In this document: positions 1 through 64,000 of the stretch, in pieces
Numbering within the stretch: the stretch's first letter is position 1
How the letters are laid out: every line of letters starts with the position of its first letter
Assembly: GCA_041947015.1 (NCBI GenBank)
Contig: JBHGBL010000003.1
Coordinates: 76,148-140,147 of the forward strand
DNA: 64,000 bases
Origin: Vicinamibacterales bacterium
Lineage (GTDB): Bacteria; Acidobacteriota; Vicinamibacteria; Vicinamibacterales; Fen-181
Direction: 5' to 3'
Position numbers and translations under genes: made by a program
The notes under the pieces: generated by a model
Told to the model about the DNA's origin: nothing
The model's database searches: none
What the model saw: the letters and a program-made list of their open reading frames with translations, nothing else

Positions 1-404
1 ACCCCCCCTACCTTCTTCGCGGAATAAGCGGGAGGTTCCTGCATCTGGACACCTACGAACGACCTGAGGGCTTCTGCGACGGCGCCGGGCGATGGCAGCG
101 AAACCGGCCTCTCGCGAGCGCCAGCCTCCGCCACCGGCTTGCCCGTTGCGTCGTCCGTGTCGGTGGAGCAGCCGAGCTTTATGACGGCCCGATATTCCTT
201 CTCGCCGGCGGACAGGAAACGTGCTAGCCGCGTAGCGCGGCCGATGACCAGCGGCAAGACGCCGGTTGCCATGGGGTCGAGGGTACCGGTGTGCCCGATT
301 CGGCTGGTACCGAGCGTCCTCCGCAGGCGGGCGACGACATCGTGCGAGGTAGGGCCGGAGGGCTTGTCGACCACGAGGACGCCATCGAGTGCGTAGGAGG
401 TCAT
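1..404 (-). CDS. truB: tRNA pseudouridine(55) synthase TruB, N-terminal part (gene runs off the window 5' edge)
   Basis: Hand-translated minus strand from the ATG at 404..402: MTSYALDGVLVVDKPSGPTSHDVVARLRRTLGTSRIGHTGTLDPMATGVLPLVIGRATR...QEPPAYSAKKVGG. These are the TruB signature motifs. The start overlaps the nrnA stop (ATGA). Not in the ORF track because the ORF is truncated. Confidence 0.85.
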   Translation of the reverse strand, partial: MTSYALDGVLVVDKPSGPTSHDVVARLRRTLGTSRIGHTGTLDPMATGVLPLVIGRATRLARFLSAGEKEYRAVIKLGCSTDTDDATGKPVAEAGARERPVSLPSPGAVAEALRSFVGVQMQEPPAYSAKKVGG

Positions 405-1447
405 GCGAGACGGGGCCACTCGGGGACGGCTTCGACCCCTGCGCACCCCTCGTTCGGGTTGGGCTCGTCGATCGCGCGTATCACCCTTGGAATGACGAGC
501 CGCCTCGCCTCTTCGTAGGGAGCACGGACCGTGCAGCCGGACGCGTTCTTGTGCCCGCCGCCCCCGAATTCCCTCGCGACCCGGCAGACGTCGATGTCGC
601 CTTTCGAGCGCATGCTCACGCGGTAGGTGCCGTCCTCCCATTCTTTGAAGAAGACGACGGCCTGGATTTCCGGAACGGTCAGAGGGAGGTTTATGAGGCC
701 CTCGGTGTCATCGTACGTGCCGCCCGACGACCGCGCCATCTCGCGGTCGACGTGTATCACCGCCAGCCTGCCCGAAGGATCGATCTCGATCGAGTTGAGG
801 ACCGCTCCGAAGAGGCGTAGCCGGCCGACATTGTTGCTGTCGAACACCGTGCGCGCGATCGCGACCGGGTCTACGCCGGCTTCCAGCGCCTCCCTACATA
901 TGTCGAAGGTGCGGGGCGAGATGGTCGAGTAGTGGAATGAGCCAGTATCGGTGAGGATCGCGACGTAGATGTGCGTCGCGATCTCCAGCGAAACGGACAC
1001 GCCGAGCGCCTTTATGACCGCGTAGACCATCTCCCCGCATGCAGCCGCGGTGCCGTCGAACCAGTTGAGGGCCCCGTAGCGCGAGTTGCCCGGGTGGTGG
1101 TCGATGTTGATGATGTAATAGCGGTCGATACCGGCAATGCCTGTCCGGTCGAGGTCGCCGCACTCCATGACGATCGCGGCATCGAACGGCCCTTCGACCC
1201 GGTCGCCGATCTCGATCCGGGACACACCGGGGAACAGCTTCAGCCCGGCCGGGGCCGGGTCGCGGTTCACGACGCGCACTTCCTTGCCGAGCGCCTCGAG
1301 GGCGTAGGCCATCGCCATTTGCGACCCGATCGAGTCGCCATCCGGCCGGACGTGCGAGGTGATCAGGAAGCGCTGGCGGCGTTCGATCTCGAGCCGGATG
1401 CGTCCGACTATCTCGCGGTCAGCCGCCGTCTCGGTCTTGGTTGCCAT
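401..1447 (-). CDS. nrnA: DHH/DHHA1 phosphoesterase, NrnA-type bifunctional oligoribonuclease/pAp phosphatase
   Basis: 348-aa ORF with DHH-family motifs (SHVRPDGDSIGS, NIDHHPGN, GGGH near the C-terminus). It sits in the conserved position between rbfA and truB. Confidence 0.8.
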   Translation of the reverse strand: MATKTETAADREIVGRIRLEIERRQRFLITSHVRPDGDSIGSQMAMAYALEALGKEVRVVNRDPAPAGLKLFPGVSRIEIGDRVEGPFDAAIVMECGDLDRTGIAGIDRYYIINIDHHPGNSRYGALNWFDGTAAACGEMVYAVIKALGVSVSLEIATHIYVAILTDTGSFHYSTISPRTFDICREALEAGVDPVAIARTVFDSNNVGRLRLFGAVLNSIEIDPSGRLAVIHVDREMARSSGGTYDDTEGLINLPLTVPEIQAVVFFKEWEDGTYRVSMRSKGDIDVCRVAREFGGGGHKNASGCTVRAPYEEARRLVIPRVIRAIDEPNPNEGCAGVEAVPEWPRLA

Positions 1448-1823
1448 TCGCGCCCCCGGGAGCGGCCTCCTCGGCCGACTGCTGGTGTATCTCCGCGATC
1501 AGCCGCTCCACCCGCTCGAGTCGCTCGACCGACTCGTCGAAGAGGAACTCGATCTCCGGCACTCGTCGCAGCCTCAGCCGGCTTCCGATCTGCCGCCTGA
1601 GGTACGGAGCCGCGCGCTCCAGGGCACGCGCGGACGCTCGGCGGGCGGCCTGGTCGCCTAGCGCCGTGTAGAAGACGCGCGCGATCTGGAGGTCTGCCGT
1701 CACCTTCACGCGCGTGAGGGTCACGAAGCCCAGCCCGGGGTCTCTTACCCCGTGGGCGAGCAGGTCGGCCATCTCCGCCCGTATGCTGTCGGCGACGCGA
1801 TCCGGACGAAACCCTTGAGCCAT
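1419..1823 (-). CDS. rbfA: ribosome-binding factor A
   Basis: The internal Met (MAQGFRPDRVADSIRAEMADLLAHGVRDPGLGFVTLTRVKVTADLQIARVFY) matches the RbfA family. The track ORF (1419..1958) is an N-terminal run-through, so the start was re-set to the ATG at 1823. It lies downstream of infB and DUF503. Confidence 0.8.
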   Translation of the reverse strand: MAQGFRPDRVADSIRAEMADLLAHGVRDPGLGFVTLTRVKVTADLQIARVFYTALGDQAARRASARALERAAPYLRRQIGSRLRLRRVPEIEFLFDESVERLERVERLIAEIHQQSAEEAAPGGANGNQDRDGG

Positions 1824-1854
1824 TGTTCTGAGAGGACCGCTCCGCGGCGGCCCT

Positions 1855-2136
1855 TCAAGCGAGGAACTCCACCTCCGACCGGGCGATGAGGCCGGGTTCC
1901 ACCCGTTCGATCTCCGCTTGGACCGCCGCGAGCTCGCGATCCGCCTGGGTTCGAGCACTGCTCACGACGGCGACACCCAACACGGCGCGCTGCCAGAGGT
2001 CCTGGTGCTCGACCTCAGCGACCGAAACATTGAACTTCCTGAGCCTCTCCTTGACGCCTCGGAGGACCATCCGCTTGTCCTTCAGCGAGCGGGACTGCGG
2101 CAGGTAGAGTTCCAACGACAAGAGACCGACTACCAT
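1855..2136 (-). CDS. DUF503 family protein (YlxP-like)
   Basis: 93-aa ORF (LELYLPQSRSLKDKR...) in the canonical slot between infB and rbfA. Confidence 0.7.
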   Translation of the reverse strand: MVVGLLSLELYLPQSRSLKDKRMVLRGVKERLRKFNVSVAEVEHQDLWQRAVLGVAVVSSARTQADRELAAVQAEIERVEPGLIARSEVEFLA

Positions 2137-2139
2137 TTC

Positions 2140-5127
2140 CTACGCCGGCTGCGCGACGCGCTCGATCGTGAAGACCTCGATGAGGTCCCCTACCTTGACG
2201 TCGTTGAACCGCTCGAGGCCGATGCCGCACTCAAAGCCTGCCTTCACTTCGGCGACGTCGTCCTTGAACCGCTTGAGCGAGGCGATCTTGCCCTCGAAGA
2301 CGACGACATGATCGCGGAGTAGGCGCGCCTGCGCGTCGCCCGATCGGGTGATGCGGCCGTCGGTCACCATGCAGCCCGCGACCGTGCCGAACTTCGGAAC
2401 CTTGAAGATGTTGCGGACTTCGGCGACCCCCAGGCGAGTTTCCTTGAGGGTGGGCTCGAGCAGGCCGGCCACCGCCTTCTTCATCTCGTCGATGACGTTG
2501 TAGATGACCGTGTGGAGCCTGATGTCCACGCGCTCGCGCTCTGCAACCTCCGTCGCGTTGCGGTCGGGTCGGACGTCGAAGCCGATGATGATCGCGTTCG
2601 AGGCCGACGCCAGCAGCACATCGGACTCGTTTATCGCCCCGACACCCGCGTGGATGATGCGAAGCTTGACCTTCTCGTCGGAAAGCTTCGTCAGGGTATC
2701 GGCGAGGACTTCCGCCGAGCCTTGGACGTCTGCCTTGATGATGATGGGCAGCTCCCGCACTTCTCCGTCGGCGATCTGCTGCTGCAGCGACTCGAGCGTG
2801 AGGCGCGAGGTCCGCGCCCCTCCCGTCTTCTCCTTGGCCTGGGCCTGTCGGAACATAGCGACCTGCCTGGCCTTCGCCGGATCCGTTATCGTCTGGAACG
2901 CGTCTCCCGGCTGAGGCAGCGCGGAGAGGCCTAGAACCTCGACTGGCATCGACGGGCCGGCCTGCTTGACGTGGCGGCCACGATCGTCGATCAAGGCTCG
3001 CACCTTGCCGACGACGGAGCCGGCGATGACCGCATCTCCAACGTGAAGCGTGCCGTCCTGGACCAGCACGGTGGCCACCGGTCCGCGGCCCTTGTCCAGT
3101 TTGGCTTCGAGGACGGTACCGAGCGCGCTACGCTTCGGGTTCGCCTTGAGCTCCCCGATGTCGGTGACGAGCAGCAGCATTTCGAGCAACAGGTCGAGAT
3201 TCTGCCGCTTCTTCGCCGAGACCTCGACCATGACCGTCTGGCCGCCCCACGCCTCGGGGACGAGGCCGAGGTCCGCCAGCTCTCGCTTGACGCGCTCGGG
3301 GTTCGCGTCGGGCTTGTCTATCTTGTTTATGGCGACGACTATCGGGACGCCCGCAGCCTTCGCGTGGTCGATCGCTTCGCGCGTCTGGGGCATCACGCCG
3401 TCGTCGGCCGCCACGACGAGGATGACGATGTCTGTGACGCGGGCGCCGCGGGCCCGCATCATGGTGAACGCCTCGTGGCCTGGTGTGTCGAGGAAGACCA
3501 CGCTGCGGTTGTTCACCCTGACGTGGTAGGCGCCGATGTGCTGTGTGATCCCGCCAGCCTCGCGCTCGGCAACTCGGGTTTCGCGGATCGCGTCGAGGAG
3601 CGTCGTCTTGCCATGATCGACGTGCCCCATGACGGTAACGACCGGAGCGCGGCTTTCTACGTCCTCGGGCCTCAGGTCTCCCGCGTCCACCTGCAGCAAC
3701 TCTTCTTCGAAGCTACGCATCTGGACGTCGGCGCCGAACTCCCTCGCCACCGACACCGCCGTCTCGCTGTCGAGGGTCGTGTTGATGGTGACCATGATCC
3801 GCCGGTCGAGCAGTTTCTTGAGCACGTCCTTCGCGCGGACATCGAGCTTGTCAGCCAGGTCCTTGACGGTCATCCCTTCCGCCAACGTTATGGTGCGAGT
3901 GATGGGAGGCGGCGCCACGGCAACCGCTGCCGCCGGAGCGCGGGAGTCTCGCCGCGCCTGCTGCTGATCGCGCCGCGGGGCCGGTCCTGTTCTGGCGGGG
4001 GGAATGGCTGCGGCCGGCCGCGCCGCCCCTGGTGCAGGGCGGCCGGTGGCAGGGGTCGGCTGAGTCCGGACGGGCTGCGACGGTAGTGGCCGTGGACCTC
4101 CCGCCGGAGCTCGCGGGGGTACGGGTGGTCGCAGAACTGCCTGGGTCGCTTCGGCCCGGCGAGCCGCGGGAACGGCGGCGGGCGGCCGCGACACGCGGGC
4201 GGGCCGCGTTGCCGGGCCGGGAGCTTCCGTTGCCGCCGGACGTGCTGCCGCCGCTATCGCCTGCCGTTCCATCGGGGCCGCCTTGCCCGCGTCAGGCGCA
4301 GGAGCGGGTGGCCGCGGCTGCGGCATGGCCACGCGCGGCTGCAGGGGCGGCGGGGCGGCCGGTTTGGTCTCCTCGACGCGTAGCCTCAGCTGCGGGGGGA
4401 CCACCCTCCCAGGCGGCGGCATCACTGGACGCGGCGGTGGCGCAACAGGCTTTTCTGGAACTGGCGCCGGCACCTGTTCGCGAGCCGGCTCTTCGCCTGG
4501 AGGCGCCGGCTGCGCGACCTCTTTCGGCTCAGGTGCCTCAGAGATCTCCGCCGGGGCGGGGGGCTCGGCCGCCGGTTGGGGTGTCTCCATCAGCGCAGGA
4601 GTCGCAGTCGCAGGCGCGGGAGCTACGGGCTTGCTCACAGGCTCCGGAGGCGGTTCCTGGAGCGGCTCTTCGATGATGGCTGGCTTTTCATCAACCGGCT
4701 TTTCCGCTCCTCGCGCCGGCGTTGCAACCTCGACAGGATGGGCAGCAGGAGGCCCTTCGACCCCCTCAGGCTTGTGCGGTGCTTCAGCCTCGGGTGGTGC
4801 GGCCGGCTTGGGCGCGAGCGACTTGGCGGTCTTGACGAGACGCGGCGGAGGAAGCGTCGAAATCGGTTTTGGCGGCTCCGCCTTCCTCGCCGGAACGCCC
4901 TTGCGTCCCTTGTGCCCGGCGGGCGTCTCGGCGAACATGTCCCCGCCAGGGAGAGCGATGTTGCGCTGTCTCGCCAGTCTCTCGACGAACTGGCGCGCCA
5001 CGACTTCTTCGATCGTGCTCGACGCGCTGCGGACCTCGATGCCGTGGTCGCGCTTCAGCAGTGCAACCACCTCCTGGCTGGTCGTGCCTAGCAACTCCGC
5101 TACCTTGTATATCCGGACAGTAGCCAA
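2140..5127 (-). CDS. infB: translation initiation factor IF-2
   Basis: 995 aa. It has an N-terminal MATVRIYKVAELLG helix-turn-helix, a very long Pro/Ala-rich linker, a GTPase domain (GHVDHGKTTLLD, DTPGH, NKID) and a C-terminal beta-barrel domain. It is flanked by nusA and rbfA. Confidence 0.95.
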   Translation of the reverse strand: MATVRIYKVAELLGTTSQEVVALLKRDHGIEVRSASSTIEEVVARQFVERLARQRNIALPGGDMFAETPAGHKGRKGVPARKAEPPKPISTLPPPRLVKTAKSLAPKPAAPPEAEAPHKPEGVEGPPAAHPVEVATPARGAEKPVDEKPAIIEEPLQEPPPEPVSKPVAPAPATATPALMETPQPAAEPPAPAEISEAPEPKEVAQPAPPGEEPAREQVPAPVPEKPVAPPPRPVMPPPGRVVPPQLRLRVEETKPAAPPPLQPRVAMPQPRPPAPAPDAGKAAPMERQAIAAAARPAATEAPGPATRPARVSRPPAAVPAARRAEATQAVLRPPVPPRAPAGGPRPLPSQPVRTQPTPATGRPAPGAARPAAAIPPARTGPAPRRDQQQARRDSRAPAAAVAVAPPPITRTITLAEGMTVKDLADKLDVRAKDVLKKLLDRRIMVTINTTLDSETAVSVAREFGADVQMRSFEEELLQVDAGDLRPEDVESRAPVVTVMGHVDHGKTTLLDAIRETRVAEREAGGITQHIGAYHVRVNNRSVVFLDTPGHEAFTMMRARGARVTDIVILVVAADDGVMPQTREAIDHAKAAGVPIVVAINKIDKPDANPERVKRELADLGLVPEAWGGQTVMVEVSAKKRQNLDLLLEMLLLVTDIGELKANPKRSALGTVLEAKLDKGRGPVATVLVQDGTLHVGDAVIAGSVVGKVRALIDDRGRHVKQAGPSMPVEVLGLSALPQPGDAFQTITDPAKARQVAMFRQAQAKEKTGGARTSRLTLESLQQQIADGEVRELPIIIKADVQGSAEVLADTLTKLSDEKVKLRIIHAGVGAINESDVLLASASNAIIIGFDVRPDRNATEVAERERVDIRLHTVIYNVIDEMKKAVAGLLEPTLKETRLGVAEVRNIFKVPKFGTVAGCMVTDGRITRSGDAQARLLRDHVVVFEGKIASLKRFKDDVAEVKAGFECGIGLERFNDVKVGDLIEVFTIERVAQPA

Positions 5128-5195
5128 CGCTCACCTCTGACTGCTTGCTGCCCTGAGCGAGGGCTGCCAATCCGCCCACTCGACAGCGCGCCCTC

Positions 5196-6611
5196 TCAAC
5201 CCTTTGCCTCCACCGGCAGGTCGCCGGCAGGCGCACGGTCCTGTCCGCTTCCAGTTCCGCCTCCGCGCGGCTTGTCCTCTCCGCCCCCCCCGGAAGCTCC
5301 AGCGCCGGTTGGAGCCGAAGCTTCGGGCGTTGTGGCCGACTTGCGCGCGGCCCCGAGCACCCTTTCCGCGTTCTCCTCGTCCAGCCCAGCCTCGACGAGC
5401 TGCTCCACCGTCGCGGTTGCCAGCGATTCGAGCGTCGTGAAGCCGGCCTCGACCAGCCGCTCCCTGGTGGCTTCGTCGAAGTCCGAGATCGATCGCGGAC
5501 CCAGGTAGCTCTCCTCGGCTCCCTCGGCGACAGGCGGTGCTTCGAGGCCTTCGAACTGCGCTTCGACCTCCCGGCGCTTTTCCTCTTCGCTCTTGATATC
5601 GATCCGCCACCCCGTCAGCTTGGCGGCCAGCCGCACGTTCTGACCCTTCTTCCCGATCGCCAGCGACAGCTGCTTGTCCTCGACGATCACCTCCATGACG
5701 CGCTCGGCATCATCCACGATAGACACGCGCTGCACCTTTGCGGGGCTCAACGCGTTGGTCACGAAGCTGATCGGGTCCTCCGACCACTCGACGATGTCTA
5801 TCTTCTCTCCGCGCAGCTCCCGGATAATCGACTGGACACGGGTCCCCTTCATCCCGACGCAGGCCCCGACGGGGTCGATGTCGCGCTCGCGCGAGTAGAC
5901 TGCCACCTTCGCGCGGTCGCCGGCTTCCCGCACCGCACCCTTGACGATCACGGTCCCGTCGTAGATCTCCGGAACTTCCTGCTCGAACAGCTTGATGAGG
6001 AGGGCGGGATCCGTACGCGACAGGACAATCTGCGGGCCCTTGGCGCTCCTGTTGACGGCCTTGATAACGGACCGTACCCGATCGCCTGGCGAGTAGCTCT
6101 CTGCCCGCGATTGCTCCTTCCTCGGGAGGACGGCTTCTATCCGGCCGATCTCGATGATGATATCGCCGTTCTCGAACCTCTTGACCGAGCCGTTGACGAC
6201 CTCGCCCACCCGCTGGTTGTACTCTACGAAGACGTTCTCGCGCTCCGCCTCGCGCACCTTCTGGAAGATCACCTGCTTGGCCGTCTGCGCGGCGATCCGC
6301 CCGAGGACCTCGGTCGACTTGGGGAACTCGATCTCCATGTCCACCTCGGCCTCGTCACCGTAGAGTGCCTGCGCCTCGGCGAGCGAGATCTCGGTGGCGG
6401 GATCCGACACGGTCTCGACGATGTGCTTGACGGCGTACAGCTCCACCTGCCCGGTCTCCGTGTTGAACCGGGTCCTCAGGTTCTCGCTCGTCTTGTAGTA
6501 CTTCTTCGATGCCGTCAGGACCGCGTCTTCGATCGCCTGGATGATGACTTCCGGCTCGATCCCCTTCTCCTTGGCCAGCGCCTCTATCGTCTGCTGCAGT
6601 GGGTTGTTCAT
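5196..6611 (-). CDS. nusA: transcription termination/antitermination factor NusA
   Basis: 471 aa with an N-terminal domain, S1 and KH domains (GACVGMKGTRVQSI) and a C-terminal acidic repeat extension. It lies upstream of infB. Confidence 0.95.
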   Translation of the reverse strand: MNNPLQQTIEALAKEKGIEPEVIIQAIEDAVLTASKKYYKTSENLRTRFNTETGQVELYAVKHIVETVSDPATEISLAEAQALYGDEAEVDMEIEFPKSTEVLGRIAAQTAKQVIFQKVREAERENVFVEYNQRVGEVVNGSVKRFENGDIIIEIGRIEAVLPRKEQSRAESYSPGDRVRSVIKAVNRSAKGPQIVLSRTDPALLIKLFEQEVPEIYDGTVIVKGAVREAGDRAKVAVYSRERDIDPVGACVGMKGTRVQSIIRELRGEKIDIVEWSEDPISFVTNALSPAKVQRVSIVDDAERVMEVIVEDKQLSLAIGKKGQNVRLAAKLTGWRIDIKSEEEKRREVEAQFEGLEAPPVAEGAEESYLGPRSISDFDEATRERLVEAGFTTLESLATATVEQLVEAGLDEENAERVLGAARKSATTPEASAPTGAGASGGGGEDKPRGGGTGSGQDRAPAGDLPVEAKG

Positions 6612-6615
6612 GTTT

Positions 6616-7149
6616 TCAGAACTCGACTTCCAGGCGCGCCCGCTTTATGGCTGAGAGCGGCACCATGTGCCGCCTGCCGTGCTCCTCCTCGATGACCACC
6701 GACTCCGCCTCGAGTCCTCGAATCCGCCCCTTGAAGTGTCTCTGCCCATCTACCGTCTCGGCGAGCACCAGTTTCGCCAGGCGCCCGCGAAAACGGTCGT
6801 AATCCCCTGCATGCCTGAGCGGCCTGTCGAGGCCCGGAGAAGATACCTCCAGAACGTAAGCCCCGTCGATCGGGTCCTCGACGTCGAGTATCGCACCGAC
6901 CTCTTGGCTGACGCGCTGGCAGTCCTCGATCCCGATAGGTTCTTCCGGCCCCACCGGGCCGGTCGCGCCTTGCGCCCCGCTCGTCCCGTCCCGGCTTGCC
7001 GCCGGTGCCGGCCTGTCTATGACGACCCGCAATACCGGGCCTATCGCTTCGCGCCGGAGATGGACGTCGAAAACCTCCAGCCCCCGAGACCTCGCGACGC
7101 GCTCCGCGATGGCGCGGACCCGTTGCATCCGCTCGTTCGTTTCTTCCAC
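6616..7149 (-). CDS. rimP: ribosome maturation factor RimP
   Basis: Has VSSPGLDRPL and the RimP/YlxS fold signature and lies immediately upstream of nusA. The track start is GTG; an alternative ATG (MQRVRA) sits about 21 nt downstream at 7128. Confidence 0.8.
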   Translation of the reverse strand: MEETNERMQRVRAIAERVARSRGLEVFDVHLRREAIGPVLRVVIDRPAPAASRDGTSGAQGATGPVGPEEPIGIEDCQRVSQEVGAILDVEDPIDGAYVLEVSSPGLDRPLRHAGDYDRFRGRLAKLVLAETVDGQRHFKGRIRGLEAESVVIEEEHGRRHMVPLSAIKRARLEVEF

Positions 7150-7290
7150 TTCCGCCCCCGGCTCCTCCGCGCCTGCCGGCCTTCAAAGCGGGCAGCAGAA
7201 GCGGCGAGTCCCGCGGCTACCCCACAAACGAAAAAAGTGGGCACCGGCCCACTTCGCATGTCAGCCCAGACACCGAAGCACTCCAGTATA

Positions 7291-8757
7291 TCACAGGGTC
7301 GAGTCATTCGATTCGTGGAGCGACCTCTCGCCAGGTTGCGCCGCCGCCCGCGCCACCAGGTCGTAGCCGCGGGCTCCGGCTATCACGCCCCTGACCACGT
7401 CCCCCCCGCGCAGGGCCGCCGGATCGACGCCGTCCAGGTACACCACCGGGTCGATTTCCGGGGCCTGACCCTCGAGCCGCCCCTGGATAACCAATGGGTG
7501 CTCTGCTGACGGGCCGTCTACCATCACCTCGACGGCCTCGCCGATCCGCCTGCGGTGCGCATCGCGGACGATGCGCCTCTGAAGCATCATCAGCCGGCGC
7601 TCTCGCCCCCGCTTGACCCTCTCGGGGACGTCATCGGGGAGCGAGAATGCCGGGGTCCCCTCCTCGTGCGAGTAGCGGAAGACGCCGATGTGATCGAATT
7701 CGCTCGCTTCAATGAAGCGCTCGAGCTCGTCGACGTCCTCTTCTGTTTCCCCCGGGAATCCGACGATGAATGTGGTCCTGAGGGCGACGCCCGGGACCAG
7801 GCGCCTGATCCTGGCAAGCAGCCTCTCGTAGGAACGTCTGGTCCCCGGCCGCCCCATCCTTCTCAGCACTCGGTCCGAGGCGTGCTGCAGTGGCAGATCC
7901 ACGTACTTGCAGACCTTCTCGCACGAAGCCATCGCCTCGAGCGTAGCTTCGTCCACCGTCGTTGGGTAGAAGTACATGAGCCGAATCCGCTTCAGGCCGC
8001 TGACGCCGTCGAGCTCGCGGAGCAGAGATGCGAGAGCGCCCCGCTCTCCGCGGTCGATTCCGTAAAAGGTCGTGTCCTGCGAGACGAGGATCAGCTCCTT
8101 CACCCCGTCGGCTGCAAGAGCCTCTGCTTCTGCGATGATGGAGCGGGCCGGGCGGCTGCGATACTCGCCCCTGAGCTTGGGGATTATGCAGAAGGCACAC
8201 CTGTAGTCGCAACCTTCGGCTATCTTCACGTATGCCAGGTGCGGCGGTGTCGAGCGCATCCGCGGGGTATCGGCGTCGTAGAGGTAGGTCGGCCCCGCGG
8301 GTGCCACGACGGCTCCAGCCCCCCTCGTTACTGCCGAGGCTGCATCGTGGAAGAAAGCGACTGGCTGTTCCGCGGCCATTCCTGGTCCCGGTGGAGGAGG
8401 CGTCGCGCTGACCGCCCGTACGATCTCGGGTATGGCGCCCGTCCCGACGAGCGCGTCGATCTCGGGGATCTCTTCGCGCAGCTTCTCGCGGTAGCGTTCG
8501 GCGAGGCACCCCGCGACGATCAGACGGCCGCCGACAGCGCGCTTGCGCTCCGCCATCTCGAGGATAACGTCTATCGATTCCTGCTTCGCGGAATCGATAA
8601 AGGCACAGGTGTTGACGACGACGACGTCGGCCTCGGACGGGTCCGTGGTGACCTCGTGCCCCGCTTCGCGCACGAGACCCAGCATCACCTCGGAATCGAC
8701 GAGGTTCTTGGGACAGCCGAGAGATACGAGGCCGACGCGCTTCCTGTCCACGGTCAT
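7291..8757 (-). CDS. rimO: ribosomal protein S12 methylthiotransferase RimO (radical SAM MTTase plus TRAM)
   Basis: Has an N-terminal MTTase domain (VGLVSLGCPKNLVDSE), a radical-SAM CxxxCxxC motif (GCDYRCAFC) and a C-terminal TRAM domain. Its start overlaps the upstream gene's stop (ATGA). Confidence 0.85.
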   Translation of the reverse strand: MTVDRKRVGLVSLGCPKNLVDSEVMLGLVREAGHEVTTDPSEADVVVVNTCAFIDSAKQESIDVILEMAERKRAVGGRLIVAGCLAERYREKLREEIPEIDALVGTGAIPEIVRAVSATPPPPGPGMAAEQPVAFFHDAASAVTRGAGAVVAPAGPTYLYDADTPRMRSTPPHLAYVKIAEGCDYRCAFCIIPKLRGEYRSRPARSIIAEAEALAADGVKELILVSQDTTFYGIDRGERGALASLLRELDGVSGLKRIRLMYFYPTTVDEATLEAMASCEKVCKYVDLPLQHASDRVLRRMGRPGTRRSYERLLARIRRLVPGVALRTTFIVGFPGETEEDVDELERFIEASEFDHIGVFRYSHEEGTPAFSLPDDVPERVKRGRERRLMMLQRRIVRDAHRRRIGEAVEVMVDGPSAEHPLVIQGRLEGQAPEIDPVVYLDGVDPAALRGGDVVRGVIAGARGYDLVARAAAQPGERSLHESNDSTL

Positions 8758-9593
8758 GGTTCACCCAGGATGCGCTCGAACTCGCGCCGGGCCGCGACGG
8801 CTAGCTCGAGCACGCGATTCGGATCGCCAGTGTTCGCCAGCTCGAAAAGCCAGGTTCCTTCGTAGCCCACCTTCCGCATCGAAACGAGGGCAGAGGTCCA
8901 GTCGATGGAACCCTCGAACGGCGCGAGGTGATCGTCACAGGTGCCACGATTGTCGTGGATGTGTGTCGTGATTATGTGTCCCGAGAGGTTCTCGATCGTA
9001 TCGACCAGATCACCCATCAGGTGAGCGTGGCCGAAATCAAGGCACGCGCCTGCGCCCGGCAGCTCGAGGTCGCCTTCCAGCAGCTCGACCAGGGCCGCGG
9101 GCTCCGACAGCGCGTTGTCGATGACCTCGACGGCTGTCGGGAGGCGGAGCTCCCATGAAGCGGCGCAGATCTGTTCCAGGCTCCGGCTGGCCGAAGCGCG
9201 ATCGTTCTCCCCGTGCGCGGCCTGGTCGCGTGGCCTGCCAAGGTGGACCACGAGGGCCGCAGTGGGGATCTTCCTGGCGATGTCGAGCGCGGCCAGTGTC
9301 TCCGCGACCGCCCGCTCGCGGGCCGTCTTGTCGGCGGATGCGTTCGAGAAGGCCGTCCCCCATGTGGCGCCATCGAGCCGCGAGGAGATGGGAGCATGTA
9401 TCGAGTGCAGGGTCAACCCGGTCCTGTCGAGCCACTGCTTGAGCGAGTCGATTGCCGCCGGGTCGTGGTAGTCGAAGTGGGACCGGGTGGCGAAGACCTC
9501 GATGGCTTCGAAGCCGTGTCCGGCGATCGCCTCGAGATGGCCGAGGCCGAGCCGCTGGTCGTGGTACAGATGTGTGGAGATGCCGAAGCGCAC
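8754..9593 (-). CDS. sugar phosphate isomerase/epimerase (xylose-isomerase-like TIM barrel, AP-endonuclease-2 fold)
   Basis: 279 aa. The conserved His/Asp/Glu metal-site pattern (HAPI..., HLG, FGHAHL, HIHD) is typical of the family. Confidence 0.65.
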   Translation of the reverse strand: MRFGISTHLYHDQRLGLGHLEAIAGHGFEAIEVFATRSHFDYHDPAAIDSLKQWLDRTGLTLHSIHAPISSRLDGATWGTAFSNASADKTARERAVAETLAALDIARKIPTAALVVHLGRPRDQAAHGENDRASASRSLEQICAASWELRLPTAVEVIDNALSEPAALVELLEGDLELPGAGACLDFGHAHLMGDLVDTIENLSGHIITTHIHDNRGTCDDHLAPFEGSIDWTSALVSMRKVGYEGTWLFELANTGDPNRVLELAVAARREFERILGEP

Positions 9594-9673
9594 GGTGCCT
9601 ACCTCCGGTCGAACGCCTTTGCCGATTCTCCAATTCTACGGGATCTGGCCGCGTGGACGCCTCGATGTCGAGG

Positions 9674-10732
9674 CTAGGCGAGCTCCGGTAGGTGGGAGGC
9701 GAGGATCTCCATGAGACGCTCGAACCGAGCGTAGCGGCGAAGGTTGGTGCGCACATACTGCAGCGTGCGGGCCGTGTACTGGATGTAGACGGGGTTCTGC
9801 CGGACGACCGTCTGGTAGCCGAAAGTGCCGAGTGCTTTCAGGTTGCGCTGGAGCGACATCAGGTCGAAGCGCCGCCGGAAGTCTCGCGCGTAGGGGCTCG
9901 CCGCCTCGCCGACCGCTATCCCTCGAAGGGCGCCCTTGAGGGCGAGGAAGTACGCGATGAGATCCTCGACCGCTTCTTCGGTGAAGTCCGTGTACGCGTC
10001 GCGCAGCAGTGAGGCCAGGTCGTAGGTGTCCGGGCCCATCCGCGCATCCTGGAAGTCGATTATGTAGAGCCCGTCTCGCCGGAGCATGAGGTTCCGGCTG
10101 TGGTAGTCGCGGTGGCAGAGAACACGTGGCTCTGCTGCCAACTCCTCCACGACAGGCACCCACTCGGCCTGGAGGGCTTCCCTCTCAGCTTGCGAGAGCC
10201 GTATGCCGCGGTAGCCCTCGACGAAGTGTTTGAGAAAGAAATTGAGCTCCCACGTCAGCTTCTCGACATCGAAGGCGATGCCGTACGGGATGAACTCTGC
10301 CGACTCGAGTTCCCTGCCGCGCTCCTGGATCCTTTCGATGAACCCGACCGCCTGCCTGTAGAGGGCCTGGTGCTGCGCCTGTGACGCGGCGCCGAGGTGC
10401 GCCTGCAGGGTGACGTCGCCGAGATCCTCGACCGCGAGGATGCCGAGGTCTCCGGCGTGATCGAGGATGGCGGGTATGGGCACCGGCACCTGCTCCAACA
10501 GGCGCGCCACGTTGACGAACGGCAGCGTTTCGAAATCGAACGGCGCCGCATGCAGCGCCACGACAAGGGACTCGCCGCCTGGCTTGAGCAGGCGGAAATA
10601 CCGGCGGTCGGATGCGTCTCCGGTGAGCGGGAAGGCGGTGGCACCGAGAGCGGCCAGGCCTCTGCGTTCCAGGTAGGCGTTGACTTCAGGCGGGACTGGT
10701 GGCCTGTCGGCGGGCAGCAGGTTTGCAGCCAT
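9674..10732 (-). CDS. amgK: aminoglycoside-phosphotransferase-fold kinase, AmgK-like anomeric MurNAc/GlcNAc kinase
   Basis: N-terminal GDASDRRYFRL motif, Brenner HRDYHSRN and DFQDA motifs. It sits directly downstream of a MurU-like nucleotidyltransferase; this gene pairing defines the peptidoglycan-recycling bypass. Confidence 0.6.
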   Translation of the reverse strand: MAANLLPADRPPVPPEVNAYLERRGLAALGATAFPLTGDASDRRYFRLLKPGGESLVVALHAAPFDFETLPFVNVARLLEQVPVPIPAILDHAGDLGILAVEDLGDVTLQAHLGAASQAQHQALYRQAVGFIERIQERGRELESAEFIPYGIAFDVEKLTWELNFFLKHFVEGYRGIRLSQAEREALQAEWVPVVEELAAEPRVLCHRDYHSRNLMLRRDGLYIIDFQDARMGPDTYDLASLLRDAYTDFTEEAVEDLIAYFLALKGALRGIAVGEAASPYARDFRRRFDLMSLQRNLKALGTFGYQTVVRQNPVYIQYTARTLQYVRTNLRRYARFERLMEILASHLPELA

Positions 10733-10763
10733 CTCGAGCGTGCTCCTTCAATCCACTTCGGCC

Positions 10764-11774
10764 TCAGAGATCCGCGCCTGCACGCGGCACGGAGTCGAGC
10801 GGTGCCGCGTAGAAACCGGATGCGATTCTGGCGGCCAAGGCCGCGGGCAGGTCTTCTCGTCTGACCACCGCTGAACGTTCCAGCCGCGTTCCCGCCGGTA
10901 GGCGAACGCCGTCGGCCACCACGCATTCCGTCAGCCGGCAGTCCTCTCCCACCGTGACATCGTCCCATATCGCGGTGCGCGCCACCGTGGCGCCCGGTGA
11001 GATCGACACCCGCCGGCCGGTAGGCAGGTCTTGCAGCCCCTCCTGGGCAGAGACGGCGAGGGCTGCGGCCAGATAGTCGGCCGGCGTGCCGACGTCGTGA
11101 AATGGCGCCGAGCTCTCGAACGCTCGAACAGCGCCCTCGTGCCGGGCCATGAGCTGCGGGTATAGTGCTTTGACGCTCTCTGCGTGGCGGTCGGCGGCCA
11201 GTGGCTCGAACACGGATGCCTCTACGGCCTGTATACCGACGAAGTGCAGCGCCCTCCACCCGGCCTGCTCTGAGCCGGCGCAGGAGCGCCCGAAACAACG
11301 GACCCGCCCCTCGTCATCGACGTACACGCTGCTGTAGCGCGCCGGGTCCGGGTTTGGGACCAGGGCCATGGTCACTTGCGCCCCGCTCCTCTCGTGGCTC
11401 TCGACGAGCGCGCGGATGTCGATCGGGCACAGCGTGTCCCCGTTGATGATGATGAAGCGCGGAGCGTCGATGAGCGCCAGAGCGTGCTTCGGGCCTCCGG
11501 CCGATCCCAGGATGACAGGTTCGCGCGAGTAGCTGACTTGGAGGCCGAGATCCCGCCCTTCAGCGACTGCCGCCTCGATAGTCTCAGGCTTGTGGTGTAG
11601 GTTGATGACGGCCCTCTTCGTTCCATGCGACCGGATGTACTTCAACAGGCGCCGCACCACCGTTTCGCCCGCCAACGGGAAAGCTGGCTTCGCGCGAACG
11701 AAAGTGAGAGGGCGGCAGCGCGTCCCGAGCCCCGCAGCCAGGACGAGTGCAGGGTAGCTGACGTCGTGTTTCAC
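10764..11774 (-). CDS. murU: sugar-1-phosphate nucleotidyltransferase (MurU-like) with a C-terminal left-handed beta-helix
   Basis: Has the NTP-transferase motif LVLAAGLGTRCRPLT. The start was re-set to a GTG that overlaps the CYTH stop (GTGA), because the 653-aa track ORF is a run-through across the CYTH gene in another frame. Confidence 0.6.
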   Translation of the reverse strand: MKHDVSYPALVLAAGLGTRCRPLTFVRAKPAFPLAGETVVRRLLKYIRSHGTKRAVINLHHKPETIEAAVAEGRDLGLQVSYSREPVILGSAGGPKHALALIDAPRFIIINGDTLCPIDIRALVESHERSGAQVTMALVPNPDPARYSSVYVDDEGRVRCFGRSCAGSEQAGWRALHFVGIQAVEASVFEPLAADRHAESVKALYPQLMARHEGAVRAFESSAPFHDVGTPADYLAAALAVSAQEGLQDLPTGRRVSISPGATVARTAIWDDVTVGEDCRLTECVVADGVRLPAGTRLERSAVVRREDLPAALAARIASGFYAAPLDSVPRAGADL

Positions 11775-12328
11775 GGCTCGTCGAACAGCATATCGGTCGC
11801 AGTCAGGCCGCGTTCCTGGCAGTACTGGCTGAAAAGGCTCCTGTAGGAATCCGCGAGGTACTCGTCCGCCGTCCGCCCGAGCGCTGCGGCCGCTTCGTTG
11901 ATCCCGTTCTCGCTGCCCTCGATCTCCACGAACGTGCCTATCGGCGTCTCGTCGACCGCGAGAATCGTCTCCGTGTAGCCGAACTCTTCGCGGTACTTCT
12001 GGTAGCGGAACGAGACCGTGAAGCCGAGCTGCTCGAGGAGGCGCAGGAGCGTGTCGCCGTCTCCGACGACGGTTTCGAGCTCCTCGCGGAGCTTCATCGC
12101 GGATGGCTGCATCGGACCCTTGAAGGTCAGAAGACTCTTGCCCGGCTCTATCCTCACCCGCAGCACGCACTGCTGGCCGCGCAGCCGGCCATCCGGCGTG
12201 TCGAGGAGGTAGTCTTCCTGCAGTCGCCTGCCGCGCATCGGGCTCGCGCCCAGGCCGACGATGGCCGCCCGCGCCTCCGCCGGGCCCTGGAATCGCAGCT
12301 TTATTTCGCGTTCGAGCGTTGACTGCAT
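11771..12328 (-). CDS. CYTH-domain triphosphate tunnel metalloenzyme (class IV adenylate cyclase / triphosphatase fold)
   Basis: 185 aa starting MQSTLEREIKLRF, with the CYTH ExExK N-terminal signature. Confidence 0.6.
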   Translation of the reverse strand: MQSTLEREIKLRFQGPAEARAAIVGLGASPMRGRRLQEDYLLDTPDGRLRGQQCVLRVRIEPGKSLLTFKGPMQPSAMKLREELETVVGDGDTLLRLLEQLGFTVSFRYQKYREEFGYTETILAVDETPIGTFVEIEGSENGINEAAAALGRTADEYLADSYRSLFSQYCQERGLTATDMLFDEP

Positions 12329-12367
12329 GTCCTTCTCCCGCGTGGGCGCACCGGTTCTGCGGGTAGT

Positions 12368-13504
12368 TTATCCCAACGTCGCCCCGGCATCCCGGGCCAG
12401 AATCAGCACCTTGTGGGTTGCGCCGAACCCCTCCGGCAGCAGCAGCGTCTTGAGGGCCAGGCGCCGAGCGATTTCGCCGGCTGTTCGCCCCGCCCCAGCG
12501 TTCCGCTCGACGACGCCGAGGCCGAGCAGGTAGTGCATCTGGTCGCACGACTGGACGGTTCTGAGCCCCAAGTCTGCCGCCGCTGCCCGGAGCGCGGTGA
12601 AGTCGACGTGAGAAGTCATGTCGCACGACCCAGGGGCGAAGAGCCAGGGAGCACCGGCGCCGCCTTCGCCCGACATGTGCGCGACATGGCGCGTGTAGCT
12701 GCGGAGAGTCCCGGCAGAGTGCCAACGCGCCGAGAGGCTCTCCGATTCGTAGCCATAGTCCACGAGCAGGACGAAACCGCGGGCCAGGCTGGCGGAAACG
12801 CGCCGCAGGAATTCCAGCGCCGCAAGGTTCACTTCGGTCCGCCAGCCCGCCTCGAGTTGCCCGCCACGCCGTTCGAGGTACTCCAGAATGAGCGGTGTCG
12901 ATGGCTCGCCTTCTATCTCCACGAGGCGACCGCGTTGCACGTCGATCAGAACTTCGCGCAGGCCGTGCTCCCGCATCACGACGACGTGAACCGGCATGGC
13001 GTCGAGCAGCTCGTTCGCGAAGAGTATGCCGGCGAAGCGCTCGGGGAGACGGTCGCTGCTCGAGACGAGCTTCGCTTCATGGCGAGCGAGCATGTCCTTG
13101 TGTGCCGTGCGAGCGGCCGGGCTTCGCTCGACCAGGTGCAGGCGGATTGAATCATAGAAGGCGGCAAACGGCGCCGCAGCGTCGAGCACGTCTCGTGCGA
13201 GGCGGCCGTCGCCCGCGCCTGCCTCCACGAGGTCCACGGAGGCGGGTGCACCCATCCGCTGCCACTTGTGCACGAAATCCAAAGAGAGGGCCTCTCCGAA
13301 AAGGGAGCCGAGGTCCGGGCTGGTGATGAAGTCTCCCCGCGCACCCGAACGCCGGCCGGCCGCAGAGTAATAGCCGGAATCCGGGTGGTAGAGTGCGAGC
13401 TCCATGAAGGCGGCGTAGCTCATGGGCCCGCGTTCGGAAATGGCGGAACGAACGAGGTCGATCAACAGCAGGCGCTCAGAACTCCGGTTCGCTCCCAAGC
13501 CCAC
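12368..13504 (-). CDS. class I SAM-dependent methyltransferase, MidA/NDUFAF7 (DUF185) family
   Basis: Has FMELALYHPDSGYY, the SAM motif VEAGAGDGRLARD and ITSPD; overall a MidA-type architecture. Confidence 0.7.
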   Translation of the reverse strand: MGLGANRSSERLLLIDLVRSAISERGPMSYAAFMELALYHPDSGYYSAAGRRSGARGDFITSPDLGSLFGEALSLDFVHKWQRMGAPASVDLVEAGAGDGRLARDVLDAAAPFAAFYDSIRLHLVERSPAARTAHKDMLARHEAKLVSSSDRLPERFAGILFANELLDAMPVHVVVMREHGLREVLIDVQRGRLVEIEGEPSTPLILEYLERRGGQLEAGWRTEVNLAALEFLRRVSASLARGFVLLVDYGYESESLSARWHSAGTLRSYTRHVAHMSGEGGAGAPWLFAPGSCDMTSHVDFTALRAAAADLGLRTVQSCDQMHYLLGLGVVERNAGAGRTAGEIARRLALKTLLLPEGFGATHKVLILARDAGATLG

Positions 13505-13676
13505 ACAGAGTCGCGACTCGCGCCCGGGCGGAAAGTCACGTTGTGGAACGTGCGCCGAGGCGTCCTCCGTTCGTCAACGAACGGCCAGCGATCGGCTGTC
13601 GGCAGCCAGCGCAGGAGCCCTGGCGAAGGCGCCGGCTGTTGGCCGCCGAAAACCGAAGGCTGAGATCTCTTCGATG

Positions 13677-15194
13677 TCAGTCCTTGCGGACCATGCGGAA
13701 CATCCGCTGCCCGCCGCGCCAGATCAGTATCCCGGCGTGCGACCCGGACTGGACCTGTCCAAGGAGACGGCTCGCATCGCCGGGGCTCGAAACCGGCTCT
13801 CGGTTCACCTCGAGTATCACGTCTCCCCTCCGAATGTCGGCGCGGCTCGCCGGGCTCGCTGGCTCCACCGAAACTACCAACGCCCCTGTCACGCCTGCCG
13901 GCAGGTTCAGCTGCCGCTCGACGGTCGGTGTGATCTCGCCGAGCTGGAGGCCGAACCCTGCGCTGCCTTCCTCACCGCCCGACTCGGATCCCCTGCCGCC
14001 GCTGCGCTCGGCCTCGAGGTCGAGCTCCTCGACGGTGACCTTGAGGGTTCGCTCCTGCCTGGCGCGCAGGACTTTCACCGGGACCGTGGTGCCTGGCTTG
14101 GTCTTCATGACCATCTCTATGAAGTGGTCTCGATCGCGCACCGGCTGTCCGTTGTACTCGATGACCACGTCGCCCGGCTCCATGCCAGCCCGCGCCGCCG
14201 GGCTGTCAGGCAGTACGCTGTCCACGAGAGTACCTTGCCGCTCCTTCAGTCCCAGTTCGTCGGTGGCGTCCGAGGGTACCGGCCCGACGGTCACGCCAAT
14301 CCGGCCCCGCGTCACCTTTCCTGTGCGCAGTTGCGGCAGCAGGTCCCGAACCGCGTTGATCGGGACCGCGAACCCGATGCCTAGGTTCCCTTCGAAGCGG
14401 CCGTTGCTCAGGATGGCTGTGTTTATACCCACCACCTCGCCCCGCACATTGAGGAGCGGCCCACCCGAATTGCCCGGGTTGATTGCCGCGTCTGTCTGGA
14501 GCATTGCCTGACTGCGCTGTTCGGCGGTGAAGAAGGGCCTGCCGACGCCGCTGATCACGCCAACGGTGACCGTGTGCGCGATGCCGAACGGGTTGCCGAT
14601 TGCCATGACCCAGTCGCCGGGCTGCACCTGGCTGGAATCGCCGAACCTCGCCTCAGGCAGCGGCTTCGCATGCTTCTCGACGAGCTGTATGAGCGCACTG
14701 TCGGTCAGCTGATCCCGCCCCACGACCTTGGCCTCGTACTCCCTGTCTTCACCGAACAAGGTGACCGCGATCTTCGTGGCCCCTTCGACGACGTGGTTGT
14801 TCGTCAGGACCAGGCCCTCGCGGCTGACGATGAACCCGCTGCCCGCCGACTCGGTCACTTGCGTCCGATCGCGCGGCCGTTGCCCCTGCTCGTCCGGGAA
14901 GCCGAAGAAGCGGCGGAACGGATCCTCGCCGAAGAAGTCCGTCATGTCCTGGGTGCGCCGGCGCGACTCGGTCCTGATGTTGACGACCATCGGCATCTGC
15001 GCCTGCGCGATATTGCGGAAGGTGGTGGCGTCGATAGGCCCCGAGAGCGGCGCGCTGTTCATCGGCGGCGCCACCATGGTCTGCGCCGACGACTCCGGCG
15101 AGAGCTCCATCCGCGAGGCGATCACCATGCCCACCGCGAGGGAAGCGACAGCAACCAACAGGGTATAGAACAGCGTGGTCTTCCGCGTTGACAT
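13677..15194 (-). CDS. degP: Do/DegP/HtrA periplasmic serine endoprotease (trypsin domain plus two PDZ domains)
   Basis: Has the catalytic motifs TNNHVV and GNSGGPL and two PDZ segments. The start was re-set to the internal ATG (MSTRKTT plus signal anchor), which is preceded by GGAGG; upstream of that the ORF is a run-through. Confidence 0.85.
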   Translation of the reverse strand: MSTRKTTLFYTLLVAVASLAVGMVIASRMELSPESSAQTMVAPPMNSAPLSGPIDATTFRNIAQAQMPMVVNIRTESRRRTQDMTDFFGEDPFRRFFGFPDEQGQRPRDRTQVTESAGSGFIVSREGLVLTNNHVVEGATKIAVTLFGEDREYEAKVVGRDQLTDSALIQLVEKHAKPLPEARFGDSSQVQPGDWVMAIGNPFGIAHTVTVGVISGVGRPFFTAEQRSQAMLQTDAAINPGNSGGPLLNVRGEVVGINTAILSNGRFEGNLGIGFAVPINAVRDLLPQLRTGKVTRGRIGVTVGPVPSDATDELGLKERQGTLVDSVLPDSPAARAGMEPGDVVIEYNGQPVRDRDHFIEMVMKTKPGTTVPVKVLRARQERTLKVTVEELDLEAERSGGRGSESGGEEGSAGFGLQLGEITPTVERQLNLPAGVTGALVVSVEPASPASRADIRRGDVILEVNREPVSSPGDASRLLGQVQSGSHAGILIWRGGQRMFRMVRKD

Positions 15195-15628
15195 TCCAAT
15201 CCTCCAGCCTTCGCTCCGCGCATGGGGCACGCGCGGAAGCGAGCGGTAGGGACTAAGGGAACGCTTTCCTTTTCGGCCAGCCTTGGCTCCGCGCACGCGG
15301 GCGCGAGGCGAGCGGCGCTCACTGGTGTTTGGACGACGGAAAAGCGCCTGCGGCTTCCACGCCGGCCTTCGAGCCATCCGGTCGCGCCCGCTCGTCGGTT
15401 CCTTCGGGCAGGCCTGATCAAAGTATACTCCCGGCACTGCAGGCTCTGCAGTAGGGTGGCTTCGGTTCTGTCCACCTTGGTGAGCTCTGGAGGATCAGAT
15501 CTGGCCTATCCGAGCGCGGGTCCGATCCAGAGTGGTCGTGCGAGACGGGCCGCAGGCGCGCAACAGCCAGCGTCGACCGTCGATCCGCCAGGTGGCCTTG
15601 CCCGGCTTTGAGGTGGCAGGAGAGGGAG

Positions 15629-15663
15629 GCCGGGCGGCGCGCGACATCCGTCGCCGCCCGGTC
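15629..15663 (-). terminator. GC-rich hairpin (10-bp perfect inverted repeat with a 12-nt loop) immediately 3' of the 15672..16112 gene
   Basis: ccgggcggcg ... cgccgcccgg read directly. There is no clear U-tract, so it may be Rho-independent or merely an RNA-stabilising hairpin. Confidence 0.3.
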
Positions 15664-15671
15664 AATGAGCG

Positions 15672-16112
15672 TCAGAACTTCTTGACCTGCTTCGCCTTGA
15701 TGTCACCGTTCGCGTGCCGGAACACGTAGTTGTTACGCGCCATCTTGGCGTCGCGCACCGTCGTCAGCGTGATGGTGAGCTCTTCCTGGGGCTGCAGCAG
15801 CTTCTTGTGGCGGTATCTGTCACCGCCCGGAACCATGTTGCCGCTCTTGTCGTACCAGAATTCCTCACACTGAAGTCCCGCGATCGGCCCGAGCGACACG
15901 TTCTTCACCTTCACCGTCGTGATGACCGTGTTGGTCTTCCAGTCGACCTTCGACTCGGTCGGGAGAACCAGGATTTCGGCGACTCCCTTGACGGGCGGCG
16001 TCCACTTCGTCTGTGTGGCTGGCGGCGTCTGCCCAGCAGCCAACATCGAAGTCGACGCAAGCAGCCCGGCGGCCAGAGCTAACGCCACCGGAGCGCGGTA
16101 ACCACGAATCAT
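15672..16112 (-). CDS. hypothetical small secreted protein with a signal peptide
   Basis: 146 aa with an N-terminal hydrophobic signal (VALALAAGLLASTSMLAAGQ) and a Lys-rich beta-strand-like body. No family was recognised. Confidence 0.55.
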   Translation of the reverse strand: MIRGYRAPVALALAAGLLASTSMLAAGQTPPATQTKWTPPVKGVAEILVLPTESKVDWKTNTVITTVKVKNVSLGPIAGLQCEEFWYDKSGNMVPGGDRYRHKKLLQPQEELTITLTTVRDAKMARNNYVFRHANGDIKAKQVKKF

Positions 16113-16231
16113 AATGACCTCCAGGGGGCGGAGTGAGTAGGCCTCACAGCACTAGCCAGTCGAATTATAGTACCTTTGCGGCGTCAGCTCAATAACCGCT
16201 CCGGCCGGACGCGGGCGACCGCAGCCGGCAG

Positions 16232-16690
16232 CTACATCTCGCCGTTCCAGTCTTCCGGTTCGGCCTGGTTCGAGCGAAAAATCTCAAGGTGCCACTTGCC
16301 GCCGCCCCACGGTTCGATTACCTCCGTCGCCACGACGTCCACCAGTATTTCCGCGAAAGTACGGCCCTCCGGGTCCCCTTCCAGGTGGTAGGCAGCCTCG
16401 TCCCAGGAGAAGTTCGCATAGAGGACGATGGTGAGGAAAAGATCGTAGCCGTCGTCGATGACGAGTATCTGGCCGCAGGGGCGTTTGATTGTCGAGTGGT
16501 AGATCAGGTACTTCTCGGCGCTGTGTGCCCTTATGTAGCGCTTTATGGCGAACTCGCGCGCGACAATCTCCTCGACGGCGATCTTCTTGTCCCAGCAGTC
16601 GCGGCAATAGCGCTCCTCGCCGCGGGGCTCGGAAACTTCCTTCGCCCCGCACAGCGCGCAACGCGACTTGGCAATCGACTTCCTGGACAT
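16232..16690 (-). CDS. hypothetical protein with an N-terminal CxxC...CxxC zinc ribbon and an acidic C-terminus
   Basis: 152 aa with CALCG...CRDC. It begins 53 nt downstream of glgP on the same strand. The third-position GC is coding-like. Confidence 0.5.
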   Translation of the reverse strand: MSRKSIAKSRCALCGAKEVSEPRGEERYCRDCWDKKIAVEEIVAREFAIKRYIRAHSAEKYLIYHSTIKRPCGQILVIDDGYDLFLTIVLYANFSWDEAAYHLEGDPEGRTFAEILVDVVATEVIEPWGGGKWHLEIFRSNQAEPEDWNGEM

Positions 16691-16743
16691 CGAGGCATTC
16701 TAGCCGGTGAGACCGGGGGCAGCAAGGCGGCCAGGCGGCCGGC

Positions 16744-18879
16744 TCACTGCCTGGCTTGCGCGGCCAGCGCGGGGAGGTACATCTTCTCGACGTACTGCTT
16801 CACCATGCGGCGGGCCGAGAAGCGGGCCCCCGCGCTGCGTATCGCTTCCTTGACGACGGCCACCCAGCGGCGGGGCACACCCTTGTCGTCCCGGTCGTAG
16901 AAAGCAGGGATGATCTCTTCCTCGAGGAGCCGGTAGAGCGCATCGGCGTCGGCGGCATCCTGCGCGCCCCAGTCGTCTGGGTTCGCGCGGCCCTCGATGA
17001 GCCAGCCGTTCTTGCCGTTGTAGCCCTCGGCCCACCAGCCGTCGCCGACGCTCAGGTGCGGAACGCCGTTCAGGGCTGCCTTCATCCCGCTGGTACCGCT
17101 TGCCTCCAGCGGCTTGCGAGGGTTGTTGAGCCAGACATCCACGCCCTGCGACAGGAAATGAGCGACGTGCAGGTCGTAGTCGTCGAGGAAGGCGATGCGG
17201 CCGCCGAAGGCCGGGTCGAGCGCCCGGCGGTAAATGCGTTGGAGATGGTGCTTGCCCGGGTCGTCGGCCGGGTGGGACTTGCCCGCAAAGATGACCTGAA
17301 CCGGACGCCGCCAGGCGGAGAGGATGCGCGCCAGCCGTTCGGGGTCGTGGAAGATCAGATCCGGCCGCTTGTAGCCGGTGATCCGCCGTGCGAAGCCGAT
17401 CGTCAGAGCCTCGGGATGCAGCAGGGTCCCTGCCGCGATGACCTGCGCAGGACTGGCGTTGTCGTGGATCCAGCGGTTTCGTGCCCGCTCCAGCACGAAG
17501 GAGAACAAGTACCCGCGCAGCGCTCGGCGCATCTCCCAGACTGCCTCGTCCGGGACGTCCAGGATCCGGTCCCACAAGGACTGCTCGTCCTGGTGGTCGC
17601 GCCAATCGGGGCCGAGATACCTGTCGAAAAGAGCCGCAACCTCGGCGGCCACCCATGTGCCGACATGGACGCCGTTCGTGATCGAACGAACCGGGATATC
17701 CTGTTCCTGGACGCCAGGCCAGATTGGTGCCCACATCCTCCTGGTTACTGTGCCATGAAGTTGGCTGACGGCATTGACAGAGCCCGACGTGCGCAGCGCC
17801 AGAGCGGTCATGTTGAACATGGTGCCGCCGCCATTGTCGTACGCGCCGAGAGCTAGGAACCGGTCGCGGTAGTCGCCCAGCGTACCCCACGCGCCCGCCA
17901 GGTGTTTCTCGACGAGGTTGAACGGGAAGGCGTCGTGCCCCGCGGCCACCGGAGTGTGCGTGGTGAAGACGGTGGTTTCCCGCACTTCTTCCAGCGCGCG
18001 TTCGAAGCTCAGCCCGCCCTCGAGCGCCTCGCGGATCCGCTGCAGCGATACGAAGGCAGCGTGGCCCTCGTTGAGGTGCCAGACCGCTGGCGTGACCCCG
18101 ACCGCGTGCAGCGCCCGGACACCGCCTAGTCCAAGGACTATCTCCTGCTGCACTCGCGTTTCCTGGTCGCCTCCGTAGAGCCGGGCCGACAGCTCCCTAT
18201 CCCACGGCGCGTTCTCCTCGAGATCCGTATCGAGGAGATACAGCTTGACGTGCCCGATGTCTACGACGAAGACCGCCGCCAGCACGGTCCGGTTGCCGAG
18301 CGGGACGGCAACCACGCACGGCGTGCCGTCCTTTCTCACGGCCGTCCTGACCGGTGCGTACGACCAGTCGATGCGCTCGTAGATCTCCTGCTGCCACCCA
18401 TCCGCGCTCACGTGCTGATGGAAGTATCCCTGGGGATACATGAACCCTACGCCCACGAACGGGAGCCCGAGGTCGCTTGCCTCCTTGCAGGTGTCGCCTG
18501 CGAGGACGCCGAGCCCGCCTGCGTAAATCGGCAGCGACTGGTGCAGCGCGAACTCCGCCGAGAAGTACGCTATCGAGCCTTCGAGGCCGGCCAGCCGCCC
18601 CCTCGCCCAGGTGCCCTCGCCCGACCTGGCCTTGTCCAGCGCGGCGACCGTGCTGTCGTAGAGCGCGAGAAACCGCGGATCCCTAGCCGCCGCCTCGAGA
18701 CGCTCCGGCGGGATCACCCGCAGGATGCGCACGGGGTTGTGCGCCGTGGAGCGCCAGATCGAGTAGTCGAGCGTGCGGAACAGAGCCCTCGCGTCGGGCT
18801 GCCAGCTCCACCACAGGTCGGAAGCGATTTCGCCCAGGCGCGCGATGCGGTCCGGTAGTAGGACGGTTTCATGGTTCAT
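16744..18879 (-). CDS. glgP: alpha-glucan phosphorylase (GT35 glycogen/maltodextrin phosphorylase family)
   Basis: 711 aa with the PLP-lysine motif EASGTSGMK and a GT35 core. Confidence 0.85.
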   Translation of the reverse strand: MNHETVLLPDRIARLGEIASDLWWSWQPDARALFRTLDYSIWRSTAHNPVRILRVIPPERLEAAARDPRFLALYDSTVAALDKARSGEGTWARGRLAGLEGSIAYFSAEFALHQSLPIYAGGLGVLAGDTCKEASDLGLPFVGVGFMYPQGYFHQHVSADGWQQEIYERIDWSYAPVRTAVRKDGTPCVVAVPLGNRTVLAAVFVVDIGHVKLYLLDTDLEENAPWDRELSARLYGGDQETRVQQEIVLGLGGVRALHAVGVTPAVWHLNEGHAAFVSLQRIREALEGGLSFERALEEVRETTVFTTHTPVAAGHDAFPFNLVEKHLAGAWGTLGDYRDRFLALGAYDNGGGTMFNMTALALRTSGSVNAVSQLHGTVTRRMWAPIWPGVQEQDIPVRSITNGVHVGTWVAAEVAALFDRYLGPDWRDHQDEQSLWDRILDVPDEAVWEMRRALRGYLFSFVLERARNRWIHDNASPAQVIAAGTLLHPEALTIGFARRITGYKRPDLIFHDPERLARILSAWRRPVQVIFAGKSHPADDPGKHHLQRIYRRALDPAFGGRIAFLDDYDLHVAHFLSQGVDVWLNNPRKPLEASGTSGMKAALNGVPHLSVGDGWWAEGYNGKNGWLIEGRANPDDWGAQDAADADALYRLLEEEIIPAFYDRDDKGVPRRWVAVVKEAIRSAGARFSARRMVKQYVEKMYLPALAAQARQ

Positions 18880-19164
18880 GTTCGTTCATGCCGGTTTCCC
18901 TGCCCGGTCGGCGCCGAGAAAAGACCCAGAAGCCGCAGGCACCTCGATCTCGTGAATGCCGCAGAGGAATGGCGGCTTCGAATTCTCGAAATACCTGGTC
19001 GGGCAGGCCTACGCCTCATCGTAGTCGTCCGTCCGTCCGAGCGTCAACGGCCGCGCGAACGGCGCGCTGATCCCGTCGCAGGGGTGGCGTGCCGCCGCCG
19101 GGCTCGCCGGAGGGTCCATGCGCCCCTCAGCGGTCGCCGCTGTGTTCACCAAGTCGCGCGCTCG

Positions 19165-19193
19165 GCTTGACGACGGCGGCTCTCGAGCATACA
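19165..19193 (+). promoter_or_regulatory. candidate sigma-70 promoter (TTGACG - 17 nt - TACAGT) upstream of the asparaginase-family gene
   Basis: Hexamers read in the 360-bp divergent intergenic region; the -10 lies about 45 nt before the start codon. Confidence 0.25.
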
Positions 19194-19237
19194 GTCCGGC
19201 TGTGCAGCCGCTAGGCGACTGTGTGACAGGAGTGCCG

Positions 19238-20371
19238 ATGAGCCACGCCCTCAAGTTCAATCGGCGGGAGTTCGTGAAGGCCGGGGCCGCGGCCGCAGTA
19301 GGCGCTGCGAGACCCGCTTCTGCCTTGGGCCAGGCGCCGGTTGTGATGACGCCGCGCAGCGTCAGACCGGTTGTCGTATCCTCCGCCAACGGAAACGTTG
19401 CGAGGAATGCCGGCCCCTTTACGTGCGTGGAGAAAGCGTTCCAGATGATCACTTCGGGGTCGGACGTTCTCCACGCGCTCATCGCGGGCGTCAATATCGT
19501 CGAGCTGGATCCGTCTGACACCAGTGTCGGGTACGGCGGCCTGCCGAACGCCGACGGTGTGGTGCAGCTCGACTCATGCTGCATGCATGGTCCCAAGAAG
19601 CGTGCCGGCGGGGTGGCTGCCATCGAGGGAGTGAAGACGCCATCGCTCGTTGCGCGAGCCGTCATGGACTTCACCGACCACCACTTGATTGTGGGCGAGG
19701 GGGCTAAGACCTTCGCCCGCAACATGGGGTTCGAGGTGGTAGCTGACCTCAACACGGAGCGGTCGCGTCGGGCCTGGCTGGAGTGGAAGCGCAAGACGGA
19801 CCCGTTGCACTACCTGGATCCGGACAAGCGGCAGCAGGCCGCCATGCGGGTGATCCGCGAGATGGTCGCCGAAGGAACGATCGACGCCGAGCACGTGTAC
19901 GGGACGATAAACTGCAACGGCATCGGGCCGAAGGGTGAAATCTGCGGCGTGACGACGACCAGCGGGCTGGCCTTCAAGATCCCCGGCCGCGTGGGGGACT
20001 CCCCGATCCTGGGCGCGGGGCTGTACGTCGACGGGGCCGTCGGGGCCGCGGGCTCCACGGGTCGGGGCGAGGCCAACCTCTACGGCCTCTGTTCCTTCTT
20101 GGTGGTGGAGAACATGAGGCGCGGCATGCACCCGAAGGACGCGGGCCTCGACGCTCTGAAGCGGATTGCCGCCAACACGATAGAGAAGCGGCTGCTCAAT
20201 GCCAGCGGCAATCCGAACTTCGGCGTGAACTTCTACGTGCTGAGCGCGAAAGGCGAGTACGCGGGAGTCTCGATGTACCCGTCACGCTACGCCGTTTGCA
20301 CCGAGAAAGGGCCCGAAACGCTGGAAACCGAGCACCTTTTCACGGGCAAGCCGGAATCGGGGGACGACTGA
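19238..20371 (+). CDS. Tat-exported Ntn-hydrolase of the isoaspartyl peptidase / L-asparaginase (asparaginase_2) family
   Basis: Start re-set to MSHALKFNRREFVKAG, a twin-arginine motif. The mature domain has the autoproteolytic GTIN/CNG core and a Gly-rich loop (GAAGSTGRGE). Confidence 0.75.
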   Translation: MSHALKFNRREFVKAGAAAAVGAARPASALGQAPVVMTPRSVRPVVVSSANGNVARNAGPFTCVEKAFQMITSGSDVLHALIAGVNIVELDPSDTSVGYGGLPNADGVVQLDSCCMHGPKKRAGGVAAIEGVKTPSLVARAVMDFTDHHLIVGEGAKTFARNMGFEVVADLNTERSRRAWLEWKRKTDPLHYLDPDKRQQAAMRVIREMVAEGTIDAEHVYGTINCNGIGPKGEICGVTTTSGLAFKIPGRVGDSPILGAGLYVDGAVGAAGSTGRGEANLYGLCSFLVVENMRRGMHPKDAGLDALKRIAANTIEKRLLNASGNPNFGVNFYVLSAKGEYAGVSMYPSRYAVCTEKGPETLETEHLFTGKPESGDD

Positions 20372-20374
20372 TCC

Positions 20375-21538
20375 TCACTTGACCGCCTTGTACTCCTTGA
20401 GGATCGCGCGGACGCGCTCGATCGGTATCGCCTCGACCGTGCGGCCATTGCCGGTGACCGACGTGGCGCGCAGGAGCGAGTTGTAGACGGCCTCCTCCGT
20501 CGCCTCCAGCACCGCCTGGAAGAGGGGTGACACGCCGTCGGTAGGCAGCAGTGTCCGGGGCTTCGGCGCCTGCTCGCCGAACCTGACCCTCACGTCCGGC
20601 GAGGTCGAGAATGCGATCGCATAGTCGCCGCTCCCGTTGCTGTAGGAAGACCCGGTCCGGCCCAGCCCGAACACAGCCCGCGCGGCAATGCGCCTCAGAT
20701 CGCGTGCGTCCACCGGCGCGTCTGTCGCCACCACAATCATGCAGGAGCCATCCGGAGAAGCATCTGTCTGGCCAGGGCGCGAAGGCGCGTAACTGTAGCG
20801 CCCGAGCTCCCTGCCCACGGGAGCGCCTCCCATCGTGAGAACGCCGCCGAAGTTCGTCTGGACCAGCACGCCCAGGGTGTATCCCCCGTAGCGTGGCGCA
20901 AGCCGCCGTGACGATGTTCCTATCCCGCCTTTCCAACCGTAGCATTGAGTGCCGGTACCGGCGCCGACGCTCCCCTCGGCGACCTCGCCTTCACGCGCTT
21001 CCTCGATCGCCTGCAGCACGTGCGCCCTCGTGACGTGCTGACTCCTGATGTCGTTCAACCCGCCGTCGTTGGTTTCACCCACCAGCGCGTTGACCGACCG
21101 GACGTTGCCGTTGCCAGGCTGCGCGAGCGTGTAGGCAACGACGGCATCCATGGCCGTTCCGACGCTCAACGTGTTCGTCAATACGATGGGCGTCTCTATG
21201 GTCCCCAGCTCCTCGACCTGCGTCGACCCGGCTAGCTTCCCGAAGGCGTTGCCGACGAAAACGGCCCCCGCTACCTTGTCTTGGAACAGGTTCCCGCCGT
21301 GGGGAACCACCGCGGTAACGCCCGTGCGGACGTTGTCGCCCTCGATCACAGTGACGTGGCCAACGCGGACCCCGGCGACGTCGGTTATCGCATTGAGCGG
21401 GCCTGGAGGAAAGACACCCGGCTCCAGGCCCAGTTCGCGTGACCGTGGTCTCCGCTCCTGACCCGACGCCAGGACCGCGAGCATCCCCAGGGCCACAACA
21501 AGGCTGCAGCCGGACTTCACGTTGACAGGCATCTTCAT
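20375..21538 (-). CDS. P1/S58 family peptidase (DmpA/ArgJ-like L-aminopeptidase/D-esterase fold), secreted
   Basis: 387 aa with a signal peptide. Conserved DmpA blocks are present (GVTAVVPHGGN, TNDGGLND, GTGTQCYGWKGGIGTSS). Confidence 0.7.
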   Translation of the reverse strand: MKMPVNVKSGCSLVVALGMLAVLASGQERRPRSRELGLEPGVFPPGPLNAITDVAGVRVGHVTVIEGDNVRTGVTAVVPHGGNLFQDKVAGAVFVGNAFGKLAGSTQVEELGTIETPIVLTNTLSVGTAMDAVVAYTLAQPGNGNVRSVNALVGETNDGGLNDIRSQHVTRAHVLQAIEEAREGEVAEGSVGAGTGTQCYGWKGGIGTSSRRLAPRYGGYTLGVLVQTNFGGVLTMGGAPVGRELGRYSYAPSRPGQTDASPDGSCMIVVATDAPVDARDLRRIAARAVFGLGRTGSSYSNGSGDYAIAFSTSPDVRVRFGEQAPKPRTLLPTDGVSPLFQAVLEATEEAVYNSLLRATSVTGNGRTVEAIPIERVRAILKEYKAVK

Positions 21539-21541
21539 TCC

Positions 21542-22906
21542 TCAGGGGTGCGGTTCGCGAACCTCGCCCGCAGGCTCGGCGGGCGAAGCAGATGAAACGG
21601 GAGGAGCCGGCTGCTCCATGAAACCGTCCTTTTCGGTGACGACCAGTGGCCTCGGCTCGTTTTCGATGAGGTACTCGAATTGCCGGCGGAATTCCTGCAG
21701 CGACACGCCGGCGGTTGCGGCGAACTTTGCGAGCTCGTGCGGGTCCTCGAAGTCATCGCGCCGCAGCCGGATCATGTAGCGCCTTGCAATGGCGTAGCGG
21801 GTCGAGTGGATGTCCACGAGCCTGACGCGCGCCCTGCCCGTTGCCGGGTCGAGGAGATCGCGGAATGGGATCGCGACGAACTGCCCGCCCTGCATGGAGA
21901 TCATGGCGGCGTTGCCGCCGGAAAGGAGGTACTTGGCGGCCGAGTACCCAAGGTCGCGGGTGTACTCCATGTCGAGAGGGATGGGGTCCGCGCATCGCAG
22001 CTCGTATCCGATGTTCTTCGCGCCGATCGTCGTCTTGATGCCGAACTCGCCGAGCCTGCGGATGACGGCAGCCTTGAGGATCTCGCCGAGGTTCACCTCG
22101 GAGACCCTGACGTTGCCGTGCGCGTCCCGTTCCACCTCGTCGATTGCCTTGAGGTCTTCCGGTTCAATGCCGAGCACCAGCCCTTCGGCGATGATGGCAA
22201 CGCCGTCCCGGCGGCCGTAGCTCAGGCGCTTTATCATCGCCCCGACCAGCGTGTCGACGACCTCCTTGAGGCGGACGCTCTTGCCGCTGAACTCCTCCGG
22301 GATGAGCGTGAGCGTTGCGCCGGCGGCCTTCCCGATGCCCAGGGCCAGGTGGCCGGCCTTCCGGCCCATGGCTATGACGAAGTACCAGCGCGAGGTCGTC
22401 TTGGCGTCCACCATCAGGTTCTTGACGATGTCCACGCCGTAGTGCCGGGCCGTCTGGAAACCGAAAGTGTCCACGTAGGGCGGCAGGTCGAGGTCGTTGT
22501 CGATCGTCTTCGGAACGTGGACGACGCGGATTCGCCCTCCTGCCCGCTCTTCGAGCTTCATGGCCGAGAACGCGGTGTCGTCGCCGCCGATCGTGATCAG
22601 CTGCGAGATGTTGAGTCGAAGCAGCGAAATGACGGTATTCTCGAGGTGGACCGGGTCGTCGGTGGGGTTGCTCCTCGATATGCCGATGTGCGAGCCGCCG
22701 CGGAAGTGGATGCGGCTGACACCGTCGATCGTCAGCGGGGTGACGTGGTCGATGTTGCCCTGCATGAGCCACTCGAACCCGTCGCGAATTCCGATGACGT
22801 CCACCCCTTCGACCTGGCAGCGGATCGTGGCGGCGCTGATGACGCTGTTGATGCCGGGAGCGGGCCCTCCCCCCACGAGTATTCCGACGTTCTTCGGCTG
22901 GCTCAC
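21542..22906 (-). CDS. pfp: 6-phosphofructokinase, probably pyrophosphate-dependent (PfkA family, long PPi-type)
   Basis: Has GILVGGGPAPGINSV, the TIDNDL motif and MGR. Its length and C-terminal extension fit the PPi-PFK clade. The start was set to an internal GTG because the track ORF extends through the divergent promoter region. Confidence 0.7.
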   Translation of the reverse strand: MSQPKNVGILVGGGPAPGINSVISAATIRCQVEGVDVIGIRDGFEWLMQGNIDHVTPLTIDGVSRIHFRGGSHIGISRSNPTDDPVHLENTVISLLRLNISQLITIGGDDTAFSAMKLEERAGGRIRVVHVPKTIDNDLDLPPYVDTFGFQTARHYGVDIVKNLMVDAKTTSRWYFVIAMGRKAGHLALGIGKAAGATLTLIPEEFSGKSVRLKEVVDTLVGAMIKRLSYGRRDGVAIIAEGLVLGIEPEDLKAIDEVERDAHGNVRVSEVNLGEILKAAVIRRLGEFGIKTTIGAKNIGYELRCADPIPLDMEYTRDLGYSAAKYLLSGGNAAMISMQGGQFVAIPFRDLLDPATGRARVRLVDIHSTRYAIARRYMIRLRRDDFEDPHELAKFAATAGVSLQEFRRQFEYLIENEPRPLVVTEKDGFMEQPAPPVSSASPAEPAGEVREPHP

Positions 22907-22995
22907 GCATCCATCATAGCAGCCCCGTCGCGTCGGGGATCCACCTCTCGCCCGCAGGTCCGGACTGTGGTAAAAGGTGCCCCCGGAGGTTGCCG

Positions 22996-25362
22996 ATGAG
23001 CATTCGTCCGTTACGTCCCAAGCGAACGCACATGCTGGTCCTGATAGTGGCGGCGGCCGCTCTTTCAACCGCGGCCGGGCTTGCACAGGCGCCGGCGGTC
23101 CCACCTGACGTCCAGGTGCGTCTGGACGGGTTCGAGAAGTTGCAGGAGATGCGCAGGCAGACGCCCCTCGCGAACCTCGCCTGGCAGTTCCTCGGTCCCA
23201 CCAACATAAGCGGCCGCGTCACTGACGTTGCAGCCGCGACGCCGCGTGGAAAGACCTACACTATCTACGCAGCGACCGCCACGGGTGGCGTATGGAGGAC
23301 GGACAACGAGGGCGTCACCTGGACCCCGATCTTCGAACAGGCACCGTCTACCTCGATAGGCGACGTCACGCTCGCTCCTTCCAACGAGAACATGGTCTGG
23401 GTAGGGACAGGCGAAGCGAACATCTTCAGGAGCTCGAACGCCGGCATCGGCGTCTACAAGTCAACCGACGGCGGCAAGACCTTCAGACACATGGGCCTCG
23501 CCGCCACCTACACGATCGCCCGGATCGTCATTCACCCGAGGAACCCGGATATCGTCTACGTGGCGGCCTCCGGCCACGAGTGGACGGACAACGAGGAGCG
23601 TGGAGTCTACAAGACCACGGACGGTGGGCGCACCTGGAGCAGGGTCCTCTACGTGAACGAGCGGACGGGCGCCATAGATCTGGCGATGGACCCGGTGGAC
23701 CCGAATACCCTTTACGCGGCCACGTGGCAGAGGATAAGGAAGCGGTGGAACGACCCGCGCAACGAGGAAGGCTATACGGGAAGCGGCATCCACAAGACGA
23801 CCGACGGCGGCCGCACCTGGACCCCGGTGAACCAGGGCCTTCCTGAACCGCGCTTCAGGGGCCGTATCGGTATCGACATCGCCCGGTCCAATCCGAACGT
23901 CGTCTACGCGTTCGTCGACAACTACGAGATTGGCACGCCTCCCAAGCCTGGTGAGCTCGACTCCTATGGCCGGCCGCGCGAGGGCACCATCAAGGGGGCG
24001 ACCGTGTACCGGTCGGACGACAGGGGAAAGACGTGGAGACAGGTGAGCGGTCTCACGCCCGAGCAGAAAACCTACATGGAGCGCCACTCCGCTACCTATG
24101 GTTGGGTGTTCGGCCAGATCAGGGTGGACCCGACCAACCCGGACGTCGTTTACACGATGGGCCTCGGCCTGAACGTCTCCGAAGACGGCGGCAAGACGTT
24201 CAGGCCGCTGAGGGGGATGCACGGCGACCATCACGCTCTGTGGATCGATCCAGCGAATCCCAACTACCTGGTGAACGGCAACGACGGCGGCATCGTGTTT
24301 TCCTACGACCGTGGAAGGACGTGGCGGCAAAACCTGGACAACCTGCCCGCCGTTCAGTTCTTCAACGTCTCTTACGACATGGCGACCCCGTTCCACGTTT
24401 ACGGTTCGGTGCAGGACCACGGCAGCTACAGGGCCGTCGTGGACCTGTCGCGCGGGCGCGACCGTATCCCGCCGCAGGAGTTCTCGCCCGCTCTGGGGGG
24501 CGAGGGGACGACGCACGCGATCAATACCGCTGACAACGTGACGGTGTACGCCTCCAGCTTCTACGGTCGACTCCAGAGGGTGGACATGTCGAAGTTCGGC
24601 GACCGGAGCGTGAAGCCCGCGAACGTCGCGGTACCGCAGGCGAAGGGCGAGCCCCCGCTGCGGGGCCAGTGGCTTGCGCCCACCATCGTATCGCCTCACA
24701 ACCCCGACATCGTCTACCACGGGATGCAGTATCTCTTCCGCTCGATGTACAGGGGGGAAGGGTGGGAACGGATAAGCCCCGATCTTTCCCGCAACGACCC
24801 CGCCATGATCGGTGACATCCCGTACCAGACCATCTTCACGATCTCCGAGTCGCCGAAACGCTTCGGCCTCATCTACGCGGGGACCGACGACGGCCGTGCC
24901 CACGTGACGCGCGACGGCGGAAGGACCTGGACGGAAATCACCAAGGGGCTTGCGCCGGACCGTTGGATCTCTCGCGTCGTCGCTTCGGCCTTCGACGAGA
25001 ACACGGTGTACCTTGCGCAGAACGGGAAGCGGTGGGACGACTTCAAGCCTTACCTCTGGAAGTCCACCGATGGCGGAGCCACATGGAAGAGCATCGTGGG
25101 CAACATACCGTCGGGCCCGATAAACGTGGTGCGCGAGGATCCGACGTCGCCGAACATACTCTATGTCGGAACTGACATGGCGGTCTTCGTGTCGTGGGAC
25201 GGAGGAGCTTCGTGGCACGTACTCGGCGCCAACTTGCCGTCGACCTTCGTCCATGACCTGGTCGTCCACCCGCGCGACCGCGTCATCGTCATAGGCACGC
25301 ACGGCCGAGGTGTCTACGTCCTCGACGCCGAACCTGTGCAGAACTACAAGAAAGGGTCCTGA
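22996..25362 (+). CDS. secreted Asp-box (BNR) repeat beta-propeller protein, Vps10/sortilin-like or GH74-like
   Basis: Signal peptide followed by at least nine S/T-x-D-G-G-x-T-W Asp-box motifs. The ATG at 22996 was preferred over the track's TTG at 22990. Confidence 0.7.
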   Translation: MSIRPLRPKRTHMLVLIVAAAALSTAAGLAQAPAVPPDVQVRLDGFEKLQEMRRQTPLANLAWQFLGPTNISGRVTDVAAATPRGKTYTIYAATATGGVWRTDNEGVTWTPIFEQAPSTSIGDVTLAPSNENMVWVGTGEANIFRSSNAGIGVYKSTDGGKTFRHMGLAATYTIARIVIHPRNPDIVYVAASGHEWTDNEERGVYKTTDGGRTWSRVLYVNERTGAIDLAMDPVDPNTLYAATWQRIRKRWNDPRNEEGYTGSGIHKTTDGGRTWTPVNQGLPEPRFRGRIGIDIARSNPNVVYAFVDNYEIGTPPKPGELDSYGRPREGTIKGATVYRSDDRGKTWRQVSGLTPEQKTYMERHSATYGWVFGQIRVDPTNPDVVYTMGLGLNVSEDGGKTFRPLRGMHGDHHALWIDPANPNYLVNGNDGGIVFSYDRGRTWRQNLDNLPAVQFFNVSYDMATPFHVYGSVQDHGSYRAVVDLSRGRDRIPPQEFSPALGGEGTTHAINTADNVTVYASSFYGRLQRVDMSKFGDRSVKPANVAVPQAKGEPPLRGQWLAPTIVSPHNPDIVYHGMQYLFRSMYRGEGWERISPDLSRNDPAMIGDIPYQTIFTISESPKRFGLIYAGTDDGRAHVTRDGGRTWTEITKGLAPDRWISRVVASAFDENTVYLAQNGKRWDDFKPYLWKSTDGGATWKSIVGNIPSGPINVVREDPTSPNILYVGTDMAVFVSWDGGASWHVLGANLPSTFVHDLVVHPRDRVIVIGTHGRGVYVLDAEPVQNYKKGS

Positions 25363-25719
25363 CGGACAACGCCGGCAGCGACCGCTCCGGAACGGGGAAC
25401 CGCTCTTGCAGCGGCATGCATGGCCGCTCAGCCATGCAGAAGACGGATCCGACGGGGATCGCGCAGTTCGAACTCCGGATGCGCCGCCTCCGCGTGCGGA
25501 CGTGCATCGAGCGGGCGCGGCGCGCGGCACTCGAGAGTTCGGTTGATGAGGCGCGGCAACGGTTGGAGGAAGCCCGGCGCCTCGAGCCCCGCAACACGGA
25601 AGTGGCGGAGATGCTGGCCGCGCTCGACAGCGCTTTTCCTGCCGCGAGCGCGGCCCCAACTCACGAAGCCGCGCGCGCCGCAGCGCCGGACCGCGGAGAG
25701 GAAGTCCGGCCCGCGGCTC

Positions 25720-26244
25720 CTACTGTCGTGAGCCCCCAACAATCGGCGCCGCCTTCGGGCTCCGTGCTTCCCATGCGCATCCCTGAAGCGTCTCGACCCT
25801 GACCTCTAGGTCGCCGCCGCCGGCACCGATCTCCAGGGAAGAAGGTGCCACCCCGAAACTGCACCACGCTGGCTCCTGGGGAACTTCCGCACGCGTTCGT
25901 TCACACTCAAGGCCGCCGTGCGCGCTGTCGGGGACTCGTTCCGGGAAATGCTGTAGCCAAGCGTCGAGGGTTCCACCCCCTGGCGGCTGGGATGGCAGGG
26001 AGACCCACGCCGCCGCCGTGCTCGCGGTCCAGCTGCATTCGCGCTCGGTCGTGATGCTCAGAGTGCCGGTGCCCCCCGCCGCGCCAAAGCTGCGAGGGTC
26101 AGCGGTGACCGAGACGTCGCATTTCGGCGGTGTCGGACCGACAACCGTCGTCGTCGCAGCGTCGCAAGCCGGCAGCGCGACCGACACTGCGAGCACCAGG
26201 TAGCGCAGCACGGCGCCCGACGCTAGTGAAGACGACGACCCCAT
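25720..26244 (-). CDS. lipoprotein with two tandem BACON-like domains
   Basis: Start re-set to MGSSSS...LAVSVALPAC (lipobox). The pattern C..V....P.SF...GG.G.L.ITT...C.WTA...A.W occurs twice. Confidence 0.5.
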   Translation of the reverse strand: MGSSSSLASGAVLRYLVLAVSVALPACDAATTTVVGPTPPKCDVSVTADPRSFGAAGGTGTLSITTERECSWTASTAAAWVSLPSQPPGGGTLDAWLQHFPERVPDSAHGGLECERTRAEVPQEPAWCSFGVAPSSLEIGAGGGDLEVRVETLQGCAWEARSPKAAPIVGGSRQ

Positions 26245-26390
26245 CGGGAAACTGGTTCCCGAGCAGGCACGGATCCGGCCAGTTTCCCCAATCAGGACGG
26301 GCCTGGTGGGAATCTGTGGGACGAGGATGGAATCACACTGAAAGCACAGGAGGCGGGCATGCACCCTTGCATGCCCGCCCCGGACCGAAG

Positions 26391-29000
26391 CTAGCGCGGG
26401 CGGGATGCTGCCGCGGGCTGTTCGTCGAACAACTCGGTTTCACGCTTGCTCTGCCAGATCGCCCATCCGATGGCAAGGCCGCAGATGACCGACACGATGA
26501 CGCCAATCATCCTCGAGTAGCCCCAGCTCGACGGGTCGCCGGACGGGGAAATCAGGTTGTATTGCAGAACCAGCCCCAGGCCCAGCAGGGAGACCATGTT
26601 CATCACCTTGAGCAGCGGGTTGACGGCCGGGCCGGCGGTATCCTTCAACGGGTCGCCGACCGTGTCCCCGGTCACCGACGCCTTGTGCGCCTCGGAACCC
26701 TTTCCGCCGTAGAACCCGTCCTCGATGGTCTTCTTGGCGTTGTCCCATGCCCCTCCCGCGTTGGCCATGAAGACGGCCAGCAGCTGGCCTGTGAGGATCA
26801 TCCCGGCGAGGTAGCCGCCGAGCGCGTAGGGTCCGAGTATGAACCCGGTGAGGATTGGCGCCGCAATGGCGAGAAGCCCCGGGCCGACGAGCTCCTTCTG
26901 CGCCATCACGGTGCAGATGTGCACGACGCGCCCGTAGTCCGGCTTCTTGGTCCCGGCGAGGATCGCCGGGTCGCGGAACTGCACACGGCACTCCCGGACG
27001 ATGAACGAGGCGGCGCGCCCTACTGCGCGGATCAGCATGCTCGAGAAGAGGAATGGTATCGCGCCCCCTATCAGGACGCCTACGAAGACTACCGGCTCCG
27101 CGAAGGTCAGCCGACCGGCTTCGGAGAGGTACTGATCCACGGTCATCGAGGCGAGACGATCTTCGCTTCCGACCGCTATGACTGCGATGAAGCTGGAGAA
27201 GAGCGACACCGCCGCGATGACTGCAGACCCGATTGCGATCCCCTTGGTTTCCGCCTTGGTTGTGTTGCCCACGGCGTCGAGGTCTGCCAAAACCTGGCGC
27301 GCGCGCCTGTAGCTGCCGGGCGCGGCTGCGTCCATCGCCGCGGCGTCGTAGCCCATCTCGCCGATGCCGTTCGCGTTGTCGGCGACGGGCCCGAAGACGT
27401 CCATGGAGATCGTGTTGCCGGTGAGCGTCAGCATACCTATGCCGGTCATGGCGACGCCGAACGCAATGAACATCGGCGGCGTGCCCGCGTAGGTGAGGGC
27501 GGAGAGAAGGATCGCGCCCGCGATCACGATGATGGCGGTGACTGTGCTCTCGTAGCCCACAGCGAAGCCTTGGATGATGTTGGTCGCGTGCCCCGTCGTG
27601 CAGGCCTTTGCGAGCCCCTTGACCGGGGCATGGCTTGTGTGGGTGTAGTAGCTCGTGACCTTGTTGAGCGTGACGGCCAGGAAGACACCGATAAGGCAGG
27701 TGATGGCGGGCCGCATGTCGAGGCCGGCTATGCCGAAGCTGGCCCAGAAGGGAAGAGCCATCGGATCGCCCCCTGGGAAACCAGCCGCCGCGCGCGGGTT
27801 CGATGCGAGGTACGACGCGTCGAAGTAGAGGTAGCCGAGCCCCAGCAGGAAGAACCCCGTGATGCTGATGAGCGAGCCGATCCAGAAGCCGCGGTGAACG
27901 CTCTTGAGCGCCGTGTCCGACGTGTCGTCTTGTCCGGCGCGCACCGTGTAGGTGCTGATGATCGAGCCGATGACGCCTATGCCGCGAACGAGCAGCGGGA
28001 AGACGACGCCCTTGTGCCCGAAGCTGGCGAGGCCGAGGATCATCGCCGCGACAATCGTCACCTCGTAGCTCTCGAAGATGTCGGCCGCCATCCCTGCGCA
28101 GTCGCCAACGTTGTCGCCGACGTTGTCCGCAATGGTCGCGGCGTTCCGGGGATCGTCCTCGGGGATGGCCTGCTCGATCTTGCCCACCAGGTCTGCCCCG
28201 ACGTCCGCCGCCTTCGTGTAGATACCGCCGCCGACCCGCATGAACAGGGCGAGAAGCGTGCCACCGAAGCCGAAACCGAGAAGCGCCTCGTAGGCATTCA
28301 CGCCGTAGATGAGGAAGATCAGGGTCCCGCCGAGGAGGCCGAGGCCGTCAGTCAGCATCCCGGTGATGGTCCCCGTGCGGTAGCCGAGCTGGAGTGCCTC
28401 TCCGTAGCTGTGCCGTGCTGCTGCTGCTACGCGGAGGTTGCCTGCCGTCGCTAAGCGCATGCCGACGAAGCCGACCGTCCAGCTGAACAGCGCGCCTACA
28501 AGGAAGGCTCCGGCCCGCCCCCACCTGAAAGCCGGCTCGCTGCCAGTGTAGGTGACGGCCAGCAGGATTGCGATCAGGACGATGAGCGGGCCTATCCTCC
28601 TGAACTGCGCCGCCAGGTAGGAGTTCGCACCCTCGCGGACCGCCGCCGCGATTTCCTGCATTCTGGGGGTGCCCTGGTCGGCGCGCTGCACCTGGCGAAC
28701 GAGCCCGGCTGCGTAGAGCAGGCCGCCGATCGCAGTCAGAAGAACCAGGATCAGCGCGATCTGCTCCACCTGGCTGAACGAAGGATCGGTAAAGGGCGAG
28801 AAGTACGTGAAGTGATGGGTCTCTTCTCCCGCGACGGCCACCTGCCCTGACAGGGCGGGATGGAGCCAGGCGGCTGTGAATGCGAGCAACATAACCGCAA
28901 GGAAACCAGTGCGGAAAGCTGGGGATCGGGTCAAGGCGAATCTGGCCACAGTGTTCCCTCGGTTTTGCGGAAGGCTAACAATCAAAGGAGGCAGAAGCAA
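26391..29000 (-). CDS. hppA: membrane-bound proton/sodium-translocating pyrophosphatase (V-PPase)
   Basis: Has GGGIYTKAADVGADLVGKIE and DNVGDNVGDCAGMAADIFESY and is multi-pass transmembrane. The true start may lie downstream of the track's start. Confidence 0.9.
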   Translation of the reverse strand: MLLPPLIVSLPQNRGNTVARFALTRSPAFRTGFLAVMLLAFTAAWLHPALSGQVAVAGEETHHFTYFSPFTDPSFSQVEQIALILVLLTAIGGLLYAAGLVRQVQRADQGTPRMQEIAAAVREGANSYLAAQFRRIGPLIVLIAILLAVTYTGSEPAFRWGRAGAFLVGALFSWTVGFVGMRLATAGNLRVAAAARHSYGEALQLGYRTGTITGMLTDGLGLLGGTLIFLIYGVNAYEALLGFGFGGTLLALFMRVGGGIYTKAADVGADLVGKIEQAIPEDDPRNAATIADNVGDNVGDCAGMAADIFESYEVTIVAAMILGLASFGHKGVVFPLLVRGIGVIGSIISTYTVRAGQDDTSDTALKSVHRGFWIGSLISITGFFLLGLGYLYFDASYLASNPRAAAGFPGGDPMALPFWASFGIAGLDMRPAITCLIGVFLAVTLNKVTSYYTHTSHAPVKGLAKACTTGHATNIIQGFAVGYESTVTAIIVIAGAILLSALTYAGTPPMFIAFGVAMTGIGMLTLTGNTISMDVFGPVADNANGIGEMGYDAAAMDAAAPGSYRRARQVLADLDAVGNTTKAETKGIAIGSAVIAAVSLFSSFIAVIAVGSEDRLASMTVDQYLSEAGRLTFAEPVVFVGVLIGGAIPFLFSSMLIRAVGRAASFIVRECRVQFRDPAILAGTKKPDYGRVVHICTVMAQKELVGPGLLAIAAPILTGFILGPYALGGYLAGMILTGQLLAVFMANAGGAWDNAKKTIEDGFYGGKGSEAHKASVTGDTVGDPLKDTAGPAVNPLLKVMNMVSLLGLGLVLQYNLISPSGDPSSWGYSRMIGVIVSVICGLAIGWAIWQSKRETELFDEQPAAASRPR

Positions 29001-29008
29001 ACCACCAG

Positions 29009-29227
29009 TCAGTCGTTTGAGTCAGTCTTGTTCTCGTCATCGCCCCAGGGTGAGGGTTGGGGGCCGGGCTTGATGCCGGCGATGTCCGGGTCTTCACCGC
29101 CAGATGGTCGTGGCGTTGCGGCCTTGCGGGCGCTCGCCGCCAGGCGGCGGGCCGTCTTCTGCTGCTGGCGTTCGCGGCGGACTTTCTCACGTTCACGCTT
29201 GAGGTGGGTGGGTCGCGACTTGTTCAT
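29009..29227 (-). CDS. hypothetical small protein with a strongly basic N-terminal half and an acidic C-terminal half
   Basis: About 72 aa (MNKSRPTHLKREREKVRRERQQQKTARR...DDENKTDSND), ending 9 nt upstream of the hppA start codon. It could instead be a spurious ORF in a leader region. Confidence 0.3.
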   Translation of the reverse strand: MNKSRPTHLKREREKVRRERQQQKTARRLAASARKAATPRPSGGEDPDIAGIKPGPQPSPWGDDENKTDSND

Positions 29228-29348
29228 GGGCCTCCATGTCGAGCTGCAGGCAGCGTCATCGAGGCCGAACGGATACACGGCCGTGCGCCCCGGGTGGTTT
29301 CATCCGCCACGCGCTCGAAGCGCACCGCTGCCCCAATTACATCAAGGC

Positions 29349-29435
29349 TGGTGCGGAAGCGGGGATTTGAACCCCGATGAGGTTGCCCTCACTAGCTCCT
29401 GAGGCTAGCGCGTCTGCCAGTTCCGCCACTTCCGC
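29349..29435 (-). tRNA. tRNA-Leu (anticodon CAG), class II with a long variable arm
   Basis: Reverse complement read by hand: GCGGAAGTGGCGGAACTGGCAGACGCGCTAGCCTCAGGAGCTAGTGAGGGCAACCTCATCGGGGTTCAAATCCCCGCTTCCGCACCA. It has a 7-bp acceptor stem, a D-arm, an anticodon stem CTAGC/GCTAG with loop CTCAGGA, the T-loop GGTTCAAATCC and an encoded CCA. Absent from the ORF track. Coordinates are +/-1. Confidence 0.85.
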
Positions 29436-29467
29436 GTCGGTCGAACCACTGGCCCGAACAAGTGATA

Positions 29468-30442
29468 CTACCTCAAACGGGCCCCGTTATTACAAGAGGT
29501 ACCGCTTTTTTCTCCGGGTGTTCCTTCCTTCCGGTATCGCGCGAGGTGCCCGTCCTCGATCCGCACGCGGAGGATGCGAACGTCTCCCGACTCGTCTCCT
29601 TTCGCGTCGTACATCAGCTTGTCCGCCCGGTCGACGAGTTCGAGGGCCAGGCGTCTCGCAGAGAACCTCCGTTCGCTCGGGCTCCCCATCCACAGGCAGA
29701 CGACCCCAACGTCCACACGGACGGGTTGGTCTGCCAGTCGCGGATCCACCTGCTTCCAGTCGTAGCGACCGACCGCTCGCCGGAAGCGGTCGGCAACAGC
29801 TCTCGCTTGAACGTCCTCGCCGAGGTCGGGTATCAGGAAGCAGAACTCGTCACCCCCGAACCTCGCATGCAGCTCCGGACGCCTCGACTTGGGGCCGTCC
29901 TGCGCAATCAGGTCGTCGGACCGGATCTGCTCCGCGAGCAGCCGCGCCACGCGCTCGATTATTCGGTCGCCCACGGCGTGGCCGAGCACGTCGTTGTACT
30001 GCTTGAAGCCGTGGATGTCCACCAGCCCTATCGCACACCACCGCACACGCTGCTCGACCTCCAGGAAAGACTCGAGCTGCGACATGAACCAGTCGAAATT
30101 CATCAGCTTGGTCTTCGGGTCGCGGTGCGAGCGCTCGGTCAGCTCGGCCACCAGCGACTCGAAGTACTGCCCGATGTTCGAGACGGTGGCGTTCCGGGCG
30201 GAAAGCTCCTCTCGCAGGCGGGCCAGTTTCTCGGTGAACCCGGCTGCAATCGCCCGGATCGCTTCGTCCTTCGATTCCTGCCACATCCGATGCTGCCGGT
30301 CCAGAACGAGGGCAATGGCATCCAGAAGCTCGCGTTCCCTTCTTGCCGGCAGGGCAAGGCTCGACCGTATCCACGCTTCGAGCTCGGAGCGGTCTCGCGG
30401 CGCGGCTCGCTCTTCCGGCGCTCCTTCGGCTCTCATCCGCAT
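29468..30442 (-). CDS. GGDEF-domain diguanylate cyclase with an N-terminal helical/coiled-coil region
   Basis: Active-site motif GGDEF (in FGGDEFCF) and I-site-like RxxD context. The start was re-set to MRMRAEG, which is preceded by GGGAG. Confidence 0.8.
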   Translation of the reverse strand: MRMRAEGAPEERAAPRDRSELEAWIRSSLALPARRERELLDAIALVLDRQHRMWQESKDEAIRAIAAGFTEKLARLREELSARNATVSNIGQYFESLVAELTERSHRDPKTKLMNFDWFMSQLESFLEVEQRVRWCAIGLVDIHGFKQYNDVLGHAVGDRIIERVARLLAEQIRSDDLIAQDGPKSRRPELHARFGGDEFCFLIPDLGEDVQARAVADRFRRAVGRYDWKQVDPRLADQPVRVDVGVVCLWMGSPSERRFSARRLALELVDRADKLMYDAKGDESGDVRILRVRIEDGHLARYRKEGTPGEKSGTSCNNGARLR

Positions 30443-30606
30443 AGGCTCCCGCCGCCTAGACCTGGGTGAGTAGACAATCATCGTGCCAGGCCGTAACCGC
30501 GCCTGCCTGTCGGGCTGTGGCTCGTGAGCGCCCCGGATCCCGGCGCTAGGTTCAGGCCTCTGCACTGAATGGCGATTCGGAGTGTAGCATCACGCTTCAC
30601 AATCCA

Positions 30607-30641
30607 TTGACTTCCCGGACCGCCTTCCTCAGAATCTGCGG
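30607..30641 (+). promoter_or_regulatory. candidate sigma-70 promoter (TTGACT - 17 nt - CAGAAT) for the nfeD-flotillin operon
   Basis: Hexamers read directly, followed by SD GAGGTG and the ATG at 30655. Confidence 0.3.
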
Positions 30642-30654
30642 TGTCGAGGTGAAC

Positions 30655-31191
30655 ATGAATTGGCTTCCCGCGTTGTCCCAGTTCTCGGTCTTTCTGGCCA
30701 TCGCGGCGGGCGGGTTTCTCCTCCTCCTCGTAACGCTCTTCTTCGGCGAGATCTTCGACAGCGACGCCGACGGCGGCGCCGACGTCGGCGGCGAGGGCGG
30801 CCCGGGTTTCTTCTCGAGCCGCGTCATTAGCGTGTTCGTGACCGCCTTCGGTGGTTTCGGGGCCGTCGGCACCTACTACGGGCTGTCGATGGTTCCCGCC
30901 TCGACCCTCGGTTTCGCCAGCGGCGTCGTCTTCGCCGCGGCAATCTACGGTTTTGCCAGGTTTCTTTACAGCCAGCAGGCTTCGTCCGAGGTCCGCTCGG
31001 CGGATCTCGTCGGCCTTCGTGCCCGCGTCGTCGTGGCAATCCCGGCCGGCAGCGTCGGCCAGGTCCGCTGCCAGGTCGGCGAGCAGATGGTGGACAAGAT
31101 AGCACGCTCCAGCGATGGGGCGGCGATACCCGAGAACGTCGCGGTCACGATAGACAGCGTCCTCGGTGAGGCAGTCGTGGTGCGCCGGTAA
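30655..31191 (+). CDS. NfeD-like membrane protein (short form with a C-terminal OB-fold), flotillin partner
   Basis: Hydrophobic N-terminal half, a Gly/Asp-rich linker and a C-terminal beta domain (GQVRCQVGEQMVDKIA...). It sits immediately upstream of a flotillin gene, the canonical NfeD-SPFH pairing. Confidence 0.65.
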   Translation: MNWLPALSQFSVFLAIAAGGFLLLLVTLFFGEIFDSDADGGADVGGEGGPGFFSSRVISVFVTAFGGFGAVGTYYGLSMVPASTLGFASGVVFAAAIYGFARFLYSQQASSEVRSADLVGLRARVVVAIPAGSVGQVRCQVGEQMVDKIARSSDGAAIPENVAVTIDSVLGEAVVVRR

Positions 31192-31213
31192 CAGGAGCCA
31201 GGAGGCGAAAGCG

Positions 31214-32788
31214 ATGCTCTTCGAGATGCTGTTCCTGCCGTTCGTCGTCCTTGCCGTCGTGCTGGCGCTGTTCATCGCCGGCCTGCTCTTCGCCCGCAAC
31301 TACATCAAGGTTTCCCCGAACGTCGTTGCGGTCTTCAGCGGCCGCAAGCGGAAGCTCAGCGATGGCCGCGTGGTCGGCTACCGGATGGTCAAGGGCGGTG
31401 CCGCCCTGCGGATCCCGCTCCTCGAGAAGGTCGAGTACCTCGCCCTCAATGTCATGACCATACCTCTCGAGATCAAGCGGGCGTACACGCTGAAGGGCGT
31501 CCCGGTGTCGGTCAAGGCCGTCGCGAACGTGAAGATACGCGGCGACGACACTTCGCTCCAGGCGGCCGCCGAGCGGTTCCTCGGCATGACGCACGATCAG
31601 ATCCAGCGCGTCATTTTCCAGACGCTGGAGGGCCACCTCAGGTCGATCCTCGGCACCCTCACGGTGGAGGAGATCAACAACGACCGTCAGAGTTTCGCAC
31701 AGAAGCTGACGAGCGAGGCGGCGGCTGATCTCGAGAAGATGGGCCTTGGCGTGGATGTCCTCACCATCCAGGAAATAAGCGACGATGAGGAGTACTTGAA
31801 CGCCCTCGGCAAGCGCAGGACTGCCGAGGTCAAGCGCGACGCGGCCATCGGCGAGGCAGAAGCGACGAGAGACGCCAAGATCAAGTCCGCAGAGGCTCTC
31901 CAGGAAGGCGAGCGCGCGCGTTTCAACGCGGAGGCGGAGATCGCCCTCGCCCAGCGCGACTTCATGATTCGCCAGGCGCAGTACCAGGCGGAGGTCGAGA
32001 CCGAGAAGGCGAAGGCGAAGCAGGCTGGCCCGCTGTCGGAGGCGAAGGCCAGGCAGAGCGTCGTGGCGGAGGAAGTCCGGATCGAGCGCGAGCGCACGCA
32101 GGAGTCGATATCGGTCCAGGAACAGGAAGTGCTGCGCAAGCAGAAAGAACTGGAGGCAACGGTAATCAAGCCTGCAGAGGCGGATCGCCAGGCGGCCGTG
32201 GTCAGGGCTGAGGCGTCCAAGCAGGCGGCTATCCTCGAGGCTGAAGGCCGCCGTGCCGCGCTGATTGCGCTCGCAGAAGCCGAACAGGAAAAGCTCAGAA
32301 AAGAAGGCGTGGGACGCGCCGCGGCCGTGGAGGTCGAAGGGAAGGCGGAGGCTGCGAAGATCGAGGCAATCGGCCTGGCGCAGGCCAAGGCAATCGAAGC
32401 GCAGGGAGTGGCCGAGGCCGCCGCCATCCTCAGGAAGGCCGACGCCTGGAAGCAGTTCAACGATGCCGCGAAGCTCCAGACAGTACTCGAGAAGCTGCCT
32501 GCGATCCTCCAGGCGTCCACGGGTGTCTTCGGCGCTGTGGCTTCACCGCTCGGAAACATCGACAAGCTTGTCATCATCGACCAGGGAAGCGGCGTGGGAA
32601 ACGGGACAACCGGCGTCGAGCGGCTGGCGAAGACCAGCCCCGCTGTGGTCTTCAACCTGCTGCAGCAGCTCGAGGCGCTGGGCCTCAACGTCCCCTCTGT
32701 CCTCGCACAGCTCGGCGTCGGAGCGCCTGCATCTGCGGTTTCTGGCCCTGACGTCACGGCTGCTGTCGCGACCGGTCCGCGCGGCTGA
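31214..32788 (+). CDS. floT: flotillin-family SPFH/band-7 protein (FloT/YuaG-like)
   Basis: An N-terminal transmembrane helix, an SPFH domain, then a long Ala/Glu-rich coiled-coil flotillin repeat (EAEGRRAALIALAEAEQEKLRKEG...). The start was re-set to the ATG at 31214, which has a GGAGG SD. Confidence 0.85.
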   Translation: MLFEMLFLPFVVLAVVLALFIAGLLFARNYIKVSPNVVAVFSGRKRKLSDGRVVGYRMVKGGAALRIPLLEKVEYLALNVMTIPLEIKRAYTLKGVPVSVKAVANVKIRGDDTSLQAAAERFLGMTHDQIQRVIFQTLEGHLRSILGTLTVEEINNDRQSFAQKLTSEAAADLEKMGLGVDVLTIQEISDDEEYLNALGKRRTAEVKRDAAIGEAEATRDAKIKSAEALQEGERARFNAEAEIALAQRDFMIRQAQYQAEVETEKAKAKQAGPLSEAKARQSVVAEEVRIERERTQESISVQEQEVLRKQKELEATVIKPAEADRQAAVVRAEASKQAAILEAEGRRAALIALAEAEQEKLRKEGVGRAAAVEVEGKAEAAKIEAIGLAQAKAIEAQGVAEAAAILRKADAWKQFNDAAKLQTVLEKLPAILQASTGVFGAVASPLGNIDKLVIIDQGSGVGNGTTGVERLAKTSPAVVFNLLQQLEALGLNVPSVLAQLGVGAPASAVSGPDVTAAVATGPRG

Positions 32789-32803
32789 TGGCGCTTGTGC
32801 GCG

Positions 32804-32835
32804 AGGTTCCTTGCCGCGCGAACGGCAAGGAACCT
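32804..32835 (+). terminator. strong stem-loop (13-bp perfect stem, 6-nt loop) 16 nt after the flotillin stop
   Basis: aggttccttgccg cgcgaa cggcaaggaacct read directly, followed by an A/T-containing tail. Confidence 0.5.
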
Positions 32836-32890
32836 ACAATTGGATCTCCGACCGAACTTAGACTTCCTGACCGCCCTGCCGGAGGCAGCG

Positions 32891-34393
32891 ATGGTACCGG
32901 GTGTCCGCGTCGTACTTCTTGCGATTTGTCTCGCGAGCCTGGCGCCGCTTCTCGCGGGTGCCCGCGCTCCGCACGACGTCGACGTGCAGATCCAGCTCGG
33001 CGATCTCCTGTATGCGAGCGGCCGCTACCGGGAATCGCTCGAGGCATACCAGCGCGCCGATCGGCTCGGCGAGGGGCCTTCGAGGATTCGCGCGAAGATG
33101 GGCCTCATACGTTCGGCTCTTCGCATCGCTGAATTCGACCTCGCGACAGAGCACGCGAGGCTCCTTCAGAAGCTCGCGCCCGACAACGATGATGCTACCG
33201 CGCTTCGCGGCGACGCCGCATGGGCGGCAGGCCACTTCGACGAGGCTGAGGCCATGGCGAAGGATGTCCTCGGCCGGTTGCCGGGCCATGCGAGAGCGCG
33301 CCTCGGGCTCGCGAGGTCGCTCGCCGGTCGCAACCAGCTGCAGGCAGCCTTCGGCGAGGCGCAGGCGGCGCTCGCCTCCGCGCCGTCGGACCCGGAGGTC
33401 CACTTGCTCCTCGGGTCCCTCAACCAGCGGCTCCGCCGGGTGCCCGAGGCCATCGCCTCGTACACGAATTACATCAATCTGTTGCCGAACAAGGACCGCG
33501 GGACGATGGCTGTCTGGGCCCGCTCCGAGATCCGCCTGCTGCAGTCCTACGGGAACAGGATCCCACTCCAGATCGACCCGCGGTCAGCGGGCAGGGTCCA
33601 CGAGATCCCGTTCCGACTCGATCGCGGCAAGGTGATCGTGTCGGGGCGTGCCAACGGCCGGCCCGTGCAGTTCACCGTCGACACGGGCGCGGAGCACACG
33701 GTCCTCACCGTGAAGACGGCCGAAAGGGTGGGAGTAAAGCCGATTGTCACGACGCTCAGCGCCGGCGTCGGCGAGGTCGGCCTGCGCGGGCTGCAAGTCG
33801 GGCGGCTCGACTCGCTCGAGGTCGGGACATTCAAGGTCGACAATGTCCGCTGCATGGTCAAGAACCCGCCACTGACTGGCCTGCCGACGGCTGAAACCGA
33901 AGCGTTTTCGCCGTTGGCGCTGGGTCTGTCGGCGGAACTCGACTACGCCGCGCGCACCCTGAAGATCGGCGAGTCGATCCCGGTAGTTCCCGCAGACGTC
34001 GAACTGCCGCTCAGGGTCAACCGTCTGGCAACCATCCGCGGCGTCGTGAACGACGACCGGCAGACCAACTTCGTCGTGGACACGGGCGGGGAAGTGCTCT
34101 CGATCAGCACGTCCACGGCCCGAACTCTTCTCCCGCCGCCTCGGCCCATCCGTATAAGGCTCAAGGTCTACGGCACCTCGGGTTGGGACACCGAGGCGTA
34201 CCTGCTCCCGGGCGTGGACCTCGAGTTCGACGAGATCCGCTTCCAGGATGCCTCGGTCGTGGTGCTGGACCTTCGGGCGCCCAGCGTCCTGCTGGGGTAC
34301 CAGATCGGCGGGATCATCGGGCACACGGTGCTGAGCAAGTACCGCGTCGCGTTCGACCTGGAGAGGAGCGTCCTGCGCCTCAAGCGCCTGTGA
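32891..34393 (+). CDS. secreted TPR-repeat protein with two tandem retropepsin-like (clan AA) aspartic protease domains
   Basis: Signal peptide after the ATG at 32891 (GGAGG SD), TPR-like helical repeats, then two DTG catalytic motifs (FTVDTGAEHTVL and FVVDTGGEVLSI). This is a pseudo-dimeric pepsin-like arrangement. Confidence 0.7.
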   Translation: MVPGVRVVLLAICLASLAPLLAGARAPHDVDVQIQLGDLLYASGRYRESLEAYQRADRLGEGPSRIRAKMGLIRSALRIAEFDLATEHARLLQKLAPDNDDATALRGDAAWAAGHFDEAEAMAKDVLGRLPGHARARLGLARSLAGRNQLQAAFGEAQAALASAPSDPEVHLLLGSLNQRLRRVPEAIASYTNYINLLPNKDRGTMAVWARSEIRLLQSYGNRIPLQIDPRSAGRVHEIPFRLDRGKVIVSGRANGRPVQFTVDTGAEHTVLTVKTAERVGVKPIVTTLSAGVGEVGLRGLQVGRLDSLEVGTFKVDNVRCMVKNPPLTGLPTAETEAFSPLALGLSAELDYAARTLKIGESIPVVPADVELPLRVNRLATIRGVVNDDRQTNFVVDTGGEVLSISTSTARTLLPPPRPIRIRLKVYGTSGWDTEAYLLPGVDLEFDEIRFQDASVVVLDLRAPSVLLGYQIGGIIGHTVLSKYRVAFDLERSVLRLKRL

Positions 34394-34438
34394 ACGCTCA
34401 GCTGAGTTGAGCTTCGCGCCCGCCGCAGTTGAGAGCCG

Positions 34439-37400
34439 TCAGAAATCGTACCCGATCCACACCTGAAACCGCGGCTTCCGGAACGATGCCGATCCGCCCG
34501 ACCCCGCATACACGAGGTCCTCCCACTGTCGATTGAAGAGTGTCCGCCAGGACCAGTCGAAGTGCAGCGGGAAACCCAGGACGAACGTCTCCAGACCGAT
34601 CCCATAGGAAGCTCGCCCGTCGCGCAGCCGGAACCCGGAAACATCGACCGGATCTCCATAGACCGGATCGAAAGTCAGCGTCTCGAAATTGGGCTGGTAG
34701 CCGATGATCGGCGTGAACCGCTCGGTCTTCGTCTCGAAGAACCTGTAGCCGCTGTCGTTCCACCAGCCGCCGCCCATGTCGGCGAAGAAGACGCCCCTTA
34801 CGCCGCCGAGGACGCCGATTGGCGTCAGCATCGCCTCGATGATTGGGAAGCGGAGCTCCGCGTTCAAGAAGACGGCGTTCTGGCCCAGGAACTCCAGGTA
34901 GTCGTAGCCGCGCATCTCGGAGTTCCCGCCGAAGAAGAGGAAGTCCGGCGCGGCGCCCCAGCTCTTGAAGCCGCGTGCGCGCAGCGCGAGGACGCCGGTT
35001 CCGGCCAGTCGGATGTACTGGCGAAGGTCGACGTCGACGGTCTGGCGAGAGAGCGAGTTGCCGATCTTCGGCGCCACCTCGTAGGAGATGCGCATCGTGT
35101 TCCCCGCAAGCGGGCCAAACTCGCGGAAGACCGTCGTCTCCTGGACGAAAGCGATGCTGATCGGCATGAAGGTGCCGCTCTGGATGAGCTGGTTCCCGTA
35201 GTAGAGCTCCTGGTAATCCTGGGAAGCTTGCTCGAGGTCCGCATTGTTGAACGACTCTTTGTACTGAAGGAGCGCGCCAGACACCTCGAGCCGCCGGTAG
35301 AGATCGAGCGGGTAGATGCCGAAGACACTGCCGCCCTGGATGGTCCGCGTCGCGACGGCATCGTCACGGTCGAGGAAGGTGCTGTAGTACGGATCGAAAA
35401 ACAGCCCAGGGTCGTAGCCGTAATAGAAGAGCTTCTGGGAGAAGCCCTGCACGGCCCACTGTAGGCGGCGCGAGAGGTCGACGTACGATGCTCCGTACGA
35501 GCGGTATTGCGAGATCGAGCCGGCGAAGATGTTCAGGCGCCTGTCTCCCAGGACGTCCGTGAACGACACTTGCGTGCCGCCGAAGATGTCGCCGCCGCTC
35601 GTCACCCCCACGTTGACCGGCGGGCGTCCGTCGAGGAACAGCTTTTCGAAGGTGCCCTTCCGTTTCGAATTCTCGCGGACCAGCGAGTGCGTGAGAGGGG
35701 CCTGGAAGTCGATGACCGGGCCTGGCGCGCCGAAGTCGGCCGAGGCGGCGGTGCTCATCGGCTCGGTCCGTTCCAGCGTGTGCAGGCCGTACTCGCCCTT
35801 GTCGTACGAGATGAAAGCGATCTTCGGGGCAGAAGCCTGCTTGATGACCACCGGCGCTACGTTCGCGCCGAGTGCGTCTGTCCACTGCCGCAGTTCCCCC
35901 GTTTCGAGGTCCAGCGTCCAGATGTTGTACGCGACACCGTTCTTCGCGATGTCCGGGTCCACCGGCTGCATCGGGTCGGTCGCCGTCGATGCGAAGACGA
36001 TCGTCTTATCGTCGATGAACCGCGCTGCCGCGTCATCGTGCGTCCCGAAGGTTACCTGCGTCTTCTTCTTCGTGTCGAGGTCGAGGCGGAACAGCTTGTC
36101 GTTGCCGCTGATCCTGGCCAGGTAGACGATGAACCGCCCGTCGGGCGAGAAGACCGGCGCGAAGTCCCAGAACTCGTCGTCGGTCAGGTTGGTTACTTTC
36201 CTGGTCTCGAGATCGACCTGGAAGATGTCGCCGCGAGCGTTTCGCAGGCCGGCGAAAACGACCGTCTTGCCGTCCGGCGAGATGTGGGGGGACTCGGGCT
36301 CGTCCACGGTCGGCAGGTCGATACGGTGCTCGATCGCCTTGGTGAGGATGTTCTGGAGGACCAGGACCCGGTTGGCGCGGCTGCGCACGAAGTACGCGAT
36401 GCGATCGCCGCCTGGCGACCACGACATCCACGAGACCGTATTCCAGCGGCGGCCCGGGAGCGATATGCTCTCGAAGCCGTAGTCCTGGTCGAAGCCGGAG
36501 GTAAGGTTGCGAATGACGGAGCCGTCCTTGGCCGACACGATGACGATGTCGAGTTCCCGGTCGCGGCGGTTGCCCGTCATCAGGGCGAAGAGGTCGCCCG
36601 AGGGCGAGGGTTCGGCGGAAAGTGCATTGGAGTACCTGGTCTTGTCGCTGTCCGGGGCGAGGTTCTTGCCATAGTCGCCGGGGCGTTCCTTGTCGCGGAA
36701 CGGCTTGAAGCGGTCCTTCAGGTACTTCTCGAACTCCTGGTCGAACTCCTCCGGCTTGATCCTGAACGCTTCCTCGTAGGCGTTCTCTCCCCCGCCGATG
36801 ACGCTCTTGCGCAGGGCGAAGAGGAACTGGCGGATCCCGTCCTTGCCCCAACGCGACTCCATGAACTCGAAGGCGGCATGGCCCAGGTTGTAGACGAGGC
36901 GGGGATTGCCGAACTCGCCGTACCCCTCCATCTCGGTCATCTTCGGAACGATGTCGCTCACGGCAGCGTCGCGTACTGTGGCGAGGTCGAGCGGGGCCCA
37001 GTAGCCAGTCATGTAGTCGGACAGTCCCTCGTTGATCCAGAGCGGCGTATTGGCCCTGATGAGGGACGGCGGGATGATATCGAACTCGAAGATGTGCGTC
37101 AGCTCGTGCACGATCAGGCGGTACAGCAGGTCCGGTGGATCATCGAGCGGGAGCAGCATGCGGTTGTTGTCGCTTTCGGCGAAGGCGGCCACGCCCTCGA
37201 CCGCTGCGCCCGGGATGACGTTCTCCTGCTGGAATTCCGTGTGCGTCTTGAAGACTATCAGCGGGACCTTGAAGGCGAGGTCGTGCTTCAGTTCGGAGCT
37301 GATTTGCTGGTAGGCGCTCTCTGCGTAACCGGCCACCCGTTCGAGGTGCGTCTCCGTTTCCGGATAGTAGTAGATCTCGAAGTGATCGGTCTTGTAGATG

Positions 37401-37549
37401 TGCCAGTCGAACCTGTCGTAGCGGACTATGTTCTTCCCGTAGTAGGGGACGAAGGGCGTCTGCGCCAGCGAGGCACCCGTGAACGACAGGACCATCGAAC
37501 CCGCGAGAAACACCCGTGGGAGAAAGCGACCCGCAAATGGGGTACGCAT
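34439..37549 (-). CDS. 1036-aa outer-membrane protein fusing an N-terminal HExxH zinc-metallopeptidase-like domain, a TolB/PD40 beta-propeller and a C-terminal Omp85-like beta-barrel
   Basis: Signal peptide; a HELTH zincin motif (IVHELTHIFEF); multiple PD40-like blades (SWSPGGDRIAYF, ISPDGKTVVFAG, FSPDGRFIVYLA); and a C-terminal region that ends in the aromatic outer-membrane-protein signature ...QVWIGYDF. Confidence 0.7.
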   Translation of the reverse strand: MRTPFAGRFLPRVFLAGSMVLSFTGASLAQTPFVPYYGKNIVRYDRFDWHIYKTDHFEIYYYPETETHLERVAGYAESAYQQISSELKHDLAFKVPLIVFKTHTEFQQENVIPGAAVEGVAAFAESDNNRMLLPLDDPPDLLYRLIVHELTHIFEFDIIPPSLIRANTPLWINEGLSDYMTGYWAPLDLATVRDAAVSDIVPKMTEMEGYGEFGNPRLVYNLGHAAFEFMESRWGKDGIRQFLFALRKSVIGGGENAYEEAFRIKPEEFDQEFEKYLKDRFKPFRDKERPGDYGKNLAPDSDKTRYSNALSAEPSPSGDLFALMTGNRRDRELDIVIVSAKDGSVIRNLTSGFDQDYGFESISLPGRRWNTVSWMSWSPGGDRIAYFVRSRANRVLVLQNILTKAIEHRIDLPTVDEPESPHISPDGKTVVFAGLRNARGDIFQVDLETRKVTNLTDDEFWDFAPVFSPDGRFIVYLARISGNDKLFRLDLDTKKKTQVTFGTHDDAAARFIDDKTIVFASTATDPMQPVDPDIAKNGVAYNIWTLDLETGELRQWTDALGANVAPVVIKQASAPKIAFISYDKGEYGLHTLERTEPMSTAASADFGAPGPVIDFQAPLTHSLVRENSKRKGTFEKLFLDGRPPVNVGVTSGGDIFGGTQVSFTDVLGDRRLNIFAGSISQYRSYGASYVDLSRRLQWAVQGFSQKLFYYGYDPGLFFDPYYSTFLDRDDAVATRTIQGGSVFGIYPLDLYRRLEVSGALLQYKESFNNADLEQASQDYQELYYGNQLIQSGTFMPISIAFVQETTVFREFGPLAGNTMRISYEVAPKIGNSLSRQTVDVDLRQYIRLAGTGVLALRARGFKSWGAAPDFLFFGGNSEMRGYDYLEFLGQNAVFLNAELRFPIIEAMLTPIGVLGGVRGVFFADMGGGWWNDSGYRFFETKTERFTPIIGYQPNFETLTFDPVYGDPVDVSGFRLRDGRASYGIGLETFVLGFPLHFDWSWRTLFNRQWEDLVYAGSGGSASFRKPRFQVWIGYDF

Positions 37550-37774
37550 TGTTCACCTCGTCAAGCTGTATGGCCGGCAGGCATGAACGATATTACCGTC
37601 AGGCACCGAACGCCTGCAAACGAAACGAGAGTCCGGCTCACGGATGAGCAAGAGCCGTACCATGCGCCCGATTCACGCCAACCCCCACTCGACCCTGAGT
37701 GCCAGGATCGTGTGGACGTTTCTGGCCGTCGAGGTGCTCTGCCTGGTTTCCGCCGTGAGCGCTGCGTTCGCCGT

Positions 37775-39190
37775 TCAGCGCTGCATCGTACCCGACGGTG
37801 CCGACACAGACCCGATCGTCCTCGTCGCCGTGATTATGCGGCGAATCCGGAAGCTCCCGGCCTTGCCGGATGGCTCGAGGAGGAAGAGGTCGGCCGGCTG
37901 TCCCGTTGCTATGGTCCGCTCGCTCGGCATCTGCTTCCAGTCCGGAAGCTGCACGATGTCGCCGACCTGGTGCCCGAAGCCGAAGGCAGGCGCCAGCGTC
38001 AGCCCGGTGCCGTCCACTATCTCGTAGGCGCCCCAGAAGGAGAGATCCCCGAGATCGTCGATGCTCAGCGCCTCGACCAGCTGCCGTTCCGTCGCGCTCA
38101 CCCGAACGCGCCGGTTCGCTCCAACGCCCACGTCCGAGACGAACGGCGGTATCCCGATGCCGTTGACGATCGAGACGTTGCGAAAGAGCAGGTAGAGCAT
38201 CTGCGACTGGTTCTCCTCGAGCGAGTCGTAGCGGGCCTTGTCCACCTCGTGCACTCTCCCGGTCGCCAGCGCGTCGAGCGACGACATCACGGCGATGAAG
38301 TTCAGCCTGACGAGCTGCGGTTCGTGCGGAGGCTCCGGGTACCCGCCGGTCTCGATCAGTACGACCGGGGTGCCCCACATCGTGACGTTGTCTCCGAAGG
38401 CGCGCGGGTTGAACGTTTCGTCGTACTTGGCGACGTATCCTGGTGCGAACGGCTGCAGGGCATCGGCGATGACCGAGCACACGCGCTTGGCGAGCAGCCT
38501 GCCTTCGTTCTCGCTGAGCTCCTTGTCGTAAGCGACCGCGAGCAGTGAAATCGCTGCAGGCCGGGGCGGTTCACCGCTCGAGGTGCGCCACCCTTGGTTG
38601 TGGAGGTTGAAACCGATCTGAGGCTGGAGCCGATCCCTGAGCGCTTTGAGGATGCGCCCCTCCGGGGTGGTCAGGCGCAGCGCGTCGCGGTTGATGTCGA
38701 TTCCCATGGCGTTCGCGCGTTGCCACCTGGCGGCTCCATCCGGGTTGAGCATTGGCACCACGTGGACCGTCAGCTGGTCGAGGATTCGTTGGATCGGCTC
38801 GTCAGATCTGTGCTTCGCGAAGTACTCCAGCACGTCGAAGAGAGCGGAGGTCGCGTGCGGCTCGTTGCCGTGCATCTGGGACCACATCAGGACGCGGAAC
38901 TTGCCGTGTCCGAACCAGATGTGGTTGATCGAGCGCCCCTCGACCGACTTGCCGATCTCTTCGAGCGAGAAGAGGTCGGGCGCCGCTCTGCGTGCCTCGC
39001 TCAATCGCTGCACGACGTCCTCGTGGATGACGAGTTGCGGGAACGGTGACGAGATGTGCTCCGCGTCCCACACCGAGGCGAGGGCCTTTGGGGTCATACC
39101 AGGCGACTGGGGACTGGCCACAGCCCAAGAGGCGCACGACACCAGGGCGGCGGCAAGGGCTGCCACCGATCTGTTGCTGCGGTCAGGCAT
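37775..39190 (-). CDS. M14-family zinc carboxypeptidase, secreted
   Basis: Has the zinc-ligand motif HGNE (QMHGNEPHA) and a signal peptide after the re-set start MPDRSNRSVAALAAAL. Confidence 0.7.
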   Translation of the reverse strand: MPDRSNRSVAALAAALVSCASWAVASPQSPGMTPKALASVWDAEHISSPFPQLVIHEDVVQRLSEARRAAPDLFSLEEIGKSVEGRSINHIWFGHGKFRVLMWSQMHGNEPHATSALFDVLEYFAKHRSDEPIQRILDQLTVHVVPMLNPDGAARWQRANAMGIDINRDALRLTTPEGRILKALRDRLQPQIGFNLHNQGWRTSSGEPPRPAAISLLAVAYDKELSENEGRLLAKRVCSVIADALQPFAPGYVAKYDETFNPRAFGDNVTMWGTPVVLIETGGYPEPPHEPQLVRLNFIAVMSSLDALATGRVHEVDKARYDSLEENQSQMLYLLFRNVSIVNGIGIPPFVSDVGVGANRRVRVSATERQLVEALSIDDLGDLSFWGAYEIVDGTGLTLAPAFGFGHQVGDIVQLPDWKQMPSERTIATGQPADLFLLEPSGKAGSFRIRRIITATRTIGSVSAPSGTMQR

Positions 39191-39472
39191 GACGTTCTTC
39201 CTCCTTTCGAGGGCGCTCGAGATTCTACCTGGGCCCATTGGAAACCGAACGCCGCGAGCTTGTTTCGGATGACCCCTTGTGCGGAATCGGCATGGGCCTG
39301 TGCCGGGCCGACCCGAAGACGTCCCCCGACCGATCGAGTCGGATCATGCCCCCCAGTTTCCGCGGGTTTCGCGGTCTTGGGGCCTCCGCTGAAGTGCCCC
39401 GGGAGGTGGCTCCGGTATACTGGGGGAATAAACGAGGCGGCATCAGTGTTTTCCGGAAGGGTCGGCTGAATC

Positions 39473-40063
39473 GTGTTCGGGCGTGGACGCCGGCCCACCG
39501 GGGCGGCCCGGACGAGTGCCGCGGACAGCTTCGAGGACCAGGCGCTCGGCTTCCTCGACGCGCTGTACGGTACGGCCCTCCGGCTGACCCGAAACCCCGC
39601 AGATGCCGAGGATCTCGTGCAGGAGACCTACCTGAAAGCGTTCCGGTCGGCAGGCCAGTTCAAGCCGGACACGAACCTGAAGGCCTGGCTCTTCACCATC
39701 CTCCACAACACGTTCCTCAACTCCAAGCGGAGAACCGGCAAGGAGCCCATCGTCGAGAGCGAGATAGTCGAGCGCGCGGCATCCACGGCGACGGGGCCGG
39801 AAGAGTCCCCGGAACAGTTGCTGCTGCGCGAAACGATAGACCTCGACCTGCAGCAGGCGCTCGACGAGCTGCCCGAGGTGTTCAGGGAAGCTGTCTGGTT
39901 GCGCGATGTCGAGGAGTTCTCGTACGCCGAGATCGCGGCGATGCTGGACGTGCCTGTAGGGACGGTCATGTCCCGGATATCGCGAGGCCGGCGAGCGCTA
40001 CACAAGGCGCTGGTGAGCCGCTCGGATCGGTACCGTCGGATGGAGGTTGCGGAGCGCAGCTGA
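39473..40063 (+). CDS. ECF-subfamily RNA polymerase sigma-70 factor
   Basis: Has region 2 ([11 protein letters not shown]...WLFTILHN) and region 4 ([25 protein letters not shown]). The start is GTG. Confidence 0.85.
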
Positions 40064-40100
40064 TGCCGGCTGGTGCCGGCAGGCGGGTGCGGCGGGCAAA

Positions 40101-40859
40101 ATGGCGAACTGCGAAGATATCGAGCGATTGATCGCGCCCTACGTGGACGGCGGGATCGACGAGCGTGAGAAGGAGCGGGTGGCCGCGCACCTAGGTGCGT
40201 GCGCGCCGTGCCGAAACACGGCCGGCAGGGAAGCCGCTGCGCGGCAGGTTCTCCACGCCCGAGCGAAAGCTCTCGTTCCCCGCGCGTCCACGGATCTAAG
40301 GGCGCGCTGTGCGCGCACCGCCGGTGCGCCATCCTCCCTGGCGTGGGTCGGCAGAGGAGCTTCAGCCTGGCGCAGGGCGGCCGTTCCGCTCGCAGCTGCT
40401 GCCAGCCTGCTCTTGGGTGTCGCCGCGATATATGCTACCCGGGCGACGACCGCCTCGCTCGCCGCTCAGCTCACCCTGGATCACGTGAAGTGTTTCACGC
40501 TGTTCTCTGAGCCCGTCACTCGCGTCGACCCTGAAACAGTTTCACGGTCGCTCGAATCGGCCTATGGTCTGCGGGTCGATGTGCCGGCCGGGCTGGATGA
40601 GGAGGGCCTCAGGCTGCTGGGAGCGCGGCGCTGCCTGACGGCGGACGGCCGGGTGGCACACGTGCTCTACCGTCACGATGGACACAACGTCTCGCTCTTC
40701 GTCATCCCCGGTTACGAGTGGAAGGCCGGCGCCAGGTCCCTGATGGGGCACGAGACAATTGTCTGGTCCGCCAACGGCAATGGCTACGCCGTGGTCGGCG
40801 CCCAGCCGGCAGGCGAGCTGCGGCGTGCAGCGTACCTCCTGCAGCGGAAACTGCGTTGA
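40101..40859 (+). CDS. anti-sigma factor with an N-terminal zf-HC2 motif, one transmembrane segment and a periplasmic domain
   Basis: MANCEDIERLIAPYVDG...HLGACAPC (H-x3-C-x2-C) directly downstream of the ECF sigma gene. Confidence 0.75.
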   Translation: MANCEDIERLIAPYVDGGIDEREKERVAAHLGACAPCRNTAGREAAARQVLHARAKALVPRASTDLRARCARTAGAPSSLAWVGRGASAWRRAAVPLAAAASLLLGVAAIYATRATTASLAAQLTLDHVKCFTLFSEPVTRVDPETVSRSLESAYGLRVDVPAGLDEEGLRLLGARRCLTADGRVAHVLYRHDGHNVSLFVIPGYEWKAGARSLMGHETIVWSANGNGYAVVGAQPAGELRRAAYLLQRKLR

Positions 40860-40903
40860 ATGCCCGGCCGCAGCGCGGCCGGATCGAACCCCTGAGGAGA
40901 TCG

Positions 40904-41461
40904 ATGAGAAGACCGTGGATGCTCGCAGCGCTGATTGCCGCCGTCATCATCACGGCAGTCACGTTCCTGCCGATGGCGCCCGAGCCTGAGGGGGATTCGG
41001 GCAGCCAGGCGACGGGCGGACGGGGGCCGGGTTGCGCGGCCGACGCCCCCTTGGCGAACCTGGATTTCGTGATGCAGAACATGCACGGGCGTCAGGTGAA
41101 CCTCGCGGACCTCAAAGGCAAGGTCGTGCTGATCAACTTCTGGGCGACCTGGTGCCCGCCGTGCAGGGTCGAGATCCCCGAGTTCGTCGACCTCCAGGAG
41201 AAATACCGCGACGAAGGACTGGCCGTCGTGGGCATCTCGGTTGACGACCCGATCGAGAGCCTCGCCTCCTTCGCGTCGGAGTTCGACGTCAACTACGAGA
41301 TCCTCGTCGGGCGTGACCGCGAGGACGTGCAGGAGGCGTTCGGGCCGATAATGGGCGTACCCACGAGCTTCATAATCGGGCGCGACGGCCGCGTGTGCTA
41401 CCACCGGCCGGGGCTCGCGAGCAAGGAGGAATTCGAACGGGAGATCCGCGCGCTGCTGTAG
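40904..41461 (+). CDS. TlpA/ResA-like thiol:disulfide oxidoreductase (thioredoxin fold, WCPPC), membrane-anchored
   Basis: N-terminal anchor, then FWATWCPPCRVEIPEF. The start was re-set to the ATG at 40904, which has a GAGGAG SD. Confidence 0.8.
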   Translation: MRRPWMLAALIAAVIITAVTFLPMAPEPEGDSGSQATGGRGPGCAADAPLANLDFVMQNMHGRQVNLADLKGKVVLINFWATWCPPCRVEIPEFVDLQEKYRDEGLAVVGISVDDPIESLASFASEFDVNYEILVGRDREDVQEAFGPIMGVPTSFIIGRDGRVCYHRPGLASKEEFEREIRALL

Positions 41462-41510
41462 TATGATCCAATCGTCAGGTTGACGCGGCGTTGCCCGCTG
41501 GCGCGCACCC

Positions 41511-41753
41511 GTGATCGAAGGCCGCAACATGCTGAAGGGATTCACCCACGCTCGACTCGCTTGCGGCTGCCGCATCACCTTCCGTGAAGGCGTCCAGGGA
41601 AGCCCAGTTACGGTGGTCATCGAGCAGAAAGGCCCGGGGTGTGTGATGAGCCTGCACGTTACCGGCTTGCCGCTGTTCGACTACCGCGAGGCTCTCAGGC
41701 CGCCAACCCGGCTCGGTCCTGCCGAGGAGGAAGGGTACGAGGAGGAAGGATAG
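41511..41753 (+). CDS. hypothetical small Cys-containing protein
   Basis: 80-aa ORF (CGC...GC) with strongly G/C-biased third codon positions. No family was recognised. Confidence 0.35.
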   Translation: MIEGRNMLKGFTHARLACGCRITFREGVQGSPVTVVIEQKGPGCVMSLHVTGLPLFDYREALRPPTRLGPAEEEGYEEEG

Positions 41754-41756
41754 CGC

Positions 41757-42947
41757 TCACAGTTCCCTGAGAGCGCTCACCACCGGGAGCCTGGCGGCAC
41801 GTATGGCCGGAAGAATCCCGCCCACCAGGCCCATCGCCAGGGCGTAGACGATCCCCCCGACAATCAGGCGCGGCGTCACAGTGAAGGCGAAGGCCACCTG
41901 GCTGAACGTCTGCCAGTTGATCGTGGACGTCCGGAAACCGTTGAAAGCGGCGTAGGCGATCGCGCCGCCAGCGATGCCGCCCGTGAGCGCGATGACGAGT
42001 GCCTCTGACAGAACCGAGCAGACGACCGGCCCGCCGCGGAACCCGAGCGCACGGAGAGTGGCAATCTCGCGGGTCCTCGACTGGACCGCCGAGTACATGG
42101 TGTTCACGGCGCCGAACACGGCGCCGATCCCCATGAGGCCCGCCACCAGGAACCCGAGCGTGGTAATGAGCCGTACGAGCGTCTGCGACTGCTCGGCGTA
42201 GTAGTCAGACTGCCGTACCACCTTCAGATCGAGCCTCGGGTCGGACGTCAGCGCGCGGCGGAACGAATCGAAGGCTTCCGCCGATTCCAGCTTTGCGACA
42301 ATCACCTGGAAGCTGTTGCCCCGCTGGTATAGCGGCTGCAGCACAGCGGCGTCGCACCAGATCTCCGAATCGGCGACCGTGCCACCGGTGTCGAAGACGC
42401 CGACCACGGTCCAATCGCTTCGCCCCCAGGTGACTTTTCGTCCCAGATCGATACCGGCGAACTGGGCCACCGCGTTTACGCCGGCGATGACCTCGTTGCG
42501 GCCGGGCTCGAACCGTCTGCCCTCGACGATGTTGACGTCGTCGCGCACCTTGAACGCCTGCTGCTGTACGCCGCGAAGCGATACGTTCGCAACCGTGCCG
42601 GTTGTCCTCTTGGGCAGATCCACGATCACGAAGAGCTCGGCTGAGGCCCACGCCCCGGCGTCGTCCCGCCGTAGACCAGGGGCATCGGCTACGACGCGGA
42701 TGTCCTCGCGGAGGATAACGCTCGTCATCTCGCTGTCGGCGCCCGCGCGCATTACCATCGCTGTGTCTTCGCCTCCTGTCGCGGTCATCGTCTGGCGGAA
42801 CCCCTCCGCCATCGACAGCACAGACACGAAAACGCCCACGACGCCCGTGATGCCTATAACTGCAACGAGAGAGGGGACGACGCGCGCGGTCATCGTCCTG
42901 AGGTTCAGAGCGGTGACCGCAGCGACCTGCAGCAGCCAGGCACCCAT
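41757..42947 (-). CDS. ABC transporter permease, FtsX/MacB family (second permease)
   Basis: Start re-set to [11 protein letters not shown], overlapping the upstream gene's stop. Has four transmembrane segments and a large periplasmic loop. Confidence 0.75.
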   Translation of the reverse strand: MGAWLLQVAAVTALNLRTMTARVVPSLVAVIGITGVVGVFVSVLSMAEGFRQTMTATGGEDTAMVMRAGADSEMTSVILREDIRVVADAPGLRRDDAGAWASAELFVIVDLPKRTTGTVANVSLRGVQQQAFKVRDDVNIVEGRRFEPGRNEVIAGVNAVAQFAGIDLGRKVTWGRSDWTVVGVFDTGGTVADSEIWCDAAVLQPLYQRGNSFQVIVAKLESAEAFDSFRRALTSDPRLDLKVVRQSDYYAEQSQTLVRLITTLGFLVAGLMGIGAVFGAVNTMYSAVQSRTREIATLRALGFRGGPVVCSVLSEALVIALTGGIAGGAIAYAAFNGFRTSTINWQTFSQVAFAFTVTPRLIVGGIVYALAMGLVGGILPAIRAARLPVVSALREL

Positions 42948-44101
42948 CACGTCCTCCGAAGCGCGTCGGCGATGCGCAGCCGCATCGCCTGTACTGCAGG
43001 CATCAGGCCCGCGACGAGGCCGAGGCCGAGCGCGAGCGCGGCCCCGGTCGCAAACGCCTTTGCGGGGATGTAGAAAGCAGGGAACAGGCCCCCCGTCGGA
43101 TCGCCTCCATGTGTGATCGCCCAGGCGAGCAGCAACCCCAGGCTGCCGCCGGACAGCCCGATCGCGCACGACTCGAGGAGGACCAGGAACAGGACGAGCC
43201 GGTTGCCGAAGCCCAACGTCTTGAGCACGGCAAGCTCGCTGGTCCGCTCTCGCACGGACTGCGCCATGGTGTTGGCCGCCACCAGGAGAATCGTGAAGAA
43301 GACTGCCGTTACAATCGCGGCGATGATCGAGCCCACATCACCTACCTGGGCCGCGAACGCCTGCGCGAACGCCTTCTCGGGTACGGTTTTCGTTTCGTAT
43401 TCCGAGTTGGCGAACATGCCGTCCAGGCGCTCTATTGTAGCTGCCGCCCCAGCCGGATCGGCTATCCGGATGACGTACCACCCGACTAGCCCCTGTCCGA
43501 ACCGCCGTCCCTCGTCGAAGTAGTCGTACCGGAAGATGAAGGGTGTCGTGTCGGCCCCTTTTCGCGTCGTGCCGTAGATCCCGCAAATGTCGAACTCCCA
43601 CGTGCGGCTGCCGTCAGGCTTGGTCCAGATGGTCGCCTGTATCGGGACCCTGTCTCCGACCTTCCATCCGAAGCGCTCGGCTGTCGCTTCTCCAACGACC
43701 GCGCACGTGCGCTCCGCCGCGAACCGCTTCCACTGGTCCTCCGGCAGGACGTACTCGGGGTACATGCGCCGCCAGTCCGCGGGATCGACCGGCAGCTGCA
43801 TGAAGAAGTTCTTCGGGTCCTGGTAAACGCCGCCGAAGTACGTCTGGTGCATGACCTCGACGACCCCCGGCACCGCCTCGATGCGCGCTTCGTAGCTGAT
43901 GGGAAGGAGCTGGATGATCGAAACCTTGTGGGTCATGATCAGCCGGTCCATGTCGGCGACGTCGACGCCGGCGGTAAAGGCAAGCTTCAGCGCCGACAGG
44001 ACGCCGAACAAGGTGAACGCAACGACGATCGAGAGCGTCGTGAAGAGCGTCCGAGCCTTCCGGCGGGCCAGGTTCCGCCAGACGAGCGGGAGGAACTTCA
44101 T
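42947..44101 (-). CDS. ABC transporter permease, FtsX/MacB family (first permease)
   Basis: Start re-set to [21 protein letters not shown], the typical MacB permease N-terminus, with ATGA overlap to the ATPase stop. Confidence 0.75.
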
Positions 44102-44796
44102 GCCGCCGGCTCCGCCGCGAGCACGCCCTTGTCGAGGTAGAGGGTCCTCTTCGCCCGCGCGGCAGCGTGCGGATCGTGGGTGACCATCGCGATAGTCTTG
44201 CCATGCTCGGTGTTCAACGCCTGCAGCAGGTCGAGGATCTCGTCTCCAGAGCGGCGATCGAGGTCGCCTGTCGGCTCGTCGCACAGCAGGATTTCCGGGT
44301 CCGCGACTATCGCGCGCGCGATACCGACCCGCTGCTCTTGCCCGCCCGATAGCTGCCTCGGATAGTGCCTCGCACGGTCCGACACGCCGACTATCGCCAG
44401 CGCGGTCGCGACGTGCCGCCTGCGCTCGCGCCGCGAGAGGCGAGTGAGCAGGAGCGGCAGCTCGACGTTGCGCTCGGCGGTCAACACGGGAATCAGGTTG
44501 TAGAGCTGGAAGACGAACCCGATATGCCGCGCCCGCCACGCGGCCAGCTTCCCCTCGGACATCTGGTCGATCCTCTCGCCGCCCACCTCTATCGACCCGC
44601 CGGTCGGCCGGTCCAATCCGCCGATCAGGTTGAGTAGGGTGGACTTCCCCGAGCCTGACGGTCCCATGAGCGCGACGAAGTCGCCGGCGGGTATGTCGAG
44701 CGAGAGGCCGTGGAGCACGTCGATGCGCTCGGCGCCCCGGTGGAACACCTTGTGGAGGTCGATCACCCTCACCATCGGGCCTTCACGATTTGCCAT
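44098..44796 (-). CDS. ABC transporter ATP-binding protein (MacB/LolD-type)
   Basis: Has Walker A (GPSGSGKST), the signature LSGGQEQR, Walker B (LLCDEPT) and the H-loop. Confidence 0.9.
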
Positions 44797-46021
44797 TTCG
44801 CACCTCGACCCGCTGGCCGTCAGCGAGCCCGGCGGGCGGGTCCACTACGAGCAGGTCGCCGGCGGTGACGCCCGAGACGATCTGCACGCCCTCGCCGGTG
44901 GCGGGCCCGATCGCGACCGGCCGCCGGACGGCATGGCCATCGCGCACCAGGAAGACAACAAACTGCCCATTGTCGTCCACTATGGCAGTCTTCGGAACCA
45001 CCACGTGCGCCGCAGTGGCCCGCGGGGCTTCCGTGCCGCCACGCTGGTCACGGAACGCAACCTTCACGCCCATGTCGGGCAATATCCGGGGATCCAGCTT
45101 CTCGAAGCCGATACGTACGAGAACGGTCGCCTTCTGTCGATCGGCGGTTGGCACGAGCGTGATCACGCGGGCCGGGATGCGCCAGTCGGGATAGGCGTCG
45201 AGCGTTGCCTCGACGGCCTGACCCGGCGCGACCCTCCCGATGTAGCTCTCGTTGACGTCCACCTCAATTTCGAGCGACTGCATGTCCACGACCGTGCAGA
45301 TGCCGGTCCTGGTGAAACCGCCCCCGGCCGAAACGGGCGAAATCATCTCGCCCGGCTGTGCATCCTTGGACACCGCAACGCCCGAGAACGGCGCACGGAT
45401 CGTCGTGTCGTCCAGTTCCGTTCTGCGCAGCGCCACGTTGGCCTCCGCAACCGAAACCTGTTCCCGCTCAGCGGCCAGACGCGCCTCCAGTGCGCCCACC
45501 GCCGCCACAGCCGCGTCCAGGTCAGCGCGGTTGGCTATGCCGTCTTCCGCCAGTGACCGCATGCGACGAAGCGTCACGCGCGCCTCGTCCAGCCGTACGG
45601 ACGTCTCGTCGAGGCTGCGCCGCGCCGCCTGCAACTGCGCCTCCGCTACGGCGAGAAACGCTCTCGGCGTGGTGTCGTCCAGGCGCGCCAGCACCTGACC
45701 TTCAACCACGGCCATGCCCTCCTCGACAAGGACCTGCGACACCTTGCCCGTCACCTTGGACGAAACCGTCGCACGCCGCCGCGCCGTCACGTAGCCAGAC
45801 GCGTTGAGCACGACACCGTTGCCCGCTGCGGAAGGCCGTTCCGTCACCCTCTCGACTCGGACCAGCAGGGCGGGCATGGTGCCGAACCACACCCACCATG
45901 CCGCCACGCCGGCGGTGACGACCATTACGCAGAGCAATCCCGCAACAGCGCGGCGGCCGGTGCCGCTCCGAGCCGATTCGTCAATCCGCAGACCTTCGAG
46001 GGATGGTTTGAGGGTGGACAT
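44783..46021 (-). CDS. periplasmic adaptor (membrane fusion protein, HlyD/MacA family)
   Basis: N-terminal anchor, a coiled-coil hairpin (Ala/Arg/Glu-rich) and beta-barrel/membrane-proximal domains. It is the first gene of the MFP-ATPase-permease-permease operon. Confidence 0.8.
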
Positions 46022-46122
46022 ACTGCGGCTCGTGCATCGGGCAGCCAGGGAAACAGGCGCCGCCCGGTTACCGAATCATATGACAACCGCCCTGGTACGG
46101 TCCTCTCCAGGCGGGCGGGGGG

Positions 46123-46434
46123 TCAGAGGTAGCGCGCCAACCCACGGAGGGCGTTCAGAAGAGCTTCTCCCAGCAGGCTGGCGAACGGCGCAACGGCGCC
46201 GTCCGCCAGCGCACCGGCCACGCCGGCTGGGTCGCTCAGCACCAACCATACGGTGGCCACGGCAAGGAGGGCCGCAAGTCCTGCGGCGGCCACCGCAACG
46301 CTGACGCCTGTGCGTGCGAGGAACATATCGATACCCGCCGGACACGTTCCGCCCCCAACAGCCTGAGCTGGTCTGAGCCGGGAGTCGCCAATTCGCACGC
46401 TGCCCGGGACAACCGGTGTCAGCAGGGCGCCCAA
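46123..46434 (-). CDS. hypothetical small hydrophobic protein (possibly about 66 aa from an internal Met)
   Basis: ORF with a transmembrane-like Ala/Leu-rich segment in a 580-bp region that is otherwise gene-free. Weak. Confidence 0.2.
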   Translation of the reverse strand: MGALLTPVVPGSVRIGDSRLRPAQAVGGGTCPAGIDMFLARTGVSVAVAAAGLAALLAVATVWLVLSDPAGVAGALADGAVAPFASLLGEALLNALRGLARYL

Positions 46435-46596
46435 GCGAATTCACGTATCCCGGTCAGCTGCCCGCACCGACGCTCCGCAGAGTCGTCCCCTGCCTGCGAC
46501 GGCGACAGTGACGCAGAGGTGCGCCGGCCGTGCGTCAAACAGCTGGCGCCTTCATGCTCGAAACCCTCCGCCGCCGGACACGAGTGCACGCTGCCC

Positions 46597-46794
46597 TCAC
46601 AACTTGTCGTCATCTGTTTCCTGGTGGGCCTTCTCCGGACGTTCACGGAGGCGGCCAGCCGACCTCAATGACTGACGCAGCAGGAACTCGATCTGCGCGT
46701 TGAGGCTTCGGAGGTCGTCGTTCGCCCAGCGCTGAAGCGCCTCGAGGACGGCCGCGTCGATCCGAAGAAGAAAAGGCTTCCGTGCAGGCACCAC
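46597..46794 (-). CDS. Arc/MetJ-type ribbon-helix-helix DNA-binding protein
   Basis: 65 aa. The segment KPFLLRIDAAVLEALQRWANDDLRSLNAQIEFLLRQSL matches the widespread Arc-family RHH small proteins. It begins 12 nt downstream of the SPFH gene. Confidence 0.65.
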   Translation of the reverse strand: MVPARKPFLLRIDAAVLEALQRWANDDLRSLNAQIEFLLRQSLRSAGRLRERPEKAHQETDDDKL

Positions 46795-46806
46795 TGGCCC
46801 CGCGAA

Positions 46807-47676
46807 CTACTGATAGAGCGACCCCGTGTTGAGCACCGGCTGCGCCCCGCGTTCACCGCACAGCACGACGAGCAGGTTGCTGACCATAGTTGCCTTGCGT
46901 TCCTCGTCCAGTTCGACGATGGCTTTCTTGGACAGCATCTCGAGCGCCATCTCGACCATCCCGACGGCGCCCTCGACGATTCGCTGCCTTGCCGCGATGA
47001 TGGCTCCCGCCTGCTGACGCTGCAGCATGGCCGCCGCGATCTCTGGCGCGTACGCGAGATGGCTGATCCGCGCCTCCAGCACTTCCACCCCTGCCTTCGC
47101 CAACCTGTCTTGCAATTCCTTGACGAGGTGCTGGGCCACGGCTGCCGTCTGCCCCCGAAGCGACACCCGATCCTCTTCGTGGGCGTCATACGGGTAGTTC
47201 GTCGCCAGGCCCCGGAGGGCAGCCTCGCTCTGGACGTGGACGTAGTTCTCGTAGTTGTCGACCTCGAAGGCCGCTTCGGCCGTTTCGATCACTCGCCAGA
47301 CGACGACTGCCGCAATCTCGATGGGATTCCCCTCGCTGTCGTTCACCTTCAGGCGCTGGGTCTCGAAGTTGCGCACGCGCAGCGAGATTCGCCTCTTGCT
47401 GTAAAACGGGTTCGCCCACCTGAGCCCGGTCGTCCGCACCGTGCCCACGTATTCGCCGAACAGCTGAAGGACCTTGCCCTCGTTCGGGTTCACGGTGAAC
47501 AGCCCGAAGAGGCAGACGACGGTCACGACGATGAGGATCGCCAGGGCCACTACCCAGAAGGTCGATCCTGCCATGGCTGTCACGACGAGGCCGTAGGCAA
47601 GGAGAGGGAGCGCTGGAAGGAGAAAAGCCAGCGCAAGCCAACCCGATGTGGCAGACCGTTCACGTTCGCGGATCAT
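46807..47676 (-). CDS. SPFH/band-7 domain membrane protein (stomatin/prohibitin-like)
   Basis: Two N-terminal transmembrane helices, then an SPFH core and a C-terminal coiled region. The start was re-set to the ATG (MIRERE), which has a GGAGG SD 9 nt upstream. Confidence 0.75.
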
Positions 47677-47711
47677 CTGCGTCAACCTCCTGAGGCCGAG
47701 CTGTAAGCTAG

Positions 47712-47745
47712 CATAATGATATCATCATGAAAGCTCAAAGTCAAG
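47712..47745 (-). promoter_or_regulatory. near-consensus sigma-70 promoter (TTGACT - 17 nt - TATCAT) on the minus strand, driving the SPFH-RHH genes
   Basis: Read from the reverse complement: ctcTTGACTttgagctttcatgatgaTATCATtatgc...GGAGGttgacgcagATG. The -10 is embedded in the palindrome ATGATATCAT, inside an unusually AT-rich 60-bp island. Confidence 0.5.
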
Positions 47746-47832
47746 AGGAAGAACCGGTCCAAGGGCAGTAGAATTGAGCGTCGCGAGACCCGAGTTCCAT
47801 CGGGCGGACGGGTTTCGGGAAAGGAATCGCCG

Positions 47833-48192
47833 ATGGTGAAAGCCGGCGAGCGGTTCGCGGTTGTTGCGGGCGCGGTGTGCGCGGCCCTGCTGGTTATGGC
47901 GTGCGACGAACCGGCGGAGCCGATCCTGGTTCAGCGAACGCAGTTGACGGTGCACAACCAGACGCGCCAGGACTGGCATGACATCCAGGTTTGGGTGAAC
48001 GACCATTACCGGGTTCTCGTGAAGTCGATCGAAGCAGGCCAGCGCTACCGCGTGCCCCTGGACATGTTCGTGGCGTGGCAGGGCCAGCGCTTCGACCCGG
48101 CGCGCCAGGTCGTGCAGGGCGTGGAGGTGACTGCGCTCACGGCCGATGGAAGCGATGTTGTTCTCGTCTGGGGCAAGGGCCGCAGGCGATGA
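47833..48192 (+). CDS. hypothetical lipoprotein
   Basis: Signal peptide with the lipobox LLVMAC; about 100-aa mature beta-rich domain. Confidence 0.55.
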   Translation: MVKAGERFAVVAGAVCAALLVMACDEPAEPILVQRTQLTVHNQTRQDWHDIQVWVNDHYRVLVKSIEAGQRYRVPLDMFVAWQGQRFDPARQVVQGVEVTALTADGSDVVLVWGKGRRR

Positions 48193-48205
48193 TGAAGGGT
48201 GCGAC

Positions 48206-48508
48206 ATGGCGAAGCTGGAGTCCGAATTCGAAGTGAAGTGCCCGTGCTGCGGTGCGGCGCTCGTGATGGACGTGAACCTGCGGCGCATGGTTCGCTACGA
48301 GGAACCGGAGCGTGAGGACAAGCCGGATCTCGACGCGGCGCAGCGGATCCTGGCCGAGGAAGCGGCGCGGCGAGAGGCGCTCTTCCAGCAGTCGGTCAAC
48401 GCCGAACGCACTCGCGGCGATGCGTTGTCGAAGCGGTTCGAAGAGGCGCTCAAGCAGGCGCGCAAGGAGCCGGTGACGGCGCCGAAGCGCGACTTCGATC
48501 TCGATTGA
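48206..48508 (+). CDS. hypothetical zinc-ribbon protein (CPCCG)
   Basis: Start re-set to MAKLESEFEVKCPCCGAALV. The C-terminal part is a charged helix. It lies 14 nt after the lipoprotein gene. Confidence 0.5.
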   Translation: MAKLESEFEVKCPCCGAALVMDVNLRRMVRYEEPEREDKPDLDAAQRILAEEAARREALFQQSVNAERTRGDALSKRFEEALKQARKEPVTAPKRDFDLD

Positions 48509-48654
48509 GTCCGAACCGCGACGGACCGTGGTATGAGGAACGGTTGCGGCCGAGGCATGCGCAGTTGCTCGCTCCTCATTACCCTGTCATACGTTCGCGA
48601 ACGAGGATTCCGTGGTCGCTGCCTGCGCCGCAGATTCCGTCTCGCGAGGTCCGT

Positions 48655-49338
48655 TCACAAGGTCCGTGTTCCGGTTCCCTCGAACTCGGGCGGGAGTTCG
48701 GACCAGTGCTCGCGCCCGGCGTAGTTGGTCGGCTTGAGGTGCGGGTACTTCGCCTTGAAGGCCAGGTAGCCCCTGCGAAGCCGTTCGATGCGGGCGTCGG
48801 AGGTCTGTATCGGCTTGTGCGGGTACTCGAGCAGGAACCTCTCCACCTTCCAGATGTTTCGCTCTGACAGCCTCCAGTCGTAGTTCCCGAGATCGCGAAG
48901 GTCGGCGACGGCGTAGCCGACAATCCTGCCCGTACGGTCGACGTAGGGATCCACGTACGACAAGGCAAGAGCTCGAGCGGTCCTGAAGACGGGCTTGCGG
49001 CCGTGCAGGCCGGGGTCGCGAGACCTGGCCACCGAGCCCCACAGCCCTTGCCGCCTGTAGACGAACAGCACGTGGTCGAGTTCGTCCACCGACTCGAAGC
49101 TCAGGACGAGAGGGGGGAACCCGTGCTGCTCGAGGATGACGGCCGCTGTGAGCGCCGCTTCGAGGCAGTGCGCTGTGCCGGTGCGTACAACGCCCCGGAA
49201 GCTCCGGAGGGTGGCGCGTCCCGGCGGCGGCTCGGTGTTGTAAGGGAGGCTGTTGAGGAAACGCTGAACTCGCCGTGGCGTGTTCAGCGACCTGATCAGG
49301 CAGCGTTCCTCCGGCGTAAAGGTCTTCTCGGCCGCCAC
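48655..49338 (-). CDS. hypothetical protein with a possible transglutaminase-like / papain-like Cys-His-Asp core
   Basis: 227 aa. GTAHCLEAALTAAVILEQHGFP resembles the transglutaminase-like catalytic Cys context, with a downstream His/Asp (DHVLFVY). Family not securely recognised. Confidence 0.5.
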   Translation of the reverse strand: MAAEKTFTPEERCLIRSLNTPRRVQRFLNSLPYNTEPPPGRATLRSFRGVVRTGTAHCLEAALTAAVILEQHGFPPLVLSFESVDELDHVLFVYRRQGLWGSVARSRDPGLHGRKPVFRTARALALSYVDPYVDRTGRIVGYAVADLRDLGNYDWRLSERNIWKVERFLLEYPHKPIQTSDARIERLRRGYLAFKAKYPHLKPTNYAGREHWSELPPEFEGTGTRTL

Positions 49339-49345
49339 GGTTCGA

Positions 49346-51598
49346 TCAGCGTCTTGCCAAGCGGGCTGCCACGAAAACGTTCAGGAGCCGCAGTGCGCGA
49401 TCCGCCTCGCGGAAGGTCGGGATGTTTCCCGCCTCGAGCCGCTCGGCCATCGCATCGTATGGCGCACCCGCGTCCACGACAGCCACCCAGGGCTTGGCTG
49501 TCTCATCCTTCAGTTTCATCAGCCGGCTCACGATCCCGTCCGGTCGCGAAAGGTCCTCGTTGTGGCCCTGGCCGGCAGGCAGGGTATTGAGCGCCGGAGT
49601 CAGCGGTACGCACCCCACGACCCCGACGTGCACTCCTGGGTCGGAGAGAACCGCCCGCACCACCGCCTCGTAGGTGGCGTCGTTGGCCATCGGCGTCAGG
49701 TCGACCGGGTTGTGTACGTCGACGACCGAGTCGATTCGCGCGTCGCGGAACATCTGCGCCAGTGCCTCGGTCGTTGTCGGCGCGAACCTCGGCAGTGCGA
49801 AGCGGCCGATGTTGTCGGCGATCGCCACGCACTCGAACCCCGCGTTCGACACGGCGCCCAGGTTCCATCCCGCAGGCGGCCGCCGGCCGAGTGCAGCGAA
49901 GAGGGCGGTCAGGTCGGCGAAGTCGCGCAAGCTTTCGGCCAGAACGACTCCACCTGAGCGCGCCAGCGCTCGCGTGACCGCGTAGTCGCCGGCTATCGAG
50001 GCTGTGTGGCTCCTCGATGCCTGCGCCCCGGCCGGCGTCCGCCCTGCGCGGTACAACACGACGGTGCCGCCGCGGTCGGCGACATGGCGCGCGGCCGCGA
50101 GGAAGCGCTGCCCGTCGAGTTGTTTGAAGCCCTCGACGTATACGGCGAAGACGTCGATCTCGGGGTCGTCCTTCAGATAATCGAGGTAGTCGCCCACGGT
50201 CAGGTCCATCTGGTTGCCGACCGAGATGACGTACTTCGCGTTCAGGCGCGCCAGCTTGCTCAACTGGGTGATCGCGAAGGCACCGCTCTGCGATACGATC
50301 GCGACCGGAGAGGGCGGCCCCGCCGGAGCGGGAAGCTTCACCTCAGGGATGAACATCGTGTCGTAGCGTCCCGGGCGGGACCGGATGCCGAGGCAATTGC
50401 CGCCGTTGATCAACGGGCCCTGCCACTCGCTCTGTCTCGCAGATCGCAGCGCGGCCCGCATCCTGGTCACAATCGCCTCGGTGCCGTCCTTCTCCTCGAG
50501 ACCGCCGGGGATGACGATGAGGCTCTCTGCCTTCCGGCCCTCGACTATTTCGGCGATTGCCTCCGGCGACTGCGCGGCGGAGATGCTCAGGACGAACATG
50601 TCCACACGACCGGGAACCGAGCGGATGTCGGGAACGGCGCGGCAGCCCTCGATCGACCCGGTGCCAGGTTTGACCACGGTTATCCGCGACCTGTCGAACC
50701 CGTCCCTTATCAGGTTGTTCAGGATGATGTGGCCCGGGTTGAGCTTCTCGGAGACGCCGACCACGGCTGCCGAGCGTGGCTCGAGCAGATGTTTGAGCTT
50801 GTATATGGGCCTCGGCGGCTCTTGCGAAGGCCGCTCACCGGCCCCCAGCTTCACGAGTATGTCGAGGGCGACGAGACGGCCCTCGGAAACGACGATCGGG
50901 TTGATCTCGCACTCGGCGATCGCGTGGGGCGTGAATCGGGCGGCCAGCGAGGCGAACGTCCCGACCGCCCTCAGCACGGTGCCTGGCTCTACTGCCGGAG
51001 GCTGCCCGCGTCGGCTCTTCGTTACGAGGCTCGTCACGGCGGCCTCATCGAGCGCTTCGGCCCAGGCCTCGCTCGCCACTTCCCAATCCGTGCGGGCCGG
51101 GAAGATCGCGACGTCCTTCCCTTCCCTCAGGTTCGCAGCGAGGAATTCGGTGTAGATGCCTCCGGGGCCGAGCGTGACGATCGGGCCGAAATCGGCGGTC
51201 CAGCGAAGGCCCAGCAGCAGCTCGTGGCCCAGAGAGCGCTCATGGGGCACGAAAGCGCTGATCGTGAAGCCCTCGATCCGCCTGCCAGCCAGGTTTCTAA
51301 CCATCTGCGAGATGACGGTCCTGACCGCTTCAAGGCTGCGCTCCGCTATTCGTACGCCGCCCACGTCGCTCTTGTGCAGGATCTCTGGCGAGACCACCTT
51401 CACGACGACACGATCACCCCCCAGCTTCTCGAAGCAGGCGGCGTCCACTTCGCCGGGGTTCCTCAGAAAGATGTGAGGAGGCGTGTCGATGCCGAGCGCT
51501 CCGAGCATCGCCAGGCCTTCTGGTTCGAGCATGACCGTGCGCCCGCTCCTGCGGGCGCGGCCGACGATCTCTTCCACGTACGCCCAGTCCGCAGTCAT
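49346..51598 (-). CDS. acyl-CoA synthetase (NDP-forming), fused alpha/beta subunits (acetate-CoA ligase, ADP-forming type)
   Basis: 750 aa with an ATP-grasp half and a CoA-binding/ligase half (GVSEKLNPGHIILNNL). Its start overlaps the iorB stop (ATGA). Confidence 0.65.
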   Translation of the reverse strand: MTADWAYVEEIVGRARRSGRTVMLEPEGLAMLGALGIDTPPHIFLRNPGEVDAACFEKLGGDRVVVKVVSPEILHKSDVGGVRIAERSLEAVRTVISQMVRNLAGRRIEGFTISAFVPHERSLGHELLLGLRWTADFGPIVTLGPGGIYTEFLAANLREGKDVAIFPARTDWEVASEAWAEALDEAAVTSLVTKSRRGQPPAVEPGTVLRAVGTFASLAARFTPHAIAECEINPIVVSEGRLVALDILVKLGAGERPSQEPPRPIYKLKHLLEPRSAAVVGVSEKLNPGHIILNNLIRDGFDRSRITVVKPGTGSIEGCRAVPDIRSVPGRVDMFVLSISAAQSPEAIAEIVEGRKAESLIVIPGGLEEKDGTEAIVTRMRAALRSARQSEWQGPLINGGNCLGIRSRPGRYDTMFIPEVKLPAPAGPPSPVAIVSQSGAFAITQLSKLARLNAKYVISVGNQMDLTVGDYLDYLKDDPEIDVFAVYVEGFKQLDGQRFLAAARHVADRGGTVVLYRAGRTPAGAQASRSHTASIAGDYAVTRALARSGGVVLAESLRDFADLTALFAALGRRPPAGWNLGAVSNAGFECVAIADNIGRFALPRFAPTTTEALAQMFRDARIDSVVDVHNPVDLTPMANDATYEAVVRAVLSDPGVHVGVVGCVPLTPALNTLPAGQGHNEDLSRPDGIVSRLMKLKDETAKPWVAVVDAGAPYDAMAERLEAGNIPTFREADRALRLLNVFVAARLARR

Positions 51599-52167
51599 GA
51601 GGCTGCCTCGCGGCCGGCGTGGAAGGCCTTGAGGTTGGCCTCTACCACCTTTGCACCCTTCCGCTCGAACATCGCTGTGATTTCTCTCTGAAGGGTGCCG
51701 GCATCGATGGGCAGCCTCGATGAGGCGGCTCCCACCATGACCATGTTCGTTGCGCGCGCCGATCCAGCTGCACGAGCCAGGTGCTCGCTGTCGACGAGAA
51801 CGGAGCCGGGCACCCGGCGGATGCGCTCCAGGAGGTCCTCGATCGGCGGGTAGTCCGGGATGTTCACGAGGGGGTTCTTCGACGTGGTGATCGCCCCATC
51901 AGAGGCGAGATAGCGAAGGTAGCGCAGGCTCTCGAGCGGCTCCATGGCTAGGATCATCCGCGCCGTCCCGAGCGGTATGAGATCGCTCGCAACGGGTCCA
52001 TCTGACAGCCGCAGGTGTGCGACAACGGCTCCACCGCGTTGGGACATGCCGTGGACCTCGGACTGCTTCACCGTAAGGCCGTCGCGCATGGCGCTCGAGG
52101 CTATGACCGCCGAGACCGACAGCACTCCCTGGCCGCCGACTCCCGCCAGGATGATGTCGAATTTCAT
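51595..52167 (-). CDS. iorB: indolepyruvate:ferredoxin oxidoreductase beta subunit (IorB; 2-oxoacid:Fd oxidoreductase gamma-like)
   Basis: Start re-set to MKFDIILAGVGGQGVL, a canonical IorB N-terminus. ATGA overlap with iorA. Confidence 0.7.
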   Translation of the reverse strand: MKFDIILAGVGGQGVLSVSAVIASSAMRDGLTVKQSEVHGMSQRGGAVVAHLRLSDGPVASDLIPLGTARMILAMEPLESLRYLRYLASDGAITTSKNPLVNIPDYPPIEDLLERIRRVPGSVLVDSEHLARAAGSARATNMVMVGAASSRLPIDAGTLQREITAMFERKGAKVVEANLKAFHAGREAAS

Positions 52168-53777
52168 GATGCTGTCTCCAACTTCTCCGTCTCCTTCTTC
52201 CGCGCCTTGATGGTTTCGAGGCACTCCCTGACGGCCACGACGACTGAGGTGCCCTTGTATTCCAGCTCGCGTCGTATCACCTCCGCGTTCCGCTCCGCGT
52301 TTCGCGGGTGCGCTTCGATGACCTTCAGGTGTGCGCGATCGAGGCCTGTGCCGATCACAGCGTCCAGGAGCGCGGACGAAGACAGGATGGTCGGCTGACC
52401 GCCCGTCATCGCGACCGCCTTGTTGTCGAGGATGATGAGCGTCATGTCCGTGCCGGCCGCGACCGCGTCGATCAAGGGGGTCAGACCCGAGTGCAGGAAC
52501 GTGCTGTCGCCGATGACCGCGACCGCGGGCCGGAGCCCGGCGTCGGATGCGCCCTTGGCCATTCCGACCGATGCGCCCATGCACACGCACGACTCGATCG
52601 CCGAGTACGGCGGCAAGGCGCCGAGCGTGTAGCAGCCGATGTCAGACGTCACCACGCGTCGCTCCACTCCCTCGAGCGCCTTCTCGAGGGCGGTGAAGGT
52701 GTCGCCGTGCGGACACCCGGCGCACAGCTGGGGCGGCCGGTTGGGCAGGGCCAGATCCTCTGCGACCATGCCCGCTTGCGGCGGAAGTCCGAGCGCCGCC
52801 CGGACCAGGTCCGGCGTCAGCTCTCCGTCCGGCGGGACGGCCCCGGACTCACGCCCTTCGATTGCGATCGGTGGCGCCAGCAGCCCGAGGAGCTGCCGCT
52901 CCACGTACGGGTAGCCGTCCTCCAGCACGAGGACGCGCGACACGTGCTCGCAGAGCGCCCTCACCTTCTGCATGGGGATAGGGTATGCGCCGATGTGCAG
53001 GTGCGAGGGCCGCGTCCGGAGGTCCGCCGCGTTCTCGAGGAAGTAGTTCCGGGCAAGCCCCGAGGTGATGACGCCCAACTCGGAGCCGGATAGTTCGAGC
53101 GTGTTGTGCGGGCAGGTTTCGCTGTAGGCGGCGAACTCCTTCTGCCGTTCGATCAGCTTGTGCCACTGCCGCCGGGCGTTGCCCGGAAGGAGTATCCACG
53201 ACGCGGGCTCCTCCGTTCGGCTGAGCGGATTCTCCTCCCGCGGCGCTCTCGTCCGGACAACCGCGCGGCTGTGAGCGAGGCGGGTCACCAGCCGCACCAT
53301 CACGGGGATGTGGAACCGCTCGGACAGATCGAACGCCTCGCGTGTCATGTCGTAGGCCTGTTGCTGGTCCCCGGGTTCGAGGCATACGACCCGCGCGAAA
53401 TCGCCGTAAAAGCGGCTGTCCTGCTCGTTCTGCGAACTGTGCATGCCCGGGTCGTCGGCCACTGCGACGACCAGGCCGCCGTTTATACCCACTATGGCAG
53501 AGTTCATGAAGGGGTCGGACGCGACATTGAGACCGACATGCTTCATCGACACGATCGCGCGCCGCCCTGCGAACGAAACGCCCAGCGCCTCCTCGTAGGC
53601 CGTCTTCTCGTTCACCGTCCAGGCAGCGTGCGGCCTGCCGTGGCGCAGTCGCCATCGGAGGATGTACTCCAGGATCTCGGTGGAAGGCGTACCGGGGTAC
53701 GCGTAGGCTGCGGTCACCCCGGCCTCGATTGCGGCCAGCGCGACAGCCTCGTCTCCGAGCAGAACCTGTTCGGCCAT
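52164..53777 (-). CDS. iorA: indolepyruvate:ferredoxin oxidoreductase alpha subunit (IorA; TPP-dependent)
   Basis: 537 aa with a pyruvate-ferredoxin-oxidoreductase-like N-terminus (YAYPGTPSTEI) and a TPP-binding region (GDSTFLHSG). Confidence 0.7.
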   Translation of the reverse strand: MAEQVLLGDEAVALAAIEAGVTAAYAYPGTPSTEILEYILRWRLRHGRPHAAWTVNEKTAYEEALGVSFAGRRAIVSMKHVGLNVASDPFMNSAIVGINGGLVVAVADDPGMHSSQNEQDSRFYGDFARVVCLEPGDQQQAYDMTREAFDLSERFHIPVMVRLVTRLAHSRAVVRTRAPREENPLSRTEEPASWILLPGNARRQWHKLIERQKEFAAYSETCPHNTLELSGSELGVITSGLARNYFLENAADLRTRPSHLHIGAYPIPMQKVRALCEHVSRVLVLEDGYPYVERQLLGLLAPPIAIEGRESGAVPPDGELTPDLVRAALGLPPQAGMVAEDLALPNRPPQLCAGCPHGDTFTALEKALEGVERRVVTSDIGCYTLGALPPYSAIESCVCMGASVGMAKGASDAGLRPAVAVIGDSTFLHSGLTPLIDAVAAGTDMTLIILDNKAVAMTGGQPTILSSSALLDAVIGTGLDRAHLKVIEAHPRNAERNAEVIRRELEYKGTSVVVAVRECLETIKARKKETEKLETAS

Positions 53778-53873
53778 TGCTCCTCCAGCAGCCGGCGCCG
53801 GTAGGCAGGCGTCGGCGGCAACATCACGAAGCGCAAGGGGGCCTGAAGAAAGAAACGGTGAAGGGTCGAGTGA

Positions 53874-54755
53874 TTACCTGCCGGTTCTACCGCCGGTCAG
53901 AACCGCCTGCAAGTCTTCCAGGATCTGCTCGGGGGCCCAGTCGCTGCCTGTGTAGATCTTGACCAACCGGCCTTCGGGATCCAGCACCGCCGAACGCAGG
54001 TTGTGCGTTATGTTGCCTGGCGTACCATCGTCCCGCATCACGACCAGCCCGAACCCGGCTGCGAAATGGTCCACCGTCTCGCGGTCGGCCGTGACGAATC
54101 TCCACGTCGCTGCATCTGCTCCGAGCGACGCTGCGTGCGCCTTCAGGACATCTGGGGTATCGCGATCTGGGTCGAAGCTGATCGTCAGCAGCTTCACCCG
54201 CCCTTCGAGCGCCTCGTTGTCGAGGACCGCCTTCTGCAATGCGGCGAAGCGCTTGTCCATCAGGGGACAGAACTCGGGCAGCGGGCACCGCGTGTATATG
54301 AAAGTCAGAACCACGGCCGAGCCACGAAGCGACGAGATCGCGAGCGGGCCGCCGCCGTCTGCAACGAAGGTGACTTGTGGCACTGGTTCGCCGACTTCGA
54401 AGAGATCGGCTGCGGTGACGGGCGGTTCGGGGACCGGTGGCGGAAGAGGCGCAGCCCCTGTCTTCTCGAGGGTAGAGAGGTACGATTCCTCATCGGTGAC
54501 GATGAGCGTTGCACGAACCAGGTCGCCCGGGGCCGTTCCCGCGAGCAGGCGCCTGTCCTTCACCTTGAAGGGCATCGTCATTGCGTCCATGAACCCGGGG
54601 ATATCGTCGTGCCGGATGGTGATCTCGAGAGCGTCCGGGCGAAGCGCCAGGACCTGGCCGGTGAGCGAGAACTCTCTGTCCGGCGGGGTGGCGGGGCCGC
54701 TGCACGCGCAACCCAGCATGACGCCGAGGACTGCCGGTACAGCCAGGCGGGTCAT
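53874..54755 (-). CDS. lipoprotein with an N-terminal Met-rich copper-binding-like domain and a C-terminal SCO1/SenC-like thioredoxin-fold domain
   Basis: Lipobox LGCAC, a Met-rich segment (IPGFMDAMTMPF), and an SCO-like block (VVLTFIYTRCPLPEFCP). Confidence 0.55.
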   Translation of the reverse strand: MTRLAVPAVLGVMLGCACSGPATPPDREFSLTGQVLALRPDALEITIRHDDIPGFMDAMTMPFKVKDRRLLAGTAPGDLVRATLIVTDEESYLSTLEKTGAAPLPPPVPEPPVTAADLFEVGEPVPQVTFVADGGGPLAISSLRGSAVVLTFIYTRCPLPEFCPLMDKRFAALQKAVLDNEALEGRVKLLTISFDPDRDTPDVLKAHAASLGADAATWRFVTADRETVDHFAAGFGLVVMRDDGTPGNITHNLRSAVLDPEGRLVKIYTGSDWAPEQILEDLQAVLTGGRTGR

Positions 54756-54961
54756 GCCTTCACTCTAGATCGGGGAGCCGGGCTCGTAAAGGGCACAGTT
54801 TCTGGTATACTCGCGGCTTCGCTGGGAGCGGTTCTGCCGTCTGCCTGTCTTGCCACCCCCGAACGGGCTTCAGGGCATTTCCGCATGGGGCCGTCCCTGG
54901 CGCGACAGGGAAGGCCGGAAACACAGTTCTGTCGCGCACTTGGGCAGGAGCAATTGAGAGC

Positions 54962-55309
54962 ATGGGTCGGAGACTCTACGTCGGTAACCTCCCCTACAAG
55001 ACCACCGAAGAAGACCTGACAACCCTGTTCAGCCGGGCGGGGGCGGTGCAGAGCGTTCAGGTGATGCGCGACGGCATGACAGGCCGTGCGCGCGGGTTCG
55101 GCTTCGTCGAGATGGCCACCGAAGAGGGGGCCCAGAAGGCGATAGCCGAATTCCACCAGTACGCGTTGGAGGGGCGCGCCCTCGTGGTGAACGAGGCGAG
55201 GCCCAAGACTGCGGGCGGCGGCAGGGCGTTCGCGGCCGACAGCTCCACGATGCCCTTCAGCGACGACGGCGGCGACTTCAACCGGAACCGCCGGGAGCCG
55301 CGCTGGTAA
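54962..55309 (+). CDS. RRM-domain RNA-binding protein
   Basis: RNP2 (LYVGNL) and RNP1 (RGFGFVEM) motifs, plus a Gly/Arg-rich C-terminus. Confidence 0.85.
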   Translation: MGRRLYVGNLPYKTTEEDLTTLFSRAGAVQSVQVMRDGMTGRARGFGFVEMATEEGAQKAIAEFHQYALEGRALVVNEARPKTAGGGRAFAADSSTMPFSDDGGDFNRNRREPRW

Positions 55310-55378
55310 CGACCGCTTTCGCCGTGCCGGCGTGTCCACGCGGGTGAGTGCCGACCCGGTCGTGTCCGAACCTCGTCC

Positions 55379-56083
55379 ATGATCTGGGTAGGGACATCGG
55401 GATACAACTACGTCGAGTGGCTGGGGACGTTCTATCCTCCCGGGCTACCCGCGTCCCGCATGCTCGAGTACTACTCTGCCCGCCTTTCCACGGTGGAAAT
55501 CAACTACACCTTCTACCGTATGCCGAGCGAGCGGACGCTCGATGGCTGGCTGGCCGCCACGCCCGAAGACTTTCGCCTGACGCTGAAGGCCCCCAAGCGC
55601 ATAACGCACGACCGGCGGCTGCGAGACTGCGGCCCGCAGGTGACTGAATTCTGCGTGCTGGCCAGCCGCCTGGGCGCCCGCCTCGGGGCACTGCTCTTCC
55701 AGCTCCCGCCGTCGCTCAGGAAAGACCTGCAGCTTCTCGATGACTTCCTCCAGGCGCTGCCGGTTGACACCAGGGCGGCAATCGAGTTCCGCCACGCCTC
55801 CTGGCACGGGGAGGACGTGCTGGAGCGACTGCGCAGCAGGAACGTCGCCCTGTGCGTCGCTGACAGCGAAAGAATGACGTCGCCGCTCGTGGCCACCGCC
55901 GCGTTCGGCTATTACCGGCTGCGAGACGAGGGCTACACTCCCGAGGATCTCGAGCAGTGGGCGCGCGCCATTGAAGCGCAATGGGGCGAGGACTCCGACG
56001 CATTCGTGTACTTCAAGCACGAAGAGGCGGGTAAGGGTCCCGAGTTCGCACGGATCCTCGCCGAGAAGCTCCGCCGGAGCTAG
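55379..56083 (+). CDS. DUF72 family protein (YecE-like)
   Basis: The DUF72 N-terminus (MIWVGTSGYNY) and the overall length and pattern. Confidence 0.7.
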   Translation: MIWVGTSGYNYVEWLGTFYPPGLPASRMLEYYSARLSTVEINYTFYRMPSERTLDGWLAATPEDFRLTLKAPKRITHDRRLRDCGPQVTEFCVLASRLGARLGALLFQLPPSLRKDLQLLDDFLQALPVDTRAAIEFRHASWHGEDVLERLRSRNVALCVADSERMTSPLVATAAFGYYRLRDEGYTPEDLEQWARAIEAQWGEDSDAFVYFKHEEAGKGPEFARILAEKLRRS

Positions 56084-56085
56084 GT

Positions 56086-56130
56086 GCGCTGTGCGGCGGC
56101 GCCTGCGCGGCGCGCGCCGCCGCACAGCGC
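56086..56130. terminator. 17-bp perfect inverted repeat between convergent genes (bidirectional terminator candidate)
   Basis: gcgctgtgcggcggcgc ... gcgccgccgcacagcgc read directly, 3 nt after the DUF72 stop and 9 nt before the stop of the minus-strand lipoprotein gene. Confidence 0.45.
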
Positions 56131-56138
56131 CGCCCGGG

Positions 56139-56549
56139 TCAGTCTTGGCGCAGCCGCAGGTACATGTGCTGACCCGTCTTCAGGTACACGCGACCGTCGC
56201 GGCCGCCGCCTTCCTTGGGGACGTAGAGCGGAAGGTCCGGGTTGTCGCAGCGCCCGGCGACTTCCATCTCGTCGTCGGATCTCGACACCGGACTTATCAT
56301 GTCTGCGACATGGCGGCCGGTTGCTCCGTCGCAAACCGCTTCGCCGGACCTCAAGTCGGAAGGCGGCGCGAACAGCTTTTCCGTTCCTTCGGTCCTCACG
56401 AGTTCCGCGGGATTCCGTACGGCCATGCCGGTCGCGCCCTCTGTACCGCCCCCGGCGTTCTGCCGCGTTTCACGGCCGCACGCGGAGACGACCATCGAGC
56501 CGGCCAGCGTGATTGCCACAGAGAGCCAGCCAAGACGGGGTTTGACCAT
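56139..56549 (-). CDS. hypothetical lipoprotein
   Basis: 136 aa with signal and lipobox (TLAGSMVVSAC). Confidence 0.5.
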   Translation of the reverse strand: MVKPRLGWLSVAITLAGSMVVSACGRETRQNAGGGTEGATGMAVRNPAELVRTEGTEKLFAPPSDLRSGEAVCDGATGRHVADMISPVSRSDDEMEVAGRCDNPDLPLYVPKEGGGRDGRVYLKTGQHMYLRLRQD

Positions 56550-56622
56550 CGAGATGCCTCCGGGGTCCGCAGATTGCCCACGGGCCAGTCAGCAAGGGCC
56601 GTTCCAGGAAGGGAGGCCGAAG

Positions 56623-57525
56623 ATGTGCCCGTTCGACGTCGTTGGCGTCGGTCAGAATTCAGTGGACGAGGTAGTGCTGCTGCCGCGCATGCCTGCCGCG
56701 TCCGCGGGGCTGTCGAAGCTGCGCATTCTCCGGCGTGACATCTGCTGTGGCGGACAGACGGCTACCGCCATGGCAGCATGCGCCCGCCTGGGGCTGCGCG
56801 CGCGCTACGTGGGGCCCGTCGGCGCCGACGAAAACGGTACCAGGATCCTGGAAGCGCTTGCCGCGGAAGGCGTGGACTCTGTTGGCACCGTACGGATGCC
56901 GTACCCGAACGGGACTGCACTAGTCTTGGTAGATGCGACGACCGGCGAGCGGATTGTTCTCTGGCAGCGCGACCAGAGGCTTGCGCTCGGCGAGAACGAC
57001 ATCGGCGCGGATCTCCTGTCCGGCGCCGCGATCGTGCACGTAGACGATGGCGACACGGCGACGGCGATCCACACGGCACTCCTGGCCCGCGACGCCGGGA
57101 TTCCGGTGACGAGCGACATCGACAAGACGCTCGACGCGACCGAGGAGCTCATATCGCTCGTAACCTACCCGATCATGGCCGAGCACGTTCCATCCGCCCT
57201 GACCGGTGAAGGCGATCTCGAAGCAGCTTTGACACGCATGCGCCGCCGATTCGATCAGGTCCTCACCGTCACGCTCGGTTCGCGCGGCGCCGTTGCGCTC
57301 GACGGGGAGCGCTTGATCGGCCAGCCGGCTTTTGCCGTCGATGCCGTCGACACGACCGGGGCCGGGGACGTGTTTCGTGCCGGTTTCATCTACGCGCTGC
57401 TCGCTGGAAAGGAAATCGCCGAGGTGCTCCGGTTCGCTTGCGCCGCTGCCGCAGCGAGCTGCAGGCGCGTTGGGGCGATGGCGGGCGCGCCACGACTCGC
57501 AGAGGTCCTCGAGCTCCTGCCGTAG
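56623..57525 (+). CDS. PfkB-family carbohydrate/nucleoside kinase
   Basis: Start re-set to MCPFDVVGVGQNSVDE (GGGAGG SD). Has the DTTGAGD motif and the ribokinase fold. Confidence 0.75.
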   Translation: MCPFDVVGVGQNSVDEVVLLPRMPAASAGLSKLRILRRDICCGGQTATAMAACARLGLRARYVGPVGADENGTRILEALAAEGVDSVGTVRMPYPNGTALVLVDATTGERIVLWQRDQRLALGENDIGADLLSGAAIVHVDDGDTATAIHTALLARDAGIPVTSDIDKTLDATEELISLVTYPIMAEHVPSALTGEGDLEAALTRMRRRFDQVLTVTLGSRGAVALDGERLIGQPAFAVDAVDTTGAGDVFRAGFIYALLAGKEIAEVLRFACAAAAASCRRVGAMAGAPRLAEVLELLP

Positions 57526-57646
57526 GCGTTCGCCCGCCGCAGACCTCGGCGAAGAACAGCGCCCGCCCCCACAGAGAATCACGGCGGTCCCTCTGAGCCT
57601 CTATCCCGAGGGTCTCCTTTCGGGCGCTCCAGTCCTCGACCGCGAT

Positions 57647-59176
57647 TCACTCGGTCCTGTTCAACCGATACACTTTGAACCTGGCGTTGCCATAGGCCAG
57701 CGGGAAAGCCATCGTCCTCTCAGTGACGAGGTAATGGAGATCGTACTTGCGTGCCATCTCCCGGATCTCGGCCTCCGTCATCTCTCTGAAGTCCGCCGTT
57801 GCCGCGACACGTTCAATGACCCGTTCGGCTGCCTCGCGCGAGTACATGGCGATGGCGGTGTCCTTGACTTCCTCCAGGAAGACGTCCCTCCGCGCACTCA
57901 CCCGCACGCTCGTGCCGTAACGCCACGCGTGGCCGGGGTCCGCGAGGACGTGTGTTTTCGGCTCCGCCGACGCTATCCAAGCCATCGCGTCGTGCCAGTC
58001 CCCCGGTGCCAGATCCATCTCGACGACGCTTCTTTCCGGATGCTCGACGAAGGTCACCCAGGCGCCTCGCGCGAGCGCCGCAAGGGCCAGAACGGCGAAG
58101 ACTGCGGCCCTCCGCCGCGAGGTTGGCGCAGACGGATTGAGAGATGTCGAGGCCTCCGCGATCAGCCAGGTGATGCAGGCCGTCGCAGCGAAATCGGCTA
58201 TCCAGAAGACGCGCGAGGTCTGGAGCTGGACGGCGAAGGCTACGCGCGCCGCGAGGAACGGCAGCGACGCGAGGAATAGCGCGGTGAGCGCGAGCACCCC
58301 CGCCGCCAGGCCCGTTTCCCGCGGAACGACGGCGCCGATCTTCCTGCGGTAGAGGAAGGTGGCGCCGACGAGCGCCGGGCAGGCCAGGTTCACCAGCCAG
58401 GCGTGAAGTGGCCACTCGTTGGGAAACAGGTAGTCCTTCGCAGACAGCAGCGCGTACCACCTCTCGTCGATTCTCCCGAGCCGGTTGGCGAATGGTCCAA
58501 GGAGCACCAGCCAGGCCGAGGCGGCGCCGGCGACAGCTGCGATTGCGGCGAAGAGCCTGCGTTCGGCCGGCTCCGAAACGAGCACCGCGATTCCGACCAG
58601 GACCCCGAACCACAGCGCGGTGGTCGGGTGCACCAGCCCGGCTGATGCCACGAGGAGGAGTGCCAGGCGAGAGCGGCCCCGAAGTGCCGCGGCCAGTGCC
58701 AGCACACCCACCGCGAAGGCGAGTAGCCTCGGATGGAAGTAGCCTTCGAGCGTGTTGGCGCCAGTGAGGGTTATCCGGTGACGAAACGTCATCGCGACTT
58801 CCAGGGTTGCGACGGTCCATCCCGAACGATACAAGCTGCAGCCGAGCAATGCCGTCCCGCCGAAGAGAAGCAGCAACGCGAGGACGTGGAGGGCCAGAAA
58901 CAGCGGCGGCAGGGGCACCTGGGTCTCCCTCGAGAGCCAGCCGATGGCCCTCGTCGCGAGGTTGAGGCTGTCTTCCGCCTCTATGAGAGCGCGATCGCGT
59001 GGGAACAGGTTCCCATCGACGTGTGCGAGCACGGCGGGCAGGTAGAAGGCCTGGTCGCCGACGCCGTAGCGGTACCCTCCGCTGTTGAGCACAGCCAGCG
59101 CCACGAACAACACTGCGAGGCCCGCCCAGGCGAAACTCCGGGCGAGCGAGGCGGCGCGGCGGCGGCCCTCGGTCAT
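57647..59176 (-). CDS. hypothetical polytopic integral membrane protein with a C-terminal soluble domain
   Basis: 509 aa with at least 10 predicted transmembrane segments. No family was recognised. Confidence 0.5.
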   Translation of the reverse strand: MTEGRRRAASLARSFAWAGLAVLFVALAVLNSGGYRYGVGDQAFYLPAVLAHVDGNLFPRDRALIEAEDSLNLATRAIGWLSRETQVPLPPLFLALHVLALLLLFGGTALLGCSLYRSGWTVATLEVAMTFRHRITLTGANTLEGYFHPRLLAFAVGVLALAAALRGRSRLALLLVASAGLVHPTTALWFGVLVGIAVLVSEPAERRLFAAIAAVAGAASAWLVLLGPFANRLGRIDERWYALLSAKDYLFPNEWPLHAWLVNLACPALVGATFLYRRKIGAVVPRETGLAAGVLALTALFLASLPFLAARVAFAVQLQTSRVFWIADFAATACITWLIAEASTSLNPSAPTSRRRAAVFAVLALAALARGAWVTFVEHPERSVVEMDLAPGDWHDAMAWIASAEPKTHVLADPGHAWRYGTSVRVSARRDVFLEEVKDTAIAMYSREAAERVIERVAATADFREMTEAEIREMARKYDLHYLVTERTMAFPLAYGNARFKVYRLNRTE

Positions 59177-59667
59177 GCTTCGTCGGCGCTTGGCCCGTAG
59201 ATCGACGGCAGGGGTACCCCGACCAGGCGCAGGTAGACAGACAGCTGCCCGCGGTGGTGAATGGAGTGGTTCATGACCCAGGCACGGATGACCCCGATCT
59301 TCGGCAGGCTGAACAGGGGCTCTTCACCTCGTTTTAGAGTCCACGTCGCCAGCATCTCCGCGTCCGTCCTGCCCGCCATGATAGTGCGTCCTGCTTTGAC
59401 GCCCGTGTCGAAGCGGGCGAGCAGTTCGGCTCTCGACGTCAAGCACCTCGGCGTGTACGAACCAGCGTCCATGGTGAACTCTGCATGGCTTACCGCGATC
59501 TCGACCCAGGCCGGGATCTCGGCGAGGTGCGTGGCGAGCCGCCCGAGGGTCATCGATCGTTCGTGCGGTGCCCACGCGAAGCGTTCCTCGGGAACCCTCT
59601 CCAACAACTTCCTGGTGGTCCCCATCTCGTGGTCGTACTCCGGCAAGAGAGATTCAATCAGAGACAT
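59173..59667 (-). CDS. DinB/YfiT-like (DinB_2) four-helix-bundle metal-dependent protein
   Basis: Start re-set to MSLIESLLPEYDHEMG. Conserved His pattern (HLAEIPAW...HSIHHRGQL). Confidence 0.65.
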   Translation of the reverse strand: MSLIESLLPEYDHEMGTTRKLLERVPEERFAWAPHERSMTLGRLATHLAEIPAWVEIAVSHAEFTMDAGSYTPRCLTSRAELLARFDTGVKAGRTIMAGRTDAEMLATWTLKRGEEPLFSLPKIGVIRAWVMNHSIHHRGQLSVYLRLVGVPLPSIYGPSADEA

Positions 59668-59689
59668 GGGTCCTGTGCTTGCGGTCGGA

Positions 59690-59800
59690 GGAATCGTATG
59701 TCGCAGACCGTAGATCGCATGTCGCAGACCGAGTGTCGCGGACGCTTCCAGCCGAGTTCCACGACGCCGGTATACGACATGCGACATACGACATGCGCGC
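59690..59800. repeat. cluster of short direct and inverted repeats in the pta-dinB intergenic region
   Basis: atgtcgcagaccgtagatcgc / atgtcgcagaccgagtgtcgc (21-nt direct repeats, 17/21 identical), then acgacatgcg repeated twice. gcgacat is the reverse complement of atgtcgc. Confidence 0.5.
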
Positions 59801-59801
59801 T

Positions 59802-60782
59802 TCACGCCATCAAGCTGCATATTGCGGCGACGTTGACGATGTCGTCGACGCTGCAGCCGCGTGAGAGGTCGCAGTAGGGCTTGTTCAGGCCTTGCACGAT
59901 CGGCCCGACGGCTTCCGCGCCGCCCAAACGCTCGGTCAGCTTGTAGCCGATGTTGCCGGCGTCGAGATCGGGGAAGATTAGGACGTTGGCACGGCCTGCG
60001 ACCGGCGAACCTTTAGCCTTGCGCTGGCCGATCGAAGCCACGAGAGCGGCATCCGCCTGCAGCTCGCCGTCGACCGGGAGGTCCGGCGCGCGTTCCTTGA
60101 CCAGAGCCGTCGCTCGCTGGACCTTCTCGACGTGTGGGTGCGAGGCGCTGCCCTTCGTCGAGAACGACAGCATGGCGATCAGCGGCTGCTCGCCCGTCAC
60201 CGCCTGGAAGTTCCTCGCAGACGTGATCGCGATGTCGGCGAGCTGAATGTCCGTGGGATCCGGATTGACGGCGCAGTCGGCGAAGCAGAGCAGCCGCTCG
60301 CCCAGGACCATTATGAAGTAGCTGCTCACGATAGAGATGCCGGGAGCCACCCCGACCGTGTGGATCGCCGCTCGTATCACGTCGCCCGTGGATGAAACGT
60401 TGCCGCCGACTACTACCTGAACCTCGTCGGCATCGAGCATGAGGCCCGCGTAGTACAGCGGAGTCGCGGCGGCCTGGCAGGCCTGCTCTCTGGTCCAGCC
60501 TTTCTCGCGGCGTTTTTCGTACAACCTGTCCACGTGGGTTTCGAAGCGGGCGCTCTTCGCAGGATCCACGATCTCGATCCCGCCGAGGTCGACCGAATTG
60601 GCGGCCGCAATCTGCCGAATGGCGGCTTCGGCCCCCACCAGGACGGGGCGCGCAATTGCCTGGTCACGCAGCGTCGCCGCGGCGGACAGTACGCGCAGGT
60701 CTTCGGCGTCCGGGAATGCCGCAACGAGCTTCCTCGCGGCGGCCTTCCGGCGCATCACGGCAGTGAACTGGTTCTCGCTCAT
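59802..60782 (-). CDS. pta: phosphate acetyltransferase
   Basis: 326 aa PTA_PTB domain (…[11 protein letters not shown]…), immediately downstream of ackA. Confidence 0.9.
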
Positions 60783-60852
60783 GGGTTCTTTCCCCTCGTG
60801 GGGCTGTTGTGGTGGAGCGGGGCGCCTCTTCGACGCCCCGCCTTGGCGACTC

Positions 60853-62103
60853 CTAGCTGGGCGCCGGCAGGTTCATCACGCAGCGGACCGTGTCGCGCGC
60901 CAGGATGAGTTCCTCGTTGGTCGGGATGACATAAACCGGCACCCGGCTCTTCTCGGAGCTTATGAGCATCTCCTTGCCGACCGCCTGTCGGTTCTTCTCC
61001 TGGTCGAGCTCGATGCCGAGCCATTCCAGGTTCTGGAGGATGCGGCGGCGGATGTCGACGGCGTTCTCGCCTATCCCTCCCGCGAAGCAGATGGCGTCGG
61101 TCCCGTTCATCTCCGCGATGTAGGCGCCGAGGTACTTCTTCACCCGGTGGCAGAACATCTCGATCGCGAGCAGGGCACGCCGGTCCTGGTGCTCCTCGAC
61201 CTCGATCTCGAGGTCGCGCATGTCGTTGGTCAGGCCCGAGATCCCCAGCAGACCGGACCTCTTGTTCAGCACCGAGAACACCTCGTCGAGGCTGCTGCCT
61301 TCCTTGTGCATCAGGAAGTCGATGACCGTCGGGTCGATGTCCCCGGACCTCGTGCCCATCATCAGGCCCTCGAGCGGCGTCATGCCCATCGTGGTGTCGA
61401 AGGACTTGCCTCCCTTGATGGCGCATGCCGAGCAACCGTTGCCCAGGTGGAGCGTGATGATGTTGGTGTCAGCGCGCGACTTGCCGGTCAACTTGCGGTA
61501 GCGGAAGGCGATGTAGCGGTGCGAGGTGCCGTGGAAGCCGTACTTGCGTATTTTGAACCTGCGATAAAGCTGGTACGGGATGGCGTAGAGATATGAAACC
61601 TCCGGCATCGTCGAGTGGAATGCAGTGTCGAAGACGGCCACCTGTGGGACGTTCGGGCCGAAGAGCTCCTGTGCCGCGTAGATGCCCTTGAGGTTCGCCG
61701 GGTTGTGAAGCGGCGCGATGTCGATGCAATCCTGGATTCCGGCGATGACCTCCGGTGTTATGCGCATGGACCGATTGAACCGCTCCATGCCGTGAACGAC
61801 ACGGTGTCCCACCCCGTGAATGTCCTCGAGGGAAGCGATGCCTGGTATCCGGGTCTCCGGGGCCGTCACCCACTTGATGACGTGGGCCAGCGCGGCGCGG
61901 TGGTCGCGAAGCGGAGCCGCGCCTTTCTGGGGTGGTCTGTCCTCGGCCTGGAGCGAGATGATCGCTTCGCTTCCGACCCGTTCGACCAGCCCTTTGGCCA
62001 GCTGCTGGTCGGCGTCCTGCTCGATCAGGGCAGGGTCGGTCCTGATGATCTGGAACTTCAGCGACGAACTACCGCAGTTCAGTACGAATACGTTCATGAT
62101 CAC
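60853..62103 (-). CDS. ackA: acetate kinase
   Basis: [20 protein letters not shown]-terminus and acetokinase signatures. Confidence 0.9.
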
Positions 62104-62267
62104 ACCGTGAAAAGGGGGCAGGTAGGAACCATCATTCTACCGGAAGCGCAGTCGGCCGTTTCAACTGTTTTAGAGGTGTTCGGTTCGTCCGGTGCGCCCG
62201 AAGCCGGCGACAGCCCAACGGCCTCGGCCGTGCAAAACTCGCCGCCCTTCGATACAGTGGACACAGA

Positions 62268-64000
62268 ATGACAGAGCGTTTCGCCGGTCACGGAGAGGGA
62301 CGACAGAGGGCCAGGCTCGCCGTCCGCGGCGCGGTCCAAGGCGTGGGGTTCCGGCCTTTCGTGTACCGTCTCGCGCGGGAGCTCGGTCTCGACGGCTGGG
62401 TCAACAACTCGTCGCAAGGCGTCACGGTCGAGATTGAGGGAGACGCCGAGCTGCTTCGGAGTTTCATCCTTCGCCTCGCGCGCGACGCTCCTCCCCGCGC
62501 GGTGGTTCAGAGCCTGGAAACCAGCTTTCTCGACCCGGTCGGGTACAGCGGTTTCTCGATCAGGGAAAGCGACCCGGGGGGCGCCGCCACTGCGCTGGTT
62601 CTCCCCGACATCGCAACGTGCGGCGACTGTCTTCGCGAAATCTCCGACCCCCTGAACCGCCGCTTCCGCTACCCGTTCACGAACTGCACCAACTGCGGCC
62701 CGAGGTTCTCGATAATCGAGGAGCTTCCATACGATCGCCCGAACACTACCATGCGGGGCTTCGCCATGTGCGAGGATTGCAGGCGGGAGTACGAGGATCC
62801 GGCCGACCGCCGGTTCCACGCCCAGCCGAACGCCTGCCCACTCTGCGGTCCGGGCCTGCGGCTGCTGGCCCCCGGCGGGGCGCTACTGTCCGCCGGCGAT
62901 GCTGCGCTCAGAGAGGCTGAACGTGCGATCGAAGGCGGCAAAGTGGCGGCCATCAAGGGTCTCGGCGGCTTTCACCTCGTTGCCGACGCCCGAAGCGAAG
63001 AAGCAGTGGCCCGGCTCCGAGCCAGGAAGGCCAGGGAAGAGAAGCCCTTTGCGCTAATGTACCCGTCGATCGCGGCCGTGGCCGAGGATTGTGAAGTGGA
63101 GCCCCTCGAAGAGCGTCTCCTCCTGTCCCCCGAGGCGCCAATCGTCCTGCTGAGGCGCCGGGATGGTGGAGGCAGGCCCGTACGGGTCGCCGAGGGCGTG
63201 GCTCCCGGGAATCCCTATTTGGGAGTGATGCTCCCTTACACTCCACTCCACCACCTGCTGCTCGGAGACCTGCAGTTCCCCGTGGTGGCGACGAGCGGCA
63301 ACCGCTCGGACGAGCCCATCTGCACAGACGAGGCCGAAGCGCTCGAGCGCCTTGCCGGCCTGGCCGACCTGTTCCTCGTTCACGACAGGCCGATTGCCCG
63401 CCACGTGGACGACTCCATCGTCCGGATCGTCGTCGGGCGGGAGCTGGTGCTGCGGCGCGCCCGTGGGTACGCTCCGTTGCCCGTGCCGCTCCGGCCGGCG
63501 CCACCCCAGGTGGCCTCCGTAGGGGCGCACCTCAAGAACACCGTTGCTGTCAGCGCCGGCGACAACGTGTTTCTCAGTCAGCACGTCGGCGACCTGGAAA
63601 CCCGCGAGGCGTACGGCGCGTTCCGCGAGGTGCTCGACAGCCTGCGCCGCCTCTACCGGGTCGAACCGGCCGCCGTGGGGTGCGACCTGCACCCGGGTTA
63701 CATTTCTACGGCTTTCGCGCACGGCCTCGGCCTGCCAGTCGTCGAGGTCCAACACCACTATGCGCACGTGTTGTCGTGCATGGCAGAGAACGAGCTCGAG
63801 GGAGAGGTTCTTGGGGTCTCCTGGGACGGGACTGGCCTCGGGCCGGACGGGACGATCTGGGGCGGAGAGTTCCTCATCGTGGACGAGACGGGCTTCGAGC
63901 GCGCGGGACACCTCAGGTGCTTCCCGCTGCCAGGCGGTGACCAGGCGGTCCGAGAACCGCGGCGCGCCGCGCTCGGGGTTCTGTACGAAATGGAGGGCGG
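62268..64000 (+). CDS. hypF: [NiFe]-hydrogenase maturation carbamoyltransferase HypF, N-terminal 577 aa (gene runs off the window 3' edge)
   Basis: Hand-translated from the plus strand: an acylphosphatase domain (AVRGAVQGVGFRPFVYRLA), two Zn-finger motifs (CGDC...NCTNCGPRFSII; CEDC...CPLCGP), a YrdC-like domain (KGLGGFHL) and the start of a Kae1-like domain. Absent from the track because it has no in-window stop. Confidence 0.85.
   Translation, partial: MTERFAGHGEGRQRARLAVRGAVQGVGFRPFVYRLARELGLDGWVNNSSQGVTVEIEGDAELLRSFILRLARDAPPRAVVQSLETSFLDPVGYSGFSIRESDPGGAATALVLPDIATCGDCLREISDPLNRRFRYPFTNCTNCGPRFSIIEELPYDRPNTTMRGFAMCEDCRREYEDPADRRFHAQPNACPLCGPGLRLLAPGGALLSAGDAALREAERAIEGGKVAAIKGLGGFHLVADARSEEAVARLRARKAREEKPFALMYPSIAAVAEDCEVEPLEERLLLSPEAPIVLLRRRDGGGRPVRVAEGVAPGNPYLGVMLPYTPLHHLLLGDLQFPVVATSGNRSDEPICTDEAEALERLAGLADLFLVHDRPIARHVDDSIVRIVVGRELVLRRARGYAPLPVPLRPAPPQVASVGAHLKNTVAVSAGDNVFLSQHVGDLETREAYGAFREVLDSLRRLYRVEPAAVGCDLHPGYISTAFAHGLGLPVVEVQHHYAHVLSCMAENELEGEVLGVSWDGTGLGPDGTIWGGEFLIVDETGFERAGHLRCFPLPGGDQAVREPRRAALGVLYEMEG

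What the first reader, a model, noticed from the sequence alone, without database searches (positions are those of the whole stretch)
34439..37549. Outer-membrane protein fusing a zincin peptidase, a TolB/PD40 propeller and an Omp85-like barrel
A single 1036-aa secreted polypeptide carries three parts. The first is a HExxH (HELTH) metallopeptidase-like N-terminal domain. The second is a multi-blade PD40 propeller of the kind that binds peptidoglycan or peptides in TolB. The third is a C-terminal beta-barrel that ends in the classic aromatic outer-membrane-protein terminus (WIGYDF). I do not know of a characterised protein with this arrangement. It would place a protease active site on or under the outer membrane, tethered by its own barrel, like a self-contained surface protease or substrate-gating machine. 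It is convergent with a TPR-tandem-retropepsin protease. An M14 carboxypeptidase, an ECF sigma/anti-sigma pair and a TlpA oxidoreductase follow within 4 kb, which suggests a coordinated envelope-proteolysis function.
Basis: partly seen in the sequence, partly recalled or inferred. Interest (0 to 1): 0.75.

Follow-up and report, generated by a model that had tools for sequence, protein, structure and literature searches.

The report
Omp85-anchored zinc peptidase with TolB-like propeller
This gene from an acidobacterium (order Vicinamibacterales) encodes one secreted protein that joins a zinc peptidase, a six-bladed propeller and a BamA-type outer-membrane barrel; the layout is real and strongly conserved, but it was catalogued in 2014 as the "WD40-like" Omp85 subfamily, whose function nobody has tested.

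Summary
An intact 1036-aa ORF lies at 34439-37549, on the minus strand. It has a signal peptide and three domains:
- A six-bladed PD40 propeller, which matches TolB.
- An Omp85 barrel, which matches BamA. It carries the loop-6 RGY motif, the FxDxG motif and a C-terminal aromatic signal.

It is not a frameshift fusion: 82 related loci encode the same full-length protein.

The arrangement is not new. Heinz & Lithgow (2014) defined a "WD40-like" Omp85 subfamily with the same three fold matches, and I found no experimental study of it.

The proposed proteolysis neighbourhood is only partly supported:
- The M14 carboxypeptidase is absent from all 82 related loci.
- The ECF sigma/anti-sigma/TlpA genes and the TPR-retropepsin gene are conserved neighbours, but they are divergent or convergent to the target.
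- The target has its own conserved sigma-70-type promoter.

The most likely function is a periplasm-facing peptidase tethered to the outer membrane. Surface export is not excluded.

More distant relatives sit in a conserved operon of small TPR protein, lipoprotein and Omp85 fusion. This copy lacks it.

The parts
34439..37549 (-). Whole gene: 1036-aa precursor of a peptidase-PD40-Omp85 fusion (WD40-like Omp85 subfamily). 100% identical to an NCBI MAG Vicinamibacterales 'hypothetical protein'.
37590..37619 (-). Sigma-70-like promoter TTGCAG-N18-TAATAT, starting 70 nt upstream of the ATG. The same TTGC[GA]G-N17/18-TA(A/C)(G/C)AT arrangement occurs in 55 of 80 upstream regions (the window plus 79 related loci).
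   Evidence: the generic consensus scan did not list it because its hexamer thresholds are stricter
37554..37559 (-). Shine-Dalgarno GAGGTG, 5 nt before the ATG.
   Evidence: read directly
37463..37549 (-). Signal peptide, residues 1-29 (…FTGASLA|QTP).
   Evidence: sequence inspection; AF2 pLDDT <50 for residues 1-36
36650..37438 (-). Gluzincin (clan MA, M1/M9/M30-like) catalytic domain, residues ~38-300.
37094..37108 (-). HELTH zinc-binding and catalytic motif (H148, E149, H152). Invariant in 41 diverse full-length relatives.
37028..37030 (-). E174, in W-I-N-E-G, 21 residues after H152: the third zinc ligand. Invariant, together with G175.
36890..36892 (-). Y220, invariant. It aligns with the Tyr of the 'PYvKG' motif of the M1 aminopeptidase 3cia. 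That this Tyr is the transition-state Tyr of M1 enzymes is from established knowledge.
35735..36637 (-). Six-bladed PD40 (TolB-like) beta-propeller, residues ~305-605.
34442..35629 (-). Omp85 (BamA/TamA-type) beta-barrel, residues ~641-1036. No POTRA domain lies between the propeller and the barrel.
34904..34912 (-). Loop-6 R880-G-Y motif, which aligns with VRGF of BamA. R880 is invariant.
34442..34465 (-). C-terminal beta-signal …QVWIGYDF. The terminal aromatic residue is conserved in the family.
32795..34393 (+). Context only: convergent gene for a secreted TPR protein with two retropepsin domains, each with DTG. A conserved neighbour within Vicinamibacterales; no functional link is shown.
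37775..39238 (-). Context only: M14 carboxypeptidase gene inserted between the ECF sigma gene and the target. Absent at this position in all 82 related loci.
39473..41461 (+). Context only: ECF sigma (39473-40063), zf-HC2 anti-sigma (40047-40859) and a TlpA-like thioredoxin (listed ORF 40718-41461; domain at its residues 116-232). Conserved upstream, in divergent orientation.

Best explanation
The gene encodes a member of the WD40-like Omp85 subfamily: a zinc metallopeptidase held at the outer membrane by its own barrel.

**Proposed mechanism.**
1. The precursor is exported by Sec (signal peptide; inferred).
2. [quoted passage not shown]
3. The N-terminal 570 residues stay on the periplasmic side, as the N-terminal domains of BamA, TamA and FhaC do (inferred, not shown).
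4. There the six-bladed TolB-like propeller acts as a docking or filtering platform.
5. The gluzincin domain (HExxH-x21-E plus Tyr) cuts unfolded polypeptides or peptides close to the inner face of the outer membrane. The likeliest role is envelope protein quality control or trimming, comparable to what BepA does next to BAM in E. coli.

The gene is transcribed from its own housekeeping-type promoter and not as part of an operon with its neighbours.

**Shown here:** the three folds, conservation of the catalytic and Omp85 motifs, family membership, and the independent promoter.

**Inferred:** topology, substrate and physiological role.
For: **Folds and motifs.**
- AF2 model: pLDDT 84.5, pTM 0.77, three domains.
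- A profile-to-PDB alignment to an M1 aminopeptidase covers HExxH, WxxEG and the Tyr.
- H148, E149, H152, E174, G175 and Y220 are invariant across 41 full-length relatives at 26-59% identity. They are also invariant in a 15-sequence set of the most distant relatives. This argues for retained catalysis.
- The propeller matches TolB.
- The barrel matches BamA/TamA, with aligned RGY (loop 6), FxDxG and C-terminal motifs.

**Family.**
- The same three Phyre2 matches were tabulated for the WD40-like Omp85 cluster in 2014.
- The family is large: 1248 cluster representatives at E<=1e-30.

**Transcription.**
- A conserved sigma-70-like promoter lies upstream of the gene in 55 of 80 upstream regions, including the window.

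**Periplasmic setting.**
- Six of six distant relatives are preceded, on the same strand, by a small TPR protein and a 218-280-aa secreted protein. In four of the six that protein has a lipobox.
- This is the kind of periplasmic accessory set that BAM has, for example the TPR lipoprotein BamD (established knowledge).
Against: - **Topology.** Nothing here measures it, and the model coordinates could not be inspected.
- **Cysteine content.** The soluble 570-residue part has no cysteine. It is Cys-free in 21 of 41 relatives, with a median of 1. Passengers that cross the outer membrane unfolded share this trait, so surface export remains possible.
- **Pfam score.** The window protein scores below the Peptidase_MA_2 gathering threshold (23.8 against 32.4 bits).
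- **Missing partners.** This ortholog group lacks the TPR/lipoprotein operon partners seen in distant relatives. Arguments drawn from that operon transfer only indirectly.
- **Function.** No substrate, activity or phenotype is known for any member.
Confidence: 0.55

Rival explanations
1. Self-exporting surface protease, working like the type Vd secretion system PlpD. The Omp85 barrel translocates the N-terminal peptidase-propeller passenger to the cell surface. There the passenger digests external proteins for nutrition, or is released.
For: - There is a precedent: PlpD is an Omp85 barrel that exports its N-terminal patatin domain (discussed in PMC4104836).
- The soluble part is cysteine-free or cysteine-poor across the family, as autotransporter passengers typically are.
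- Secreted proteases are encoded nearby (M14, retropepsin).
Against: - There is no POTRA domain between passenger and barrel, whereas PlpD-type proteins have one (PF01734+PF07244+PF01103).
- The passenger includes a compact six-bladed propeller.
- Distant relatives are co-encoded with a TPR protein and a lipoprotein. This looks like a periplasmic complex, although surface lipoproteins do exist in some phyla.
- M14 is not a conserved neighbour.
- Low Cys content is also seen in the neighbouring secreted proteins (2 per ~500 aa).
Confidence: 0.22
2. A specialised BamA-like insertase or translocase. The propeller plays a BamB-like scaffold role, which is the idea put forward by Heinz & Lithgow. 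The zincin domain is mainly a substrate-binding module and not an enzyme.
For: - The barrel keeps the hallmark Omp85 functional motifs with invariant residues: loop-6 RGY, FxDxG, E898/R900. This is more conservation than a passive anchor would need.
- The authors of the subfamily suggested a BamA-BamB-like fusion.
Against: - All catalytic residues of the zincin (HExxH, E174, Y220) are invariant down to 26% identity. This is hard to explain without catalysis.
- There are no POTRA domains, which BamA and TamA use for substrate handling.
- This reading is not exclusive of the best explanation: the barrel could capture beta-signal-bearing substrates for the peptidase.
Confidence: 0.12
3. Assembly or frameshift artefact that joins two or three separate genes.
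For: None was found. The only ground is the unusual length.
Against: - The gene is present in all 82 related loci, with near full-length matches in most.
- Collinear full-length homologues of about 930-1050 aa exist in other phyla.
- AF2 models one continuous chain at pTM 0.77.
Confidence: 0.01

Closest known systems
WD40-like Omp85 subfamily (Heinz & Lithgow 2014, Front Microbiol 5:370, PMC4104836)
   Same: - Same order of domains: aminopeptidase/collagenase-like domain, TolB-like PD40 propeller, BamA/TamA-like barrel, no POTRA.
- The same PDB folds are recovered here (4ar1-type collagenase, F3 1z1w, ERAP1 3qnf, 4fgm; TolB; BamA).
   Different: - This protein belongs to a Vicinamibacterales-specific ortholog group at 61-100% identity.
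- That group lacks the TPR + lipoprotein genes that precede the more distant members I examined.
- The subfamily has no experimentally characterised member.
BamA / TamA (Omp85 insertases)
   Same: - Barrel fold with about 16 strands.
- Loop-6 (V/I)RG(F/Y) motif, FxDxG motif and C-terminal aromatic signal.
   Different: - No POTRA domains.
- The N-terminal region is an enzyme plus a propeller.
- Sequence identity to BamA barrels is only about 15%.
PlpD (type Vd secretion, patatin-Omp85)
   Same: An enzyme domain fused N-terminal to an Omp85 barrel in one polypeptide.
   Different: - PlpD carries a patatin lipase and a POTRA domain.
- Here there is a zincin, a propeller and no POTRA.
- Export of the passenger is not shown here.
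TolB (Tol-Pal system)
   Same: Six-bladed PD40 propeller; the best sequence and fold match for residues ~305-605.
   Different: - No TolB_N domain in this protein.
- No tol-pal genes nearby.
- TolB is a soluble periplasmic protein.
Clan MA(E) gluzincins: M1 aminopeptidases, M9 collagenase peptidase domain, M30 lugdulysin/hyicolysin; Pfam Peptidase_MA_2
   Same: - Thermolysin-like catalytic domain.
- HExxH plus a Glu about 20 residues downstream in WxxEG, plus a Tyr.
   Different: - Only the ~250-aa catalytic module is present. There is no M1 N-terminal beta domain, no C-terminal helical domain and no clear GxMEN exopeptidase motif.
- Identity is 9-13%.
- Endo- versus exopeptidase action cannot be told.
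BepA (E. coli M48 metalloprotease with TPR domain that docks on BAM)
   Same: A functional analogy only: a periplasmic zinc protease working at the outer-membrane assembly site (established knowledge).
   Different: - A different peptidase family (M48).
- BepA is a separate soluble protein and not fused to a barrel.
- No homology is claimed.
Tricorn protease
   Same: The precomputed Pfam hits Tricorn_N and Tricorn_2nd fall on the propeller.
   Different: - No PDZ or S41-type catalytic domain was detected.
- The resemblance is limited to the propeller repeats.

Membership tests
Omp85 superfamily | C-terminal 16-stranded transmembrane beta-barrel of the BamA type | tested here: met
   - Foldseek to BamA barrels: E 1.7e-10, TM 0.62-0.68 normalised to the barrel-only targets; also TamA.
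- Family profile against PDB: BamA 5e-11.
- The DSSP string gives 16 membrane strands if the 943-970 hairpin is counted as loop 7.
- The strand count was not checked on coordinates.
Omp85 superfamily | Loop-6 (V/I)RG(F/Y) motif | tested here: met
   E-M-R880-G-Y aligns with T-V-R-G-F of Salmonella BamA. R880 is invariant in 41 relatives.
Omp85 superfamily | Conserved FxDxG-type motif on the strand facing loop 6 | tested here: met
   F922-A-D924-M-G926 aligns with F-W-D-M-G of BamA. These residues are nearly invariant.
Omp85 superfamily | One or more N-terminal POTRA domains | tested here: not met
   No Pfam or NCBIfam POTRA hit. The AF2 secondary structure between the propeller and the barrel (603-644) has no beta-alpha-alpha-beta-beta unit. 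The absence is typical of the WD40-like and noNterm subfamilies.
Omp85 superfamily | C-terminal beta-signal ending in an aromatic residue | tested here: met
   The protein ends in …WIGYDF. A terminal F/W/Y is seen in most of the full-length representatives listed.
WD40-like Omp85 subfamily (Heinz & Lithgow 2014) | PD40/WD40-like repeats N-terminal to the Omp85 barrel, with TolB as the best structural match | tested here: met
   compared with Tables S2/S3 of the paper.
WD40-like Omp85 subfamily (Heinz & Lithgow 2014) | Aminopeptidase/collagenase-like domain at the extreme N-terminus (Phyre2 column 'best aminopeptidase hit') | tested here: met
WD40-like Omp85 subfamily (Heinz & Lithgow 2014) | Direct sequence clustering with the UniProt members listed in their Table S1 | not testable with these tools
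   UniProt sequences could not be fetched. Relatives outside Acidobacteriota with the same three Pfam domains (named Candidatus Poribacteria) were found.
Gluzincin metallopeptidases (clan MA(E); Pfam Peptidase_MA_2) | HExxH motif on the active-site helix | tested here: met
   H148-E-L-T-H152, invariant. It lies in helix 139-158 of the model.
Gluzincin metallopeptidases (clan MA(E); Pfam Peptidase_MA_2) | Third zinc ligand Glu about 18-25 residues after HExxH | tested here: met
   E174 in WINEG, 21 residues after H152, is invariant. It aligns with the WLNEG motif of M1 aminopeptidase 3cia.
Gluzincin metallopeptidases (clan MA(E); Pfam Peptidase_MA_2) | Thermolysin-like catalytic fold | tested here: met
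Gluzincin metallopeptidases (clan MA(E); Pfam Peptidase_MA_2) | Score above the Pfam gathering threshold | tested here: not met
   23.8 bits against a cut-off of 32.4 for the window protein. Many relatives carry a precomputed PF13485 hit.
Gluzincin metallopeptidases (clan MA(E); Pfam Peptidase_MA_2) | Zinc binding and peptidase activity | not testable with these tools
   Needs biochemistry.
M1 aminopeptidase family proper | GxMEN exopeptidase motif, plus the flanking N-terminal beta domain and C-terminal helical domain | tested here: not met
   - The domain is only about 250 aa.
- The stretch upstream of HExxH reads GVAAFAES. E125 is more than 90% conserved, but this is not GxMEN.
- The profile alignment to 3cia starts after that region.
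TolB | TolB_N domain plus six-bladed propeller, encoded in a tol-pal operon | tested here: not met
   Only the propeller is present. No tol or pal genes lie within 10 kb.
Type Vd autotransporter (PlpD) | Patatin passenger + POTRA + Omp85 barrel | tested here: not met
   No patatin and no POTRA. Only the barrel is shared.
Tricorn protease | Two propellers followed by PDZ and an S41-like serine protease domain | tested here: not met
   Only propeller-level hits, PF26549 and PF26550. No PDZ or S41 hit.

The most novel reading that the evidence does not exclude
The family may be the core of an undescribed outer-membrane quality-control machine that is widespread outside the Proteobacteria.
- The Omp85 barrel would recognise beta-signal-bearing outer-membrane proteins that are stalled or misassembled.
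- The propeller would hold them, and the fused gluzincin would degrade them.
- In most lineages a dedicated small TPR protein and a TolB_N-like lipoprotein, encoded in the same operon, would assist.

The window protein would then be a lineage-specific paralogue that works without those partners, or with the neighbouring TPR-retropepsin protein instead.
Probability: 0.15. Interest if true: 0.7.

Novelty: new member of a known kind. Interest (0 to 1): 0.35.

Why it matters
Omp85 proteins are the central machines of outer-membrane biogenesis. Several of the subfamilies defined in 2014 still have no known function.

This one fuses a peptidase that is evidently under strong purifying selection at its active site to a BamA-type barrel. 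It is abundant: more than a thousand 50%-identity clusters, found in Acidobacteriota, Poribacteria and other phyla.

Working out whether it degrades proteins under the outer membrane or on the cell surface would add a new functional class to the Omp85 family. It could also explain how bacteria without BepA-type proteases police outer-membrane assembly.

For this particular window the result is mostly a correct annotation. It is a good, typical member, not a new architecture.

Tried and rejected
1. **Translation on the + strand** gave only stops. The ORF is on the minus strand.
2. **Frameshift or fusion artefact:** rejected by 82 related loci that contain the gene, most with near full-length matches.
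3. **M14 carboxypeptidase as a functional partner:** rejected, absent from 0 of 82 loci.
4. **Control by the ECF sigma factor:**
   - I looked for a shared motif upstream of the target in 79 related loci plus the window.
   - The only enriched signal is a sigma-70-like TTGC[GA]G-N17/18-TAAGAT pair.
   - No ECF-type promoter was recognised, so co-regulation is unsupported, though not excluded.
5. **Neighbourhood conservation beyond the order:** six distant relatives have none of the window's neighbours.
6. **Accessory lipoprotein or a second paralogue in the window:** searched for and not found.
7. **Tricorn protease relationship:** only propeller-level similarity.
8. **Literature search for any characterised member:** six searches found only the 2014 classification and later citations.
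9. **Fold search against afdb50:** the library was unavailable.
10. **First genome scan with the very diverse alignment** failed for lack of conserved stretches. The second scan returned only the 80 best loci, nearly all labelled Vicinamibacteria or Acidobacteriota, so phyletic breadth rests on protein searches and the 2014 paper.
11. **Cluster look-up of ten distant representatives** gave almost no organism names.


Full report
**1. The observation**

The coordinates 34439-37549 hold a single ORF of 1036 codons on the minus strand, with an ATG start. The plus-strand translation is full of stops.

A GAGGTG Shine-Dalgarno sequence lies 5 nt upstream of the ATG. The first 29 residues look like a Sec signal peptide ending in ASLA|QT, by sequence inspection. 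AF2 gives pLDDT below 50 for residues 1-36.

The protein is 100% identical to a 'hypothetical protein' of an NCBI Vicinamibacterales MAG. The window is about 65% G+C throughout.

**2. The three domains**

Single-sequence HMM scans give weak but consistent signals:

| Model | E-value | Residues |
|---|---|---|
| PD40 | 1e-8 | |
| TolB propeller | 2e-20 | 376-523 |
| Peptidase_MA_2 (23.8 bits, below the 32.4 cut-off) | 4.5e-5 | 94-249 |
| flagellinolysin-type HExxH model | 6e-6 | |
| Omp85_fam | 9e-5 | 809-931 |

An AlphaFold2 model built from 86 homologues has mean pLDDT 84.5 and pTM 0.77. It shows:
- an alpha/beta domain at residues 50-295;
- 24 strands in six groups of four at residues 311-602, which is a six-bladed propeller;
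- a long run of antiparallel strands at residues 645-1032.

*Whole-model fold search.* Foldseek against PDB finds TolB (1e-11), BamA barrels (1.7e-10; TM 0.62-0.68 relative to barrel-only chains) and TamA.

*N-terminal domain.* Modelled alone it has pLDDT 77.
- All top 40 hits are clan-MA metallopeptidases.
- Foldseek agrees.

*Zincin profile.* A profile of the domain hits the M1 aminopeptidase 3cia at 5e-4. The alignment covers HExxH, the WxxEG motif and the Tyr of the 'PYxKG' motif.

*Barrel profile.* A profile of the barrel hits BamA at 5e-11. 'TLRGY' aligns to the loop-6 VRGF motif, 'FxDxG' to FWDMG, and the C-terminal strand to that of BamA.

No POTRA domain is detected or modelled between the propeller and the barrel.

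**3. Conservation**

An exhaustive search of 1.84 billion cluster representatives finds 1248 clusters at E<=1e-30. Many are full-length proteins of 930-1050 aa at 26-59% identity. In an alignment of 41 such proteins:
- the invariant columns include H148, E149, H152, P169, E174, G175, Y220 and R130 in the peptidase;
- in the barrel they include R880 (the RGY motif), G874, E898 and R900;
- F922, D924 and G926 are nearly invariant.

The same peptidase residues stay invariant in the 15 most distant sequences. This pattern is what a working gluzincin active site and a functional Omp85 barrel would show. It argues against a degenerate peptidase module.

The ORF is not a sequencing fusion. All 82 related loci contain the gene (80 from the genome collection and 2 fetched earlier, mostly labelled Vicinamibacteria or Acidobacteriota). 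Most show near full-length matches.

**4. What is already known**

Heinz & Lithgow (2014, PMC4104836) divided the Omp85/TpsB superfamily into subfamilies, one of which is 'WD40-like'.
- Their Table S2 lists PF07676 (PD40) plus PF01103 architectures.
- Their Table S3 lists, for about 100 members, Phyre2 matches to BamA/TamA (4k3b, 4c00), to TolB (2w8b, 2ivz), and, in a column headed 'best aminopeptidase hit', to 1z5h, 4kxd, 3qnf, 4fgm, 4ar1 and 4ar9.
- Their text discusses only a possible BamA-BamB-like fusion.
- A 2024 paper summarises the subfamily as having 'divergent WD40 and peptidase domains'.

My fold searches return the same families and partly the same entries. The window protein therefore meets every defining feature I could test. 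Six literature searches found no experimental work on any member.

Relatives from Candidatus Poribacteria carry all three Pfam domains. NCBI names them 'BamA/TamA family outer membrane protein', 'PD40 domain-containing protein' or 'peptidase MA family metallohydrolase'.

**5. The neighbourhood**

| Coordinates | Strand | Gene |
|---|---|---|
| 32795-34393 | + | TPR plus two retropepsin domains |
| 37775-39238 | - | M14 carboxypeptidase |
| 39473-40063 | + | ECF sigma |
| 40047-40859 | + | zf-HC2 anti-sigma |
| ending at 41461 | + | TlpA-like thioredoxin |
| beyond | | MacAB-like genes |

Across the related loci that have enough flank:

| Neighbour | Present | Orientation |
|---|---|---|
| TlpA | 65 of 66 | opposite strand, upstream |
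| ECF sigma | 54 of 73 | opposite strand, upstream |
| anti-sigma | 52 of 68 | opposite strand, upstream |
| TPR-retropepsin | 44 of 65 | convergent, downstream |
| M14 carboxypeptidase | 0 of about 68 on either side | n/a |

The M14 gene is therefore an insertion particular to this genome.

Upstream of the target, the only enriched signal in 80 upstream regions (the window plus 79 related loci) is a sigma-70-like pair. It reads TTGC[GA]G-N17/18-TAAGAT/TAACAT and is present in 55 of 80. In the window it reads TTGCAG-N18-TAATAT at 37619-37590, inside the 225-bp spacer after the M14 gene. The gene thus appears to have its own housekeeping-type promoter. I saw no ECF-type promoter.

All of this synteny lies within one class at 61-69% protein identity, so it may reflect common descent and not function.

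In six more distant relatives (29-46% identity; Acidobacteriota, Polarisedimenticolia, a second Vicinamibacteria group, Poribacteria and others) none of these neighbours is present.

**6. A conserved operon in the distant relatives**

In all six of those loci the Omp85 fusion is the last gene of a tight same-strand unit. A small TPR protein (109-188 aa) comes first. A 218-280-aa secreted protein with no Pfam family on record immediately precedes the target. In one locus, L087, three small unannotated genes lie between the TPR gene and that protein.
- The TPR proteins are mutually 33-53% identical.
- In four of the six the second protein has a lipobox. One has a weak TolB_N match (2.9e-4).
- The window and the 82 window-type loci contain no homologue of the lipoprotein.
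- The small TPR proteins give weak hits to the TPR part of the neighbouring retropepsin gene in four loci (E 1e-4 to 1e-6). TPR repeats cross-match easily, so I give this little weight.

The window gene therefore looks like a lineage-specific version that lacks the canonical partners. Alternatively those partners are encoded elsewhere in the genome.

**7. Mechanism**

The folds, the active-site conservation and the Omp85 motifs are shown here. The following steps are inferred from established Omp85 biology (BamA, TamA, FhaC):
- Sec export;
- BAM-dependent insertion through the C-terminal aromatic signal;
- a periplasmic location for the N-terminal 570 residues.

On that reading the protein is a zinc peptidase held under the outer membrane. 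The propeller would serve as a docking or filtering element, as propellers do in TolB, the S9 peptidases and Tricorn. The likely job is trimming or removing unfolded envelope proteins, analogous to BepA at the BAM complex. The accessory TPR protein and lipoprotein of the canonical operon fit a periplasmic complex.

The main rival is PlpD-like export of the passenger to the surface.
- *For it:* the soluble part has no cysteine, and it is Cys-free in 21 of 41 relatives.
- *Against it:* there is no POTRA domain, and the passenger is a compact propeller.

I cannot decide endo- versus exopeptidase action. The closest folds include both (M9 and M30 endopeptidases, M1 aminopeptidases), and there is no GxMEN motif.

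**8. Limits**

- Model coordinates and PAE were not available. The 16-strand count (11 strands before loop 6 and 5 after, if 943-970 is a loop-7 hairpin) and the relative orientation of the domains are therefore not verified.
- The afdb50 library was unavailable.
- The genome scan returned only the best 80 loci.
- Whether one genome holds both paralogue types could not be tested.

**9. Verdict**

This is a new member of a known but uncharacterised kind. Interest is moderate to low for this locus. The family as a whole remains a worthwhile experimental target.

Noticed in passing
L083:5808-9880, L084:5843-10054, L085:5936-9967, L086:3492-7910, L087:2277-7958, L088:3913-7781: In six of six distant relatives (29-46% identity, several phyla) the peptidase-PD40-Omp85 gene ends a tight same-strand unit. 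A small TPR protein (109-188 aa) comes first, and a 218-280-aa secreted protein with no Pfam family immediately precedes the target. In L087 three small unannotated genes lie between the TPR gene and that protein. I found no description of this operon in the papers I searched.
   Followed up: partly
L086:4121-4918 (also L085:6228-6992, L087:4159-5001, L088:4310-5011): In four of the six loci the unannotated protein upstream of the target has a lipobox (for example LAGVGC). One has a weak TolB_N match (2.9e-4) and another a faint CsgG match. TolB's two domains may therefore be split here between a lipoprotein and the Omp85 fusion. The evidence is weak.
   Followed up: partly
window 37775-39238 (-): The M14 carboxypeptidase gene sits between the ECF sigma gene and the target only in this genome. 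None of the 82 related loci has an M14 gene within 6 kb. It looks like a recent insertion into a conserved divergent gene pair.
   Followed up: partly
window 32795-34393 (+): Secreted protein with TPR repeats and two retropepsin-like domains, each with an intact D-T-G (FTVDTGAE, FVVDTGGE), so a single-chain pseudo-dimeric aspartic protease. It is the convergent downstream neighbour in 44 of 65 related loci with enough flank. The likely true start is the Met 32 codons into the listed ORF (MVPGVRVVLL…).
   Followed up: partly
window 37590-37619 (-) and the equivalent position in L001-L082: A well conserved promoter-like pair, TTGC[GA]G-N17/18-(G)TAAGAT/TAACAT, stands out in otherwise diverged intergenic DNA of Vicinamibacterales (55 of 80 upstream regions, including the window). 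It may be a useful sigma-70 consensus for this poorly studied group.
   Followed up: partly
L012, L021, L025, L038, L066, L080 (titles 'uncultured Bifidobacteriaceae'), L028 ('Betaproteobacteria'): Several public MAG records that carry 61-67% identical orthologues, several of them with the same neighbouring genes, are labelled Bifidobacteriaceae or Betaproteobacteria. The labels are probably wrong, since the loci look like Vicinamibacteria.
   Followed up: no
P0396 (cluster of P0270): A full-length family member with an Omp85 barrel is attributed to 'Candidatus Yanofskybacteria'. That is a CPR lineage, which is generally thought to lack an outer membrane. This is either misbinning or something worth checking.
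   Followed up: no
window 34442-37549 (-), residues 30-610: The whole 1036-aa protein has no cysteine. The soluble part is Cys-free in 21 of 41 diverse relatives (median 1 Cys in ~570 residues).
   Followed up: partly
window 26391-32788: Other genes nearby, none of which recurs next to the target in related loci: an 869-aa ORF that looks by eye like an H+-translocating pyrophosphatase (26391-29000, -; not run against any family library), a GGDEF protein (29468-30565, -), a small membrane protein with no Pfam hit (30607-31191, +), and a flotillin/SPFH protein (31166-32788, +).
   Followed up: no
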